In this document: positions 1 through 64,000 of the stretch, one piece after another
Numbering within the stretch: the stretch's first letter is position 1
How the letters are laid out: every line of letters starts with the position of its first letter
Assembly (NCBI GenBank): GCA_016906335.1
Contig: JADEYG010000003.1
Location: forward strand, 1-64,000
Length of the DNA stretch: 64,000 nucleotides
Source of the DNA: Novakomyces olei
Lineage: Eukaryota
Direction: 5' to 3'
Notes under the pieces: model-generated
Seen by the model: the letters and a program-made list of their open reading frames with translations, nothing else
What the model was told of the DNA's origin: nothing
Databases searched by the model: none
Made by a program: the position numbers and the translations under genes

Positions 1-114
1 CTAACTAACCCTAACTAACCCTAACTAACCCTAACTAACCCTAACTAACCCTGACTAACCCTAACTAACCCTAACTAACCCTAACTAACCCTAACTAACC
101 CTGACTAACCCTGA
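1..114. repeat. Telomeric tandem repeat, 10-bp unit CTAACTAACC (G-strand GGGTTAGTTA) with CTGACTAACC variants
   Basis: Eleven consecutive 10-mers from position 1, with variants at 51-60 and 101-110 and a partial unit at 111-114. C-rich strand is at the 5' end of the window. Confidence 0.95.
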
Positions 115-1634
115 CTCTCCCTCCCTTTCATATCCAACAATCTCAATATAATTCTCTACTCCATTCGATCATAAATAACCCTAACCCTAAATAAATATCA
201 CCGTACATTATTCCCCCATACATTATTCCCCCATACACATTATTCTCCATACATTAATCCCCCATACATTAATTCCCCATACATTATTCCCATACATTAA
301 TCCCCCATATATTATTATACCATACATTATTATACATACATTATTCCTCCATACATTATTCCACCATATATTATTATACCATACATTATAATGCCATATA
401 TTATTATACCATATGATTCTACCATATATTATTATACATACATTACTTTACAATAACTTTACAATACATTATTCTACCATATATTATTTACCATACATTA
501 TTATACATACTTTACTTTACAATACATTATTATACCATACATTATTATACGTTTACCTATACATTATTCACTTTACAATACATTATTTTACCATATATTA
601 TTATACCACACATTATTATACATACATTATTCCTCCATACATTATTCCTCCATACATTATTATACATACATTACTTTACAATAACTTTACAATACATTAT
701 TCTACCATACATTATTATACATACATTACTTTACAATAACTTTACAATACATTATTCTACCATATATTATTATACCATACATTATTATACCATACATTAT
801 TATACATACATTATTCCTATACATTAAATTACCATACATTATTATACTATACATTATTATACATACATTGCTTTACAATAAATTATTCTACTATACATTA
901 TTATAATGCCACATAAAATGCATCCTGCGCCGTCATGAGCTTTTTATAAATCTTTAAACCCATATATCTCCATAATTACTAATCCAATCTTGTAAACAAG
1001 TATATATTTACACTCCTACTGCACCCCTCTATCCAACCATACACTTTTTGTAAAAACACTTGTTCATTCGACGTTTTGTCACCTCTACACATGGACTACA
1101 CACTCTTAATTTTTCTTATTTTTCTGACGTTTTTCTTATTATACTTTATTACTATGGGGCTCTCTCTATAATATTTTTATTATATTATCAGATAGCTATA
1201 ATATGTGTAGACCATCTTGTATAATAATTATATTTTATAAATTCAGCAGCCCTACCCTCGCCGCAATATGGTTTGCCAATGTATTAGAATTAAGGCGGAA
1301 ACTATTTTTGCTCTTACGTCGTTCTTACCCCCGTTTATGCCAATTTCCTTAGCATTCCCGCGCAATTTCCCATATTATAATTTGGAATTTAGTCGGAAAA
1401 TTCTCCCTAAAAAACCCTGCCTCCACGTTTCTCCTACCATTCTTATTAGAATTACGCCATAATTCGCGGGAATGCTAAGGAAATTGGCATGACCCCCCCC
1501 TCATACATTAATTATTTTTCGAAATGGAATTATGGCGTAAAGGAAAAGCGAAAACCCTGACTAGAATTATACATAATAAGAATCACATTACATAAAAATG
1601 GAATTTCGCCATAATTCCGTCTTGAATATATCTA
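115..1634. mobile_element. Subtelomeric element copy A (distally truncated, capped by telomere)
   Basis: Near-identical to 2764-4220; ends in the shared terminus TTGAATATATCTA. Confidence 0.8.
204..905. repeat. Degenerate AT-rich tandem array (CATACATTATT-type units), almost G-free on the + strand; repeated at about 2853-3490 and 4663-4905
   Basis: Reiterated CATACATTATTATA / CATACATTATTCCTC / TTACTTTACAATA units are directly visible. Confidence 0.9.
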
Positions 1635-4220
1635 GGCTGCGTTGGTTCCAACCTCGACCTTTACGCATGCCCGACAAGCCTTGCAAGCAACTACCTTTAA
1701 ACCAAAGGCCTCCTCGATTCCCAAGTACTCCATGACTGAGTATATCTGTTCAAGTCTTTAATTACTACTAGAAACATGCTGTAATCTATTTTCGATATAA
1801 TGCGAATCTTATTATTAATAGTGTGAATTTCCTTTCCGTCGTCGCGATTTTTACCATATATTAACCTGGAATTATGCAGTAAAATCTACCCTCGAAAACC
1901 CTGTTTGACTATTTGTTATTCAATTCTTATTAGAATTACGCCGTAATTCGCGACGACGAGCAGCAAATTCACATGACCCCCCTCCCATACATTAATTAAT
2001 TTTCAAACTGGAATTACGCCGTAATTCTACGTAGAACACCCTAACAAAAAATATAGCTAATAAAAACTACGATACATATATTTCGAATTACGGCGTAATT
2101 CGCGCAGGAATATGTATAGAATTACATTACACATAAATGAAATTTCGCAATAGCTTCGTCTTGAATATATATTTTTTGAATATATTTATATTAGTCTCCA
2201 TGCTTAATAAATACTTATATTTATACCATATACATTCCTACATACATTATTCCCCCATACATTAATCCCCATACATCATTTTACCAAACATTATTCCTCC
2301 ATAACCCTAACCCCCATTACCATTCTCTATTTTATAAACTTCTTCCCCCAACATGCTATCATTCTCTTATAATAAATTACTAACCCTAACATTCATACAC
2401 TTAGAACTAAATAACCCTAATTCTTCTCACTTTAACCATAGCCCTACCTCCTAACTCCATCAACTTCCATCTGCTTCCCTCAACTCTTCCAAAATCTTTC
2501 TTTCTTCATCTCCCATCACTTTTCCACATCCCCTCACACCCCTTCAATCTATTATTATTCACATTTTCCGCCCTTTTAAAACTTTTACATCATCATTTTT
2601 ATTTGATCCTTTCTAAACTTTAACCAAATATTATAAAATACTAAATAATATTAAAACAATCTTCCTTTCAATAACTGTCCTTTATCAAACATTTTTTTGG
2701 CAACTTCTACATTACTCTATTCCCATTTTCTATTTCCCTTTACTTCCTATCTCAACTCCAACTCTCTCCCTCCCTTTCATATCCAACAATCTCAATATAA
2801 TTCTCTACTCCATTCGATCATAAATAACCCTAACCCTAAATAAATATCACCGTACATTATTCCCCCATACATTATTCCCCCATACACATTATTCTCCATA
2901 CATTAATCCCCCATACATTAATTCCCCATACATTATTCCCATACATTAATCCCCCATATATTATTATACCATACATTATTATACATACATTATTCCTCCA
3001 TACATTATTCCACCATATATTATTATACCATACATTATAATGCCATATATTATTATACCATATGATTCTACCATATATTATTATACATACATTACTTTAC
3101 AATAACTTTACAATACATTATTCTACCATATATTATTTACCATACATTATTATACATACTTTACTTTACAATACATTATTATACCATACATTATTATACA
3201 TACATTATTCACTTTACAATACATTATTTTACCATATATTATTATACCACACATTATTATACATACATTATTCCTCCATACATTATTCCTCCATACATTA
3301 TTATACATACATTACTTTACAATAACTTTACAATACATTATTCTACCATATATTATTATACCATACATTATTATACCATACATTATTATACATACATTAT
3401 TCCTATACATTAAATTACCATACATTATTATACTATACATTATTATACATACATTGCTTTACAATAAATTATTCTACTATACATTATTATAATGCCACAT
3501 AAAATGCATCCTGCGCCGTCATGAGCTTTTTATAAATCTTTAAACCCATATATCTCCATAATTACTAATCCAATCTTGTAAACAAGTATATATTTACACT
3601 CCTACTGCACCCCTCTATCCAACCATACACTTTTTGTAAAAACACTTGTTCATTCGACGTTTTGTCACCTCTACACATGGACTACACACTCTTAATTTTT
3701 CTTATTTTTCTGACGTTTTTCTTATTATACTTTATTACTATGGGGCTCTCTCTATAATATTTTTATTATATTATCAGATAGCTATAATATGTGTAGACCA
3801 TCTTGTATAATAATTATATTTTATAAATTCAGCAACCCTACCCTCGCCGCAATATGGTTTGCCAATGTTTTGGAATTAAGGCGGAAACTATTTTTGCTCT
3901 TACGTCGTTCTTACCCCCGTTTATGCCAATTTCCTTAGCATTCCCGCGCAATTTCCCATATTATAATTTGGAATTTAGTCGGAAAATTCTCCCTAAAAAA
4001 CCCTGCCTCCACGTTTCTCCTACCATTCTTATTAGAATTACGCCATAATTCGCGGGAATGCTAAGGAAATTGGCATGACCCCCCCCTCATACATTAATTA
4101 TTTTTCGAAATGGAATTATGGCGTAAAGGAAAAGCGAAAACCCTGACTAGAATTATACATAATAAGAATCGCATTACATAAAAATGGAATTTCGCCATAA
4201 TTCCGTCTTGAATATATCTA
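1635..4220. mobile_element. Subtelomeric element copy B (TLH 5' fragment plus the complete upstream region)
   Basis: 1635-2125 matches 9256-9746 and 2764-4220 matches copy A; same terminus at 4220. Confidence 0.8.
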
Positions 4221-5634
4221 GAACTAAATAACCCTAATTCTTCTCACTTTAACCATAGCCCTACCTCCTAACTCCATCAACTTCCATCTGCTTCCCTCAA
4301 CTCTTCCAAAATCTTTCTTTCTTCATCTCCCATCACTTTTCCACATCCCCTCACACCCCTTCAATCTATTATTATTCACATTTTCCGCCCTTTTAAAACT
4401 TTTACATCATCATTTTTATTTGATCCTTTCTAAACTTTAACCAAATATTATAAAATACTAAATAATATTTAAACAATCTTCCTTTCAATAACTGTCCTTT
4501 ATCAAACATTTTTTTGGCAACTTCTACATTACTCTATTCCCATTTTCTATTTCCCTTTACTTCCTATCTCAACTCCAACTCTCTCCCTCCCTTTCATATC
4601 CAACAATCTCAATATAATTCTCTACTCCATTCGATCATAAATAACCCTAACCCTAAATAAATTACACATTATTATACATACATTATTCCTCCATACATTA
4701 TTCCTCCATACATTATTATACATACATTACTTTACAATAACTTTACAATACATTATTCTACCATATATTATTATACCATACATTATTATACCATACATTA
4801 TTATACATACATTATTCCTATCATTAAATTACCATACATTATTATACTATACATTATTATACATACATTGCTTTACAATAAATTATTCTACTATACATTA
4901 TTATAATGCCACATAAAATGCATCCTGCGCCGTCATGAGCTTTTTATAAATCTTTAAACCCATATATCTCCATAATTACTAATCCAATCTTGTAAACAAA
5001 TATATATTTACACTCTTACTGCTCCCCTCTATCCAACCATACACTTTTTGTAAAAACACTTGTTCTTTCGACGTTTTGTCACCTCTACACATGGACTACA
5101 CACTCTTAATTTTTCTTATTTTTCTGACGTTTTTCTTATTATACTTCTATTACTATGTTGCCCTCTCTATAATATTTATATTATATTATCAGATAACTAT
5201 AATATGTGTAGCACATCTTGTATAATAAATATATTATATAAATACAACAACCCTACCCTCGCCGCAATATGGTTTGCCAATGTTTTGGAATTAAGGCGGA
5301 AACTATTTTTGCTCTTACGTCGATCTTACCCCCGTTTATGCCAATTTCCTTAGCATTCCCGCGCAATTTCCCATATTATAATTTGGAATTTAGTCGGAAA
5401 ATTCTCCCTAAAAAACCCTGCCTCCACGTTTCTCCTACCATTCTTATTAGAATTACGCCATAATTCGCGGGAATGCTAAGGAAATTGGCATGACCCCCCC
5501 TCATACATTAATTATTTTTCGAAATGGAATTATGGCGTAAAGGAAAAGCGAAAACCCTGACTAGAATTATACATAATAAGAATCGCATTACATAAAAATG
5601 GAATTTCGCCATAATTCCGTCTTGAATATATCTA
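4221..5634. mobile_element. Subtelomeric element copy C (truncated, internal deletion, slightly diverged)
   Basis: Starts at the equivalent of 2404, lacks part of the AT-rich array after about 4660, carries several SNPs at about 5000-5250, and has the same terminus at 5634. Confidence 0.8.
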
Positions 5635-7437
5635 GACTTCGGCCCATCTCGCCTGTCTTCTAGAGAGCTGTTTCGTCGTTGTAAATGTCTGTAAGTTGCG
5701 ATGGTCTGTGTAGACAATAATTGGTATAGCATGACCTTGCAAATACGTTCTCCAAACTTTGAAAGCCCAAACTATAGCTAACAACTCTTTATCATGTATG
5801 TCGTAGTTAGTCTCTGCTGGTGTAAGCTTTCGGCTTATAAATGCAACTGGTCGTCTGCCTTTTTCTGGCCCTTGCGTCAACACTGCTCCGAGTGCAAAAT
5901 CAGACGCATCCGTTTCGATAATACATTGTTGATCTGGGTCATAGTGTTGTAGCATCACATCGCTAACGAAACATTTTTTCAATTTAGCAAAGCTTTCCTG
6001 CTGCTCTGTCTCCCATATAAACTTTTCATTTTTCTTTAGCGTTCGTGTTATCGGCAACGCTATCTTCGCAAAATCTTTTATAAATCTCCTGTAGTAGTTG
6101 CAAAAACCAAGGAAGACTTGAACATCGTGCACAGATCTTGGTGGCTCCCATTGCAAAATAGGTTCCCTTTTATCTGCGCACATCGACACTCCATTCGTCG
6201 ATAAGTTGTAACCAAGAAATTCGACGCTTTCTTTGTGAAATGCGCATTTCTCGTCCTTAGCATAAAGATTATTCTCTCTCAATCTTCTTAATACTTCTTT
6301 CACATCGTTCACATGCGATTCCCTATCGCGTGAAAATACCAAAATGTCGTCCAGATAGATTAACACTTTGTAATCTAATAAATCTCGAAACACATCATTC
6401 ATCAAGTTTTGGAACGTGGCGGGTGCATTGGTAAGACCAAAAGGCATGACCAAATATTCGAAATGCCCGTACCTTGTTCGAAAGGCAGTCTTCCATTCAT
6501 CCCCTTCTTTTATCCTGATAAGATTGTATGCTCCTCTGAGATCGATTTTTGACATAATCTTAACTCCAGTAAGTTTGTCAATAAGGTCATCGATACGTGG
6601 GATTGGGTACTTGTTCTTGATAGTAATCGAATTCAATCCACGATAATCGACACACAATCGTAATTCTCCATTTTTCTTTGGTACAAATAGAACTGGCGCT
6701 CCTGCAGGCGACTTGGAACGACGTATAAATCCCTTAGCCAAGTTCTCTTCCAAATAATCCAATAAATACTTCTGTTCCTTTGGGTTGACACTGTAGACTG
6801 GCCCGAAAGGTACAACAGAATCCTTTGTTAGTTCGATCTCGTGATCGTAACTTCTGTGTGGAGGCAATGTTTCCACGTTCTTTTCTTCAAACACATCTTT
6901 AAAGTCAGTATACTCTGGTGGTATTGTATTTGTAACCATCTCTTCATCCGTGGTAATACTGCTCAACTGTATATTCGAAATTTCGTCTTTCACCGTAGGA
7001 GTACTTGCATTGCGAGGCTTTATAGTTCCATTAATCCAATCAATATCTGGATTGTGCTTCTGAAACCATGGTAACCCAAGGATGGCGTCGTTCTTGCCAA
7101 TATTGGTAACAAGGAATGATTCTTCAGATACAAAACCTTGTACATCGACATGTAGATCCTTCGTCTTTATGGGTACTCCACCTCGTGCAATATGCTTTCC
7201 ATTTGCAACTCTGACAAATATAGGTGTTTTCAGACGTTCGGTCTCGGCCTTAAGTGCCAAAACAGTTCTTGGATTAATAAAATTAGTGTCTGACCCACTG
7301 TCTAGTAGCACTTTAATTCTCTTGCCGTTTACAACACACGACAACTCAAACCTCCCATAAGGTTTATCGTCTGGTGGCTTTTTCTGTGCCATCACCCCTA
7401 GAGACACCACCGTCGGCTCTAGGCTTGGCCTTTTAAA
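5632..7437 (-). pseudogene. pol: Ty3/gypsy pol (protease-RT-RNase H), truncated before integrase
   Basis: LDSGS protease motif, YLDD RT motif, ETDASD/DKELLAIV/YTDHRNL RNase H motifs. The ORF stops at QARWAEV exactly at the terminus of copy C; no integrase or 3' LTR. Confidence 0.93.
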
Positions 7438-8330
7438 TTCTTCGAATCCTCTGCTCTCACATCTCTCGCAGGATATGGTGCAGGACAATACTTCGAAACA
7501 TGTCCTTCTTCATTGCAACGATAACATTTGACCTTAAAGCCAACATGCTTCGGTTTAGCGTTCCTGTTAGCACGGACGCTATCTTTCAAACTTGCTCTTG
7601 TCTCCAAAAAGTCAACTTCCATAGGTGTATAACCAGCCGAGCCCACTCCACGGTACTCCGGTATTCTCTTCACCGTTCTGGTTCTAGCCTTGCTTCGTTC
7701 AAACAAGCGAGTATCAATCTTAACGCATTCTTCAATGAGCTTCTCAAGCTCTTCTGGCGGATCGCGACGAGCCAATTCGTCTTTGATATCCTCTTTAAGT
7801 CCTTCGTAGAACTGCGCAACGAGCGCATCGTTGTTCCACGTAAGCCACGACTTAACACGCTCAAACTCTGTGGCATAATGCGACACGGATCCCTTCTGTC
7901 TCAATAAGCGGATCTGTCTTTCAGCCGTTCTGCGGACGTCCCTGTCCCCGAACATTTTCTCCAAGGTTTGGCAAAAATTGTTAAAATCGTCAAGTATGGC
8001 GCCATTGTCGCTACGGACATGTGGCTCAAACCATTTAAAAGCAACTCCCCTAAGGTAGGAGGCTGCAAACATAACACGCTGCCGATCCGTGCTGTATCGT
8101 TCCGGTTGTCCCGCGATGACCATCTGGACATGGGTCAGAAAATCCCCCGTTTGCGAACGATCGCCCGAAAAGTACGGCGGAGGAGCAAGCTTAGGCTCCT
8201 TGGTGCGCGTGTTGGACACGATTCCATTAGCGGCGCGAAGTCGCTCACTAAGGCTCTGGTTTTCCGTTTCGAGTCTCTCGAGGCGAGCCGTCGTTTGCTC
8301 AAGAAACGATTGTAGCTGCTGATAATCCAT
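7419..8330 (-). CDS. gag: Ty3/gypsy Gag
   Basis: Retrotransposon capsid motifs (LRQKGSVSHYATEF, FYEGLKEDIKD) and CX2CX4HX4C knuckle CYRCNEEGHVSKYC. Confidence 0.92.
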   Translation of the reverse strand: MDYQQLQSFLEQTTARLERLETENQSLSERLRAANGIVSNTRTKEPKLAPPPYFSGDRSQTGDFLTHVQMVIAGQPERYSTDRQRVMFAASYLRGVAFKWFEPHVRSDNGAILDDFNNFCQTLEKMFGDRDVRRTAERQIRLLRQKGSVSHYATEFERVKSWLTWNNDALVAQFYEGLKEDIKDELARRDPPEELEKLIEECVKIDTRLFERSKARTRTVKRIPEYRGVGSAGYTPMEVDFLETRASLKDSVRANRNAKPKHVGFKVKCYRCNEEGHVSKYCPAPYPARDVRAEDSKNLKGQA

Positions 8331-8372
8331 CGTAAAAAGCTCGAAGAAAACGTCACAGTCCCCGAATCGTGG

Positions 8373-8381
8373 ACGTGTAAT
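8373..8381 (-). promoter_or_regulatory. Self-priming PBS (ATTACACGT), complementary to ACGTGTAAT in the LTR (8510-8518)
   Basis: 9-nt complementarity, 2 nt from the LTR end; the partner lies about 30 nt downstream of the TATA box, as in Tf1-type elements. Confidence 0.75.
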
Positions 8382-8383
8382 AC

Positions 8384-8783
8384 TGTTATGGTTGTAGAAG
8401 GCGAAAGCCTAAAGGAGAACCCAATTGCCGGATTTCACGCCGGCTCTGGGACTATGAGAAAATTAAGAGATAGAACTGGGTTTAAAAGATTGGGTCTCCC
8501 CAAAGTTCGATTACACGTAGCGAGAAAAGTAGAAGCAGGACCTCTATTTATATCCTCGCTACGTAGAATATTCTAGAAACACTAACTACTTAAACGATTA
8601 AACAAACTAACAAGTAAAAGCAGTCAGAACAATAATAGTCAATAAATAATAAATAATAAGTAAATATTTAAATAAATATTCAATATTAAATAAAGACAAC
8701 AAACAAATAATAATATAGCGCTTCAATAGCGTCGGTGCTATCGAAGACGCAATAACAATATAGAAATAAATTAAATCGTAACA
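8384..8783 (-). mobile_element. 5' LTR (400 bp) of the Ty3/gypsy element
   Basis: TGTTA...TAACA inverted ends and a TATAAATA box (8545-8552); lies just upstream of gag and interrupts the DUF3505 ORF. Confidence 0.85.
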
Positions 8784-9354
8784 CCCACGGTGGAATGTCT
8801 CTTTGATCGACATCACTTTCTGTTGCAGCACTGGGAAGGGTTATAAGGGTCTTTTCCAAGAACTTTCCTACAACGCCCTCCGCGGCTGAATTTGAGCTTG
8901 GTTTTAAACCATCTTTCGCAGCAACACGAAAATATTTCAGAAATTGATTCTCTGTAAAACAAGTTTGTAGGGGTGAACAAACAATATGATCTTTTGATGT
9001 TCGAACAGTATGTTCTTTTGAGATATGCTGCTCAATGACCTTTCGCGATGTTGAAGCAGCATCATAGCAAAAACTGCAGTAGTAGCCTTGGCAAACCTTT
9101 AGAAATAATAACGGTTCAACCACTTCACGCAGGCTCGGCGTGCTCCAATATATATTCAAAACAGGAGCGATATTCACGTCGTTTGCATTAATTACAGAAA
9201 GTGCAATTTGAAGTTCAGTTGACTTTAGCTTATGCGCCTGACGCAAATGCCTTTCGGCTGCGTTGGTTCCAACCTCGACCTTTACGCATGCCCGACAAGC
9301 CTTGCAAGCAACTACCTTTAAACCAAAGGCCTCCTCGATTCCCAAGTACTCCAT
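8784..9354 (-). pseudogene. DUF3505 (OrsD-like) Zn-finger N-terminus of a telomere-linked RecQ helicase (TLH)-type protein, interrupted by the LTR
   Basis: CxxC...HLxxxH and GYYCSFC...HISKEH...LQTCF...YFRV pattern typical of DUF3505; transcribed toward the telomere. A further 5' fragment lies at 1635-1733. The helicase domain is not present in the window. Confidence 0.7.
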
Positions 9355-9925
9355 GACTGAGTATATCTGTTCAAGTCTTTAATTACTACTAGAAACATGC
9401 TGTAATCTATTTTCGATATAATGCGAATCTTATTATTAATAGTGTGAATTTCCTTTCCGTCGTCGCGATTTTTACCATATATTAACCTGGAATTATGCAG
9501 TAAAATCTACCCTCGAAAACCCTGTTTGACTATTTGTTATTCAATTCTTATTAGAATTACGCCGTAATTCGCGACGACGAGCAGCAAATTCACATGACCC
9601 CCCTCCCATACATTAATTAATTTTCAAACTGGAATTACGCCGTAATTCTACGTAGAACACCCTAACAAAAAATATAGCTAATAAAAACTACGATACATAT
9701 ATTTCGAATTACGGCGTAATTCGCGCAGGAATATGTGTAGAATTACGCCATAATTCGCGGGAATGCTAAGGAAATTGGCATGACCCCCCCCTCATACATT
9801 AATTATTTTTCGAAATGGAATTATGGCGTAAAGGAAAAGCGAAAACCCTGACTAGAATTATACATAATAAGAATCACATTACATAAAAATGGAATTTCGC
9901 CATAATTCCGTCTTGAATATATCTA

Positions 9926-9960
9926 GGAATTTCGCCATAATTCCGTCTTGAATATATCTA
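9926..9960. mobile_element. Copy E: 35-bp terminus-only copy (hairpin plus end)
   Basis: GGAATTTCGCCATAATTCCGTCTTGAATATATCTA, an exact tandem duplicate of the end of copy D. Confidence 0.75.
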
Positions 9961-9980
9961 GACTAACCCTAACTAACCCT
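9961..9980. repeat. Internal telomeric tract GACTAACCCTAACTAACCCT at the base of the element stack
   Basis: Two telomere units in the same orientation as the terminal telomere, directly abutting copy E. Confidence 0.85.
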
Positions 9981-10597
9981 TTACTAGTTTTTACCGTTTT
10001 CCATTAAATTATCTTCTAAATCTTATATATGTTGATTCATACGCGTTTTGTAGACTGGATTCAGTCACTAGTTATGTGTTGGCTAGTAATAGATTGACTC
10101 TGTTGGAAGATGAATTTGTTATCCTCTCATACTACTTTTGTTTATGTCGTTTTCTCCAATTTGTGAATACTTTTAACCTCATTCATATTCCTATTAATCT
10201 CTAGCACTTCTCAAAATGTTCTCTATTTTTTACAAGTGCGGATTCAATACATTAAAATGTCAAGGTTATGTGATCACTATGTACCAAAAAGCGGCAAATC
10301 CTTCACTTACCGTCAAATACAATGCACACTTAATGCTTTTACGCACTCTAATATAACTTCACCGTACAATCTCAATTCGTTAGAGCCCCAGAACCCAAAA
10401 AAATAGTATATGAAGAATCATCGTTTTCATCGTTAGTATGAAAGCGCTAGTATACGTCTACGTACAAAAATCGGACCCCTAAATACTCATACGTTATGGG
10501 CATAAAGCGAGCCTGTGGCCAAATAAGCCAAAAATTATGTCCGCCTGAATAAAACATGAATTCATTAGATATCTTTAACTATTTCACGACAGGCTTT

Positions 10598-11725
10598 TCA
10601 GGCACCCTTGCTTTGCAAAAACTTGAACGTATCCACAATACTCTTCTCCAATGTAATGTAATCGATTCTCAGCAAGTTCCTAGAACGCGAATTGTCATAG
10701 CCACTCAAGGACGCCGGCTTATCCGACTCCATTTTAGCAGGGAGCTTGTCTGAATATTCTGGAAAGTTTTTCTTTACAATCTCGGCCACCTGCTTCATAT
10801 CAAAGTCGCCGGCTATTGTGAAAAATCGCTTTCCACCGGCATCGGGAATCTCCATCGCCCGGACATGCGCAAGAGCGACGTCACGTACATCAACCCAGTA
10901 ATAAGATCCGGTAGGGGGCAGCTTTTCTTTCCATCCACCCTGCGCGAGGGAAACAAGACTGGCATTCGATGTGTTGATCGTGGCCAGTGTAAAGCCCGGC
11001 GGGCAGTTAATTACTGGGCCAAAGACCAAAGGAGGGCAAATGGTGGCAATGTCAAAGCCAGGTTTCTCCTCCGCCACAAATGACCAGGCCGCTTCCTCGG
11101 CAACCTTCTTGCTTGCACGATAGGTTTTGGCTCTATCAGCCAGACCCTCGCTGTACGTAACCGGGTTCCAGTTGCTTTCGCTGTACTCTGCCGGTGGCGC
11201 ATCAGGGTCGACCATAGACGCAAAGGAAGACGTGATAACCACACGCTTGACACTAGGCGCTTTCGTCTTGATCGCGTTCAGAATACCCTTAGTGCCATAA
11301 ACGGCAGGCTCAAGCAGCTCCTTGGGGTCTTGAAATTTGAAGTGAAACGGGCTTGCTGTGTGAAGCACTGCATCAAACGGCGGATCAGACACAACTGCCT
11401 TGTCAAAGGCACCTTCTGCCGCGATATCGGGAACAATCACATAAGAAATTTGGCCGCTCGGAAGATGCGCATAAGCAGCCAAAATGCTTTCGCCTTTTTC
11501 CGCACTGCGCACAGTAGTCACAACAGTATGCTTTTCTGCCAGTAGCGTCTTGCAACGGCAGAAGCCACGGTCAGTACTTTGGGCACGATTCATTCGTAGT
11601 TTGTATGCCTTACCTCCAAAATGTGTGCGGCAATAAAGCCAGAGCCACCTTTGCAAAGAAACTAGTCAGTTTATCCAGATTGTTATGCTGCGGAGCCTCT
11701 ACATACCTGTAACGAGAACCTTCAT
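10598..11725 (-). CDS. NADPH-dependent aldehyde/carbonyl reductase (Gre2/Ari1-like extended SDR), 2 introns
   Basis: Spliced MKVLVTG-GSGFIAAHILE Rossmann motif, HTASPF, YRASK catalytic YxxxK, VDVRDVA. Confidence 0.88.
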
Positions 11726-12391
11726 CGTTCAATTGAATGTTTGTCGGAAATGCTAAGCGCTCAAAATCGTTGCCAAGCCAGCGTTTATATATTCGTTTAT
11801 ATTATATGTATTACTTTAACAGGAAAGATTACGCGAGCAAGACGGGAGGGATAGATTGATTGCCCAGTACGTAATTACAATGTATTATATAATACTAAAC
11901 ATTTATTATCAAAGAGGCTTTCTTATATTTACTATTAAAGAGATATTTTCATTATATATATTACACAATTATATAGGATGTCACATAGAATCAGGTCTAA
12001 GGGATAACTGCCGAAATAAAAGCACTGGAAGCTTCTTGTATATCGCAACAGCCTACGCGCAGCGTATCATGTATCGGTCCAGGAAAAAGCATTGCGGTAT
12101 TGTCGTGAATAGTAAAAGCAAGAAACCCGGTAGGTTGGGCCTTTTATAGGCGGTTTGCTCCTTTCGAGCTAGGGTTAGTCAGGGTTAGTCAGGGTTATAT
12201 TAAAAGATGAACCTTATGTAGGTTATTAAGATAGATATTGGCCAAGACAAAAGCAGTAATTCATTATACAATATGTATTGCATCTATCTATGTTTATATA
12301 TATATATATATGTATGTATATGTCCCACGCAAGACTGCCAGGGCTAATCGAGCGTCTGACCCAAAGTATTTCCTGACTCGATGTTTTCTGG

Positions 12392-14133
12392 CTAAGCTGC
12401 TTGCTGATCAAATGTACGTCTCGAGATACCGAGCCAACATTCGTCCGGCTTTTTCGAAAACCCTTCGTGCGACTCCAGAGTTTTCTGGTACAGCTCGAAT
12501 TTGTATCGGTGAAAGGCTGTTGCAATAATGAGCGACAGCTCCATGCGAGCGACATTTTGACCTACACAAGCGCGCGGTCCAAAGCTAAAGGGGTTGAAGC
12601 AAATCTTTTGTCTAGAGGTCAAGGCTCCCGGAAGCCATCGATCGGGCTTGAACTCCTCTACATCGGCACCCCACACATTTGCATCATGATGAATTGTGTA
12701 GCTGGGGACGGACAACACTGTTCCCGTCTTGAACTCCCATTCACCGTACGTAATACCCTTTGGAGCGGTCACTGTTCGCGGAAGGCCGAGCGCCGATGTG
12801 GAGTGCAGCCTCATGCCCTCGTCAATACAGCACCGGAGAAAGGGCAGATTCTTGACTTGCTCAAAGGAAGCAATTTCCGCCTCGGGCGGGATCGCGCTGT
12901 CGAGTTCCGCATACAGTCGAGGCAGGATTGTGCCCGGTGCGGCTCGTTCTCCGTGAAGAATCCAGTAAAAAATAGCGCATGAAGTGTTGGAGACCGTATC
13001 GCTTCCAGCAATAAGCTGCGTCAGCGCCTCAGACACGAGCTCATCGTACGGCATTGGTTGGCCTTTGCCGTCTCGTGCATCCAACAGCATTTGCAAGATA
13101 TCGTTTCGAGCGGCGACTTCGCTTCCAGTGGCGAGTCTGCGTGCTGCTGCTACACTCGCTATTCCGTGCAATGCGCCCACAGACTGAAGGCCCTTGGTGA
13201 AAAAAGGATCAGGCAAATATTTCGCGATTGGCCGAAGTGCCGGAAGCCAGCCCAGAGTAGAGCTGACTTCGCCTCGCCGATTCAAGGTTTCCGCGCCTGG
13301 CGAAAAAGTGACAGGCCCGTCTGGGCTCGTGCGGGACTCACACTCGTCCTTGGCCTTATCAACCATACCAAACGGTGCACCAAAAGCCAAATCGCCAATC
13401 ACGTCGAACGCGAGAAAAGTGCACCAGGGCATCATATTCATTTTCGCTGGGCTGGTGGATGTTGAGCGAGCGGCAATTTTGTCAAGCTGCCGCACCCAGC
13501 GGTGCAGGTTTTCCGCCATATGGTCCTCAAACGCATGGACTGAGCCGGGCGAAAACGCATGCGCAATAATTTTGCGCTTTCGCGTGTGCTCCGCACGGTT
13601 TCGAACATTAAATACCCCAGGAACTCCCGACACAAAGGCTTCGTAGTACGTGCTGTTTGCATTAGTGAATTGCCCAATAAAAAACCAAGACAGAGATGAG
13701 AGATTGAAATAAATAGTATCAAAAAGACCATTTTCATATGTGTTTGCTTTTCAAAACTATTCTCTCTCTCCTTTATATATATAATTTGGTTCAATTGGTT
13801 TTTCAAGCGTCAAGTCTAATAGTTTACATACTCTTTCAAAAAGCCATTGCCGTGCGCGTAAACGGCTTGGAGACCTTCTGGTTCAGCAATTGAAACATGG
13901 TTGTACCCAATGCGCACGATTGGACCGTAAACCCCGTGAGCCCAATGAACCCAAGCAAACTTTTTGCCGAGTCTGGCCGCAAGCGCAATCCAGATGTTGC
14001 TGATTTTCGCCAGTGGTGGTCCCGGTACGCGCTGCAAGTCCGAGTATGTTGTAAAGTAGGGCACAAGGTAATATTGCAGTGTCCAAAGCAGGCCAATTGC
14101 GGCAGCAAATCTCCAGTCGTTTATGAGAGCCAT
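12392..14133 (-). CDS. Cytochrome P450, CYP53 (benzoate 4-hydroxylase)-like, 1 intron
   Basis: FNVRNRAEHTRKRKIIAHAFS, AGSDT I-helix, EGMR (ExxR), FSFGPRACVG heme motif; intron about 13652-13830. Confidence 0.88.
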
Positions 14134-15686
14134 TGGGTCTGCTGGCGTAAACAAATTCGAATACTCTGGGCCACATTATATCCTTCTCGTAGGTCCCCCC
14201 ACTTTTGGTGCTCTCCATTATTGGCTGCCGAGACCCGTCGCCTGGTCGATACAAAAATGGGGTAGCTTTATTATTACGACTTTTGCGAGGTTTTCTTTAT
14301 CAGTGGTCGGATTGTTTTGGTAATTTTATTTGTTCCGCAAAAGCTTTGGAGAGCCACTTTATCACATTTGCGGAGATAAGAGATTTCATAGAAAACACGT
14401 TTAGCGCTAAAAGCGATAAGCGTTTGTGGATATATTATATATATATATATATATATAGATAGATAGACAAGGTACTAATAATTTGAATAAAACAAGTAGA
14501 TTTGTCTGCCAGTTCACATCAATTTAATGTAATTAAAGTCTTTCTATTCTGATGCCATTTACCTGGTTTGGAAATTTAAGAGATCAAGTGAGATCTCGCT
14601 CGGTGCATTTAACTTTTCGAATGCAAAGAGCAATTTATATAGACAATTTTAGTCATACGCGGTTTCGTCTCGTTCGACTGATCCTATTGAGGCCGCTCAT
14701 TAGTAATGCCTATTGAACGCTGAGCACGTAGCCAGCGATGTAATATAGTCTTTATCCTGGCCAAAGCTTCTAGCATAGGCTGAGAGATTCATGATTTTAC
14801 ATCCAAGGAAGCGTATAGCATATTAGTAGGATCTTGGTACGGTATATACATGGCCATGTGGGGTTATTCCGCAGGAGGGTACAAATTCTATTTTAAACCA
14901 TCGAGCTGTCTGCGCTATTTCAACATTATGTGCCAGTGCAGCGTTCTTTGTAGAAGACCTAAATTAACACCGATCTTTGTAAATGTCGTTGAGATACGCT
15001 CTCGTGCAACTGCAAGTGTATTTGGCGGAAGTTTCTATTGCAAAGACATCTTTGCGAATCCTAAACGCACTTTTGCTTGACTGGAATTGGTATTTTTCTA
15101 CCTGGGCTTTGTTTGGATGCAAAAGTGTTTGCGCGTTTGAAAGACCGTCTATGGCGATAAAACATGACTCTTTTTGTCCTGTTTTGTTTCCTGCAACTAA
15201 TTAATAGTAATCATTTGGTGCTGAAATCGTTATTTTTCATTTCTGGCGTCGATGATAATTGCCTTTTTTAACGTAGCTATTGGTCATACTTGCTTTGTTG
15301 TCATAAATATTTAGAGACGTAAAATCCCAGTTTGAAGCTCAGTCCCAAAAACCGCGCCATAACACACTGCTGGAAATGACACTGTAACGATAATGGATCT
15401 AGTTTTTCACAGACGGGCACTTGCTCGAACCATTACGTTAACGCAATATTTTCCATTTTCCTCCCGCTTACAGTCTATTAGTTTGTTGACCGTTTGGAAG
15501 AGTATTTCAGATAATGAAAACGCTAAATATAAAATTAGATACATGTATTGAACGCTAAATGGCTTTAACTGTCTTCTATTCAGCCTGATGGGCTACCTGC
15601 ACAGGCTGTCCAGTACCGCAAGGCTCCTAGAAAATTACGATGACTGGGCCCGAAAGATCAAGGCCTGTCTGGGGCGCCTTGTAATG

Positions 15687-17024
15687 TTAGCAGTGCGAGA
15701 GCTGGGCAAGAGGCAGCTCTGGCACGCGATCCAGCTTTTGGTTCGCGAGCGCCAGATCAGCATCACTAACGGCATCGTACTTGAATATCCAGTCACTCAT
15801 GACCGGACACTTCCAGAGGAACGGGCAGCCCGGGTCCGGTACGTCTTTCGCAATAGCCGTGTCGCGTGCCTCCTGTTCCGGACCATCGTCCAGGTGCCAG
15901 TAGTACTGGTGGTGGCAGCCAGCGTCGACTATTTTGCCCGTCCGTGCAATGCGCGTCTCCTCGTACGCACAAATGCTGATGGGCAGCTGCTCCTCTTTAT
16001 TCTCGGCCGTGACTGCCGCCAGCACACGGCCCATAACAGCAGCATCTTCAATACACATGCCGGCTCCCTGTGACAGGTAGGGCAGTGTTGCATGGACTGC
16101 ATCCCCGAGAAAACAAAACGTCTTTTTGGCGCTTGACCACGACGGAGTCTGATCGCGTACAGCCAGACGCCAGGTCACCATATCCGCACAGTCTTCAACA
16201 CGGGCCAAAAGGTCGCCTATAAAAGGATCAAAGTCTTTAAAGTACTCACGCAGCTCCGCTGTTGAGGAGCTGCCGTACTTGATCTCTTGCGGACCAAGAT
16301 TGTCGGGCACGAGCAGCACCATATTCAGGTACTCGCCGCCCCGAAGCGGGTAGCATACGAGATGCGTCTGCGGGCCGACCCAGTAATTGACGCGTGGTGT
16401 GTCCAGCAAATCGCGAAATTTACCGTCCGAAGCGGAGGCCAAGGCCTTGCCCGGGACAAGGATGCGGAAGGCGAGATCGCCAGAAAGCCGTGGCAGATCG
16501 ATTTTTTTGTAGAACAAATTGCGCAGGCCTGAATTGACCCCGTCAGCCGCGATAATTAGGTCTGCCATGACCTCTGATCCGTCCCGGCACGTCAGCCTTG
16601 TCGCTTCGAAGTCTACGTCAATCACAGCCTTTTCCAGCAACAGTTCCGCTCCATTAGCCACGGCCGCCTGTAGCAGTACGTGATGTAGATTGGCCCGATG
16701 AAAATTCCAAAAGGGCGACCCGTACTTGTGGCGATAAGCCGTCATGTCCACTGACCCAATAATACGGCCGTCCGCGTAACGCCGAAAGTTTGCCTCCTTT
16801 GGCTCGGCAGCAAAGGCGGCTAGTGCGTCCGCTAAGCCCCAGTGAGTTAGTATACGTGTGGCATTTGCGTTGATTTGTATGCCTGCACCAACTTCCTTGA
16901 TGCTGCTGGCCGCTTCCAGAATCACTACTTGATGTTCTGGCTGCTCACGTTTGATCGCTATTGCAGCCGACAGGCCTCCAATGCCGGCACCTACAATAAC
17001 TACCTTGAACCGTGGCCTATCCAT
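15687..17024 (-). CDS. FAD-dependent monooxygenase (salicylate/6-hydroxynicotinate hydroxylase family), intronless HxnX paralogue
   Basis: GAGIGG, ADGVNS and GDAVHATLPYLSQGA motifs; shares several distinctive motifs with the gene at 23407. Confidence 0.88.
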   Translation of the reverse strand: MDRPRFKVVIVGAGIGGLSAAIAIKREQPEHQVVILEAASSIKEVGAGIQINANATRILTHWGLADALAAFAAEPKEANFRRYADGRIIGSVDMTAYRHKYGSPFWNFHRANLHHVLLQAAVANGAELLLEKAVIDVDFEATRLTCRDGSEVMADLIIAADGVNSGLRNLFYKKIDLPRLSGDLAFRILVPGKALASASDGKFRDLLDTPRVNYWVGPQTHLVCYPLRGGEYLNMVLLVPDNLGPQEIKYGSSSTAELREYFKDFDPFIGDLLARVEDCADMVTWRLAVRDQTPSWSSAKKTFCFLGDAVHATLPYLSQGAGMCIEDAAVMGRVLAAVTAENKEEQLPISICAYEETRIARTGKIVDAGCHHQYYWHLDDGPEQEARDTAIAKDVPDPGCPFLWKCPVMSDWIFKYDAVSDADLALANQKLDRVPELPLAQLSHC

Positions 17025-17872
17025 CGTCTGTCTAAACCCCAAAAGTCGCTGGTCGTTTCTTTATCTGGCACCGCAGGCACCATTGTCGCACACGTCCGAT
17101 ACTCGTCGAACGGACGGCTAACATTATAAGTTATTTTATTATAGATAGATAAGGGTTAGGGTCAGGATAAGAGATAACAATTCGGCCAAAGGGCCCTTTA
17201 GAACTGCGATATCATGTAGGTCTTTCGCGCTGGCAACTACGTTCCATTGCTTTTTCCATGGCTAAGACCAGCTAAGAAGAAATTGCCTATTTATTTTTGT
17301 TGAGGCGAAACAATTACGGTTGCTTTCAAAACTATCCAGAGATCCAGCAAAGTTAAGAAACAAATAATGGGGCACTGGACCTGTTAGGATTGTTCGAAGC
17401 GCATAGATAGTACTGTTAGGGTTAATTAGGGTTAGGAACATTAAACTTGATAACAGTTTTTGGCCTATTTATTGTCAAACCTATACAATACCCAATATAT
17501 TGAATCTACTGCTGGAAGAAGGCCTGGATAGCCAAGAACTTTGGTTTTTGGCAGGTAGACATTAAATTGCGCCTCAAGAATAATATGAATAGCAATAATA
17601 TGAATAGCAAAAATCGTCTTGTTTCATTAAACACGCCCCCATTAATGTGTAAGTCTATCCGACAAAGCGCACGTGGTAATATAACCTATAATACCGAGAA
17701 CTTTGGTTTGCTCAGCGCGGGTATAGCAAATCATGTGGAAGTTGGACTCGACGATCGTCATGCTCAAATCCGCCTGCCGCCCTTGTTGGCTATATCTTGA
17801 TCGTTGAGTTTTGATTGCACTGTACAGCACTATCCCATCAGTAGTCCGTCTGCACTATAAGCTGGCTGGGAG

Positions 17873-19879
17873 CTAGTCACCCGCTCCAAAATCAAGCCGC
17901 TCAACCCTCGTCTGGGCCACCACACGTCCGCCAAAGATGGTGAGCCGTGCGGCCGGGGGTCGGGCACACAAGCCGGCGAGCACAGCCCACTTTGGGTCAC
18001 GGGCTTCGAGGGCGGAGCGGTCCGACTGCAGTAGTACAAATGACGCCTCGGCGCCTGGCTGCGGTATGAGAGGCACTGCTTGTTTCTTGATCGATGCTGA
18101 CGCGTACTCTGTAACGCAGCGCAGCAGCACATCCAGTGCATCTGCCGTGGCACTTTGCTGAACTGCAATTGAGAGCGGCAGCAGCTCGAGCGGGTCAGCC
18201 GTGCCCTGTGGTGTAAACGCATTTGCCACATTGTTTGTCGACAACGCAACACTGAAGCCGCACTGCTGGAGCAGTAGTACGGGCATTGTGCCCCGCGGAC
18301 GTAGAATCCCGCTCTCACGTCCCATCATATATACATCGCTCGCCGGCAGCCCCACAAAGTGCACATTCACAGGACTGGTACTGGTACTAGTACTAGTAGT
18401 ACTGGTAGTGCTAGTAGCGCTAGTAGTGCCAGTAGTGCTAGTAGTGCTAGTAGTGCCAGTAGTACCACGACTAGTAGTAGCTGGGCTATTAGTGGCTAGG
18501 CTATTAGTGGCTAGGCTATTAGTGGCTGGGCTATTAGTGGCTGGGCTAGCACCAGCAGAGCCAATAGGAACAGAACTAATAGAGCCAGTGGGGTTAGTAC
18601 TAGCAGTAGCAGTGGCAGTCCTGGGACTAGTAATAGCATTAGCAGAACTATCAAGACTACCGTGACTGACGATGTCACTGACATTGCACCGGCGGGCTAA
18701 AAATTGCAATTGATCTTTGTTATACAGACACAGCTTTGTCATATGTCCGAGTACAATCTTGCGCAGAGTACCGTCGCGATGCCGAGGCAAACGGCTCTCA
18801 CCTGCCCGTTGTAGCACATAGGGCAGCAGTGACGGGCGGCTCGGGTCCAGATCGTAGTCCAGGTGGAACTGCACGTCCAGATCAAACTGCTCTGCCAACT
18901 GAAACACGGTATCGATGTTGCGCTCCGGACACGTGTCGACGTACGGGGCAGAGCCGATGGCACACACGGCCGGCTCATCCGCATAGCGAGAACACGCTTG
19001 CTGGAGCAGCTCCGTCATTGCCGTACCCGAGACTGCTCCACCTGTTGCGTCTTCGTGCTGGAAAATCGCGTCCTGTGCAAACACGGCCAGACGCAAATCG
19101 ATGCGGTCCTTGAAGCGTCGGCTCAAAGCGACACACTCGTCTAGACACAGGAAGCCTACCGTTTTGTCGACCTCTACGTGTGACATCATGAGGGATACAC
19201 CGTACCCAATGGCCTCCTGCAACAACCGTTGGGCCCGTGCTTGCACATCTGCCGCAGTGAAAGCCGCCTTTTGTCGAGCCGTTTCCCTTAGCGCTTCCCC
19301 AAAGTCACTGTCGCCTTTGTTAGCCTCATCGCAGGATTAATCATTAATTCATTCCCAGACAAACATTGTAATAAACAAAATTTTAGACTGAAAATATTCG
19401 TAAATCATTAAATGAAGTTTATAAATCTTAACAGTTAAGAAAATCAATAAGCAAGAATCAAAATTGATCCAAATACTCAATTCTAGCAACTGCGCGAAAC
19501 TAAATTAAATGATCCAAAATCAAGTAAACAATTATTGCTCAGATGCGGATATTTTATTTGAAAAATGCAAATTAAAAAGGGCGAAGCTGAAAACAAGCGT
19601 ATCAATCTTTACTCACCCCGTGCGTAAAACTGCGTCGCTCAGCAAATGACACTTGTCAATGTGCATGTGGGCCTGTGTTAATCCTGGCAATACAATGGCA
19701 GCCCTGGCATCGACCACGCTGCCCGAGATCTCAGCATTTGGTCCCCAAATCGCAGTCGCCTGTGTACCCTCCGTCTGCTTCTCCACAGCTTTAACAGCAC
19801 CATGCTCTAAATGTATCGTGTACAGCGAGCTCGCATCATGCAGCAGCACGCAATTGCGCACTATCCGTATGTGTTCCAT
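17873..19879 (-). CDS. Metal-dependent amidohydrolase (cytosine/creatinine deaminase-like), 1 intron, Ser/Thr-rich insert
   Basis: PGLTQAHMHIDKC (HxH), FHLD, GH, NNVANAFTPQG motifs; intron about 19309-19616. Confidence 0.8.
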
Positions 19880-21152
19880 CCCATCAACATGTATTCACTA
19901 CCAGGGCTCTAGCTGTGACAAATGTTGCCGAGTCATCTTTACTTTGCTGCCACTTTAAAGATGCAATTATACGGCTATCACCGTTATGACAATTTGTTAT
20001 CGGAGGCATGTTTATTTTTTTTGGTACGGTAATTAATTATTTATCGGATAAATGGCTGAACATTTGTGTTCGCAACTAGTATTCAGGGTTATGTAGGGTT
20101 AATTACGATATTTCATCGATTACACTCATATCTGTGTTCTTGTTTTCTAATAGTTCGTTATGCGTTTGTGTAGTATATATTAACGTCGGTTCAGGCATAG
20201 GCAACAAGCTCAGTAGTAATTACGACCTCATCCTTTATTCAAAGCATTTATCTACGCGATATAGTCACCTACTGAAAACATGACAGCATGCAGATGTTGA
20301 GGCAATTTTTGTATAAAAATCAGTGCAAATACTATTTAAAAGTAATTAAACGCAACAAAACAAAGACTGTCAATGGCAGAAAATTAGTTTGTCTCATCTA
20401 TTATGGAAACTTTTTATTGGGAAAACGGGACGTGGGCGGTTTATCCCACTCTAAAAATGACAGTTTTGGCCAAAAGTTCAGAAAAGTTTGAAAGCTGTCT
20501 ACAATTTGAATCTAGCTCACAGTACGCCCAAGTTGTACACGTCATACGTTGAACACGTCATACGTTGGGGATCAAACTCAGTTGAATGGAGGAATGATGA
20601 ACTCAACTCGAATGTAATGTACATTTATTCTAAAACTGGCACAATCCGTCAAAATTCTTTTCAATTTTTGGACGCTTGGTCCGGAACGTTATTAAACGAA
20701 TATCCATCTAAAACATACGGTTTAAAAGCAATAATGAGCTGACAATAAAGTCGGCGTGTCAGTACTGCAGTCGCTGCGCTTTAGACATATTTACTGAAAA
20801 AAATTGATATTCAGGTTCTTACACATCTATCCCCCAAATGGTCCATAACGTAGATGTTCCGATAACCCCCACCTTTGATTTATTCCCCTTTTGGATTTGA
20901 CAACTAGGAATACTGTATGTATTGCTGCAAATGAGCATTCGTTACCCACTCTTGACGCGGATGAAATCCGTATCTTTTGCGATAGGGCAGTACACCACGA
21001 AAATCGGCCCTGAGTGCGGTGGGTTGCTTATCTAGCAGCATCTGCACAAAAGACAGTGCATATGGTTCAAAAGGCCGGCAAAGGTAGGAGTTTGTTTAAC
21101 TTTCACAAAAGTGGGCTCAAACAAAAGTGTGAACTTTGTACAAAGGACCACA

Positions 21153-22906
21153 ATGTCAGTTGGGATTGAAAAGAACAAAAGCGAATATGGCAAGGCTGAC
21201 GAAGAAGTCGGTCATGTCAGTGAGCTTATTGATTTGCCTTTGGGAACAGTTCATATTTTGGACTTGACCCATAACTATCACGGGAAGCATGCCAGCTCGG
21301 GCGACACAGAAATTATTTTGGAACCGCCTCCAAGTTCAGATCCCGAGGATCCTTTGAACTGGTCACGCAAGCGAAAATACCTGGCTACTCTATGCGCCAT
21401 TTTGTAAGAAGTAGATTGTTACTGGCGCTGACTCAAAAAAAGTTATACGTGGTGCGTTTGCGTATCGTCATCAGCCGTATACTCTGTGTTTGCACCAATT
21501 TACCTTGATACAGGAATAAGCTTTGGACAGCTAAATGTAATGCCAACAAAGCTGTATATTTGTTTGCACCCAACTTACTATAATAGGATGGCACAGGCTA
21601 CATGTTTCTCTTCTTTGGATGGAGTCTACTGTTTTGGCAACCAATTTCGCTCAAGTACGGAAGGCGAAGCGTTTATCTCATTCAGCTGCTGGGCACAATG
21701 GTAAGGGAGCAAATATTTTAAAAAAGCTTCAAATTTGCTGACGTAACACATAGGGATTTAATGTCTGGGCAGGATACGGCAGAAACAATGGTCAATGGAT
21801 TGCACAGAGAATATTGCTGGGGTTTTTCGGTGCGTCCAGCGAGGCATTGGTGGAGGTTACGGTCGCTGATCTGTGGTTCACCCACGAACGTGGAACTTAC
21901 ATGGCCATGTACGTTGTGAGTTTGTTTGGTGGTCAGCTCGGTACAATTCCGGCTGGCTTTATTACTGCCGCACAGGGCTGGCCATGGGTTTTTTACTGGT
22001 GCGCCATTCTGAATGCAATTGGGTTCGTGTTTTGCTTTTTCTTCATGGAAGAAACCATGTATGTGCGCGACTACACAAAACCTGACAAGATTACGCCGAG
22101 AAAGACTTTTCTACAAAAGCTTTCGCTATTTCCCAAGGAGCGTCCCAATATCAGCTTACTGGCGCTTACCATACAACCGTTCAAAATTTTGCAGCTACCG
22201 CTGGTGATATGGGCTGGAGTCTTATACGGATGCTATCTCTGCTGGTTTGCGCTTATGAACGCAACTGTGAGTGAGGTTTTGAGTGATGCACCTTACAACT
22301 TTTCTGGAGAGGTAAAGCCAGCTTTTCATTTTCTCGATTTTATTGTTCTAACCCCTCTAGATGGTTGGCGTGGCATACATTGGACAAATTATAGGACTCT
22401 ATATATCTGGAATTTTTGGCGGCAAGCTCGGTGACTATGTTGTTTTATGGGCAGCTCGAAGAAACAAGGGCATTGCAGAACCAGAATTTCGCTTGTACCT
22501 CTTTATCCCGGCCGCTATTCTTGCCCCTGCAGGCTTGATATTGTGGGGCGTGGGTGCTGCACACAAAGTACACTGGGTCGGTCTTCTCTTTGGGCTTGGT
22601 ATTACCGGTGTGACAATTCCTATGGCAGGTACAGTATGTGTGACGTACATTGTTGATTGCTATAAGGAAATCGCAGGGCCTTGCCTTGTCACGCTGGTTT
22701 TGTTCCGAAACACTATCGATTTTGGCTTCAACTACTCAGTCACTCCTTTTGTTGAGCACAGTGGTCTTCAAAACGTTTTTGTCATGTGGTCCATGATTGC
22801 GTTTGGAACAACTCTTTCGTGCTTGTTGATCATAAAGTATGGACGCCGCCTCCGAACTGCGGCTGCTCCAGTTTACGAGAAGCTGCGAAAAGAACAAATG
22901 CACTAG
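21153..22906 (+). CDS. MFS transporter (DHA1/Hol1-like), multi-exon
   Basis: PSSDPEDPLNWS, KYGRR, DLWFTHERG, EPEFRL and YIVDCY motifs; GT-AG introns. Confidence 0.85.
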
Positions 22907-23406
22907 GCAACGAGAGTAGAAAGAGCGAGCTTTGGCAAGATGGAAGTGTCAAAAATTGTTTGTTATAGAATTAGTGTAGTAAAAGGAATTTTTTAGATTT
23001 CAGACATGTACGAGGTACAGCGGAATATTAAAAATAAATCTTAATAATTTGGATACGGGTTTCAATGTCTCGAAATCTCTCGTGTTAAAATGTTGCAATA
23101 GTAAGGTGAGAGAAAGCAAGTTTAGACCTTAAAGTCCTCCAAACGTATGGCACCAAAGGCCGAGAAAAAAGTTACGCAAAAGCAATCTCGTACTTTACAT
23201 GGTCCCCCACCCCCCCACTTTGGACACCTTGAGTGGGCGGATATTGGCGCCCGCTTACGCATACCTATACCAGATCATCACCCCCACTTTTGACGTTCTA
23301 ATTAGTCTAAATGTACCAAAAGTGTGTAGGGCAATTATTATTGCCGCTTGATTCTTGGTCAATCTGCCAGCACTCACCATCACAGACAAGGACGAAGTTT
23401 TGAACG

Positions 23407-24944
23407 ATGGCACCTCGAATCTCTGTTAAAGACCAGGAGACTCGAACAGAGTCGTGCAGGCTTGACATTATTGTTATTGGAGCTGGCCTCGCTGGCCTTG
23501 GAGCAGCAATAAGCTCTGCACTTGCTGGGCATAGGGTACAAGTCCTCGAATGCACTTCCGATATTAGAGAGGTCGGTGCTGGTATTCAGGTCCTCCCAAA
23601 TAGCTCGCGCGTGCTGCAGCATTGGGGACTTGAAGAAGCGCTTACTCCTCACATGACGTTCCCGCGCGTATGCAATTTTGTTGGCTGGAAGGGCAACTTG
23701 ATCTCCTCGCTGGACTTTGCCGAGTCAGAAAAGGCGTATCCGGGAACTTGGTATCGTGACTTCCATAGAGCAGATCTTCAAAAATGCCTCTTAGATCGTG
23801 CTCTTGAATTGGGGGTTAAAGTGACTTGCAGTGTACGCGTTGCAGATGTGGTGAGCGATAACGATCTCAAAGCCACGGCTATTGCTACCGACGGCCGAAA
23901 GTGGGTCGCTGATCTTGTCGTTGGAGCGGACGGAGTCTTTGGCAAGTTGACAGAGAAGCTACTGGGCCGAAGCAATCCGCCAACGAAAACCGGCGATTTG
24001 GCATACCGCTTACTGCTGTCGACCGAGGAAATGCGAAAGGATCCAGAGCTGGAGCCTTTTCTCTCAGATCCACAGGTCAATTATTGGTTAGGCCCCGATG
24101 CTCATGCTGGTGAGTTTAAGCATTCGCTGCCAGCTTCGTCCCGACTAACATTTCATTTTTTGTGCTTTAGTAAATTATGTTTTGCGTGGAGGAAAGCTGT
24201 TCAACATGGTTTTGCTTGTTCCCGACGATATCCCAGAGGAGTCACTTGCCTCCACGATAGAGGGTAACGTGAAAGAGATGTGCGCTTTATTTGATGGCTG
24301 GGATCCGCGCATTCAAAAGCTTTTGAAACTCTGCCAGTCTGTTCAAAAGTGGCGTTTGTGTATACGGTTTGGAGATTTCAATTGGGTGCACCCCTCGGGA
24401 GCCTGGGTCATGATCGGAGACTCGGTGCATGCTACATTACCGTATCTGGCCTCTGGGTACGCAAATTTTGCTTTAATATTGAATATCAACTAATCTGGAC
24501 AGAGCTGGTATGGCGTTTGAGGATGGAGCGGTCCTCGGTGAATGTTTATCACGACTACCTAATGATCCCAATGTATCTAAACTATCCCCCGAATTTATCA
24601 GTGCAAAGAAGCATGCACTGGCAGTTTTCCAGGAATGCCGCAAACAGCGTACGCGAATGATAGTTCAGCGGGGTAATACCCAACAGTATCTGTATCATTT
24701 GCACGATGGACCAGAACAGCAAGAGAGAGACCGTAAAATGCAAATGGTACCGACCCCGGAGGGAGAAGCATTAGCCTGGCGCGACCCTGGTCTTGCCCCG
24801 AAGCTGTTAGGATATGACCATATCGCGGACGTAAGTTGAACATGCATTTATGATTCCATTCAAACTAAGCTAACTATCAAGGTCGATCGTAACTGGAACG
24901 GCAATGCTGGCGTCGAGTCCACAATAGACTGCCCTCGATTGTAA
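23407..24944 (+). CDS. hxnX: FAD monooxygenase, putative 6-hydroxynicotinate monooxygenase; C-terminal PRL (PTS1-like)
   Basis: GAGLAG, ADG and GDSVHATLPYLA motifs; 3 introns; last exon VDRNW...CPRL*. Symbol assigned from cluster context. Confidence 0.75.
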
Positions 24945-25410
24945 GCCGCAAAGATAACGCTTTTAAAAGCCCCAAGAGCAAGCTTGATTTGATTAATTGT
25001 TTGGGATATTTCATACTGTTAATAAGCATTTGGCTAAACTGCAATTGAAAACCTGCTCCTCCATTGGGGAGCAAGAAAGTATGCTCTCGAGCTTGTTGTT
25101 ACCACATATTAGTCTGACTGTAGTGCAATGTCTCAGCCGTCGTACTGTTCTCTTCCAAGACAGTTGTTCTTCATATACCCCCGTCTCTGTCATGGTAAAT
25201 TTGCATTATTTACCGCTCACCGAACGCTTATGACACTGCACGCCCAAAAGCTATGCTTCGTAGCCAATGTGCTGCTATTGGACCCGTAAAAGAGCCGTGA
25301 CCGACAGTAGTAACCCTCCAAATATTTACTTTTACAGCTGCGGCTATACACTAAGGCTATAAACTTTAAGGGATCATCTATTGTAAACGAATATCATCTC
25401 TTGAATTAAA

Positions 25411-26521
25411 CTAGAAGCGTCGAGCAACGCTGCCTGGCGGTGCTGGCATGGCGGCACCAGCAGGAGGTTTGTTTTTCTTTTTAAACTCGTCACACATTTG
25501 CTCAAAAGTAACCCACTCAACTCCCTCGTGTTTGTTGATATACTCAATGATCCTACAATACGGCAAGTTAACACAATTCTAAATACAAAAGTATGGATTC
25601 CCTGCCACTACCATACGTACCTTTCATGCATAAGAATGACGTGTGGTCGCCCAGACACATCTGGATGAATGGTCATGGGGAAAATGAACTCGTCAAATTC
25701 GCGATAAAAGTAATCGAAATGATCCTATCGCAAGTTAGTCCCGAATAAACCTTTGTCTGCAGTAACGCCAACCTTCCAAATATCTTCAATGTCGCGAGGA
25801 TTGACCCATCCATGACTGTTGGGCGCACCCTTGATAAACATCATTGGCGGCAGATCGTCAATGTACCAGCTGCCAGGGATCTCTACAAGCCCAGTATCGT
25901 GGCCCCTTACCAAAGGCTTCATCCAAGTCTGTGCCTTTTGCGTATAGTCGATCTTTGTCCAGGTATCGCCCGTCCTGAGCCAGTACATTTGACAGTCTTC
26001 ATGAGACATGGAATGATCATACTCGATCCCATACTCGAGCAGCATGTCCGCCATTTCAGCGCTCGTCTCCCACCATGGCGCTACTATGCCCCGCGGAGGC
26101 TTCCCACAAAAATCCTTGAGCATATGATACGTCTTGTCCATTATATCGAGCAACTGCTCTTTCGAGAGACTCGAAGGATTCTCGTGCGAGTAACCGTGCA
26201 GACCAATTTCGTGACCGGCATCGCGGACCATTGCGCATTCTTGGGGAAACGTTTCCAGGGAATGTCCGGGGATAAACCAGGAGGCTTTGATATTGTATTT
26301 TTCAAAGAGTTTGAGTACACGCGGCGTTCCCACATGTCCTGCCCAGAGACCTTTAAAAATAAAACAAAAACATCAGTTTAGTATAGAACGACACACGTTT
26401 AACGGTTTGCGATACCTCGACTTATATCGCTCACGCTGTCTTCGCCGCCGTAAGACCCAAGCCAACCAGAGACGGCATCAATGTCAACACCATAGCCCAC
26501 GAGTACCCGCTTTTTGCCCAT
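25411..26521 (-). CDS. hxnM: CE4/polysaccharide-deacetylase-family cyclic imide hydrolase (HpPgdA/PuuE-like)
   Basis: [26 protein letters not shown] and [11 protein letters not shown] motifs; 3 introns. Symbol from cluster context. Confidence 0.8.
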
Positions 26522-26871
26522 TTCACAACTAATTGATACAAATTTAAACCAGTGCTTTACTAAACAATATCGGTTTTTAAAGGCTTTTCAGGCAGTTGAT
26601 AGAGACCTTTTTACCGCTTCTTATGAAGCGGATGCGGGCGAGCAAATATTAGAACCGATAATTTCCCCTATCGGCTGTCAGCCCAATAGTGGGGGTTATC
26701 GTACCTGTCACCGAAGAATGCTGGATGGATTGCTTGAAATCTATTATTATGTTACTTGACAAAAGCTCACAGCGAATGTTATCTGACCAAACAAAATCAT
26801 GTTTTAAAATGGAAGCTACACGCAAATATTAAAAGCGATAATTAAAGGCAGAGTCAGAGCACAACTTGTAT

Positions 26872-28011
26872 CTAGACTTTAGCAGTAGCGGGAGCAGGAG
26901 CGGGAGCAATGCCCTCCTGTTGCGCATTATTTTTGTACGCTTCAGCTCTACCATAGCTTAGTTTGTATGATTCAGTAATCATATCCTGTACCGTGATGGG
27001 TGGATATTTAGGCGCTTCTCCCTCTGCTCGACAGTTTGGCAAGCATTCACAAATATAATCGGGATTCCCACTGAAAAAGAAGGGAATCGAGTATCTTTCA
27101 CGACCAGACTTGTTGATGACACGGTGAGTATTGGATTTGTACCTATCGTTGGACATGCGCATGAAAAGATCGCCGAGGTTAACAACGTAAGCACCTTTCA
27201 CGGGTTTGACCTAGCAAATTAATTAGTGACCATTTGTTTTGCGTAAGAGGAATATCTTACGTCCAACCATTGCCCTGTAGGCGCATGCAGAACTTGAAGC
27301 CCGTCCACTTCATCTTGTAAGAGAAGTGTGATACAGCCAAAGTCGGTATGCGCTCCAATACCGCGACTCAGCTTCTCGTCGGAATCTTTTTCTTGGGGCG
27401 GATAGTGCAGATATCTCATTGTAGCAACAGATTCATCTGTAAGAGGCTTGAAGAACGAAGAATCCACCCCCACGGTCTCGGAAACAACAGCCAAAACGTC
27501 TTTGGCGAGATCCAAGACGGTATGATAGTATTCCATACTGGTCTTTTGGAATTCCTCCTTGTCCGGTACGGTCGGAGGCCATTGGTTTGGGCCACTGTTT
27601 ATTTTATTGTTGATGAAATACGGATGATCCTTGGAAATTTCCTCTCCGATATACAATCCCTCCTTCAATTCGGGCTTTGTACCGGCCTCAAGCATTTGCG
27701 AGCGCAATAGCTCATAGCCCCTGTTGAACGAGTTGTTATCTGTCTCTGTAAGCTCCAAAGTATACTTTAATGCATATGCAATTACTCTTGTCAATTTTCA
27801 GCTTTTCTTCCAGCGGAAGGGTAAAAAACCGCTTTGAGCAATTCAGCACACGTTCCTGCAGTTCTATGGGTACCCGATGTCCAGTGATTTGGAAAAAGCC
27901 ATTATACAGGCACGACCGTCTGACTTGGTCTACTAGCTGTGCTCTGCCCTCTGCATCATTGCCATAAAATGGCGAAAAGTCCAAGACTGGTGGTGCTGTT
28001 GGCGTATCCAT
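26872..28011 (-). CDS. hxnY: 2-oxoglutarate/Fe(II) dioxygenase (thymine-dioxygenase/IPNS-like)
   Basis: GFFQITGH, HTD, H and RYS motifs; 2 introns. Symbol from cluster context. Confidence 0.78.
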
Positions 28012-28978
28012 GCTCTTTGCTGCTGCTGGTCCAATATGCAGTCAAACCTGTTAAATAATTTAATCGATTTCGGCACCACCACAACTGCCGAGCTGCTTGT
28101 CTTGAAACAAGTTCCGTAGGCCAAAAGTGTGCCATGTTTATATATGAATTTTAATCATACGCTGCGACTCGAATATCCCACGCAAAATTTGTACAAGTTT
28201 GGTAATTACCTCGACAAGTTTTGTATTGGTAAATTCATACTTTTGCTTTGCGACTTGAATTATCCAATGCCTCATTGGGGAATACGTATTCAACAACAGG
28301 TGGATGGGCACAATCGAATACTACGTCCACAATGATTCCCCAACGATTGAGCTATCGGCGGTAGCAAGACACAAATTGTCGAGCGTCTAATCTCGTGCGA
28401 CTTTGGCTTAAATGCGGATTTTTGTTTACTTTACTACAGCTGGATCAAAGTTAGACAGACTGAGGACTTTACATATGCATTGACTCTCAGAATATAATTA
28501 TTTGGTCTTAGCAAGCAAGGTTTTATTCTTTTCCGGACAATTCCACTTTTACTTGCGGCAACGCTTGTTAGAACACTGCAGGGCTAGACACACACCGCGA
28601 GCTCAAAACTACGCTCTAAATTGCAAGATTGGGTCGAAGCAAGTTTAAAAGACGTGCTACACAAGCTGATTTAGACAATCAGCTCGTGCGTATTTTGGGC
28701 CAAGGCACCGACCGATAAGCAAAAACTCGGCAGATTTGCCCGAGTTTTAAAAATGTATTCATTTAAAATTAAAATCAGAAAGCGACAATAGACTTGTCTG
28801 CACAAATATTACTTGTTATCGCGTTTGCAGCTTGAGATTACTTGGGTCCGTCCATGTCCCGTCCCGGCGTGCTGGTGTGCTTATCTTTTCATAGTAGTAG
28901 CCACTATATTTTAAAGAATGGGGGTACGCAAACTCATCTTCCACCCAACGACAATTAAGCGCAAGTAGGCCGTATACG

Positions 28979-31792
28979 ATGAGCCATGCTTGCGTGTTCC
29001 CCGGCTGCGGCAGACTTTTTTCCCGGGCAGAGCATCTGCGACGGCACGCATTGAATCACGAGAAGCCGCGAGACGGGTATACGTGTGAACGGTGCTTTGT
29101 TCATTTCCAGCGACCAGATCTTTTAGGTGAGTTCCGCGTCCTTACCGCCTCTCCCCCCACTATTGTAACTTTTATTGGCAAACAAGTCGGCAAACAAGAA
29201 ATATTCTTACAATTTACAATTTTTACTATTATTCATTAGTTAATTTAATTCTTTCTCCCCCACTCCCATTTTTACTCCTTTTATTCGTTTGTTATTAGTG
29301 GCCAAAAGTGGGGTTACTAATGTTCAAGCTCGACATACGCAGCGACACACGCAACGTGACGCAGAAGCTGGAGGCCCCGGGCAGGGCACTTTAAAGACGC
29401 GAAAACGAACACGCCGAGCGGAGGATGGGAATATTATCGTGCGACCTTCGCAGCGGCAGGTCAGATCTGCCAAGCACAAGTCTCAGCCGATCAGCAATTG
29501 CCCTAGCATGAACGAGATGAGTGATGACACGGCGCGGCATAGCGGGACGCCTGCCAATTCGCAGCAGGATGTGCACCATATGCCGCTCTCGCCGCCCGGA
29601 TCCAGCGCGGAATCATCGTCCATGTCCATTATTGATGACACAGATCCTTTGTTAGCGCCGATAATGCCTGCAAATCCGTTTGAGCCCTATGCGGAACCCA
29701 TGCCTGGACAGTTTGACGCGGCAGACGGGTCGTTTAATATAGATTTGAACGGCACAGGCGATCTTTTCGGCATGGATACAGGTATTGGATTTTCGTTTTA
29801 TTTTTAATTATTTTTATTTTTATTTTTATTGTTTTTAATTTTGTTTTAATTTTGTTTTTTGTTTTCTTTTTTACTTTACGTGACTTGTGTCAAATACAAC
29901 CATGCTAATGTTTACAAGCGACGGATTTTAATTTACCCTTTGCTGCCACTTTTAATTACAACTGGCTGTTTGATGTCTCCTCGCTCGACGATGCTTTTGA
30001 CCACTTTGATTTTTCAGTGGGATTTGACACGGTCCCGGCTCTGGACGTTCCTGAATCGTGTGGCGTGCAACAGCAGCGCATTGAAAAATTTGATGCGCCA
30101 TCAGCCCTGTTGGAGATAGCGTCTACGACGTACAAGGGAGATGTGCCACGAGGCATGTCTGTACCCTTGGCTTCGGCTATACCAGACCTTGACTGGGTTT
30201 CCGGCTCGAATATCCTTGATACTAGCAATGCCTCACACTTACCGAGGATATCGGAGGATGAACGCAAAGGCCTCTTGTCCCTAGTGGCATGGGCACGCCC
30301 CAAGGACTTGGACGGACATCCAATTTCTCTCGATTCTGGGCTGCTAGCATTAACGGCATTACAGGGCTATTGCGATCTCTTTTTCACTCGATTCAACACC
30401 GTATATCCTCTCATTCATCAGCCTACTTTTGACCCGAAGACTGCTGACCCAGTATTTCTTGCTTCTATTGTTTTTATGGGAGCCACATATAGCTCTCGGG
30501 ATGCTCATCAGCTGGCGGTTGAGGTGCATGACGTGCTTCGGAATCAGCTTTTGTGCCACCCAGATTTTTCGCCACAGCCTGATCTTTGGGTTCTGCAGTC
30601 TATGTTACTGATTGATTGTTTCGGGAAGCTGAGAGCGGGTCCCAAGCAGAGAGAGCGAGCACAGCTTTTTCATTGCGTGCTCATTAAGCTTATCAGACGG
30701 AGCAATTGCTGTGCAGTACCGGATATGTCAGGACTACCCAGGTCCGATAACCTGGATCGCGACTGGCGCAATGCCATAGAAGCGGAGCAGAGAAAGAGGG
30801 TGGCTTTTCTTTGTTTCATGTGGGACACACAGCATGCAGTTTTGTTTTCACAGTCGCTCTGTATGTCTGCTTTTGAGATCAGATCTGCCCTGCCTTGTAG
30901 CGCTGCCGCTTGGGAGGCTACTTCGTCTCGGGAATGGAAGCATTATGCGTTTAGCGAGACAAACAAACCCTTCCTGTCGGTACTAAAAGGCTACATATCA
31001 CCGACTGCAATGGCACGAGTCAAGGATTTAAATGTTTTTGCCCGAATGGTTGTTTTCCATGGACTCATGTCAGTCTCTGCGGATCTCAAACGTCGCGATC
31101 AAACCACACTACGATCGGAAACGCCGGAGCGTGTTGGCGTATGGACACCGCGCATGCGACGGTCGTATGATCTGTGGAAAGTCGACTTTGACTCTGCCAT
31201 TTTGGCCATCAAGCTAGCTCAAGCTGCGAGTATGAAGCAGTTTACCGCTTTAAAGATGTCTGCGCATGCGCTCTACCATGCGGCAACGATTGCCCTCAAT
31301 GTTGAGGTACTGGATTTGCAAATAGTTGCTGGTGCTTCACATATACTGGGCCGTGCTGTTACAGACAGGGACAGGGAGAGGTCGGCCCTATGTATCAAGA
31401 AATGGCTTGAGCAGGACTTGGACGGTCCGTCTCTCATTGCGCGCCAGGCCTCTTTCTTTCTGCAGGATGCGGTCATGAGTTTCCATGATTGGGATCAGAC
31501 AGACTCCTTCCATTTCCCTTGGTGCCTGTATCTCTCTACTCTAGTATGCTTGGTTTTCTACCAAGGGCTGGATGATTCTCGCAATGACTCTCGCTCTGAT
31601 TCTCGAACAACGACTGATCTTTCGTCTCTAGTTGCAATGATGATAAATTGCTCAAACACAAATCAGCGGACGTCGGTCCTGGCAAGGTATGATTTCAGAC
31701 CTCTTGCTGCTGCAATTTCAAAGGAATTGGCAACCGTGCGCTGGTCCGTGGTACACGATGCAATGAAGGTGCTGGTACGGCTGTCTTTGTGA
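28979..31792 (+). CDS. hxnR: C2H2 zinc-finger plus fungal-specific TF domain transcription factor
   Basis: CVFPGC..FSRAEHLRRH and CERC..FQRPDLL-RH fingers; FNTVYPLIHQPTF middle-homology region; 2 introns. Symbol from cluster context. Confidence 0.78.
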
Positions 31793-32282
31793 ATACTCGG
31801 CGTACCCTGCTTCGTGTTTTCTGTGTATATCTTTCAAATGTGTGTTTTATGGGAGAGCGTTTGTACTATAAATCTCGAATTTACTCTGTAAACGAATATT
31901 GTAGACGGTTGTAGACGGTTGTAGACGAGTGTATAAAACCCACATATTTACGAAATTGCACTTGGCCGCGGCAGAGAATAATGGTTATCCGACCTGATCA
32001 TCGTAGACCGCACAAGGGTCTCGTATACCAAATTAGTGGCCGAAAAGCGGGTGGAAAAAGCTGCAAATTAGCCGTTGCCTGGCCGATAAGCTTTCTATTC
32101 TATAGATTAACCCTAAACATAGCCGTGGTGCATTAAACAATGCTTCTAGACGGCCGCCTATTTCTACAAGCCCTAAGACCACGTATTGTCTTGACCAAGA
32201 AAAGTCACATCGCAAAGGCATTGCTAGTTGGGAACTAACCGTCAATGTAAATTTTTAAATTCCTTCTATACTAAACTCTTGT

Positions 32283-34544
32283 CTATGTTTTCAGAAACGT
32301 AAAGTATTGCTTTATCCACTGTACAGCTCGATCAGCCTCATCGACACTGCACGACTCGAGCAAGCCAACGTACCCGTCAGGCCGGACAATCGCAATCCCG
32401 GCACTTTGAGCAGGCAAGTTTGGAAACCATTTTTCTGTACATTTTGGGGTGCTTGTGTCGTCGAGATAGAGGGTCCAGCGACTGGCGCGCATGATCTCTG
32501 GCAGATCGGCAATCTCAAAATCCTTTCTCTCTGACTGCGTGACAGTGGCAAAAGTGAAGGCCTCCGATATCGGTGTGTACCGCTGCGGTAGCGAGTAAGC
32601 GTCCGTTGCCCTTGGGCGGCTCTTGTACGACCGTGCGGCTTCAGTATTGACTTGGGCCAGAGTCGGAGTCAGACTAGTGTAAAACTGCCGTAAGAACGCC
32701 ATCGAGCGCAAGATATCCGGCACAAAGAGAAACACACGGAACTGGCTGAGCAGGGGGATATCGAGCTGCAGCTCGACCGGGTTGGCGTCCACGTACCGTG
32801 TGACCAGTGCAGACGGCTGCAGCATACCCGGACGCAGTATGGAGCCGGCATTGCTCTCGTCTGCCCAGGTCAACAGTCCCTCCGAGTATTCGGCTCCCAG
32901 CCCAGAAATAAAGCGAATATTATCGTCAAAATTTCTGGCCAGTGCTTCGTCTCCTTGGGCAAAGGCCTTGCAGTGCTCGGCGTCAAAGGCAATTAGATCA
33001 TTGGCTATTTTTTGCCTTTCCTCCTCGTACGTGCGAAGAAGCGCTGGACTCGCGAGTCCACGGAGCACAAGATTCAGCTTCCATGCGAGATTAAAACTAT
33101 CGTGCATACCTGGCAGAGAAAAGACCCACGCGTTAGTCTGTGTCTATGCGTACATTCAAATTGGCTTACTTGTGTTTGCGCCCTGAGCGGCTAGTGCACT
33201 GTGCGTATGACCGGCCTTGAAGATTAGCATTGGCCACAACCAAATGATTTTTATTTTATTTTTTATTTTTATTTTTATTTTTATTTTTATTTTTATTTTT
33301 ATTTTTATTTTTATTTTTATTTTTATTTTTATTTTTATTTTTATTTTTATTTTAATTTTAATTTTAATTTTAATTTTTTTTATTTTTATTTTTCTTTTTC
33401 TTTTCCCCAAATTCATTTGCTTGATTTGAATTCAACCTACGTCTCCAGCAATAAACACACGGGCCTCTGGATCCATGAAATGCTTTGCCACTCGCTGTGA
33501 TACGACATAGTTCCCGAACCATTCGATCGTCTTCCACTCCAAGTGGAACGGCGCCATTGCCTCCTTTGCCACCTGCATGACGTACTCCTTTGTGGCCTTG
33601 GCCTTGTCCACTCGCTCTCCGTCAGTGGAGCTCAGCTGCACGTACAGCCGGGTCATACCCCGCTCACGGGGTATCCACAGAATAGACCCCACCGTCTCAG
33701 ACCGGACGGCAACTTTGCTCCATAAATCGGGAAAGTCCGTCTCCACAACCCCGTCCAAGACGCCCCAAGACGCGTTTGTAATCTCACCCTCTAGCTGAGC
33801 GTCGGGAATAAAAGCCCTCACTCTAGACCGAGCTCCATCACAGCCGACCAGGTAGTCTGCCCTAATCGTGGAAAGTGCGTTGCCCGCTCCCACGTTCTCA
33901 TACACCACATCCACCTTGCCGGTCTCTGGCACACGTGCGCAAGAGACAAACTTACTACTGCGCTGGACAAATGCACCGTTCGACTCCATATCGTCAATCA
34001 AAACGTCCTCGACCATTCCCTGGTGCGCAAGCAGGATATACGGATCAGCTGCGCCCACCAAGTGCCGGGGGTAGTGGATCTGGCGGCCCGTACGCTTCAG
34101 CGGCTTTCCCTCACGAGACTCCTATCGCTTGTTTAGCAATTGAAAAATGACCCGTTGCTCAAGTCGCGTTCGTTACCCAAAAGGAAATATCATAAACGCG
34201 CGCACCTTTTTTCAATAAAGGCTCGGCCAGACGCAATTGCTTAAAAGTGTCGATCGTTTTCGGCTGCAGACCATCCGCCTTGCCGGTAGAGGTCTTGTCC
34301 GGTCGGTCGTCGAGCAGAACGACGTCGATCCCGTACCGCACCAGGTTGGACCTGTTGCGTGGAGCAGGTTAGCAGTTGTTTGGAACAGACACTTTTTAAA
34401 CGCAAAAAAAAAAAAGAAGAGAAGAAAAGCTTACGCCAGCATCAAGCCAGAGGGGCCTGCGCCTACTATAACTACACTCGCCGTATTGGAATCAATATGC
34501 TTTTGGCTCTCATGGTCGCCTGTCTGCATCACGCTCGGGGCCAT
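32283..34544 (-). CDS. hxnV: Phenol-2-monooxygenase-like FAD enzyme
   Basis: [60 protein letters not shown] motifs; multi-exon. Symbol from cluster context. Confidence 0.78.
33248..33391. repeat. (TTTTTA)n microsatellite inside an hxnV-like intron
   Basis: Directly visible; flanked by GT...AG on the - strand. Confidence 0.9.
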
Positions 34545-34736
34545 TGTATCGATCTTTATTCTTTTCTCCTGCATTGGGTTGACAAGCGTTTCAATTTATC
34601 TGCAAATATACATACTATAAACGTATACGCACTATAAAATACAAATCAGGTGGCTAGACCCCCACTCATGCCCATTCAAGCCCACGTAACGCGCGGGCTA
34701 AAAGATAACCCCCACTCTTGTATAATAAATAGTACA

Positions 34737-35829
34737 TTACCATTTAGTCACACCGCCATCCACGACAACGTCCTGCCCGGTCATGTAAGCGCTGGCATCA
34801 CTGGCCAAAAACACACAGGCTCCCATGATGTCCTCCGGCTCAGCAATGCGACCATTCATGGCCTCCGTCTTCCAGCTTTCTAGTAGATGCGGAAACTAGT
34901 CGGTTAGTTTGGTCTCTGTATTAAGAAAAAAAATTAATTATTTAATTAGACGGTAAAAAGCACAAAAGAGCGGCTTACAGATGCTGTCATCTCAGTCCTG
35001 ACGTAGCCCGGTGATATAGAGTTTACACGGATTCCCTGTGATGTATATAAGCATGCGCTTTCCTCAATGTCATTTTGAATTACATATTCAGCCAGCTCTT
35101 TAGCGATAGCTGGGCACATTGCCCGCACAGCCCCCTTGCTTCCACAATACGCGCTGCAGAACTGGCTACGCACGGCAATATGGCTGGCCATGCTTGCAAC
35201 CAGTACGATGCTACCACATTTTGTGCCATTTGCGACCATTTGCTTAGCCGCTAGTTGAGCTGTGAAATACAATCCCAGAACATTAGTAGCAACAAGGTCC
35301 TGGTGGTCCTTGTACGTAAATTCGAGAAAGGGCAAGTGCCGGTTGATACCGGCGCACGGAACACAAATGTCCAAGCGATTGTTGAAATCTGCCTGAAACC
35401 TGGAAAACCCGGATTGCAATGACTCCTCTGACGCCACGTCAACCCTTACAGTATCAGCATTTTGAAACTTCAATCCGCTTTTTTTTTAATGTCTTTATTT
35501 TATTATTATTATTATTATTTTTATTGTTTTTTGGGGAGTTTTTTGTTTTCTTTTATTATTCGTTTTCAAACTGACTTGTAGTATGCAGTGCGGACCTGGC
35601 ACTCTTTCTCAATGGCATGAAACGCCTGCTCCGGTTCCACGACATCAAATACTGCAATGTCTGCGCCAGCCTCAGCCAAGCCTCGGGCGAATGCGAGCCC
35701 GCAGCCCCTGGCACCGCCGGTGACAAGTGCAGTGCGTCCTTGAAGAGAGAACTGGAAGAGCTAACAAAAGAAAGAAGATTCGGTTAGATAAAAGTCGGCA
35801 ATTTTGAAGCTTTTTCATACTCTAGACAT
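34737..35829 (-). CDS. hxnW: Short-chain (polyol) dehydrogenase/reductase
   Basis: TGGARGCG, YCGSK, VNSISPGY and YMTGQDVVVDGG motifs; multi-exon. Symbol from cluster context. Confidence 0.75.
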
Positions 35830-36474
35830 TGACAATACAGGGCAATGCACGGCCAAAAGTTTAGCAGTATCAGACAGTTTGCGTGTGTAAGAGTATAAAC
35901 GCGTACTTCAAACCATAAGTTTACAGGGCTTTTCCACCTGCCGCTTATCACCCATACGGTCGGCAAAACCTTATAACCCCCATTCTTGGCATTAACCCTA
36001 ACTAACCCTTGATCATTACGGCGTTTCCCGTGGGCTGTGGCTGCAGGGTCGACTACACTAAATAAGCGCATTCGGCAAGACAAAATAATGGCAATTAAAA
36101 TTTCATAAAAGAGTGTATCGCTATTTTTATCGGGTTAAAGCATTCTTCGACGATACACCAAGGGTGGTGGTGGTGGTGTTTGCCGCCCACGCTACAATTT
36201 TGCCTCTCCCGTGGCAGTTGGAGGGAACAAGTAATACCCGGAAAAATCCTGGCCCACGGCAAATTGTCACAGAAAATAAAAGAACAAGTAATAGGCCCTA
36301 TAGCCCCCACCCTTGTACTTTTGCCTGTGCTCGCTGATTACGATAAATAAGGACGACCCCAATCCTCCGTCTGAACCACTCACTCTTCTTTTCCACTCTC
36401 TTCTAACCTCCTAATTGCCCTTTGGCATAGTACCCGTGGCTTCAAGTCTTTTCTACAAAGCAAAGCAAAGCATT

Positions 36475-37793
36475 ATGACAGTAGGCGACAAGTCTGTTTT
36501 ATTTGAGCCGCTCAAGCTCGGCGCTATAACCCTCGGCCATCGGTAATTTTACAAATTATTTTGCACTTTTTTTCGTTTATTCCAAGTCAAACGGCCCACC
36601 TTTTTCGCTGCGGTACATTGGACAAAACTAACACGGATTGCAGGATTTACATGCTTCCGCTCACACGCAATCGTGGCGATGTAGGCGACGGCGACCGCCA
36701 CTTTGTGCCGTCCAAGAACCAAGTGGAGTACTATGGCCAGCGCGCGAGTAAAGGCGGCCTCCTTATTTCCGAGGCGACGCCGATCAGCGACACTGCGTGC
36801 GGGTACAATAATGTGCCGGGAATCTGGAGCCCTCAGCAGGTAGAGGGCTGGAAAAAAGTAACGGACGCGGTACACGCAAAGGGCGGGTTTATGGTCTGCC
36901 AGCTGTGGCACGTGGGCCGTGCCACAATGTCGGCTCTTTTGGCGGGGAACGCGGATCCGGTTTCGTCGTCGAGCGTCCCTATTTCCGGCGAGTGCTACTT
37001 GATGCCGGGCACACCGTGGTCAGCGAGCAAGCTGCACTCTCTCACACACGAGGAGATGAAGGAACTGCTTGGCACGTATGAACACGCAGCAAAAAACGCG
37101 ATTGCCGCTGGGTTTGACGGTGTCGAGATCCACGGGGCCAATGGGTACCTGTTGGACCAGTTTCTCAATGACAACATCAATGTCCGTACCGACGAGTTTG
37201 GCGGCAGTGTGGAGAACCGCGCCCGCTTTCCCCTTCAAGTCGTTGATGCCGTTGCCAGTGCTATCGGCAAGGAGCGTGTAGGCATTCGCATGAGCCCGTT
37301 TGGAGTGTTCCAGGATACGCTGGACAGCGATCGCTACGCCACTTGGGGCTATATGGCCAAACAGCTGGGCCAACGCGGTCTGGCTTTTGTGGACTGGCTC
37401 GATCCCCGTTTTGACGAGTTTATCAGCGACAAGGAGATGCGTGAAAAATTTGAGGCTTCGCTTAAAGGGCACAAGATGTCGTTGAAGCCGTTCCGTGAGG
37501 CGCAGGGCAAGGAGGTGCCCTTCTTGGCCGGTGGCGGATACACTGAGAAAACTTGTCTAGAGCCCGTAGCCAGCGGTGAAGTGGACGCTGTGGGGTTCGG
37601 CCGGTGGTTCATTGCCAACCCAGACTTGCCCTACCGCGTCAAGAACAATATTCCTTTTGCAAAGTACGACCGTACCACTTTCTACGGTCCTTTGCCTGAC
37701 CAGTCCAAGGGCTACACGGACTACCCTTTCTGGGCCGATGAGAAGAAGACTGCCTCCAGTGACAAGGAGACTGGTGTTGAGGTCTCGTCATAG
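36475..37793 (+). CDS. hxnT: Old yellow enzyme / NADH:flavin oxidoreductase
   Basis: PLTRNR, QLWHVGR, EIHGANGYLLDQF and FGRWFIANPDL motifs; 1 intron after LGHR. Symbol from cluster context. Confidence 0.78.
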
Positions 37794-39520
37794 AGTAGAG
37801 TATATATACATATTTACATAAACGCATTTGTTGGGTTGATGGTCGATTCGCATGCTTCGTTCGTTAATTGAAAAAGTACTAAACTACACGAGTATACAGG
37901 CAAATGCTATAGTATCGCTCATTCGCCGTCCTTTCGCATCATTATAGACAACGTGTACACTCGTCTGCGATTTCTAAGCCTCTTCTCCTTGGCACCCGTT
38001 GTCTTTAGCTCCTGTAAGGATTGTATACTCTCCCACATTCCCGCTTGCAACAGCGGCCACAAGACTCCGCATGCCGGTTTCATAGCAACAGCTTTCATGC
38101 TTTAATTATTTTAGTCGGTGTGACAAAAATATTGGACACAGCATCGAGTGTTGTCGGTATTGTTTTCCTCTTAGACCTCGCAGCCTTGTACTGCTACGAT
38201 CAAACTGTTGGAAAAAGATACAATTTACAAACATTTTGAGCTGCAAAATTCGTCAATAATCATAATTTCGTTACATCTTCCCAACCAAGTCCGATTACCG
38301 CTCAGGCTTCAAATAACCTCACCGTTAAATGCTTTGCTTCGAGGTGGAGACTGGCATTTGAGAAAGAATTGCTACTTTGCTTATTGACGTATTAGTCCTA
38401 ACCTGTATCGTACGTATCATCCATTAGAATATATCTAAAAAGGCATATCTTTTGGTTAAATTCGCGATATATAAATGTACCTACGTGCAATGGATCTGCA
38501 CATACTAACTATTATTTAAATGAAATTAGCAAATACGATAAGCTTTAAGAGAAACCATTAGGATTACTAATTACTCTTGAGCATTGGAAATATATATATA
38601 TAAGCAATCTTATTCTAAAACAGGCTTATCAGTGGTGCGTCAAATTTATTGTCTATACAAGTTTGCCTTTTGTTGAAATTGTTTGTCATGTAACTCAACA
38701 TTTCTCAACTCTGAACAAACACGTTTTTGCGAATGTATACACGATCTACTCGGTGCCTATTTTTGTACCAAGTTTTACGAAATTTCACGAGCTGATTGTT
38801 GAAAATGAATTGTTGTTCAAGGCCATAGCTTTGTTCTCAGATATCTGTGACAATTCTACGTTTTCCGAGAGATTAGTCGAAAAGTACTGAGAACAGGGTA
38901 AGCGGTCGCCCAGAGAGTCACAAATTTATTCAACAAATTGCTTTGAGCCCAGCTTATTCCACTGCTACAAGAGGCTTTCTAACAAAGGCTCAAAGTTTGG
39001 GCAGAAGGCAATTTGGAAGAATTTTGATCGGGAGATACGCATCGTTTATGGAATCGCGGGGAATAGCTGAATTGGATTGACGTAGCATTCATTTACAGGT
39101 ACCGAGGCGCCGCTCACTGTACTTGAGTACTGTCCTTTCTAATGCTTCGAGTAGAGCATTTGACTAGTTTTTGTGCTGATTTCTTCTAGGATTTATAGGC
39201 TTAGGGTCTGCTTGGTTTTCACATTGGTCGACTTACGGTAGGGCATTTAGGACTTCTATTTTGTATTAGATTATATTTCAGAATTAAATTAGGTTTGCTT
39301 GCATCTTCAAAACGCGCGACACTAGATACTCTATCACAATAGCAATAGAAATATTGCATAATGGCTGCTCAAGCGTTGGATGATAAGTAAGGCGCTAATC
39401 GTAAGTCCTTATGCATTGTTAACGGGCGACAATGATACATCAGACCAGAATTTTCCCTAAATTCTGCACATACAAATATACAGAGTCAATTAACTAAGCG
39501 CCTTTTATCAAGCACAATGC

Positions 39521-41682
39521 TTAAACCTGAACTCCGGAGAGCGTGCGCTGATTGCTTACAACAAAGTCGTTCTTTTCGTCATCCAGGCCATCATGCAATT
39601 TGATATCGTCTTCCGCCCTCTCTTCGGGGTCCGAATAAATAACTTGCAGTTTTAGGGTTCTCTTATCATGCCACCAGACTACCCCAATCCATACGGCCAA
39701 GCAAATGCTTACAACAATCATCGTTATTGTTCCTTTACGGAATCCCTTTATTGTAAGCCATTAAATCAAATTCAACCTGACATACAGTAGCTGCATCCGT
39801 AGCAGGGTAAAGGGCAACTCCCCAAAATGCGTAGAGAACCGAAGAAGCGCCTTTAGCAGTTAGAAGTGTAATATTGGCGAAAAATTAAATTTAATTCCTA
39901 ACCGTTCATTGAATAAAGTGTGACAGCCCGTGCTGCATCATCGCCGGACCGGGACAAAATATGGCTCGCCCATGTGAATACAACAGGCTGAATTAAGTAT
40001 GCGGTTCCCGCTAAATCTGGAGGCTCAGTAACTTATCTTCAGCTTTTTGTCTACTTACAGTAAGCAGCCATTATTCCATGGCTACCGACTGAGTTCCAGC
40101 ATAGGAGTACAATACTTGCAACGATCTGCACCATGCAAGCAAAGAGACCGTAAGGACTAATAAAGCCAGTAGCATCTATTGCAACCGAACTACAGAGAGT
40201 CACCACGATACCTTTTTATGTTAGTCTTTAGCCAATACAGAGACTAAAAAAGAAAGACAAATGGTGTAAAGAACCAAAAGAAAATCTAACCAATAGCAGT
40301 GATTCCAAGAGGGTAAGTGTTGTTTTCCGGAACAGAAAACAGCCCTGAAGCTCGCATCCATAGCACCATGCATGTCTGCGTAGAATAGGCCTCTAAAGCA
40401 CCACCAAGCATCCAAAAAATGTTGAAAATCCAGCTGAAAGTTTAGCGATCTGTTAAAAAGAAAAAGCATTACAAATTCGGGGTGAACAAAACACGCTTTA
40501 TAAGCGAAAATCCAATGTTATGTCCATCAGACTGCTTAGGAGGTAAGCGCTTAAGTGCGAGTTCTTTCTCTTGCGGCTTAAGATAGAACGCTTTTGTTGT
40601 TTCGGGAAGATCTGGGAAGAATACAAAACCAAAAATAGCTACAGGAATAGTGATTATTCCATCAATGAAAAATGACTGTTTGTTAGAATATTTTTCTGAT
40701 ATATCATTTTTTAATCTCGTTTTCTCATCATTTCTTTTTGGTTTGTTTATTCTGTTTCCTTTTTATGAAAGCCACATACCCATCTCCAACCAGGCAAGCC
40801 GTTTACACCATCCATTGTTTTCCAAATGGCCGTCATCATAATTCCTGAATTTAGCAATTGTATAGCAATCTGTTTCTATTACCAGCAAACATTGTGCCCA
40901 CCATACCCGATGCTTGGAAAAGGCCAATTCGCTTTCCAGCCTCCGAGCCTTTGTACCAGCTTCCAATGATATACTGAGTTCCACTATAAGTCGAAGCCTC
41001 GGCAATTCCTTGCAAGAACCTAACTGCGGCCAAGCTGGAAAACGAATGACATCCACCACAAGCCATCGTTAATCCAGACCAGACGAGGGTCATCAATGGA
41101 AACCAATACCGAGGAGGCACTTTCTGAATAATTATGGCATGAGGTGCTTGGCCCACAATGTCTGTCATGTGAGCAAATGCTTACGAGAGCAATAACATGA
41201 TATCAAATGCAGAGGCGAGTTAATAAAGAACAAAAAGTAGACCCAAATGTCCGGTAGAAATTTTAATTAGAGCAAAACAAATAAAGAACTTACATCCGAC
41301 TGAAAGGCACGTGACAAGTAGATTATACTCATTGCCAGTGAGGTTAATACTTTCTCGCATGCCTGAAACATAAGCATTTGCGAGAACCGCACGGTCTGAA
41401 ATATTAGTCTCATATAATTTATACATACGACCATTACCTAAATAATTGAAAAAGAAGGCAACACAGCAATAAGTCTGTGCTGTTAGTGAAATTGATCTCG
41501 CTTGTGTTTATACCAAGATGAAAAAGTCAATTTTTTGAAGAAGCTAATATGTCAGCATAAATTTGAGATTAATAGATTTCAGTCCATTATCTGGAGCTAA
41601 TATAACATACTCTGCGTTCCTCCTCAGTATCTGGTGCTTCTCCCCAAATCGCAGTGCGCAATTTGTGTAATCTTGCGCCCAT
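39521..41682 (-). CDS. MFS anion:cation symporter (pantothenate/allantoate permease family), highly spliced
   Basis: KIDFFIL, DRAVLANAYVSGMRE, RFLQGIAEA, GSWYKGSEAGKR, FIDGIITIP and FPDLPE motifs. Confidence 0.82.
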
Positions 41683-42294
41683 GATCAATTATCTTGATTT
41701 GACAGGAAAGTCAATATAGCAAATGGATAAATTCCAACACTAGATCAGACCCTAATGACCACCAGATGGCTCTTAGATAAAACCAAACTTCAGTAGGCGC
41801 GAAGGAACATAAAATTGTGATGCGATAATCAGGAGCGAGATCTTGCGCTTTTGAATTAACTTATCTCTCATAATTCAGCGCTTGACCCCACATGGTCAGG
41901 CGACTGATATATTACTAAACCGATTATGAGTTTCATTTGCGGGTTATCCGATCAGACGGAACGTTATGATTACTAGATCGAGAAAAGAGCTGCAAAAATT
42001 TTGTAATTAAATGGTGATATATCGGGTTATCCGATCGAGCTCTAGAGGTCTATTCAAAAAAACTATCGACACACTTTAGCGAAAATGCCGTGTGCCTTTC
42101 CCAGTAGAGCTCGCTTCAGACCCCGAGTTTTGTCCCATCTTAGGCAATCACTCTCTTTACTACTTTGTCAATATAGCTGATAGGGTTTAAATGCTTACGT
42201 TTATTTACACATACGCTCTACCTGTAGCTTTCTTTCTTTTTTTTATCGAGTGGCTAACAAGAATTCAATTGTGAAACAGAGCATTTGCTTGAAG

Positions 42295-43567
42295 ATGCCT
42301 GCATGTGCTATTTTACGTGACCGGACTGCCATTGACCTCGCAGGCCTACAGACAGAGCAGTCTAACGCAAACACTTCGAATATTGACGAGCAGTCAACTC
42401 TTCAATTGTGTAGTACGGTTCTTAATTTCCTAAATGTATTACTAACAGCAACAGAAACGATAAATGAGGAGGATACCACTGTAGCGGCTGCCGTTAAGAT
42501 GTGCTTGCCTCAAATAGCATCAGCTGTGGATATCATTGTTCCACGTATTTTGTCCGGAGGCCGGGTTATATATATAGGAGCTGGTACTAGCGGCAGGTAA
42601 GTTTAAATTTCTTTCCAGTTGCTAATTACAGGCTTGGAATTTTGGACGCTTCAGAAATGTAAACTTATTTTGCTTTTAGCTATATAATTTTTTAGTTTGT
42701 GTATCGGAAGCAAGCTCTAACCAACCTACAGTCCCCCTACTTTTTCTGCACCCCCATCTCAATTTGTGGGTCTAATTGCTGGTGGAGATCATGCTATTCG
42801 AAACGCTGTTGAAGGAGCCGAAGACTCGCAGGAAGCAGCCGTTTCTGATCTGGCTTCTATGGATGTTTGCAGACACGATGTGCTTGTCGGAATCGCATCT
42901 TCTGGGCGTACCCCTTACGTTATTGGCGGCCTGAAATATGCACAATCTATTAGAGCTGCTACAATTGGCCTGGCCTGTGTTAAGCCTAGTGCGCTTTCGA
43001 AGTTTTCCGACATTGTTATAGAGTGTGTTACTGGCCCGGAGGTAGTAACGGGTAGCACTCGCCTCAAAGCTGGGACTGCCACCAAAATGGTAATTATCGC
43101 TTCAGCGCAATATTTTTGAGATGTTCTTCTTTTCTTTTACTGATACCATTAACTGTGCTAATCTTCAGATACTAAATATGATATCGACTGCGTCTCAAAT
43201 TCGTGTTGGAAAAACCTACGGCAATTTGGTAAGTTCATATTATGATGCGAAAGTCCGAGTGAGAGCCTGATCCAGCCTAGTATTCAGGATTTACTTCTAT
43301 GTTTTAATGAATGAGAGCTTATTATAGATGGTGGATCTGAAAATGTCAAATGAAAAGCTGCGTCATAGAGCGAGACGTGTCGTCCGTGCAATCGTACCCG
43401 ACAATCTATGCAAAGACAGAGAAGTGGACGAAATCGTCGCTAAATGTGATGGCCAAGTTAAGCTCAGTATTATCGTGGCTAAACTAGGGTGTTCGCCAGA
43501 GGAGGGAAGAAAAGCACTCGAAGCGTGCTCCGGATCTCTTAGACATGCTCTTGCCTTGCATCAATAA
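42295..43567 (+). CDS. murQ: N-acetylmuramic acid 6-phosphate etherase (SIS/glucokinase-regulator family)
   Basis: LQTEQSN, GAGTSGRLGILDASE, IAGGDHA, SSGRTPYV, GPEVVTGSTRLKAGTATK, GKTYGNLMVD and SNEKL motifs; spliceosomal introns. Confidence 0.85.
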
Positions 43568-44082
43568 AAAGCATTTAGAACATTTATAGCTTTTATCTCG
43601 AGAATGCTGACTCCATATATAATTTTTCAATATGTATAGCGTTCCGGTATCTCCATAATCACTAGATCCAGAATACTACCCGACCAAGGAATGTCCCGAT
43701 AGTGGGCTCCAATAGGTTATTCGTGACCTGCGTTTGCGATTACTTGATGGGGTATTGGAAAAGGATACGAACTCGGTAGCGATAATATCCGAAAATTGAC
43801 GGAACAGTCCATCGTCGGATAACCCGATACTACACAAGCCGAATGCTACAATCTTAAAAGTGAAAAAAAAAAAATGTAGGGCCACACTGACGTTTTGACA
43901 GCTCTTATCTTTTTGTTTTTAATTTGCGCTTAATGCAAGCTTTCTTTTTTAATTTTGACACCCTCTGATGGCCCTGGATTGACGAGTTGTACGCGAAATT
44001 ATTCGTTTAAATTACCGGTTTGCGCTACCAAATTGACTCTGATGCATCTCTCTCAAATCTGACTGTACTGAGTGCGCTGAGC

Positions 44083-45555
44083 ATGGTCACGTTAAATGTT
44101 TTGGGTTTAAATGGGGGAACAAGCGTTGACGGTAAGCTTTGGTTTGTCCCGTTTTTTTCTTGCCACAAGACACATCGCTAATCTTTCTAGGGGTTGACGT
44201 CGCTCATTGTCGCATTTCATCTGTTGCCAATTCTAACGATGTAAGCGTCGAGCTCGTATCTTACTCTGAAGTGGATATCAGTCCGGAATTGCGATCCCAG
44301 GTACTTCGCTTATGTAATCCTGCACAAGAGGGTGGTCAGACTACAATGGCCGAGGTTTGCGATCTAAATTTTGCACTTGGGAGAGAATTTGCTCGTGCAG
44401 TTAAAGAATCAGGAGTTGATTTAGACCAAATCGACCTTGTTGCTAGTCACGGGCAAACTTTGTGGCATCAGCCAGTTGGTGAAACTCGTTCTACATTACA
44501 GATGGCTGAGCCAGCTGTGATTGCTCAAAAGACAAAAAAGTAGGGCGAAAATTTTACGAATGTCTACTAAATAAAGAACGGTAGTTAGCGGATTTCGTGT
44601 AGCCGAATTAGCTGCGGGGCGACAGGGGGCACCATTATCAGGATTTTTCGAAGCTGCGCTTTTATTAGATCCAAATGTTACCAGAATCGGCCAAAACATT
44701 GGAGGTATTGGTATGTGCAAATTGGAGAACGATTCAGTTTCCGATTCCTCATTTTAATCTTTTTTAATATCTGTGCTAACAGCTTTAGGTAATGCCTCTG
44801 TAATACCCTCGGAGAAATCGATAAAATTGAACGGTCTTTGCGCGAGCTACTTTGCTTTTGATACCGGACCTGGAAATGTATTTATAGACGCCTCTATGCG
44901 TCTTTTAGTCGGAAAACATTTTGACAAAGACGGAGCATTTGGAGCAGAAGGCGAGGCTGAAATTGACCAAGATCTGGTGAATGAGTACCTGGAAGCAGAA
45001 CCTTATTTCCTGCTGAAACCTCCAAAGACAACGGGCCGTGAGCTTTTCTCTGACGACGTTGCGCGTTCTTTAGTTGCGCGAATGAAGTCAACTGGAAAAT
45101 CTACGGCTGCTATAATAGCTACAATTACGCGTATAACCTCAGAATCAATTGCAAGGGCTTATGAACAGTTTGTCGTGCCACAGCTAGGCCCCAACGGCGC
45201 TATCGACGAAATATACATCTGTGGAGGGGGAGCCTATAATCCTAATATTTTGAAGCATTTACAGAAACGATTTCCAGACAGCAAGGTCCTCAAACTTGAT
45301 CAAGCTCCAAACAGCCTTGAGCCAAGTGCAAAAGAGGCGGTTTTGTTTGCTGTTCTGGGATTTTTATGCATATGTGGCCGTACTGTGCCTTTAGCCGCTG
45401 GGTCAGAAAGTACTGAACCGGCTGTGTTGGGCGTTGTTACACCGGCAGAAAACTATCGGAAAATGATGCAAGCCGTGGTTGAAGACGACGATGAGTTTTC
45501 CAGAAAAGGTGTACTGGGGCGCATTATAATGGAACAGAATAAAATGAGAACATGA
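44083..45555 (+). CDS. anmK: Anhydro-N-acetylmuramic acid kinase family (AnmK/levoglucosan kinase)
   Basis: [56 protein letters not shown] and AKEA motifs; 3 introns. Confidence 0.85.
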
Positions 45556-46367
45556 GTACAGAAAAGTACGATATTCCAGTAATCTATGAAAGAAATCAAG
45601 TTTTTATAGTTTTTGAACAGTGACAAACTCAATTTCAATGTCAGGATTATTTATTTTTACAGCGCCCATTAAGCTTACAAATCGTTAGAAAACTTGCTCG
45701 CCGAAATGGAATTGGAAAGCGTCTAGTAATGACAAATCTTCAGCTTAATCAATTTCAATGAAGGTAAATCGCGAAATTCTGTCGGTTTATGTAAGTATGT
45801 TTAAAAACTCACAATCCCGGCCAATAGAAGTCACTGATACTTGACGTAGTATTAATCAATTAAATACCTTCGCAGTATGAATTATGCAGACTACTCGTTG
45901 CTTTGGAGTATTTTTAACATCGAGCGCCGTTAGCAGGTGATTCAATAATCGCTCGCGGAGTTAGAAGACTGGAGTTGCGATAGTAATAATTTTAATTTTA
46001 TACTAATTTGCCTGGCTCTAGTAACAGGATTCATATACACACTTTAGAAAGCAAAGAATGGGGGCAATCATAAGGGAGATTGCAAGGCAAAGCGAGACTC
46101 CGTTGTCAAAAGTACGCTTTTACCCTTTTAGGCAAAAAGAAGAAATGCTTATTTGCGTAACACATAAGATTTCTCACGAAGCTTGCAGGCATAAAATATT
46201 GCTATGACAATTATATGTAAAGCATACATACAATTAGGGTTAATAAGGCCATTCGATGTTAAAACAATTTAAGCTTGCTCAACCATTTGAAGGTCTCTTT
46301 CATAAATTTTTGAAATGTTAATAATTAGAATGTAAATTTTGAACTGCTAATTATCGTTCAGAATAAA

Positions 46368-46745
46368 TCATATTTTGAGTGCCTCTTCAATTGCGGAATT
46401 TCCTGCTGCGATAACGGTGAGGGCTTCTTTTCGGACCGCGTCACCAACATCGTCAGGATCGGCTTGACTCTATTCCACGCGTCAGTCTGGAAATAAATAG
46501 CAGTTTACCAGTGTATTTTCTAGCAGACCAAAAGATGCGCGTAATCGATTAATTGTGTCAGGCACAGCCTTTTCATGATCGTGCAAAACATCGATTTGGT
46601 GATTCACTTCGTGTTCGTCTTCCCCAGCTTCCCTTCGACTTTGCACGCGCTCGCGCGCAGCTTCGATATCTCGTAAAGTCACATGCAGATCCTTTGTGAG
46701 TCGGCGCACGCTGCCTGTTTGTATCTGCAACTCACGCAACGACAT
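46368..46745 (-). CDS. Tubulin-binding cofactor A (Rbl2/Alp31), 1 intron
   Basis: LRELQIQTGSVRRLTKD ... VPDTINRL pattern; second exon SQADPD...ALKI*. Confidence 0.75.
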
Positions 46746-47296
46746 TGTAAATTGTCATATAAAACGATGGAGAATATGAACATCGAACTTTTCGTGTTTA
46801 TTAAGAGCTTACTTTAAAACAGTTATATTAAAGATTAGACGCGATTCGACGCAATTATTAAAATGTCTTGTAATTTATTGTAGCATATTTACATTAGGCG
46901 AAAATATGTTTTGATATCGCAGACGAAATAAATATTTGACTAACCCTAACTAACCCTAGATCCGTTGAATTCTAATTGAATAAGACTTCTAATTGATTTC
47001 TTGGGCTCCCTACAAGCTCTAGTTGGAATTTTCGAAAACAAATTTAGGCCTTTATTTGAGGACGAGGGCTCAGTCAATAAAAAAAAGGAGCAATCAAAAG
47101 TAAATTATAGTCTTGCATAAAATTGCGTAATCGAGAGAATTGGACAGTACTTTACTTCGATAATTATCAAATACTAGACACTCAAATTATTGCAATATCA
47201 AATCAAGTTCACATTTTATTCGTATCTCTTTCTGTTCCCTCAGCTGCCTATTAAACCTTCGGCATACGCATTATACCCTTCTTCATTAGAAAAATC

Positions 47297-48235
47297 TCAT
47301 ACTAAAGTACTCGCACTGGAAAGATTAATACCGCGGGTACCCATTTTTCTGTCTCTAATTCTGGTCCAAACATCAACAATCTCCTGTCTTTCTTCGCGAG
47401 AAAGTTCGAATTTCAAGTCTGTAACGATTTTGATACCTTCGTCGCTAAAGACAAAATTCTGTCTGGTCTCTTGGTTACCATCTTCCCGGACATCACCAGC
47501 CTTGATGCTATTGGCCTTGGCACTTTTCTTCTCTATATTTGCTCCCTTGGAATTGCCCTTCTCTTTTGCAGTTGTCGCAACGACCCAGTAGCTTGGATAT
47601 CGTCTTTGAATATTATTGACTAATAGGGAAACACCGAGCATCAGGATAGAGGATAGCATAACAACTGGAATATAATACCACCCGAGATCGGTTACATCAT
47701 CTTGAGTGGCAGCAATTAGTGCCGTTCCTCCCGCCGGAGGATGAATACATTGCGTAACAGCCATTATGACGTTTGCCGTAGAGCAAGACAAAGCTCCTAC
47801 GAGCCAACGATGCTCTATAAATCGATGCTGATTTGTACGCCAGAGCTTTGTTATAATTACTCCCGTAATTGATGATAACGTATGCCCCATGAAAACCGAC
47901 CGCGGTTGCGCAAATGGCACCTGTAACGTGCCAAATACCAAAACAGCGGAAGCCCCAAACGACCCAACTATCATTGGACCACCACGGCGTATGAAGTAGC
48001 TATCGTAACCAAAAACTGCTTCGATCGTAGCAACGCCGGCAAATGTGCCAATCCATAACCACAGCCAAACTAAAGCATCACAGACTGGTTTCTGCTGGGC
48101 CTTTCGATATCCAAGCCAGTAAGAAATTGGGTAAGGAATCCGATGCAGGAAACTTTCAGGAGTTATTCGGGAGATGTAGTCGTCGATATTGAAGTTTCCA
48201 GATATTTGCCGTTGTTCTTTATTTTGTCCGTCCAT
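47297..48235 (-). CDS. HPP-family membrane protein
   Basis: SFGASAVLVFG, PFAQPR, GH and IHPPAGGTA motifs. Confidence 0.85.
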   Translation of the reverse strand: MDGQNKEQRQISGNFNIDDYISRITPESFLHRIPYPISYWLGYRKAQQKPVCDALVWLWLWIGTFAGVATIEAVFGYDSYFIRRGGPMIVGSFGASAVLVFGTLQVPFAQPRSVFMGHTLSSITGVIITKLWRTNQHRFIEHRWLVGALSCSTANVIMAVTQCIHPPAGGTALIAATQDDVTDLGWYYIPVVMLSSILMLGVSLLVNNIQRRYPSYWVVATTAKEKGNSKGANIEKKSAKANSIKAGDVREDGNQETRQNFVFSDEGIKIVTDLKFELSREERQEIVDVWTRIRDRKMGTRGINLSSASTLV

Positions 48236-48713
48236 CAAACTACACCTGCATAGTATTTGTAACGCAAAAAGTTTTGGGAATAATGCGAACCGCAAAACGG
48301 ACGTGCAATCAATTCTTGTTTGTGACAGAGGCGCCCTGAAATCGCATTTAACGCAGCATAACGACCGCGGCGAATAGTAATAATAATCAAAAAAGCTTGA
48401 GACTTGGTTATATTGGTGTACCTTTTAAAATATATCTTTTCTTGTTCCTATCCTATAAGTACTTCGCTACTTAACTAACCTATCTTAACCATAACTAACC
48501 CTATATATTTCAAGCATGAATATTCAATTCCCCACATAAATAGAAGTCTGAAATGCCAAATATCGCGACGCTTATAATATAAACACATACTCTGAAACAT
48601 GGCGTTCAATAAAATGTTCAAACAATATATTAATACTCTGCATCCTGAAAATCCGCTTACTAGAGAACAAGTGCTAGCACGGATTTTCGGACTTTTACGG
48701 CGAAAAGCTCCAT

Positions 48714-50708
<1,995 letters not shown>

Positions 50709-51865
50709 ACTGGCAGTGCAATCAGAGCGTAAAAGCAAACTATTGAGCTCAAGTACTTCCTTCCTTCATTTATTAGCACCACAGATTCGCCATGATCGCG
50801 TCATTGATTGGATAATGCCACCAATTCCCCGCACTCTCAAGTACAAATAAAAAATGGAATTCCCAGTAACATTATCTGAAAGGTTGCGAAAAAAAAAGGG
50901 GGTAACTCTAGAAATATATCCTCACGGGCCCCGTCCATTTTCACAAGCAATGCCTGCAATGGACCTAGATGTAATCGTAATCCCGAATAGTATGCGGAGA
51001 ATAAGCATAATATCAAGCAGACATTCTACTAAGAATTAGACTCCTCTCCTGTTAAACATCCTACCTAGTCTTATAAAGCCCAAAGAGTAAATACGCCTCA
51101 AGGAAAATACACGATCCCGAATGTTTTAAAGCTGAATTAATGATTGCTAGTTCTTTGTTGTAATAGTAATCTACCTTTTGCGGCTCTTGATAGCGAGTCT
51201 GAAAATTGGCCTACAAATATGTGCAACAGGACTGAATCTTAAAGGCATTGGATTCATCAAAGGCGACAAAAACATAAACTACAGAGCTCTATTTTGCTGC
51301 AAATTATTATGTAAAGATAAGTAACTACATCAAACCCTGTGGAGAGCAGTCAAAACGCCCTTACGCCTATCTTCTCGCTAAACCATAATCCCAAAAAGGT
51401 CCGTGAACGCTTTTCACATAATTTTGACACTTCGCTTATCAAGCATTGCAAATATTTCGAGACCATGAATTACGCGAGATCAGGAACCCCAGAGATTATG
51501 GCCCAAAAAAATATAGTGGAGAAAAGCCCAGAGGAAGAGTAATCTTCTAAATCTAGAAGGATGCCACCGAATACTGTGATTATTCCTTAGTAGACGGGTC
51601 CATATCGCTCATACTAAAAAAATTTCCCAATTAATTTTACGCGTATCTTCATATCAATTTGCCGTTCAATACCCGATATGGAGGAGTACGCGAGCCAATC
51701 AAAAAGCACGAAGAACTGCCGGTGCATAGATAAGGGCTGAACGGAGATTTGGGAATGAAGTCATAGCCTGAAAACAGTCAGGGTTATCAATATGATAAAT
51801 TTCCGATATATACGGGGCAACGAACCTCAACTCGGCTGCTATAGCGAAAGCCATAGATCGACAAT

Positions 51866-53566
51866 ATGGCGTCTTACAATACCAGTGAGCCTAAAGGCCC
51901 TAATCCTATGCTCATGGACGTGAATACTCAATTTGTTGGAGCGTCTGATGTATGGATTATGGTAGCAACTGGGGCTGTATGGCCAATTATGCCAGGCATT
52001 GGGCTTTTATACGCTGGATTAGCTAGAAAACACAGTGCTGTTGCATTATTGTTTCAACTGATGATGGTGTGGGGCGCTGTTAGTATTATTTGGTTTCTTT
52101 TAGGCTACTCGCTCGTTTCAAGTTCCACGGGGAGTGCTTTTATAGGGAATTTCGATAATGGCGGACTTCAGAATGTCTTGGCCAGCCCGAGCCCGGGATC
52201 GGCTGTTATCAATGAACCGGTCTATATGATTTTTCAGTGTTATTTTTGCGTTGCTACTGTTGCAATTATGGTTGGCGGAAGTTGCGATCGTGGTCGCATG
52301 ATTCCCAGTATAATATTTGCTTGCATCTGGTCAGTTTTCGTTTATGACTTTGCTGCTTATTGGACATGGAACGCGAATGGTTGGCTCTATACGTAAGTGC
52401 TGCCTTTAAATAGTAAACAGCTTTGAAAATTGGAAAATTAAACAATTGAATTATCGGAACTGCTCTGTCAGCTTTAAATTATTGCCTTTCACATCAATAA
52501 TGCAGTGGCGTCATTGGAAGTTTTCAATCTTTTTTTGTTTGCCTTTATACCTACACTCAGACTTGGAACTTTAGACTTTGCCGGCGGCTCACCCGTCCAC
52601 ATTGCCGCAGGCTTTGGTGCTCTAGGCTACGCGGTCATGCTCGGACCAAGACGGGAATATAGGGGTCGGAAGGTGGGCCAGAACAAGCCGCATAATGTTG
52701 TTCTTGTCTTGTAAGAAACAGCCAATTGTTCCCTTTTCAGTCTTGACTTCATCATGTATACACGCTCTTATTTATGCTTTACATAAGGCTTTCTATTCAA
52801 CTCTGAATCAACACCAATTTCGAATGTTTACTAACCTTGTTTGCTAAAAAGTATTGGGACGAGTCTCATCTGTTTTGGTTGGAATTTTTTTAACTCCGGT
52901 ACTGCGCTTAATGACTCAGTACGCGCAGCCTACGCAATGTCTAATACCAATTTTGCGGCCTCTGGAGGAATTATATCATACTCAATCCTTAGCTATTTTC
53001 GCAATGGCCGTCGCTGGAGCATAGTCGCTGCCTGCGAAGGCGCTATTTCTGGGCTAGTGGGAATAACTCCCGCGGCCGGATTTGTTCCACTGCATTTTGG
53101 ACTCGTCATTGGACTCGTTACCGGGATTGTATGCAATCTTACCGAGGGCTTGATTTCTTACGTGGGCATTGATGAGGGATTAGAGGTATTCAATCTTCAT
53201 GGTATCGGTGGGATATGCGGGGGAGTTTGTACTGCTCTTTTCGCCGCTGACTGGGTAGCTGCCCTGGACGGAGCCACTGTGATTGATGGCGGATGGATCA
53301 ACGGCCACTGGATTCAACTTGGGTACAATTTGGCTGGCTGTATTACAATTGCCGCTTGGTCGTTTGTGGTAACCATATTCTTCCTATTTATTATGAATTT
53401 TATTCCATTTTTACGGCTCCGGTTGCCGGACGAACAAGAGGCTGTTGGCATTGATTTTGCTATAATGGAAGAACAATTGTTCAAGGCAGTAGAGACGTTG
53501 GACGCAAACGATGTGAGTGAAGCAAAGGAGACAACTCCGGCTCCAACAGTCGCACCAAAGGTGTAA
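51866..53566 (+). CDS. Ammonium transporter (Amt/Mep)
   Basis: WTWNANGWL, LDFAGGSPVH, FGWNFFNSG, GLVGITPAAG and HGIGG motifs; 2 introns. Confidence 0.9.
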
Positions 53567-54070
53567 TCCAATTGGAAACTGTGTTTTTAAGTGTGAGCAT
53601 ATGGTGTTGCAAGTTACGATATGCGGTATACATTTGAATATTTGTTAATAGATCAAAGTTATTATAGATAAAAGTATTATGATTAAGCGCGTACGCTCAT
53701 CTTTGGCGTCTGTGAAGATGTATCTGGTAGATTTAAAGGTTCCAACTATTGAAGCTAAATCATTTCCATCAAAGGTAGTCCCACTGTCTTTGAATGTGTA
53801 TCAAAACATCAACGGAAAAGAAAGAAAGATGTCGACAACGTTGAAGAGAAGCAATTAATCTCTAATAAGCCAATAATAATTATGATGATTATACAGTAAG
53901 CAAGGTAAAGCTTACGTACTATAATGCACACAAGAAAGGGCGGTAATTCTGTGGCAATCAACAGTTTAGCCGATTATCCTAAAATGAAAAAATCATTTAA
54001 ACGACAAAATCGTTTAGATGACAACATACATTTCTGTAACTATCAATTTATACGGCTCTCGATACTATGA

Positions 54071-54931
54071 TCAAGCTTTACCTTCAGATCCGAGGACCTT
54101 GAACATGCGCTTAATACTCTCCACGTACGCGTCTCGCTGGTTCACCATCAGCTTTGTAATTTCGGCCTTGTTTGCATGTGCCTTATTGTAAGCGTAGTAA
54201 TTATCCATTATCAGGCCATTGACATTGATCTTTGAGATTCGGCCGAGCCTGATACATTTCTGTAAAAGATCGTCCGTAAACTCGTTTGTTCCGTGCATAC
54301 AAACTCGCACATCAACCTGGTCCAGAGACCTTCTGATCTCTTGTAAACGATCAAATTTTACAAATGCTTTCGGTCCTGCACTGCCATAAGTACCATGGAG
54401 GTTCCCAAAAGCGGGAGCAATCATGTCCGCCTGAGTTTCGCGAGCAAATTCCAGAGCAAATTCCGGTGTAGTCAAAAGTTCTCCAATATCGCCGGGCGAA
54501 GCCACGCCGTCTTCGCCTCCGTCAATTCTTCCCGTTTCCGCTTCGGTATAAATACCCTTAGATTTAGCCAGCTGTACTAAACGCCTCGTTTTATCAAGAT
54601 TCTCTTGTAGAGAGAAATGCGACATGTCTATCATGACGCTATCAAACGGCATATCCATAACTTTTTCACACAACTCGGGGTCCAAGCAATGATCCAAGTG
54701 CACTCCAATCGGCACTGACGCCTTTGCCGCTATTTTTGCACAATATTCAACGAATTCTGGACCGGCAAAGTCGATCGTCCAGGGGAAAAACTGGATAATT
54801 GCTGGTGATTTTGCTTCTTCCGCCGCTTTAACCGTGGCAATTGCTCCTTCCATATTATAGATGTTACAGGCAGCGATGGCATAACCTTCGCGCTCTGCTT
54901 TAAGCAGCATTTCTTTCACTACGTTACCCAT
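54071..54931 (-). CDS. Class II ketose-bisphosphate aldolase (GatY/KbaY/Fba-like), intronless
   Basis: VHLDH, SVMIDMSH, EAETGRIDGGED, AFGNLHG, MHG and KINVN motifs. Confidence 0.85.
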   Translation of the reverse strand: MGNVVKEMLLKAEREGYAIAACNIYNMEGAIATVKAAEEAKSPAIIQFFPWTIDFAGPEFVEYCAKIAAKASVPIGVHLDHCLDPELCEKVMDMPFDSVMIDMSHFSLQENLDKTRRLVQLAKSKGIYTEAETGRIDGGEDGVASPGDIGELLTTPEFALEFARETQADMIAPAFGNLHGTYGSAGPKAFVKFDRLQEIRRSLDQVDVRVCMHGTNEFTDDLLQKCIRLGRISKINVNGLIMDNYYAYNKAHANKAEITKLMVNQRDAYVESIKRMFKVLGSEGKA

Positions 54932-55835
54932 TGATGGCAGTGTCGGCGTCCTTTGTTGCCTGTTACCTGTCAAACCTGCGCGCCGGCTTTTATCTATCTC
55001 GTACTTTACTATCCCATATTCTTGGTCGTTTAAATCTGGAGAAAAATACGAATACTGGATGTACTCCACATAATCTAGCCTTACTTGTAAGCGCAAGTGG
55101 GATAGGGGTTGATAGTATGGGGAAAATGGGTATATACTGAGGCGAACGCGAGATTAGGGTTTTCGCTCGGATTGTATAGGGTTTGGATGTGGTTGCAGCA
55201 GTGCTGGAAATTAAGCAAAAAGGCCGCATTTCCTGCTTCTATCCCACCACAGTATAGAGCGGATGGGCAATCGCGGACTATGGCGGGATAGATACTCGTG
55301 GCCAATGACGTTTGTAAATTCCCGATTGGACCTATCAAGTCATACTACGTCTGTGCACATTGAAATCTCTATTTGAACCTTTGAATTGTATATATATATA
55401 TCTGCATACAAACGTATAAATAAAAATATTTGTACTTCCAAATCTAAATATATATAGCACGCCGTCCACAAACTCGTACATTGACGTGCGCTTCGTTATT
55501 CCTCAGACAAAAGACAAAAAATTGAAGACCCTCCTTTTTCGTAAATTTACGATTTATCATTGTTAACCATGAACGCATGCCAGGACGAAAAAGAAAGAAA
55601 GAAGAGAAAAAAGGAAAAAGAAGCAATCAAAAAAAACGACCAAGCAAAAGTAAGTCGATGTTTAACACGCAACAAAATTTCCAAACCATTTAGCAAAAGA
55701 GCGTCACTATTGGATGAAAATAGTATAGGAAAAAAAAAAAAAAAAAAGACCGGCGCACACACACATGAAACCCAAACCAATCTGCTGCCAAAAATGTTAA
55801 GACTTTTCACGATACAAACAACCCTTTTTCAGTGT

Positions 55836-58311
55836 CTAGCCAGTTTGATCGTATTGATGGTGTAAAGTAACGGAAGAAAACGAAGTAAACGGATCTACAG
55901 CAGAATCTGCACCAGGCGTAGAAGCGCCCATAGGCACACCAATAGCTTTTGTAGTCACCTCAATATCGAGATCCATAGAATTAGAATCGTGGAGACGACG
56001 AAAGTTGATGGCATCTGTTCCCGGGCCGGCAGAAGGTACAATGGGTGGTGTCTGATGCCTTAGTAAAGCCCATTGAGTATTTCGGAAAAACGGATGGTTT
56101 TTAACATCAGAGGCACCCGCTCTTGATCCCAGCCGTCGATGTTCGTCCTTTATTAAGAGCTTTCTTATCAGACTCTTGCAGCTGCTGGAAGTATGCTGGG
56201 CACTGCTTGTCTCGGGGAACGAGACGCTATTCCGCAGAATATTGGAAAAAGTAAAATTTCTGTTTTTGCCTTTAAACGGCGTAGTTCCATAAAGCATTTC
56301 GTAAACTAGTATACCAAGAGTCCACCAGTCAACCGCGCTTGTATGCCCATTTCCCTTGATAACTTCAGGCGCGATATACTCTTCTGTGCCTACAAACGAA
56401 TTCGTACGAAAATCAGCAATGCACGATTTTGTATCAACCGCAGGCAAAGAATGAGACGAAGTTCCAGATGGAACCATTGTCGGCGCTCCGCCAGGACCGG
56501 ACTGCTTGGATAAATCGAAATCCGAAAGCATGATATGCCCAGTGTGATGAAGGAGGATATCTGCAAACGTTAGTTGCTGGTTTTCGTAGAAAAATGATTA
56601 ATAGCGAAACGTAAAAAGAAACAAATGATCGGAAAGACTGATTTTTTGGCTGGTAGACCACTGAGCAAACCAGCTGCAAATCTTGGACATTCGAATAGCC
56701 AAAAGTATAGTCAACCTTGTAAAAATAAGAGAGCACACATAAACGAGTTTTGAAGAATGTACAAGATTGCAGTGCGACAAGCTTGAGAAAGTCACAAAGA
56801 CTTGTATAAACAAAGAGTTTCGTTGTAAACATCAGCAAATAGCTTTGGCGTTGAAGCTATAAAATATATACACGTGTCATTCTTACTTTCTGGTTTCAAA
56901 TCACGGTAGATGAAACCCATCAAATGCAGGTATTCCAATGCCGCCGTTACTTCCGCCGCGTAAAATCTTGCCTCGTCTTCTGACAAGCATTTGCCCGGGC
57001 GCGATTGCAAAGCACGGAAAAACTCTCCGCCCATACAATATTCCATGCAGAGGTACAGATGATTATCAGACTGGAAAGAGTGATAGAGGGTAACAATAAA
57101 AGGGTGGTTGCTAGTAGCCAAAATCTCTTGTTCTGCTAAAGCACGTTTAATCTTGTTGCGCTTGATCATTTCGTTCTTATTCAACACTAAAAAATTAGCA
57201 AGAAAACACTCAAAAGGTCCAACAAGTTAAAGTAAAAACAGCAACAAATGTAACGACAGTAACTGAACAACTGCAAAGTAGATTGCGTCAAATCATGGTG
57301 AAAGAAATTCAAAGAATTTAGCGGAATGATACCCTTCATAGCGTAAAGCCGCGAAGTCTTTTTCTCCTTTACGAGATAAACCTTGCCAACATCGCCCTTG
57401 CCCAATAGCTTGATCTTTTCAAAACTATCCGGTCCAACTTGCACCTTTTGAGCCTTTATCGAGTTGCTAGAATACGTACGCCGGAAGGGCTTACCCCCAT
57501 TCTTAGCCGGCCTGGGTATTGTGTTTGCCACACCTGGAGCTGAGCTTTCATCGACGACCGCATTGAAAGGCGAGAGATTAGAGGAACAAAGTCCCAAGCT
57601 GCCAGCTCCATTTGACGTATTAGCACGAACACGACTAGACGGCCGATGCTCCACATTTTCTCCCGGTTTCTCTGGTATTGACGATATGCCAGCTTGATTG
57701 GTTGTCTCGTTCCATGCCGCCACTCCCTTTTCATCCGCACCCTTTTGGTCTGAGATTTTATAATTGCCATTACCATTGCCATTGCTATTGCTATTGCTCT
57801 TATCCGACTTCTGTTCTCCTCTTCCCTTCTGCTCTACAGGCGGGGCAGATGCAACGCGACGTAAACGTCTCGAGATATCTTCCTTAAAGGAAGTAACGCT
57901 TTTCTTATTAGAACTGGAACCACTGTTTCCTCCGGCTCCATTGCCGCCCGGCGCGGAACCCTCTTCGTCAGAATCAGGCAGACTTCTCATATCCGGAGCT
58001 TCGACCACATTTGTCTCAATGCTCGGAATTTCTGTGAAATAAGTGTCTCCAGAGTTTGTGCTATTATCATTTGTACCCGACTCGTTGCCATCGACCACGA
58101 TAGAGGGCACTGCGCCAGACGACACTGTCTTGCTGCTGTTCCGATTGTGGAAAGAAGACGATGAATCTGATCGTTCGCTCTCGCTCCTGCCGAGCCGGAA
58201 AAAAGTACGCAATCGCGACATTGATCGAGGCCGCGTCGTCGTTGTCGTTGCAGTCGCACTGTTTTGCAAAGAGTGAATTGAGGACGGAACCGACTTGTCC
58301 ACGTGAGCCAT
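55836..58311 (-). CDS. AGC Ser/Thr kinase of the Nrc-2/Fpk1/Ppk14 (flippase kinase) family
   Basis: [23 protein letters not shown] and [14 protein letters not shown] motifs; 2 introns. Confidence 0.9.
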
Positions 58312-59465
58312 TCCTTCTCTCGCCTTAATTGGGGTAAAAACAACGCAGTAAACTTAAATCAAATGCGTCCATTCAACAGGTTTTTGCAGTATTTAGCGTT
58401 TGCTTTAGTTTCCACAGTGCACTATTGCCTTTGCCTTCGCTTTTTGTATCTCTGCCGCTCAATTTTGCTGCTAAATTTTTGGGTTTGTCGAGACCAAACG
58501 TTAATTTCGTGCACAACGGCCTCAAATCACGCGTCTAGAATCTATCGCTACTCCTATACTTGCCCCGCTGCTCGTTAAAAGTACATATTTGCCGCCGTGT
58601 TAGCCAAGCGCGCGCGTATTGGGTTCGATTCCGGGAGATGTTATCTACTGCGTATAGAATTATTTAATTAATTCTTAATTTATTCTGTCTAACAAGGCGT
58701 TCTAGATAAAGCCTGCGCTCTGTAACAAGTAAATCGCTTTATATTTAGCAACACGATGCTGCTATATGAGGCTATCATCTCCACCGGGAAAACCCTGAAT
58801 TAGGTTTGTCCCTGATTGCCGTTTAAAGAGGGAGTATGGTTTGTATTGAGGCAGGCAAGCCAATGTCCAAACGTGCGTTGGGAAATTTATTCTTAAACGA
58901 ATACTCGTCACACTCCAAGCATGATCTCCTGCGATGGCTGGTTTGTTTAAAAAATCATAAGAAATAATCCAAGACATATCCAGCCGTCATACTGGCTTCC
59001 CATAGTATGAGAGCCAATACAATCAATGTATTGGAAGTTGAGTATGTATATACAATATAATAAAGCAAAAAAAAAAAGCATAAAAAACATTGACAGTGTT
59101 TGAACTAGTCTCAATATTAGGCCTACATGCATCCAAAGTGTACTATGTTCTTGTAGCAAACAACAACTCACTCAAATCCAGCAATTTCACAGTCCAATTA
59201 GCTCAAAATCCAGCCATACTACGTGCAATGCCTTCCAATGAAAATGGTTGTAATATCAAAATATCACGAGTCTGTAACTGACCACACTTCTTGTCCGGTG
59301 CACTGTTGCACTTTATATACAAAAGCACATTTATTTATGCAATAGCGCATTTATCTATACAAGTAGCAATTGTATATCAGCACCTTGTATACAGATAAGA
59401 TAAAAGAATTTTGCAAAAAAGAATAAATTATTTGTATTTGTTTGAACAGTCAAAATTGCACGGTG

Positions 59466-60166
59466 ATGGTATGCTTTGAATTGAAGGGCAATAAAGACTT
59501 TAATATCCATCGAACATCCACGTGTTCTAACCAATTCAGCATGATCTTGTTGTTCTTATATCCGGATCAGGTACAAACTTACAGGCGATTATTGATAATT
59601 GTCGGGAAGGCGGAGTGCTGTTTGGCAAAGCTGCAGTAAAGCACGTGATAAGCAATCGCAAAGATGCTTACGGCCTCACTCGGGCTGCGAGCGCACAAAT
59701 ACCCACTACCGTCCACTCGTTGTTTTCATATAAGCGCAATTTTGGAGCTGAAGAGGGCCGGAGACGATACGATGCGGATTTAGCAAAGCTTATAATAGAT
59801 CTCTCACCGGGCCTAGTTGTCTGCGCCGGCTGGATGCACATATTCTCAAAACTAACGCTAAGGCCTTTGGCAAACGCCAATATCGGGATAATAAATCTAC
59901 ACCCGGCTCTCCCTGGCCAGTTTGATGGGGCTAACGCGATTCAGCGCGCGTATGCAGAACTGCAAGCTGGCCACATTGACCATACGGGAATAATGGTACA
60001 TTGGGTTATTGAAGCTGTTGACGCTGGAACACCAATCCTCGTAAAAAATGTAGAGTATTTCAAAACGGACAGCCTTGAGCAACTAGAGCACCGAATACAC
60101 GCGTGCGAACACAAGGCTATCGTGGAGGGGACACAAAGGGCTCTCGCACAAATTTTTGACTCATAA
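59466..60166 (+). CDS. ADE8: Phosphoribosylglycinamide formyltransferase
   Basis: M|HDLVVLISGSGTNLQAII, AGWMHI, INLHPALPGQF and VDAG motifs; first coding exon is the ATG alone, intron 59469-59539. Confidence 0.85.
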
Positions 60167-60370
60167 TATTGGAATAAATTATAAAGAATTTAATACTACT
60201 CTTTAACAAGTCAATTAACCAACAGATTATGTCCTTGATAGATACAGTCAAGTAAATAATATTGATCTATTGCCTGGGTCCATTGAACATCCAATATAAT
60301 ACAAACAAATCGCCTATACCCTTGTCAAAATTACCACAACCCAAATTTAGTCACTGCCAGTGATGCAAGC

Positions 60371-62475
60371 TTATTTAGACCGTTTATAAGGCGGTTCATC
60401 CAAATCTGCTTTCGCATCGTGGCCGGGTTTCGATGCCGAATTACCGTCTATGACCTGCTTGTTCGTTTCCAGTAGAGAATCGTGCCCTCGCTTCTCGCCA
60501 ATTTTTTTAGGTCCCTCGACATAGTCCGGAGGGGGCACAAACCAGGGTATCTTGCCACGCATAAAATCATTGAGCACCATCTTGGCCACTGTACCTTCAT
60601 CCGGCTCACCGCCTTTAAGTAATCGGCCGTGACGCTGAGCAAGCATTGACAGGAACGCTTTTGCTGGATCATGCGCAGTATCCCAATCAGTGACTCCATA
60701 AGTTTTCGTCAAGTGCTTGGCCTTACAACGGCTGATGACATTACTTATGTACTGTTCCGGGTTGGCAACGTTTTCAACACGCACAACGCCTTTAAGCAGG
60801 ATATCCGCGTCCGTATCGGTGTTGCTTGGCGGGACAATTCCAGGACAATCGATAAGAAAAATCCGCCGCATTAATGTAATATACTGCCAAACTTTGGTCT
60901 CTCCCGGAATCGGGGCGACGTTGCATACCTTGCGCTTCCGCAAAGTATTTATTATGCTTGATTTTCCCGTGTTTGGGTAGCCAATCATGCCGACTGATAT
61001 TTGCCGTTTGTCTGAATGGAGAGTAGAGTATTGGCGAAGTAACTGGATCAGTGTGCCTTTGCCAAATGAATTGTTGATGCTCGCATGAAAAGCCAATGTT
61101 GGGCGTTGCCTTGAGAGATATTTGACCCATGAAGCCTTCTCATTAGCATTTATCGCATAAGCCAATTTTCATGTAGAAAACGTCGATATATAGAAAAGGC
61201 AAATTAATGGAAAACAAACAAAAGGCAAATCAGAATAAATACATCAAAATCAAATACATAGAAAAAGTTAAAAAAAAAAAAAAAAGATGAAATTTGTTTG
61301 GTTTTAAACTAAGAACAGTTTCAATTGCTTTTGTTCAAACGAACAAGCAACATCAATTTCTCGATCCATGTTCTACTCTTAAAAAACCGTTGCGCTACAC
61401 GTAAACTTTTCAGAACGAAAAGTCATAGAAACATGTGAGCGCTCTCTCTGCCAAAGTTGTAACAGACCCAGACTGGTAAGATGTGGCACAACGGCCCCTG
61501 TCTGGTCTTGACTTAACTTTGGCTAGCATTGGATGTGTATAGAGAATCAAAAACAATAAACACGCCAAGCTTTGACTTTCCATATAGAAGACAAAAGGCA
61601 AACTCGACTCTATACAGGTCGTTGATAAATGGAAGGAATTGAGAGGTAGAGAGAAAAAAAAAAAGACAAAATAAACTTACCGCAACGCTGGTAGGTACTA
61701 GGTCGCACTTATTCAGAACATATATCAGATGCTTGTGCGGAGCATCATTCTCAATATACTTTTCAACACTGACACAGCGTGTGCCCAATGGATCTCGAGC
61801 ATCAAGAACGTGAATAACAACGTCCGAGGAGTCTATAACTTTGTAGAGTTCGTTCCATATCCGTTTGGACTGTCCCTTTGAAAAAATTGCTTCTCGAGCA
61901 GTCTGAAAAGATCCACTGAATTCGTCTTCATTCTCGTCCTGCTGATCCTCGTATGCATCTTGAGAATCTTCCGAGTTCTTTGCCAGCTCCGTCAAAGAGC
62001 TTGCTACAACTTTAGGCCGTTTGCGTAAAGATTTCGGGCCAAACGTCGTATCAAAAGGCTCGCTTTCAATAATATTTGCTTTCACCGGCCGCTCAGACGT
62101 TTCCAACAGGCTCATTGGCAGCTTGTTCCGTTTCAATAGCACAGTATAAGGATCAGCACTTTGTCCCGCCATCCGTTCTCGGAATTGAGTCAAAGCATCT
62201 TGGCTAATGACGCGTGTGTTGTTGAACCACCGCCGGTCTGGATTCACACGGGCTTTGGGGACCTCTGTTGACTGAAAGGCGGCTTCTTGCACTATATCGC
62301 CCTGAGCGTTGCGTCTAGCATGGCCGCCCTTTAACAAATTTACTTGCTTTGCTTTCTTTGCATCGCGGTAGAAATTTTCGCCTTTAACGCGCAAATTAGA
62401 CGCTTTTGCTGCATTCTCGTTTCCTGCACTTGTCTGCCGCGCTCTTCTATTTGCCTCCTTCTTTCCCGTTCCCAT
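60371..62475 (-). CDS. NOG2: Nucleolar GTPase Nog2
   Basis: [45 protein letters not shown] and DCPG motifs; intron 61136-61680. Confidence 0.93.
61292..61523 (-). ncRNA. SNR191: Intronic H/ACA snoRNA, U19/snR191 type (LSU rRNA helix 69 pseudouridines)
   Basis: Three hairpins. Pockets AGTCA/GTTAC and AGAGT/TAGTT are complementary to GUAACUAUGACUCU. ACA box is 14 nt after the 3' pocket; hosted in the NOG2 intron as in budding yeast. Confidence 0.85.
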
Positions 62476-63229
62476 TTTGCAAAAGAGGCAGATAGATTAA
62501 TTTTTCATTTGCTATTTTTTAAATATATTGATTTTTTTGTCTTCATGCTATTTTCTAAACCCTCCAAGATAGGGTTATCCATAATATGCTATACTGCAAA
62601 TTACGAGCTAATCATAGGACTTTATTATCTGAAATCTCTGCTATACAGGAAACGCAACGCGAATTTGAATGAATTTTACTTTTGAAGCAAACCAAGTAAT
62701 CACCCGACACCGATGATTTGATCACGGGCCCGTATACTTTTAAATGGACTGGACCTGACGTGTTACCAAAAACTGGGCGCCGTCTGGAAAAATCGAGTCT
62801 TGTCTCTGCCCACAAGCGCCTTGGTCGATGGGGACAGCACACATTTCAATAATGGCACTTGAGAACAAAAAGTTATTGTCTATTGTGAATTGGATTGTTA
62901 GGATTAGGGCTTTAATTACTTCCATTGGAACACGTATGAGCATTATTATGATAAAGACAGATACTTTGTGCGAGCGCCCGAGCACAAGTCTAAATCGTGC
63001 AGTGTATTCTTCTTCAACGTAGAGATTCGCTAATCGATAGTCTAGCAGTCATAAACGGACTACTACTTACTTGAGCGAATGAATAAAAGTCCTCGCCAAA
63101 AATGTAAATGCAATTTCTTAAAAATGAAAAAACGCTCTCAATTCAAATAACATTTCCAAAAAATTAAACAAATATCCCTTAATCATTATAGTCTACGCGT
63201 TTATATTCGACTTGATACCTCGTGTAATC

Positions 63230-64000
63230 CTATCCCATGAAAATGTTCCAGTTTTGTTCAAACATAACAGTGCGCCAGCCTCCAAGGTCTTGAATAGTGA
63301 TCGACGGTGAGGCGTCCAGCAACTGCCAGACCTTTGCTACAAGTTCGAAACCCTTTATCATGTTACCAAATTTTAATCGCCGCTCAATAGCAGCAAATCG
63401 CGACTGCACAAAAGTCCGGTTTGGCCCGGGAGCAATGTAGCAGGCGGCTTCTACCAAAGGCCAACAGTGAACTGTGAGAAGGGGTGAAGTTTCTGGGATT
63501 GACTGCATATACTCGACAATTCGTTCGGCTAAACGATAAGGCAACTGCGGATCTTCCTCCGGTACAAATGAAGGGATATGCGTATAAAGAAATATCAGCA
63601 TTGCCATACGATAACACTCGGCTGTTGACTGAACTCCGAAAGCCTGTTGCATGTTTTCGAGCACTCCCATTGGAGGCTGTGGAGGCTTCCACATCATCAA
63701 ATCTTCCGTGAGTGCGAGCAGCTTCTCCAACCGATCTGCCGTCGGATTCTCTTGGTACAGAAATATATAGTGTACAAGCAAAGGGATCCTGACAAAGACC
63801 CATTCCGCCGTCCCCAAGATTGGGTCCACCCGTGCAATCGCTGGTGTGGAAACAAGGTTATTTTGGTCAAGAGTAGCGTAATTCCGGTCGGGTAAAAGAC
63901 TCGGCATAGCTGCTGTTGGATTTGGCAGAGAAAGTGAAGCAATTGCATACTGATAAATCCACATTGATCTCACAAACTGAGCGACGCCAGACGAAACTCC
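63230..64000 (-). CDS. C-terminal part of a fungal-specific transcription factor domain protein (Fungal_trans_2-like); 5' end outside the window
   Basis: AECYRMAMLIFLY, WPLVEAAC, LVAKVW and WRTVM motifs; the frame runs off the window edge. Confidence 0.65.
   Translation of the reverse strand, partial: GVSSGVAQFVRSMWIYQYAIASLSLPNPTAAMPSLLPDRNYATLDQNNLVSTPAIARVDPILGTAEWVFVRIPLLVHYIFLYQENPTADRLEKLLALTEDLMMWKPPQPPMGVLENMQQAFGVQSTAECYRMAMLIFLYTHIPSFVPEEDPQLPYRLAERIVEYMQSIPETSPLLTVHCWPLVEAACYIAPGPNRTFVQSRFAAIERRLKFGNMIKGFELVAKVWQLLDASPSITIQDLGGWRTVMFEQNWNIFMG

Follow-up and report, generated by a model that had tools for sequence, protein, structure and literature searches.

The HeT-A, TART and TAHRE elements of Drosophila form polar terminal arrays in which the fixed 3' ends lie toward the centromere and the 5' ends are ragged. 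Their addition is to bare ends and requires no target site, and HeT-A lacks a reverse transcriptase (RT). In Saccharomyces the Y' ORF reads toward the telomere. The usual explanation for arrays of TLH and Y' units is recombination via telomere repeats; mobility of the fungal TLH and yeast Y' units has long been suspected and, to our knowledge, never shown. The Helitron consensus includes a 5' TC start, a 3' hairpin followed by CTRR, and insertion between A and T.

As far as the available portions of the literature go, TLH proteins carry two C2H2 motifs at the N-terminus, FoTeRs often adjoin TLH regions, and a helicase-linked subtelomeric repeat of Botrytis cinerea Vv3 has been called Helitron-like. 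The available text on MoTeR arrays describes a head-to-tail arrangement with the 5' ends outward, truncated copies, and a non-coding MoTeR2 that shares the 3' border, together with LTR-element insertions and an inverted internal telomere nearby (10.1101/845669). The TLH-containing regions (TLHcr) of Fusarium oxysporum are described, in the part of the source available, as full or truncated and as occurring singly or in arrays (10.1101/2024.02.27.582403).

We analyzed a window of 64,000 nucleotides at a contig end of Novakomyces olei and compared it with contigs of three other public runs (X1, X2 and X3) from two studies; the boundaries and flanks given for these runs are those among the contigs listed. 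Directly behind the terminal telomere repeats of the assembled window lies a one-way array of 9.8 kb. It is best read as the product of an element family specific to chromosome ends. Of its two members, type 1 is coding and type 2 non-coding, and copies close with one of two end types, A and A'.

1–114, plus strand: terminal telomere repeats, C-rich strand, unit CTAACTAACC, variant CTGACTAACC
115–1635, plus strand: type-2 (non-coding) copy 1, outermost, telomere-capped, truncated at the point equivalent to 2764, ends ...TATATCTAG
1300–1635, 3886–4221 and 5301–5635, no strand assigned: conserved terminal module (A) with stem, palindromes and tail, DNA fold z -5.9
1636–2119, plus strand: type-1 fragment, equivalent to 9257–9740, ends ...GGAATATGTATAG
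2120–4221, plus strand: type-2 copy 2, the longest (2.1 kb); contigs of runs X1 and X3 begin at 2118
4222–5635, plus strand: type-2 copy 3, truncated at the point equivalent to 2405, minisatellite shorter
5636–8783, minus strand: Ty3/gypsy retrotransposon within the OrsD ORF, with 5' LTR, gag (7419–8408) and pol (5632–7509)
8785–9354, minus strand: type-1 ORF, first 190 codons, OrsD/DUF3505 domain and two C2H2-like zinc fingers, reads toward the chromosome end
9405–9740, plus strand: A' terminal module of the type-1 unit, with the same stems and three palindromes as the A module
9741–9926, plus strand: copy of the A end, ~187 nt, 100% identical to 1449–1635
9927–9961, plus strand: copy of the A end, 34–35 nt, innermost, third palindrome and 17-nt tail
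9962–9980, plus strand: short internal telomere tract, the site at which the array started

Repeat analysis places 11.6 units of CTAACTAACC within bases 1–116, and where these repeats meet the truncated type-2 copy the two share 2 nt (CT at 115–116). The type-1 fragment at 1636–2119 holds codons 1–33 of the OrsD ORF (minus strand), the region upstream of it, and the A' terminal module. Within type-2 copy 2 are a decayed end-like stretch (2157–2189), telomere-like CCCTAA motifs, a 15-nt minisatellite (2849–3491) and a unique part of 436 nt, in addition to the A terminal module. Copies 1 and 2 are 99.5–100% identical, and copy 3 is 97.3–97.8% identical to both in the unique part. Because identity is 97.3–100% throughout and there is no transition bias, the copies are recent. 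Type 2 contains no ORF of note, which fits the expectation for a non-autonomous member.

A first-pass annotation of this sequence had proposed a chromosome end built by repeated addition of an element in five copies, and the ends and junctions bear out such a construction, with an inner end that is precise to the nucleotide and ragged outer ends. The 17-mer CGTCTTGAATATATCTA occurs exactly at 1618–1634, 4204–4220, 5618–5634, 9909–9925 and 9944–9960, always on the plus strand, and is absent from all 100 shuffles; a copy with two mismatches is found at 2157–2173. The base following the exact 17-mer is G in 5/5 cases, and all five blocks terminate precisely at ...CGTCTTGAATATATCTAG, terminal G included. 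The annotation was correct that this G is always present; however, it had assigned the base to the fused sequence. An X3 contig matches the window through 4221 and diverges only afterwards, so the G after ...TCTA is the element's own.

Each of the five block ends is fused to a different sequence whose outer part is missing, and the proposed identities of these sequences were recovered. The join within the ORF is seen from the match of 1635–2125 to 9256–9746 (99.8%), and that within the element interior from the match of 4219–4905 to 2402–3085. Position 5635 falls within the RNase H of the Ty3/gypsy pol ORF (5632–7509, minus strand), 9926–9960 is a second exact 35-nt unit, and 9961–9980 is a telomere-type tract. 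The G at 9961 is compatible with the element end or with the variant unit CTGACTAACC, and the 35-nt unit could alternatively have originated by slippage duplication.

The ORF-bearing unit terminates in the second end type, A' (...GGAATATGTRTAG), which accounts for two further junctions. One A' end lies at 2119 (...GGAATATGTATAG), with a type-2 copy fused to it from 2120, and the other at 9740 (...GTGTAG), with the ~187-nt copy of the A end fused to it from 9741. This short copy begins at the first palindrome, and TAG is its overlap with the A' end. The proposed count of five therefore holds for the exact ends but not for the copies: blocks 1635–4220 and 5635–9925 are composite, each with an A' end inside, which gives at least seven junctions in the window. 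All seven ends, five exact A and two A', share a single orientation, and the flank is different at each. The acceptors are arbitrary broken ends: an ORF, element interior, Ty3 RNase H and a short (20-nt) telomere tract; given that the last two are among them, any end is accepted.

The seven junctions with a known parent overlap the terminal TAG by 1, 3, 2, 1, 0–1, 3 and 2 nt, that is, by 1–3 nt at six or all seven of them. By our arithmetic, which assumes a one-in-four match, the chance of this is ~6e-5 for seven of seven and ~2e-4 for six. As the annotation had stated, homology at the junctions is minimal and no target duplication is seen. There is no poly(A) at any window junction, and a telomere tract occurs at one of the seven (9961–9980), the other junctions being direct. 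Very short copies are frequent, with lengths of 34, ~93 and ~187 nt among the seven A-type copies, and their starts all lie no more than 1 nt from a palindrome edge, consistent with synthesis from the fixed end that aborts or switches template.

The tabulation of junction flanks that the annotation had suggested extends these observations. The A and A' ends recur on at least four further flanks among the contigs listed from other runs. In X3 the A end is followed by TAAGCCAG... and the A' end by ATAGGCAG..., and in X2 the A' end is followed by 9832–9834 and the A end, after a few additional letters, by 2507. At least 11 different flank contexts are thus found on the same two end nucleotides, with overlaps of 0–3 nt. 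Listed contigs start or stop at 2118, 4221, 5634, 8783/4, 9255 and 9740–9742, which are the proposed boundaries, and depth is present in 30 of 30 bins for both X1 and X2. Contig loose ends at 8783/8784 and 5634 represent an uninterrupted type-1 ORF and intact Ty3 copies, and the ~3.8 kb that would complete the type-1 unit, which might include an RT, is located in a contig of run X1.

Telomere repeats have healed truncated copies at four places, 114/115 in the window and 9255/6, 4711 and 2455 in run X2. The telomere joint at 9255/6 coincides to the nucleotide with the point at which an A end is attached in the window. The element had been proposed to be telomerase-independent, a view that is not sustained: with a telomere tract below the array, a telomere cap above it, and healed copies, the element coexists with telomerase.

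The terminal ~300 nt constitute a module of stem and palindromes common to both end types. The A module contains a 28-bp long-range stem (1335–1362 with 1465–1492), three 17-nt palindromes (at 1449, 1527 and 1601), and an unpaired 9-nt tail with CTAG at its end. Alignment of the A module with the A' module spans 336 nt at ~70% identity and requires no indels between types. In this single comparison of two lineages, 13 of 61 predicted pairs are kept by two-sided changes, compared with 0–1 pairs when the partners are slid as a control. Predicted folding is about equal for both strands, and the structure therefore names neither the strand nor the nucleic acid. No known RNA family or ribozyme was found at the end (Rfam, E<=1, positions 1–12,300). 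The palindromes could also serve as sites at which a protein binds duplex DNA.

The type-1 ORF is cut by the Ty3 element after codon 190. The Ty3 pol encodes protease, RT and RNase H and is itself cut off in RNase H; the integrase and 3' LTR are lost. For the proposed TLH designation, the visible part of the ORF offers only an OrsD/DUF3505 N-terminus with two C2H2-like fingers; TLH identity is unproven, and the RecQ-type helicase that follows the zinc-finger region in Y'/TLH genes is not visible in the window. A helicase (DEAD plus Helicase_C) is present in one of ten scanned relatives of the type-1 ORF, a distant relative that is an OrsD-helicase fusion. The annotation had recommended a search for tyrosine-recombinase, HUH and RT domains. 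HUH/Rep, tyrosine-recombinase and transposase families gave no match, even at E<=5, in either the 190 visible amino acids or five long distant relatives; RT families likewise gave none in these proteins, and the predicted structure of the type-1 N-terminus matched no nuclease fold. The RT in the array is, as annotated, part of the nested Ty3; no other was found in the element parts present in the array or among the window's 15 ORFs of at least 250 amino acids.

We favor, tentatively and with confidence just short of even, a model in which copies of an end-specific element family are primed onto deprotected ends from a template with a fixed 3' terminus, most likely RNA, by an RT from elsewhere. 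The trigger would be loss of the cap, either by a break or by wear of the telomere to 0–40 nt. The 3' end of the G-rich strand would anneal by 1–3 nt to the last bases of the template (...TAG-3'), which would have the polarity of the window's plus strand, and the annealed chromosomal end would be extended outward. Synthesis would often halt early or jump onto the 3' end of another template; such early stops and template jumps would leave copies in head-to-tail order, all fixed at the inner end and ragged at the outer. The new end would be capped by telomerase afterwards. We infer that the template is most likely RNA, recognized via the structured ~300-nt 3' module, and that the copying RT is probably encoded outside the element, either by an autonomous partner sharing the end, much as MoTeR1 serves MoTeR2, or by the Ty3 family. 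Against an RNA template, the sole element ORF is antisense to it, no RT is found besides the nested Ty3, and the end has no poly(A), ribozyme or known RNA family.

It is somewhat unlikely that the copies are instead added as DNA. In such a route a cut or nick at CTAG, guided by the palindromes, would free a linear or single-stranded DNA copy, maybe a terminal fragment with its telomere, to be added to an uncapped end through microhomology-mediated end joining or replication onto that end. This route includes the DNA-based strand transfer proposed in the first-pass annotation, taken as the work of the element's own protein, as well as Helitron- or IS200/IS605-like one-ended rolling-circle schemes. 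The ends are indeed nucleotide-precise with a hairpin 16–17 nt inside, the plus strand resembles a Helitron 3' end (palindrome at 1601–1617, then ...CTAG at 1632–1635), and the ORF is directed outward from the fixed end, an arrangement expected of a one-ended element whose reading strand is the minus strand. Folded as DNA, the stems do just as well, the visible element parts hold no RT, and the X2 telomere repeats begin exactly at 9255/6, as if an outer copy had been cut off; a nuclease cut at the element boundary would also explain this joint. However, the protein searches and the N-terminal structure model described above gave no HUH/Rep, tyrosine-recombinase, transposase or nuclease-fold match. 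The minus strand begins with CTAG rather than TC, and CTAG is followed by G, A, A, G and A in the window and by T in X3, whereas the Helitron A|T target needs T. Joining of whole fragments predicts no excess of 34–190-nt copies. Transesterification does not need systematic overlaps; those of 1–3 nt with TAG argue for annealing and priming or end joining rather than a protein-mediated transesterification, and strand transfer is not upheld.

The array might also require no dedicated mobility: homologous recombination and break-induced replication (BIR) between chromosome ends would have shuffled a subtelomere of Y'/TLH type, and a few chance junctions would then have been amplified. Blocks within the array are 99.8–100% identical (1635–2119 to 9256–9740; 9741–9926 to 1449–1635), which indicates that ready-made pieces were copied. 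In the portions of the reports available, Fusarium oxysporum TLH-containing regions are full or truncated, single or arrayed (10.1101/2024.02.27.582403), and MoTeR arrays are demonstrably rearranged by BIR (10.1101/845669). We nevertheless consider this explanation quite improbable, as homologous exchange makes no new flanks, and here at least 11 flank contexts, with 0–3 nt overlap, meet two end nucleotides. Telomere repeats are available as possible homology at only one of the seven window junctions, and the acceptors include a Ty3 RNase H. An assembly artefact, with repeats mischained at the chromosome end, is highly improbable even in so repetitive a region: the contigs of three other runs break at the proposed boundaries and carry the same ends on other flanks, X1 and X2 each have depth in 30/30 bins, and the G rule, TAG overlap and palindrome edges are ordered and coherent.

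Exact-nucleotide joining to unrelated broken ends, Ty3 RNase H included, is the signature of active end addition. The finding of an RT partner would define a new telomeric retroelement family with an OrsD/TLH-type passenger and would bear on the co-occurrence of FoTeRs and TLH; if no such partner is found, the mechanism is new. A further reading, which we regard as unlikely, is that subtelomeric TLH/Y'-like zinc-finger/helicase units are active mobile elements, rebuilding uncapped ends by copying from a defined, structured terminus without an RT or transposase of known class and parasitised by a non-coding derivative. If true, it would constitute a third route of end extension beside telomerase and telomeric retrotransposons and would account for the chromosome-end location of TLH genes across fungi. 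The fixed end, TAG overlap rule and palindromes offer experimental handles on the rescue of uncapped ends in a telomerase-positive fungus.

Among known systems, Helitrons are dispersed insertions, unlike the terminal polar arrays described here, which have no TC start, A|T target or Rep match and carry their ORF on the strand opposite the CTAG end. Endonuclease-deficient Penelope-like elements (Athena/Coprina) are marked by a Penelope-type RT and hammerhead ribozyme motifs; here no ribozyme (Rfam, E<=1, 1–12,300) and, in the visible element parts, no RT was found, though the ~3.8 kb in the X1 contig might hold one. The Y' and TLHcr units resemble the array as subtelomeric units that adjoin terminal repeats, are arrayed, full or truncated, and have an ORF directed toward the telomere. 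However, those units have telomere repeats on both sides and their spread is thought to be recombinational, whereas here such repeats occur only at 9961–9980 and in the terminal tract, and copies are joined directly to broken ends with 1–3 nt overlap.

In its single orientation, head-to-tail arrangement, fixed inner ends and truncated outer ends the array matches telomeric non-LTR retrotransposons (HeT-A/TART, MoTeR/FoTeR, SART/TRAS). In those elements every inner junction carries poly(A) or telomere repeats, which is so at only one of the seven window junctions. The polarity of the array is, as first annotated, that of HeT-A and MoTeR arrays. HeT-A, TART and TAHRE are further alike in bare-end addition and in having an RT-less member. 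They differ in their poly(A) at each junction, sense gag and telomerase-less host, whereas our array has no poly(A) and is both capped and underlain by telomerase-type repeats. In MoTeR and FoTeR the RT is encoded in the same sense as the fixed 3' end, and their copies are split by at least half a telomere unit; here the element parts present show no RT, the sole ORF is an antisense OrsD zinc-finger gene, and 6/7 window junctions are without a telomere repeat. In other respects the available descriptions of MoTeR1/MoTeR2 of Magnaporthe oryzae and FoTeR of Fusarium oxysporum parallel the array: copies lie head to tail, the inner 3' border is fixed while 5' truncations face outward, a member without coding capacity shares its border with a coding one, LTR retrotransposons insert, inverted internal telomere tracts occur in the vicinity, and truncations are healed by telomerase.

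The sequence from 115 to 9960 is an array of related blocks, in a single orientation throughout. The first-pass annotation had described five copies that share one inner, centromere-side end, and this end is confirmed: a 17-mer is exact at five sites, ending at 1634, 4220, 5634, 9925 and 9960 (0 in 100 shuffles). The five flanks claimed for it were also borne out: one falls inside an OrsD ORF, at the equivalent of 9256, and another inside the element itself, at the equivalent of 2404; a third is the RNase H region of a Ty3/gypsy pol ORF, the fourth the final palindrome of the element, and the last a 20-nt telomere tract. The base following the 17-mer is G at all five sites. Because a contig from another public sequencing run (X3) agrees with the window up to 4221 and diverges only beyond it, we take the true end to be ...GAATATATCTAG.

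Self-comparison and alignment of the window revealed two related unit types, and the blocks 1635-4220 and 5635-9925, previously taken as single copies, are both composites. Type-2 units are non-coding. They hold CCCTAA motifs resembling telomere repeats, a minisatellite with a 15-nt unit, 436 nt of unique sequence, and a terminal module, A, whose inner end is ...TATATCTAG. Type-1 units bear an ORF, and their terminal module, A', ends in ...ATGTRTAG. The two modules align over 336 nt at ~70% identity with zero indels between types. Five junctions of the window are at A ends and two at A' ends, making seven.

Units of the array and adjoining features
115-1635, type-2 copy, non-coding
1636-2119, type-1 fragment, ending ...GTATAG at 2119
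2120-4221, type-2 copy, non-coding
4222-5635, type-2 copy, non-coding
8784-9740, type-1 unit, ending ...GGAATATGTGTAG at 9740
9354, minus strand, start of the type-1 ORF, reading toward the telomere, 190 residues visible
9741-9926, type-2 stub (~187 nt)
9927-9961, type-2 stub (34 nt)
9961-9980, short internal telomere tract, C-strand, the array's starting point
10598-11665, minus strand, NAD-dependent epimerase gene, within the piece 9961-12197

The type-1 ORF contains a Ty3/gypsy element with gag, protease, RT and RNase H, which was later cut in RNase H, the next copy being added at the cut. Copies are 97.3-100% identical and their substitutions lack a transition bias; the additions are therefore recent and not affected by RIP. 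RIP was rejected as the source of copy divergence, since C>T/G>A changes are not favored among the substitutions. The minisatellite (ACCATACATTATTAT-like; 200-905, 2849-3491 and 4666-4905) varies in length among otherwise identical copies, with 8- and 55-nt indels separating copies 1 and 2 and a large deletion in copy 3.

An end-like motif, TAATATGTGTAG, with one mismatch to the A' end, is found at 1199-1210, 3785-3796 and 5200-5211, which is 425 nt before the A end in all three type-2 copies. At the matching place (loose end 3801) a contig from a second run, X1, carries a fuller A'-like hairpin and end. Given both observations, type 2 may have arisen as a composite of two older additions, fossilized and now copied as a single unit. 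The longest type-2 copy also includes a decayed A-end copy at 2157-2189 (CGTCTTGAATATATATT, then TTGAATATATTTATATTAG). This decayed end is inherited rather than a separate recent addition, because X1 and X3 contigs carry it contiguously from 2118.

Four public runs were compared over 95-10,400 of the window; all are contig sets, which show presence and joins rather than absence. Among the matches listed, contig starts and stops coincide exactly with the proposed boundaries, and contigs from X3 and a third run, X2, add at least four new flanks.

Contig boundaries and new flanks in other runs
2118, boundary in X1 and X3
4221, boundary in X3
5634, boundary in X1, X2 and X3
8783/4, boundary in X1, X2 and X3
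9255, boundary in X2
9740-9742, boundary in X1 and X3
X3, A end followed by TAAGCCAG... and a short TTAGGG run
X3, A' end followed by ATAGGCAG...
X2, A' end joined to 9832-9834, giving a ~93-nt A stub
X2, A end, a few letters, then 2507

The loose ends at 5634 and 8783 reveal intact Ty3 copies and an uninterrupted type-1 ORF elsewhere, the latter extending at least 10 codons beyond the Ty3 site. An assembly artefact could in principle affect a single window junction; the general pattern is independent of the window assembly. The truncated copies in X2 carry telomere repeats at 9255/6, 4711 and 2455. Depth at the X2 joints 9255/6, 4711 and 2507 is 803-1313, near the 1189 of the bin for the unique flank, which would suit a single genomic place for each, run depth being a poor measure that gives no copy number. 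At some X2 telomere joints depth is very low, about 10-48 where the unique flank has ~1189; the joint at 2455 is at only ~11. These low-depth joints hint at subclonal, ongoing breakage and healing of ends. Metagenome contigs gave 0 matches to the 23-nt end pattern or to a 30-nt conserved pattern.

The overlap between the terminal TAG and the acceptor was measured at the seven junctions whose acceptor parent could be traced in the window itself or in loose ends.

Overlap with the terminal TAG
1635, 1 nt
4221, 3 nt
5635, 2 nt
9926, 1 nt
9961, 0-1 nt
9740, 3 nt
X2 joint of the A' end to 9832-9834, 2 nt

Six or seven of the 7 junctions overlap, given the 0-1 nt at 9961; taking one in four per junction, the chance probability is ~6e-5 for 7/7 and ~2e-4 for six, a result that favors priming or joining through annealing. 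Three short A stubs start at 9927, 9741 and 9834, each at most one base from the edge of one of the module's three 17-nt palindromes (9927-9943, 9740-9756 and 9818-9834, respectively). The 17-nt palindrome occurs 34 times with both strands counted, compared with 0.36 expected, and is confined to terminal modules.

With A and A' as input, RNAalifold predicts a long-range stem of 28 bp, a second stem that joins the second and third palindromes, and an unpaired stretch comprising the last 9 nt. In this one comparison of two lineages, 13 of 61 predicted pairs are kept through two-sided changes and 8 are broken; slid partners give 0-1. The A module folds far above shuffles as DNA (z -5.9), and both of its strands also fold as RNA (z -3.2 to -6.1), with strand preference absent. 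A search of Rfam at E<=1 identified no ribozyme at the terminus, only sub-threshold miRNA-like hairpin matches at the long stem. There is a single two-lineage comparison, and sites bound by a dimer in duplex DNA would account for the palindromes equally well. What emerges is thus a cis-element under constraint at the fixed end, of either nucleic acid and either strand.

Positions 1-116 hold 11.6 units of CTAACTAACC, a few of them CTGACTAACC variants; the C-rich strand here is the expectation for a left chromosome end. The 10-nt unit, TTAGTTAGGG on the G strand, is not plain TTAGGG, and plain CCCTAA stretches are also present at X2 joints in the contig pieces among the matches listed. The variant CTGACTAACC is the string printed in Yarrowia papers. 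In contrast to this Yarrowia-like variant, the genes of the window look intron-split in the fashion of filamentous ascomycetes. The 2.2-kb piece 9961-12197 is flanked by outward-facing telomere tracts (C-strand, 9961-9980; G-strand, 12169-12197). By its appearance it is either a small fragment with telomeres at both ends or a scar left when a telomere fusion broke and was healed. A similar inverted internal telomere lies beside a MoTeR array, as a passage of one study describes (10.1101/845669). Deeper in the subtelomere there are short telomere-like tracts in both orientations, at 17416-17436 (-), 35996-36009 (+) and 46944-46958 (+). The genes across 12392-37793 (a P450, three FAD monooxygenase / phenol hydroxylase pieces, a Zn-cluster transcription factor and an old-yellow-enzyme reductase) are a set typical of fungal secondary or aromatic metabolism.

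The visible 190 residues of the type-1 ORF match Pfam OrsD/DUF3505 (E 1e-7). A HMMER search of 1.84 billion representatives returned 22 distant relatives (best E 3.7e-9, 33% identity), and a word-indexed search found no longer protein matching the fragment. As only these 22 matched, the complete protein is absent from the searched collections. Alignment with 13 of the 22 shows C17, H36, H41, C93, C96, H110 and H115 to be invariant, and these residues mark two C2H2-like fingers. One of the ten scanned relatives (1454 aa) adds DEAD and Helicase_C, and nine have OrsD only. Rep, RT and integrase families were not found in five long relatives even at E<=5, and tblastn of 23 proteins located no helicase remnant in the window. 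The TLH label given earlier is thus plausible but unproven; the helicase part is not visible in the window.

An AlphaFold model of the visible part (pLDDT 79.6) has no Foldseek match in the PDB at E<=0.001, and a wide VIA search gave no nuclease, recombinase or polymerase fold among six chains with Z>=2; both searches cover the N-terminal model, and such a domain could lie further along the protein. VIA gave one middling match, to the ORC-interaction domain of Sir1 (Z 6.2, rmsd 4.2, 104 of 117 aligned; next Z 3.8). This modelled similarity is a weak lead toward a possible chromatin- or origin-binding role for the OrsD N-terminus, rather than catalysis. A 4.9-kb X1 contig extends the type-1 unit ~3.8 kb past 8783, and this remainder could encode a helicase, an RT, or both.

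The polarity, the exact inner nucleotide, the arbitrary acceptors, the 1-3 nt overlap, the many very short copies and the head-to-tail chains of terminal fragments suggest priming on a fixed template end with frequent stops or jumps. The chromosome's 3' end would serve as primer on the 3' terminus of a + sense template, with the polymerase frequently halting or jumping to another template's 3' end. The reverse transcriptases of non-LTR elements are known for such stopping and jumping. We favor an RNA template with an RT supplied in trans, tentatively and at a little under an even chance, and consider primed copying from a fixed template end more secure than the RNA part. The main rival is a DNA route by site-specific cutting at CTAG, a class that takes in the DNA-based strand transfer suggested in the first-pass annotation. 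No RT of the element's own is seen in its visible parts, the end is a hairpin plus CTAG, and the X2 telomere begins precisely at the boundary nucleotide 9255/6, all of which agree with a cut. However, that telomere is equally explained by addition after a healed telomere had worn to nothing, which fits because other junctions still carry some telomere-like sequence, either 20 nt or a few letters.

Recombination alone could not create the many flanks. Rated lower, though not rejected, is the idea that the mRNA of the type-1 ORF starts at the fixed end and cDNA run-off sets that end, as it puts six upstream ATGs into a 386-nt leader and requires an internal promoter. The proposal that the element is telomerase-independent does not agree with an array that lies on a telomere tract, is telomere-capped, and has been healed at several truncation points. 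The element therefore acts alongside telomerase, not instead of it.

In the literature covered on telomere-linked helicases and DUF3505, OrsD/TLH-type units fused at one fixed nucleotide to non-telomeric broken ends are not described. TLH-containing regions are there reported in complete and in truncated form and in arrays, invariably flanked on either side by telomere repeats, and are interpreted as rearrangements (10.1101/2024.02.27.582403, in part). Partial accounts also place FoTeR retrotransposons together with TLH-containing regions (PMC12857005) and, in Botrytis, a 'Helitron-like' helicase repeat next to TLH genes (10.1101/2022.03.07.483234). One of the readings considered here would, if true, make the element new in kind, beyond telomere-specific terminal-addition elements. 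The MoTeR arrays of Magnaporthe have the same anatomy as the array in the window; they are described as including a partner that is non-coding, LTR elements nested in the array, and internal telomere tracts in inverted orientation (10.1101/845669). We file the array with the telomere-specific terminal-addition elements, as a variant.

Follow-up and report, generated by a model that had tools for sequence, protein, structure and literature searches.

A CYP53A-like cytochrome P450 gene at the edge of an hxn-type gene block without hxnS and a promoter element found within the block

Introduction

What is a cytochrome P450 gene doing at the edge of an hxn-type gene block devoid of hxnS, and could its product stand in for the molybdenum enzyme HxnS at the entry of nicotinate catabolism? 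HxnS attacks nicotinate at C6, in para position to the C3 carboxyl, and CYP53A-type enzymes hydroxylate benzoate para to its carboxyl. The initial annotation of the locus had proposed that a CYP53-like P450 was recruited into the hxn regulon as a molybdenum-independent nicotinate 6-hydroxylase. Here, we examine this gene, its neighbours, its promoter and its host in the window, i.e., the whole 64-kb stretch of DNA that was analysed.

Gene Structure and Family of the P450

The P450 gene is found where the initial annotation had located it, on the minus strand at 12392-14133, from the ATG at 14133 to the stop at 12392; it is intact, with two exons and a product of 520 aa (Table 1). The position and phase of its intron are those of a 65%-identical homologue at a metagenome locus (L004), and a single-intron form has likewise been described for CYP53A genes of one ascomycete type. 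The product matches a single Pfam family, p450 (PF00067, E 4.4e-58), and carries the FxxGxRxCxG, ExxR and I-helix motifs (FSFGPRACVG at residues 456-465, EGMR at 379-382 and AGSDTV at 316-321).

In P450 nomenclature, a family is defined by more than 40% identity to a curated member and a subfamily by more than 55%. Since the product is 63-76% identical to the best 120 of 1810 relatives, 45 of which bear benzoate 4-monooxygenase as an automatic source name, we call it CYP53A-like from its sequence, in line with the family named in the initial annotation; these best 120 do not include the characterised CYP53A1 and CYP53A15. They hold A. saccharolyticus as the sole Aspergillus, and neither Fusarium nor Pleosporales sequences. 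Among the full-length representatives of clusters at 50% identity, only P0122 (64%) is more than 51% identical to the P450, while a search of the PDB returned no CYP53 structure, the top match being P450 BM3 (E 8e-21). With the CYP53A benzoate 4-monooxygenases, such as A. niger BphA (CYP53A1) and Cochliobolus lunatus CYP53A15, the P450 shares the fold, the signatures and all columns that are invariant in its best 120 relatives (member names from PMC4164535). What sets it apart from known CYP53A genes is its place, subtelomeric and bordering an hxn cluster, and a promoter with the element of that cluster.

Table 1. Features of the window around the P450 gene and of the adjoining gene block.
Feature	Position	Strand	Remarks
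Telomere	1-116	-	11.6 copies of the 10-nt unit TTAGGGTTAG (minus strand)
Interstitial telomere-like repeat	12171-12197	+	AGGGTTAGTC x 2.7; ~200 nt past the P450 stop; left edge of block
P450 exon 2	12392-13652	-	residues 101-520 and stop; AGSDTV (I-helix), EGMR, FSFGPRACVG (heme loop)
P450 intron (the only one)	13653-13831	-	179 nt, GTATGT...CAG, phase 2
P450 exon 1	13832-14133	-	ATG at 14133; hydrophobic N-terminal stretch, PGPP hinge
Element core CCCCCACTTTTG	14196-14207	+	P450 promoter, 64 nt upstream of ATG
Degenerate second copy ACCCCATTTTTG	14252-14263	-	129 nt upstream of P450 ATG; inverted relative to first
ATAACCCCAC, 5' half of composite element	14858-14867	-	734 nt upstream of P450 ATG
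Two CACTTTTG half-sites	15068-15075; 15120-15127	+; -	farther upstream of P450
Second group-A flavin monooxygenase (FAD_binding_3)	15687-17024	-	weak element copy at 17637
Cytosine-deaminase-family amidohydrolase	17873-19879	-	at least 2 exons; Ser/Thr-rich insert
MFS transporter (hxnP/Z-like)	21153-22906	+	element 20866-20877; half-sites 21106-21129
hxnX-like FAD monooxygenase	23408-24839	+	3 exons; elements 23212-23223, 23281-23292
hxnM-like (Polysacc_deac_1)	25725-26372	-	element 26684-26695
hxnY-like 2OG-Fe(II) oxygenase	27219-28011	-	5' region: only a CACTTTTG half-site, 28122-28129
hxnR-like regulator	28979-31792	+	two C2H2 fingers (exon 1), then Fungal_trans; intron 1 elements 29154-29165, 29303-29314
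hxnV-like phenol-hydroxylase-type monooxygenase (FAD_binding_3 + Phe_hydrox_dim)	32283-34121	-	elements 34659-34670, 34709-34720
hxnW-like short-chain dehydrogenase	34946-35485	-	domain match
hxnT-like old-yellow-enzyme reductase	36507-37793	+	elements 35977-35988, 36304-36315, in region common to hxnW

Gene Block and Absence of hxnS

The P450 is located 12-14 kb inward of the chromosome end, and its ATG is 7.0 kb from that of the MFS gene and 9.3 kb from that of the hxnX-like gene, which places it in linkage with genes whose domain sets agree with those given for HxnX, V, W, M, T, Y, R and P/Z (Bokor 2021, Table 1). Two genes, each adjoining element copies, separate it from the first recognised hxn gene; one of them, the second flavin monooxygenase, has 37% identity with the hxnX-like protein along 196 aa and falls in the 3-hydroxybenzoate 6-hydroxylase/salicylate hydroxylase group. 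GC3 ranges from 0.46 to 0.66 in the block (mean 0.55, 14 ORF pieces), a composition that the P450 shares, versus 0.36 to 0.48 in the genes to the right (mean 0.42, nine pieces; Mann-Whitney p 2e-4). The P450 is the telomere-side end gene of a GC3-richer subtelomeric block of about 12.2-37.8 kb, in which there is an hxn nicotinate-catabolism cluster lacking hxnS and hxnN, in an ascomycete that does not belong to Pezizomycotina. When the contigs of four runs were compared with positions 30001-50000, X1 and X2 spanned all 30 bins, and X3 and X4 yielded short, unlike pieces only, a pattern that carries no information on whether strains possess the block.

The absence of hxnS from the cluster, on which the initial proposal was built, holds for the window: no hxnS of the xanthine-dehydrogenase type was recovered in the 64 kb, the Fer2, FAD_binding_5 and Ald_Xan_dh domains being absent from the 40 of 58 ORFs of at least 130 aa that were scanned with Pfam, and the other 18 lying on the opposite strand of identified genes or, for one of them, between hxnV and hxnW. 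The P450 itself is devoid of the HxnS-type domain set (Fer2, Fer2_2, FAD_binding_5, CO_deh_flav_C, Ald_Xan_dh_C2; Bokor 2021, Table 1), and since it matches PF00067 alone, it can be at most a functional analogue of HxnS and not a member of that family. With the A. nidulans enzyme, a MOCO protein of the xanthine-dehydrogenase type featuring Fer2, FAD_binding_5 and Ald_Xan_dh_C2, it would have in common only the proposed C6 regiochemistry and a place in the hxn regulon, fold and cofactor being unrelated. The two also differ in where the oxygen comes from, which is water for HxnS and O2 for a P450.

Clusters without hxnS have been described in Aspergillus section Flavi, most Penicillium, Talaromyces and 14 Saccharomycotina species (Bokor 2021), and the present cluster resembles them in retaining hxnR and lacking hxnS; as in the Saccharomycotina clusters of that survey, hxnN and the second transporter are missing too. 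The additional genes that its main text (section 2.5) mentions for hxnS-less clusters are nfsA, pfdB, a kinase and an amidase, and the term P450 does not occur anywhere in that text. The amidase, inserted in the Kregervanrija fluxuum cluster, offers a precedent for a non-orthologous enzyme covering a missing step, but there the replacement concerns the last step and an enzyme of the same family, whereas the one proposed here concerns the first step and a different enzyme class.

A Promoter Element Within the Block

The initial annotation had reported that an element of the P450 promoter, GGTCCCCCCACTTTTGG at 14192-14208 (+), closely matches sites upstream of hxnX, and this likeness withstands statistical scrutiny. 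On the gene strand, its core at 14196-14207 is flanked by CCAAT on one side and by TATAAT (14175-14180) on the other, and the hxnX-like promoter has GGTCCCCCACCCCCCCACTTTGG at 23201-23223 and CCCCCACTTTT at 23281-23291, which precede the ATG at 23408 by 195 and 126 nt, respectively. Exact copies of CCCCCACT number eight in the window for 0.87 expected, a count reached in 0 of 100 shuffles, and all eight fall within 14.2-34.7 kb, in or beside hxn-type genes; the P450 promoter has a perfect copy. Similarly, CCCCCACTTTKG with at most two mismatches has 22 matches (7.4 +/- 2.9 expected; 0/100 shuffles), and CACTTTTG occurs exactly 11 times (3.07 expected; 1/100 shuffles), with two of the 11 in coding sequence. 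Of the shorter and weaker forms of the motif, neither CCCCCCAC (3 vs 0.82 expected; 8/100 shuffles reach 3) nor CCCCACTTT with at most one mismatch (17 vs 13.2 expected; 14/100 shuffles) is significantly enriched in the window. A regular expression fitted post hoc, once the sites had been seen, finds 13 sites for 1.35 expected (maximum of 6 in 300 shuffles), all of them in 14.1-36.5 kb and none in the remaining 41,628 nt.

The element is not confined to the upstream region of hxnX but is present in eight non-coding segments of the block. A motif-free count of 8-mers over eight non-coding segments ranks CCCCCACT (eight copies in five segments, none elsewhere), ACTTTTGG and ATAACCCC highest, and an independent repeat search recovers the same element family (D6, D10 and D15). 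The hxnY-like gene is an exception, with a half-site only, and both copies at hxnR are intronic, so that a picture of one element per promoter is not clean. Duplication of a whole promoter was also considered and rejected: the upstream regions of the P450 and of hxnX are alike at the element alone, and since the flanks beyond it do not align, the element does not stem from a duplicated promoter.

Which factor could bind such an element? The HxnR site has been predicted by computer, in another species, as 5'-GHGGGG (Bokor 2021, Fig. 4 legend), the authors themselves stating that HxnR sites lack experimental determination. The element core, as the reverse complement of GTGGGG, fits this prediction, and GTGGGG lies inside CAAAAGTGGGGGG in the P450 promoter, 64 nt upstream of the ATG; the hxnR gene of the window encodes two C2H2 fingers in its first exon. 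The 12-bp element, CAAAAGTGGGGG on the gene strand, sits in the core promoter of the P450, and because its occurrences in the window are limited to the block, in or beside the hxn genes, the P450 is most likely transcribed under a zinc-finger factor that it has in common with them. The best candidate for that factor is the HxnR of the cluster itself. To judge from the motif, the P450 may be switched on together with the cluster.

An element next to a GATA (AreA-type) site is observed in three of the 13 sites, and a fourth is next to ATAAC, in which the G is missing. In A. nidulans, the hxn genes are controlled by HxnR and AreA (Bokor 2021), an arrangement that the GATA-adjoining sites would suit.

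The same element lends itself to a more ordinary account, in which the P450 is the benzoate-detoxifying benzoate 4-monooxygenase of the host, a plain neighbour of the cluster with no tie to the pathway. With its AT run followed by GTGGGG, CAAAAGTGGGGG is also shaped like a Mig1/CreA-type carbon-repressor site (AT box + GTGGGG), a form that would mean general carbon repression, common to catabolic promoters, rather than pathway membership. The P450 is, moreover, not distinguishable from relatives annotated as benzoate 4-monooxygenase. Most ascomycetes have a single CYP53 (Jawallapersand 2014), as do all 19 aspergilli in another survey (de Vries 2017), so that the present P450 may be the only one of its host. 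Of five metagenome loci with a CYP53A homologue, two could be used for their flank, each from a single side, and neither shows hxn genes there, the 10-kb flank of L004 holding a DUF7702 gene and a mitochondrial carrier and the 2.6-kb flank of L002 an RTA1-like gene. However, the element is missing from all 41.6 kb that lie outside the block, even though catabolic-looking genes (AnmK, SIS-domain) are present there, and it is longer than a 6-bp core and adjoins GATA in the three sites just mentioned. The block-like GC3 of the P450 further argues against a mere neighbour, and we regard this account as possible, if rather unlikely.

Host Placement and Origin of the P450

In a tree of Nog2 (32 rows and 279 columns, computed from a trimmed query and homologues of near length), the host groups with Savitreella (Taphrinomycotina), outside the Pezizomycotina clade, with SH-aLRT values of 94 and 97. 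A class II aldolase at 54 kb, tried as a second host marker, was dropped, as it is not the glycolytic enzyme. The P450, for its part, is nested among Pezizomycotina sequences, in a clade with Zasmidium, Pseudocercospora, Xylariales and Talaromyces marneffei, in a tree of 60 named rows of the best 120 plus eight cluster representatives (unnamed and short rows excluded); imposing the constraint costs 18.1 lnL (p-AU 0.037, for a group chosen once the tree had been seen). Taken with its block-like GC3, this nesting fits an acquisition with, or alongside, the cluster. In a survey of 51 species, CYP53 was reported absent from Taphrinomycotina and Saccharomycotina (Jawallapersand 2014); the present host lies outside Pezizomycotina, where CYP53 was unreported in 2014.

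Substrate of the P450

If the P450 had been turned to a new substrate, its conserved positions might be expected to betray it. Yet it is identical to its relatives in all 77 columns that are invariant among the best 120 of 1810. At conservation levels of at least 95%, 90% and 80%, it departs from 2 of 182, 5 of 210 and 8 of 242 columns, respectively; five or more departures at the 90% level are also seen in 21 of 69 controls, and the control median at the 80% level is 8. The active site thus gives no sign of change, judging from these columns, and an enzyme so ordinary at conserved positions counts against a switch of substrate. Its chemistry is most likely unchanged, i.e., the para-hydroxylation of benzoate-type acids.

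This result divides the proposal of the initial annotation: a CYP53-like enzyme, a window without hxnS and an element common to the P450 and the hxn genes all stood, whereas substitutions hinting at a new substrate were not found. That the P450 hydroxylates nicotinate at C6 in place of HxnS nevertheless has several points in its favour. In addition to the element and the missing hxnS, the host falls outside Pezizomycotina, to which HxnS is reportedly restricted (Bokor 2021, section 2.4), the family was reported absent from Taphrinomycotina (Jawallapersand 2014), and the P450 combines its Pezizomycotina nesting (p-AU 0.037) with the GC3 of the block. The missing amidase HxnN, too, has a possible stand-in on the same arm, the cytosine-deaminase-family amidohydrolase.

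Chemistry speaks against such a role. Electrophilic oxidation by a P450 is unfavourable at the electron-poor carbon adjoining a ring nitrogen, and the nitrogen of a pyridine is able to ligate the heme iron. According to the discussion of PMC6346535, the pyridine alpha-hydroxylations of the nicotine and nicotinate pathways are all carried out by molybdenum hydroxylases, and hxnS-less clusters have been interpreted as using 6-hydroxynicotinate and not nicotinate (Bokor 2021). Among the papers co-mentioning CYP53 and nicotinate, none links them by title, and benzoate 4-monooxygenase and 6-hydroxynicotinic are not co-mentioned; the AU group, as said, was chosen post hoc. Altogether, we deem it unlikely that the P450 is the entry enzyme.

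The block could also be read as having a side arm, in which the P450, together with the second flavin monooxygenase and the amidohydrolase, would funnel aromatic or pyridine acids other than nicotinate and benzoate into intermediates of the pathway. The genes of these three extra enzymes occupy the stretch from the telomere-like repeat to the MFS gene, with element copies at the P450 (14196 and 14252), in the amidohydrolase/MFS region (20866) and, weakly, at the flavin monooxygenase (17637), a member of the 3-hydroxybenzoate 6-hydroxylase/salicylate hydroxylase group. But the idea is drawn purely from family names, and the pocket of the P450 is conserved with benzoate-type relatives, which leaves it very doubtful in our eyes.

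We therefore tentatively favour, as a plausible reading, an intact CYP53A P450 at the edge of an hxnS-less hxn block, under the factor of the cluster and with its chemistry unchanged.

Conclusions

In its boldest form, the proposal holds that a CYP53A P450 from a Pezizomycotina donor came under the HxnR control of a subtelomeric hxn cluster, in a Taphrinomycotina-like yeast, as a molybdenum-independent nicotinate 6-hydroxylase, which we consider improbable. Were it true, the catabolic alpha-hydroxylation of a pyridine carboxylate would have its first known P450, and the enzyme would explain how nicotinate enters the pathway in fungi without HxnS, perhaps without molybdenum cofactor. It would also bring a new enzyme class into pyridine alpha-hydroxylation, which in these pathways has so far been the territory of molybdenum enzymes (discussion of PMC6346535). 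Many fungi retain the hxn pathway and its regulator in the absence of HxnS, and the P450 provides one concrete candidate gene for the missing first step in an hxnS-less cluster. Even if the enzyme acts on benzoate only, the 12-bp candidate HxnR element stands, extending the 6-bp prediction of Bokor 2021, and so does an hxn cluster in a lineage for which the main text of that survey reports none, Taphrinomycotina.

Gene content and integrity of the P450 gene

The P450 gene (see table) encodes a product of 520 aa that matches Pfam p450 (E 4.4e-58), and since all the P450 signatures were found, i.e., the heme loop FSFGPRACVG (456–465), EGMR (379–382) and the I-helix AGSDTV (316–321), the gene looks intact. 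Of the 8000 candidates scored in a search with exon 2, 1810 are relatives at E ≤ 0.001; identity to the best 120 of these is 63–76%, and 45 of the 120 are named benzoate 4-monooxygenase or benzoate para-hydroxylase at the source. In a library of 50%-identity representatives, a single close full-length cluster was found (P0122, 64%), the next full-length ones reaching ≤51%. Because of these names and of this sole close cluster, the protein is, judging from its sequence, CYP53A-like, in line with the CYP53-like family proposed in the initial annotation. Its intron shares codon and phase (AAAGA/GTATGT) with the 65%-identical homologue of the metagenome locus L004, where the intron spans ~55 nt; by fungal standards, introns in the present window are unusually long, ranging from 179 to ~290 nt. 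The gene and its core promoter are flanked by inverted low-complexity arms, (TA)n then TAGA repeats (32 nt, 91% complementary, 2.1 kb apart), which may be chance microsatellites or an insertion trace.

Features of the subtelomeric region and copies of the promoter element (upstream positions as negative numbers)
Feature	Position	Strand	Details
Telomere	1–116	minus	TTAGGGTTAG, 10-nt unit, 11.6 copies; contig start
Subtelomeric tandem arrays	200–905, 2849–3491, 4666–4904		15-, 29-, 44-nt units
Ty3-type retroelement	5632–8408		gag, protease, reverse transcriptase, RNase H; long open frames
OrsD-like ORF, epimerase-family gene			between retroelement and 12171–12197 repeat
Telomere-like repeat	12171–12197		~200 nt past P450 stop codon
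Inverted arms	12283–12314, 14436–14467		
P450 exon 2	stop at 12392	minus	1261 nt
P450 intron	13831–13653	minus	179 nt, GTATGT...CAG
P450 exon 1	ATG at 14133	minus	302 nt
P450 upstream	-64, -129		element copies; half-sites -734, -935, -994
Second group-A flavin monooxygenase	15687–17024		one weak element copy upstream, -613
Cytosine-deaminase-family amidohydrolase	17873–19879		
MFS transporter			after amidohydrolase, ahead of hxn-type enzymes
Amidohydrolase/MFS region			element present
hxnX upstream	-195, -126, -84		element copies
hxnM upstream			element present
hxnR intron 1	29154–29165, 29303–29314		two element copies
hxnV upstream			two element copies
hxnW/hxnT region			two element copies

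The hxn-type cluster (21153–37793) comprises seven enzymes and a regulator, with domain sets matching HxnX, HxnM, HxnY, HxnR, HxnV, HxnW and HxnT as tabulated in Bokor 2021; the HxnR-like gene carries two C2H2 fingers in exon 1 and a Fungal_trans domain. According to Bokor 2022, the pathway steps are HxnS, X, V, T, W, M and N, with 5,6-dihydroxypiperidine-2-one as inducer. Of the 58 ORFs of at least 130 aa in the window, 40 were run through Pfam, which detected neither xanthine-dehydrogenase nor amidase domains in them. Therefore, the cluster is, within the window, devoid of hxnS (as initially annotated), hxnN and a second transporter. The amidohydrolase, which contains a Ser/Thr/Ala-rich insert made of 9- and 15-nt repeats (18375–18660), might stand in for the missing HxnN amidase. 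The second flavin monooxygenase shares 37% identity with the hxnX-like protein across 196 aa, and its nearest NCBIfam model is 3-hydroxybenzoate 6-monooxygenase, with a score below the model cut-off.

Several other features were observed. The telomere and the region 200–4904 have a GC of ~0.30 and a strongly negative GC skew. The retroelement lies past the subtelomeric repeats and ahead of the block running from the P450 gene to hxnT (~12.2–37.8 kb). Telomere-like decamers (36 matches to TTAGGGTTAG with ≤1 mismatch vs. 3.6 expected in the window) occur internally, including at 12171–12197, 17150–17165, 17416–17435 and 46940–46959; they could be scars of former chromosome ends or promoter sites for a telomere-repeat factor. 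Long T-rich microsatellites (TTTTTA, TTTTA units) fill introns in the genes resembling hxnV and hxnR (33222–33430 and 29776–29900). To the right of the cluster, a SIS-domain ORF adjoins an AnmK-family (anhydro-sugar kinase) gene (42721–45555), a pairing that serves anhydro-muramic acid recycling in bacteria.

A promoter element common to the P450 and hxn-type genes

The three strings that the initial annotation had likened between the P450 and hxnX promoters are exactly where it placed them, and belong to a larger family of sites. With ≤2 mismatches, CCCCCACTTTKG has 22 matches (7.4 ± 2.9 expected; 0/100 shuffles), while CCCCCACT has 8 (0.87 expected; 0/100) and CACTTTTG 11 (3.07 expected; 1/100); shorter forms of the motif were not significant in the shuffle comparison. 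A regular expression written after the sites had been seen yields 13 sites (1.35 expected; largest count 6 in 300 shuffles), all 13 within 14.1–36.5 kb and none in the other 41,628 nt. Because this expression is post hoc, all 8-mers were also counted without any prior motif over eight non-coding segments of the block: the top ones are CCCCCACT (five segments, no copy elsewhere in the window), ACTTTTGG and ATAACCCC. Moreover, a repeat search independently returned the element family (D6, D10, D15). In gene-strand orientation, the core promoter of the P450 gene is CCAAT ... CAAAAGTGGGGGG ... TATAAT ... ATG. On the hxnY side, the 5' region common to hxnR and hxnY has only a half-site. Intron 1 of the hxnR-like gene divides the second zinc finger, and one of its element copies abuts a TACTAAT branch site. 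A duplicated promoter was ruled out: the sequences on either side of the P450 and hxnX copies fail to align, and the element is therefore a short shared site.

As for the binding factor, Bokor 2021 predicted the HxnR site as 5'-GHGGGG (relaxed GNGGDG) with a zinc-finger specificity predictor, its authors stating that no HxnR site had been established by experiment (text and legend of Fig. 4); the GTGGGG of the element fits this prediction. Of the 13 sites, 3 have a GATA (AreA-type) site directly adjoining the element (GATAACCCCCAC) and a fourth has ATAAC without the G, which would suit joint HxnR and AreA control as in A. nidulans. A Mig1/CreA-type repressor might bind instead: its consensus, an AT run then SYGGGG, also fits CAAAAGTGGGGG, and sequence cannot separate the two factors. 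The confinement of the element to the block and the C2H2 factor encoded by the cluster both favour HxnR. That the P450 gene is a plain neighbour and the element a general carbon-repression site is a reading we hold to be rather unlikely. Co-regulation with the hxn genes is plausible.

Possible function of the P450

Our preferred reading, held with less than even confidence, is that the P450 would be a benzoate-type para-hydroxylase co-expressed with the hxn genes. The initial annotation had proposed that it converts nicotinate to 6-hydroxynicotinate in place of HxnS, the molybdenum-cofactor hydroxylase of A. nidulans. This conversion is favoured by the common promoter element, by the lack of hxnS, by a host lineage in which one would not expect HxnS, and by a candidate substitute, in the same arm, for the other enzyme that is missing. 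Against it, the conserved positions of the P450 are unchanged. In an alignment with all 120 best relatives, the P450 differs at none of 77 invariant columns and at 2 of 182 conserved at ≥95% (G201A, V270A; control median 1, all 120 relatives). With the 69 full-length rows of the 120 as controls, it differs at 5 of 210 columns conserved at ≥90% (median 3; ≥5 in 21/69) and at 8 of 242 conserved at ≥80% (median 8; ≥8 in 38/69). The protein thus does not look changed relative to its relatives, and its long end branch (0.54–0.58 vs. a median of 0.18) therefore stems from variable positions. The chemistry is also unfavourable: P450 oxidation is electrophilic, C6 of nicotinate is an electron-poor carbon adjoining the ring nitrogen, and a pyridine can act as a heme ligand. 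Finally, the pyridine alpha-hydroxylations known from nicotine and nicotinate pathways rely on molybdenum enzymes (PMC6346535, discussion), and search listings, together with PMC5307856 and PMC6346535, turned up no CYP53–nicotinate link. Nicotinate hydroxylation appears improbable, and as a claim about the enzyme it makes a good, inexpensive experiment but is not yet a result; that the P450 belongs to a funnel arm for other acids seems more improbable still.

Host lineage and origin of the block

Nog2 served as the marker of host placement: its N-terminal 265 aa are 61–65% identical to 16 Pezizomycotina proteins from seven classes, which show 67–86% mutual identity (median 74) over the same columns. 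When yeast-sized proteins are included, the best match is an unnamed protein (78%), followed by Savitreella (Taphrinomycotina, 64%), Geotrichum (64%) and Nadsonia (63%). The Nog2 tree, of 32 rows, groups the window first with the unnamed protein (SH-aLRT 98) and then with Savitreella (94), outside the Pezizomycotina (17 rows, 97) and Saccharomycotina (9 rows, 88) clades. This is moderate evidence, from one gene and 279 columns, for a host outside Pezizomycotina, with Savitreella. The hxn-type cluster lies in an ascomycete that this tree places with a member of Taphrinomycotina, a subphylum in which Bokor 2021 found no hxn cluster; according to that study, HxnS is restricted to Pezizomycotina. 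Among the ascomycetes of a 2014 survey (51 species), CYP53 occurred only in Pezizomycotina.

In its own tree, by contrast, the P450 falls among sequences of Pezizomycotina, with Mycosphaerellaceae as its closest neighbours; holding the 29 Pezizomycotina rows together is 18.1 lnL worse (p-AU 0.037), which is only suggestive because the grouping was chosen once the tree was known. GC3 is 0.46–0.66 in the block vs. 0.36–0.48 in the right-hand genes (Mann-Whitney p 2e-4, several pieces deriving from the same gene). Overall, the block with its P450 gene is subtelomeric, stands apart in composition and may come from a Pezizomycotina donor.

Clusters without hxnS were already known to Bokor 2021, whose authors inferred the use of 6-hydroxynicotinate only, as were extra genes within hxn clusters, including an amidase thought to replace HxnN. 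The text of that study does not mention a P450; the cluster described here has at its edge a CYP53A-like gene bearing the cluster's element. The initial observation is upheld and extended. Besides this gene, the 12-bp form of the element and the subtelomeric, non-Pezizomycotina setting are new. If the P450 accepts nicotinate, its benzoate-annotated relatives should as well.

What the first reader, a model, noticed from the sequence alone, without database searches (positions are those of the whole stretch)
39521..45555. Fungal MFS-murQ-anmK module: candidate pathway for scavenging bacterial peptidoglycan sugar
Seen: intron-containing murQ-like and anmK-like genes in tandem, with a divergently transcribed anion-type MFS permease. 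Established: in bacteria AnmK converts 1,6-anhydro-MurNAc to MurNAc-6-P and MurQ cleaves that to GlcNAc-6-P plus D-lactate; the characterised fungal AnmK homologue is levoglucosan kinase, which needs no etherase. Inference: import and salvage of anhydro-MurNAc into amino-sugar/chitin metabolism by a eukaryote with no peptidoglycan, with the MFS as a candidate (anh)MurNAc transporter.
Basis: partly seen in the sequence, partly recalled or inferred. Interest (0 to 1): 0.72.

Follow-up and report, generated by a model that had tools for sequence, protein, structure and literature searches.

The report
Fungal MurNAc uptake and breakdown cluster
A fungus carries, side by side, a transporter and two enzymes that bacteria use to recycle their cell-wall sugar MurNAc, which suggests that some fungi feed on bacterial wall debris, although no enzyme of the set has been tested at the bench.

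Summary
Window 39521-45555 holds three intact, intron-bearing fungal genes. They are an ACS-type (anion:cation symporter) MFS permease on the minus strand, a divergently transcribed MurQ etherase homologue, and an AnmK/LGK-family anhydro-sugar kinase in tandem behind it.

Close orthologues of all three lie next to each other, or are merged into one gene model, in at least 14 named fungal species. All three also occur on one distant eukaryote-like metagenome contig.

The MurQ keeps both catalytic Glu motifs. A full-length orthologue passes NCBI's MurQ equivalog cut-off. The kinase is not an orthologue of the characterised Lipomyces levoglucosan kinase. It sits in a sister fungal clade that contains every MurQ-linked kinase found, and it keeps bacterial-AnmK residues in the hairpin that gates the anhMurNAc site.

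An exact 11-mer, CGGATAACCCG (CGG-N5-CCG), occurs three times in the 64 kb, against 0.01 expected. There is one copy about 260 nt upstream of each of the three start codons, which points to co-regulation.

Best reading, at about 0.55: import of (anhydro)MurNAc and its conversion to GlcNAc-6-P plus D-lactate. Substrates are inferred, not shown. Fungal use of peptidoglycan has been speculated in print. My ten full-text searches found no description of this cluster, its transporter or its promoter motif. I rate it a new variant of a known pathway.

The parts
39521..41682 (-). ACS-family (anion:cation symporter) MFS permease gene: 12 exons, 11 introns of 38-132 nt, 495 aa. Exons: 41682-41611, 41543-41514, 41474-41438, 41395-41294, 41161-40883, 40844-40780, 40675-40473, 40433-40291, 40211-40059, 40016-39903, 39850-39786, 39745-39521.
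   Evidence: Pfam MFS_1 2.8e-14. tblastn shows it collinear with orthologues over residues 1-480. The model was aligned to 7 orthologues and one acceptor was corrected from that alignment. It is 70-77% identical to ascomycete orthologues over the full length. Orthologues are named 'pantothenate transporter liz1 / ACS family' by their sources. The DgoT residues D46, R47, R126 and E133 align with D, R, R and E in orthologue P0249, and the window has the same motifs.
41683..42294 (.). Divergent MFS/murQ promoter region (612 nt) with two copies of the motif.
   Evidence: Exact 11-mer hits at 41940-41950 and 42023-42033, both on the - strand. They lie 258 nt from the MFS start codon and 262 nt from the murQ start codon.
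41940..41950 (-). CGGATAACCCG motif, copy 1 (CGG-N5-CCG, the kind of site bound by Zn2Cys6 factors).
   Evidence: 3 exact hits in 64 kb against 0.01 expected; 0 of 100 shuffles reached 3.
42023..42033 (-). CGGATAACCCG motif, copy 2. It sits inside a 15-nt stretch whose exact reverse complement is at 43815-43829.
   Evidence: inverted repeat I15, 15 nt, 100% complementary.
42295..43567 (+). murQ homologue (N-acetylmuramate-6-phosphate etherase type): 6 exons, 314 aa. Exons: 42295-42412, 42455-42596, 42632-42658 (a 27-nt micro-exon), 42732-43089, 43169-43228, 43328-43567.
   Evidence: Pfam SIS/GKRP_SIS_N. The model aligns end to end with fungal and planctomycete MurQ. Exon 4 alone scores 169 bits against a cut-off of 168 for NF003915. 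It aligns without gaps to H. influenzae MurQ 4lzj residues 91-209. It is 61-71% identical to fungal MurQ and 50-53% to planctomycete MurQ.
43568..44082 (.). murQ-kinase spacer, which is the kinase promoter (515 nt).
   Evidence: The murQ stop codon is at 43565-43567 and the kinase ATG at 44083. Motif copy 3 lies inside this spacer.
43816..43826 (+). CGGATAACCCG motif, copy 3, 257 nt upstream of the kinase ATG.
44083..45555 (+). AnmK/LGK-family 1,6-anhydro-sugar kinase gene (fungal 'clade B'): 4 exons, 432 aa. Exons: 44083-44131, 44191-44539, 44577-44710, 44789-45555.
   Evidence: Pfam PF03702 on three exons. The model was aligned to 8 fungal proteins. It is 66-73% identical to MurQ-linked orthologues and 41-43% to LGK-type proteins. 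Trees.

Best explanation
This is a three-gene, co-regulated fungal catabolic module for the bacterial cell-wall sugar N-acetylmuramic acid, most likely in its 1,6-anhydro form.

Proposed steps:
1. The ACS-family H+/organic-anion symporter takes up the carboxylate sugar (inferred).
2. The AnmK-family kinase opens the 1,6-anhydro ring with water and phosphorylates O6, giving MurNAc-6-P (inferred from family, clade and neighbours).
3. The MurQ homologue removes the D-lactyl ether, giving GlcNAc-6-P plus D-lactate (inferred from equivalog-level similarity and conserved catalytic motifs).
4. GlcNAc-6-P enters ordinary amino-sugar metabolism (established pathway knowledge; not checked in this genome).

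One transcription factor that recognises CGGATAACCCG probably switches on all three genes (inferred from the motif).

Shown here: the genes are intact, spliced and conserved as neighbours, and they share a rare promoter motif. Not shown here: any substrate.
For: **1. Conserved neighbourhood.**
- Consecutive locus tags for kinase, MurQ and MFS in Fusarium lateritium (ACHAPJ_006654/55/56).
- Adjacent MurQ and kinase tags in F. nematophilum (ACJ41O_013621/22).
- Adjacent kinase and MFS tags in Malbranchea cinnamomea (VTO42DRAFT_5866/67).
- Kinase and MFS one gene apart in F. oligoseptatum (CEP52_004235/37).
- Four database gene models merge MurQ and kinase in the window's order: P0137, P0145, P0146, P0147 (domain order confirmed for P0137 and P0146).
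- A distant eukaryote-like metagenome contig, L001, has all three genes within 5 kb, again with murQ and the MFS gene divergent.

**2. Co-regulation.** The exact 11-mer occurs 3 times, only in the module's two promoter regions, against 0.01 expected.

**3. MurQ.**
- Orthologue P0131 passes the TIGR00274 equivalog cut-off (352.6 against 302).
- The window's exon 4 alone passes the NF003915 cut-off.
- The motifs that hold the two catalytic Glu residues are kept.

**4. Kinase.**
- It lies in a fungal clade (99 SH-aLRT) with all MurQ-fused and MurQ-adjacent kinases. That clade is separate from the clade (100) of P0113, which scores 698 bits against Lipomyces LGK, compared with 343 bits for the window's orthologue P0002.
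- At 20 conserved columns this clade agrees with bacterial AnmK against the LGK clade. The reverse holds at 8 columns.
- Four of the 20 fall in the 15-residue hairpin 96-110 that gates the anhNAM subsite.

**5. A second fungal kinase partner.** Fungal MurQ forms one clade (99). In two basidiomycetes it is fused to a different sugar kinase, of the BadF/NagK type. This fits a sugar-6-phosphate substrate made next door.

**6. Bacterial precedent.** murQ lies in the stored flank of 37 of 80 mostly bacterial anmK loci.

**7. Transporter.** The residues that DgoT uses for proton coupling and carboxylate binding are conserved.
Against: - No biochemical data exist for any member of this fungal kinase clade with anhMurNAc.
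- The fungal kinase orthologue P0004 falls below every NCBIfam AnmK equivalog cut-off. Its best score is 356.2 against 387.
- It is much closer to levoglucosan kinase than to bacterial AnmK (343-350 against 147 bits).
- The published anhMurNAc contacts (Thr97, Arg129, Asp182, Lys234, Gly237, Arg238) are also kept in levoglucosan kinase, so they do not discriminate.
- 'AnmK'-annotated proteins of Meyerozyma, Scheffersomyces and A. niger gave levoglucosan kinase activity at or just above vector background. The Rhodotorula one was clearly active (PMC9476349, section 14).
- Free anhMurNAc needs prior action of a lytic transglycosylase, a glucosaminidase and an amidase. No such gene lies in the window.
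- MurQ was not seen among the 120 listed hits for several species that have the kinase and the MFS (Malbranchea, Lachnellula, Pseudogymnoascus). That list was cut off by bacterial hits, so absence is not shown.
Confidence: 0.55

Rival explanations
1. The kinase is a levoglucosan (or other neutral anhydro-sugar) kinase like its Lipomyces relative. The MurQ-like protein and the MFS then act on some other acidic sugar or sugar phosphate, so the cluster serves anhydro-sugar use rather than peptidoglycan use.
For: The nearest characterised protein by sequence is levoglucosan kinase (343-350 bits). Fungal proteins annotated as AnmK can phosphorylate levoglucosan (PMC9476349, abstract and section 14). 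The kinase is below the AnmK equivalog cut-offs.
Against: Levoglucosan gives glucose-6-P directly and needs no etherase, yet MurQ is the conserved neighbour and is merged with the kinase in 4 database gene models. The window's kinase is outside the LGK clade. Its substrate-gating hairpin is AnmK-like rather than LGK-like. A neutral sugar would not call for an anion symporter.
Confidence: 0.17
2. The module recycles the fungus's own wall. The kinase would act on 1,6-anhydro-GlcNAc or anhydro-GlcN released from chitin or chitosan. I recall this as the proposal of Dai et al. 2015 (J Theor Biol 379:59); that paper is not held and I did not read it.
For: PMC10570956 (Discussion passage and reference list) cites that paper for fungal AnmK-like kinases. 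Fungi have abundant GlcNAc polymers.
Against: anhGlcNAc would give GlcNAc-6-P directly, which leaves the conserved etherase and the anion-type transporter unexplained. No fungal enzyme that makes 1,6-anhydro ends on chitin is known to me (recalled). The module is patchy among fungi, unlike chitin.
Confidence: 0.1
3. The substrate is another natural sugar with a 1-carboxyethyl (lactyl) ether or a similar acidic group, for example from bacterial or algal exopolysaccharides, rather than MurNAc itself.
For: The pocket specificity of the fungal MurQ clade has not been tested. That clade is separate from all sampled bacterial MurQ (99 SH-aLRT).
Against: Orthologue P0131 passes the MurQ equivalog model. 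The window's MurQ is 50-53% identical to planctomycete MurQ over the full length, and exon 4 aligns without gaps to H. influenzae MurQ. The AnmK-type partner fits the bacterial anhMurNAc route.
Confidence: 0.08
4. The MurQ-like protein is a regulator of the kinase, as GKRP is for glucokinase, and not an enzyme.
For: Vertebrate GKRP derives from MurQ and binds a sugar kinase (bioRxiv 10.64898/2026.05.08.723886, abstract and passages). Some database models merge MurQ and the kinase.
Against: It has a single SIS domain and the bacterial length of about 300 aa, not the doubled GKRP architecture. The catalytic motifs are intact. Non-mammalian GKRPs and the Naegleria homologue are themselves reported to be active etherases (same preprint).
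Confidence: 0.04

Closest known systems
Bacterial AnmK-MurQ branch of peptidoglycan recycling (E. coli, Pseudomonas)
   Same: The same two enzyme families in the same logical order. murQ often lies next to anmK: 37 of 80 metagenome anmK loci and 11 of 80 species-representative murQ loci.
   Different: The genes here are eukaryotic, with 5 and 3 spliceosomal introns. The kinase belongs to a fungal clade below the AnmK equivalog cut-offs. Uptake would be by an ACS-family MFS, of which 0 of 80 bacterial murQ loci have a homologue; from recall, bacteria use AmpG or the MurP PTS. The purpose would be feeding on foreign wall material, not recycling the cell's own.
Levoglucosan kinase of Lipomyces starkeyi (PDB 4yh5, 4zlu)
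   Same: The same fold family, PF03702. It is the nearest solved structure (343-350 bits for orthologue P0002).
   Different: It lies in a different fungal clade. LGK-type P0113 scores 698 bits against LGK, and the window is 41-43% identical to that type. The hairpin that gates the sugar site is AnmK-like in the window's clade and altered in the LGK clade. LGK needs no etherase.
Eukaryotic MurQ derivatives: GKRP and the Naegleria gruberi etherase
   Same: MurQ-derived proteins in eukaryotes. The Naegleria protein is reported to be an active etherase, thought to serve digestion of bacterial walls (bioRxiv 10.64898/2026.05.08.723886, passages).
   Different: Those are doubled, GKRP-type proteins of about 600 aa. 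The fungal protein is a single MurQ unit of 314 aa and is clustered with a kinase and a transporter.
Laterally acquired anmK and murQ in anaerobic ciliates (PMC13198582)
   Same: Eukaryotes that carry both genes, which the authors interpret as amino-sugar and peptidoglycan degradation (passages).
   Different: That work rests on transcriptomes. No clustering, transporter or regulatory element is described in the passages I saw. The host lineage is different.
ACS / SLC17-type organic-anion symporters (E. coli DgoT; fungal Liz1/Fen2-type pantothenate transporters)
   Same: Best NCBIfam model 2A0114 and nearest structure DgoT. D46, R47, R126 and E133 are conserved. Sources name the orthologues Liz1-like.
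   Different: The score is far below the family cut-off (111 against 395 bits). The substrate is unknown. This orthologue group is tied to murQ and the kinase by position.
MurK-MurQ route for non-anhydro MurNAc (Clostridium, Tannerella; recalled)
   Same: Two basidiomycete proteins, P0155 and P0238, fuse a MurQ of the same fungal clade to a BadF/NagK-type kinase.
   Different: The window uses an AnmK-type kinase as a separate gene.

Membership tests
MurQ, N-acetylmuramate-6-phosphate etherase (TIGR00274 / NF003915) | Single SIS domain plus C-terminal lid, about 300 aa | tested here: met
   Pfam GKRP_SIS_N and SIS on exon 4, and a weak GKRP-like_C match on exon 6. The 314-aa model is collinear with bacterial MurQ.
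MurQ, N-acetylmuramate-6-phosphate etherase (TIGR00274 / NF003915) | Score above the curated family cut-off | tested here: met
   The window's exon 4 alone scores 169 against 168 for NF003915. Full-length orthologue P0131 scores 352.6 against 302 for the TIGR00274 equivalog. The window's own spliced protein was not submitted, because it is a joined sequence.
MurQ, N-acetylmuramate-6-phosphate etherase (TIGR00274 / NF003915) | Two catalytic glutamates (recalled as E. coli E83 and E114, equal to H. influenzae E89 and E120) | tested here: met
   The micro-exon encodes ..LDASE, directly before the PPTF that aligns to 4lzj residue 91. VEGAED aligns to 4lzj 116-121. The roles of these residues are recalled and come from no call.
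MurQ, N-acetylmuramate-6-phosphate etherase (TIGR00274 / NF003915) | Cleaves MurNAc-6-P to GlcNAc-6-P and D-lactate | not testable with these tools
   Needs an enzyme assay.
AnmK, anhydro-N-acetylmuramic acid kinase (PF03702; NCBIfam NF0071xx equivalogs) | PF03702 domain over the full length | tested here: met
   Three exons match profile positions 24-366 of 367.
AnmK, anhydro-N-acetylmuramic acid kinase (PF03702; NCBIfam NF0071xx equivalogs) | Score above an AnmK equivalog cut-off | tested here: not met
   The best score of orthologue P0004 is 356.2 against 387 (NF007148). All 14 models are below cut-off. The window's last exon alone scores 163.9.
AnmK, anhydro-N-acetylmuramic acid kinase (PF03702; NCBIfam NF0071xx equivalogs) | Catalytic Asp182 and the anhMurNAc/product contacts Thr97, Arg129, Lys234, Gly237, Arg238 (P. 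aeruginosa numbering) | tested here: met
   The contacts come from PMC10570956 Table S2. They align with HGQT, FR, FDTGPGN and PPKTTGRE in orthologue P0002, and the window has the same motifs. Levoglucosan kinase has them too.
AnmK, anhydro-N-acetylmuramic acid kinase (PF03702; NCBIfam NF0071xx equivalogs) | Phosphorylates anhMurNAc | not testable with these tools
   Needs an enzyme assay.
Levoglucosan kinase clade (Lipomyces starkeyi type) | Groups with characterised LGK in a tree | tested here: not met
   Two quick ML trees place the window in a separate clade (99) from the clade (100) that holds P0113, which scores 698 bits against LGK. A careful search did not finish.
ACS family of the MFS (TC 2.A.1.14; DgoT-like) | MFS fold, with an ACS model as the best match | tested here: inconclusive
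   MFS_1 on the window's exon. Orthologue P0255 has TIGR00893 (2A0114) as best model at 111 bits, far below the cut-off of 395.
ACS family of the MFS (TC 2.A.1.14; DgoT-like) | DgoT coupling and carboxylate-binding residues D46, R47, R126, E133 (roles recalled) | tested here: met
   They align with D, R, R and E in orthologue P0249. The E133Q mutant chain 6e9o fixes the position of E133. The window has YLDRA at residue 45, VRF at 127 and AEAS at 134.
Fungal metabolic gene cluster | Functionally linked genes kept as neighbours across lineages and co-regulated | tested here: met
   Neighbour evidence in 14 named species plus contig L001. A shared exact 11-mer lies in both promoter regions. Expression itself was not tested.

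The most novel reading that the evidence does not exclude
Many Dikarya fungi have a dedicated pathway, under a single regulator, that imports the bacterial-specific sugar (anhydro)MurNAc through an ACS-family symporter and burns it through an AnmK-type kinase and MurQ. That symporter would be the first eukaryotic MurNAc transporter. The biotechnologically used levoglucosan kinases would then be a derived offshoot of this ancestral fungal anhMurNAc kinase. Muramic acid, widely used as a purely bacterial necromass marker, would be turned over in part by fungi.
Probability: 0.4. Interest if true: 0.75.

Novelty: new variant of a known kind. Interest (0 to 1): 0.6.

Why it matters
If the module works as read, it gives a concrete, testable genetic basis for fungi feeding on bacterial cell-wall debris.

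This bears on four things:
- Fungal-bacterial interactions.
- The fate of muramic acid in soil carbon and nitrogen budgets.
- Gene transfer from bacteria into fungi.
- The natural role of the fungal AnmK/LGK family, which so far is known only from levoglucosan work.

It also names a candidate eukaryotic transporter for MurNAc-type sugars and a candidate cis-element for finding the regulator.

There is a practical point as well. Several database gene models of fungal MurQ skip the 27-nt micro-exon that carries one catalytic Glu. Automated annotation can therefore make these enzymes look dead.

Tried and rejected
- **Own genome.** None is held for this window. Paralogues and the genes for NagA/NagB, lysozymes and D-lactate dehydrogenase could not be looked for.
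- **RNA evidence.** No RNA holder was listed for 39400-45700. Splicing therefore rests on homology alone.
- **Metagenome scan with kinase alignment A1.** The 80 loci kept were only 33-47% identical and mostly prokaryote-like. It gave no broad survey of fungal synteny. Only L001 proved eukaryote-like with all three genes.
- **Genome-contig scan with MurQ alignment A2.** The best bacterial matches were 51-62% identical and spread over many phyla, with Planctomycetota frequent. No donor lineage can be named. In the MurQ tree the fungal clade stands apart from all sampled bacteria.
- **Earlier findings of the scan.** Nothing found by sequence, by words or by place.
- **Substrate call from published contact residues.** Rejected, because all of them are also conserved in levoglucosan kinase.
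- **Motif in L001.** CGGATAACCCG gave 4 hits at up to 2 mismatches against 4.77 expected. The motif is not shown to be conserved beyond the window.
- **Careful IQ-TREE search of the kinase set.** Not finished after 473 s. I report the two quick trees only.
- **Papers not held.** Dai et al. 2015 (PubMed 25979372) and Bacik et al. 2015 (PMC4646320). What I say of them is recalled, or taken from the citing passage in PMC10570956.
- **Literature.** Ten full-text searches found no paper that describes a fungal murQ-anmK-MFS cluster. Subscription journals are largely outside that library.
- **The window's full-length spliced proteins.** They were not sent to the family, structure or large database tools, because they are joined sequences. 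Single exons and database orthologues stood in for them.

Full report
**What is there**

The window is fungal. It holds fungal-specific transcription-factor domains, a Ty3-type retroelement, and genes for P450s and FAD monooxygenases, and its genes have short GT..AG introns.

Stop-to-stop frames in 39521-45555 match three families:
- SIS/GKRP_SIS_N on the + strand (exon 42721-43119: 4.8e-12 and 6.1e-7).
- PF03702 AnmK on three further + strand exons (1.3e-14, 2.8e-8, 1.2e-31).
- MFS_1 on the minus strand (2.8e-14).

I built gene models by coordinates in scripts and checked each against database orthologues.
- **murQ:** 6 exons, 314 aa, introns of 42, 35, 73, 79 and 99 nt.
- **Kinase:** 4 exons, 432 aa, introns of 59, 37 and 78 nt.
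- **MFS permease:** 12 exons, 495 aa. One acceptor was moved from 40011 to 40017 because all seven orthologues read YLAGTAY there. The change was verified.

All three frames are open from ATG to stop and align end to end with their relatives.

The spliceosomal introns rule out bacterial contamination.

**The module is conserved**

Each gene's closest relatives come from the same scattered set of fungi.

| Gene (query) | Identity to top fungal hits |
|---|---|
| Kinase, last exon | 53-69% |
| MurQ, exon 4 | 69-77% (metagenomic and bacterial MurQ follow at up to 69%) |
| MFS, one exon | 71-85% |

Evidence for linkage from the sources' own labels:
- Fusarium lateritium has consecutive locus tags for kinase, MurQ and MFS (ACHAPJ_006654, 55, 56).
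- F. nematophilum has MurQ and kinase adjacent (ACJ41O_013621, 22).
- Malbranchea cinnamomea has kinase and MFS adjacent (VTO42DRAFT_5866, 67).
- F. oligoseptatum has kinase and MFS one gene apart (CEP52_004235, 37).
- Four database models merge MurQ and the kinase into one protein: Talaromyces proteolyticus, F. decemcellulare, Grosmannia clavigera and Paramyrothecium foliicola. I confirmed the domain order, MurQ first, for two of them.
- In nine species, two or three of the proteins come from contigs of identical length: Dactylonectria, Cephalotrichum, T. proteolyticus, Grosmannia, Paramyrothecium, Penicillium riverlandense, Clonostachys rosea, Mariannaea and the basidiomycete Naematelia. This shows the same contig, not adjacency.

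That makes 14 named species with some positional link.

Independently, the eukaryote-like metagenome contig L001 carries all three genes within 5 kb. Its matches are split into several pieces, as expected of genes with introns, and its neighbours include a ferric reductase/NOX and a cupin.
- Kinase at 9434-10735 (+), 47% identical.
- murQ at 12176-11041 (-).
- MFS at 12410-14190 (+).
- murQ and the MFS gene are again divergent, about 205 nt apart.

L001 was the only one of the 80 metagenome loci with an MFS match.

**Co-regulation**

A repeat search found a 15-nt stretch in the MFS/murQ spacer whose exact reverse complement lies in the murQ-kinase spacer (I15).

Its core, CGGATAACCCG, occurs exactly three times in the 64 kb: at 41940-41950, 42023-42033 and 43816-43826. 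The expectation is 0.01, and 0 of 100 shuffles reached 3.

Each copy lies 257-262 nt from one of the three start codons.

Inverted CGG triplets with a fixed spacer are the classical site type of fungal Zn2Cys6 factors (established knowledge). Which factor binds here is unknown.

The motif was not found above chance in L001.

**The etherase**

- Exon 4 aligns without a gap to residues 91-209 of H. influenzae MurQ, 4lzj.
- The exon alone reaches the NF003915 cut-off (169 against 168).
- The full-length orthologue P0131 is 71% identical to the window's protein. It passes the TIGR00274 equivalog model at 352.6 against 302.
- The two catalytic glutamates sit in LDASE and VEGAED, and both are present. 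I recall them as E83 and E114 in E. coli.
- LDASE is encoded by a 27-nt micro-exon between introns of 35 and 73 nt. Three database orthologue models (P0135, P0127, P0154) miss it.
- In a 59-row quick tree all fungal MurQ form one clade of 28 rows (99 SH-aLRT), apart from the bacterial rows.
- That clade includes two basidiomycete proteins in which MurQ is fused to a BadF/NagK-type sugar kinase.

One etherase lineage is thus paired with two unrelated sugar kinases. This argues that its substrate is a sugar 6-phosphate made by the partner.

**The kinase**

| Query | Score against Lipomyces LGK | Score against bacterial AnmK |
|---|---|---|
| P0002, orthologue of the window's kinase | 343-350 bits | 147 bits |
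| P0113, Aspergillus navahoensis | 698 bits | not compared here |

- Two quick maximum-likelihood trees (61 and 45 rows) agree. The LGK-type proteins form one clade (100).
- The window, all four MurQ-merged models and all kinases with MurQ or MFS neighbours form another clade (99). The window sits in a 17-row (or 14-row) subclade at 99.
- A careful search did not finish.
- The window's kinase is 66-73% identical to its own subclade, 51% to Naematelia and Yamadazyma, and 41-43% to LGK-type proteins.
- No fungal kinase passes an AnmK equivalog cut-off. P0004 scores 356.2 and P0113 scores 327.1, both against 387.

The published contacts of P. aeruginosa AnmK with anhMurNAc are conserved in both fungal clades, so they do not tell the substrate (PMC10570956 Table S2).

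A column comparison used 12 LGK-clade rows, 17 and 16 rows of the window's clade, and 9 bacterial rows.
- 86 columns are the same in all groups.
- At 20 columns the window's clade keeps the bacterial state and the LGK clade does not.
- At 8 columns the reverse holds.

Four of the 20 columns correspond to H100, P102, T107 and Q109 of the P. aeruginosa enzyme, by the alignment. They lie in the hairpin 96-110, which that paper says gates the anhNAM subsite (passage). A fifth, P113, follows directly.

The bacterial sample is small, so this is suggestive only.

**The transporter**

- Sources call the orthologues Liz1-like or ACS family.
- The best NCBIfam model is 2A0114, far below its cut-off.
- The nearest structure is the D-galactonate:H+ symporter DgoT.
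- D46, R47, R126 and E133 of DgoT align with identical residues, and the window has the same motifs. The roles of these residues are recalled.
- A proton-coupled carrier of sugar carboxylates fits MurNAc, which carries a lactyl carboxylate.
- None of the 80 bacterial murQ loci has a homologue of this MFS, and 11 of the 80 have anmK nearby. The transporter is therefore a fungal addition.

**What is in print**

- PMC10570956 states that numerous fungi encode levoglucosan and anhydroMur kinases, and mentions speculation that fungi could recycle bacterial peptidoglycan. It cites Dai et al. 2015, which is not held (passage).
- PMC9476349 reports levoglucosan kinase activity of 10.65 U/mg for the Rhodotorula protein. 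Five other fungal proteins gave 1.67-2.98 U/mg, against 1.25 for the empty vector (section 14).
- Eukaryotic precedents are the Naegleria GKRP-type etherase (bioRxiv 10.64898/2026.05.08.723886, passages) and laterally acquired anmK and murQ in ciliates (PMC13198582, passages).
- Ten searches found no description of the fungal three-gene cluster.

**Verdict**

It is a new variant of a known bacterial pathway: eukaryotic genes, a distinct kinase clade, a new transporter partner and a candidate regulon motif.

The module lies about 40 kb from what looks like a chromosome end. That setting fits a patchy, niche-specific trait.

Noticed in passing
window 1-116: The window starts with 11.6 copies of a 10-nt unit, CTAACTAACC (97% matches). 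This looks like a chromosome end with a non-canonical 10-nt telomere repeat (TTAGGG plus TTAG on the other strand).
   Followed up: partly
window 200-905, 2849-3491, 4666-4904: Arrays of a 15-nt satellite (ACCATACATTATTAT and variants) lie in an AT-rich stretch (GC 29-34%) with strongly negative GC skew.
   Followed up: no
window 5632-8408 (-): A Ty3/gypsy-type retroelement with long open frames: gag with zinc knuckle (329 aa), and protease, RT and RNase H (625 aa).
   Followed up: no
window 8686-37793: A run of genes typical of a secondary-metabolite or aromatic-catabolism cluster: OrsD-like, NAD epimerase, P450, three FAD monooxygenases, an MFS, a polysaccharide deacetylase (25725-26372, -), a 2OG-Fe(II) oxygenase, a Zn2Cys6-type factor (29909-31792, +), a phenol hydroxylase, an SDR and an OYE flavin reductase. 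No link to the module was found.
   Followed up: no
window 42632-42658: This 27-nt micro-exon of murQ encodes the stretch with one catalytic Glu and is flanked by introns of 35 and 73 nt. Database models of orthologues P0135, P0127 and P0154 lack it, probably through annotation error.
   Followed up: partly
L001 9434-14190: A distant eukaryote-like metagenome contig carries the same three genes in a different orientation: kinase +, murQ -, MFS +. murQ and the MFS gene are divergent, about 205 nt apart.
   Followed up: partly
P0155 (Macrolepiota), P0238 (Leucocoprinus): Basidiomycete proteins fuse a MurQ of the fungal clade to a BadF/NagK-type kinase. This suggests a second fungal route, through non-anhydro MurNAc.
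   Followed up: partly
L008, L010, L012: Uninterrupted kinase frames of 412-515 aa on metagenome contigs (one contig of 577 kb) group with the fungal LGK-type clade rather than with bacterial AnmK. Whether these contigs are bacterial or fungal was not checked.
   Followed up: no
window 46482-46754 (-) and 47297-48424 (-): The right-hand neighbours of the module are a small frame of 90 aa (by eye like tubulin cofactor A; not scanned) and an HPP-family membrane protein. Neither shows a link to the module.
   Followed up: no
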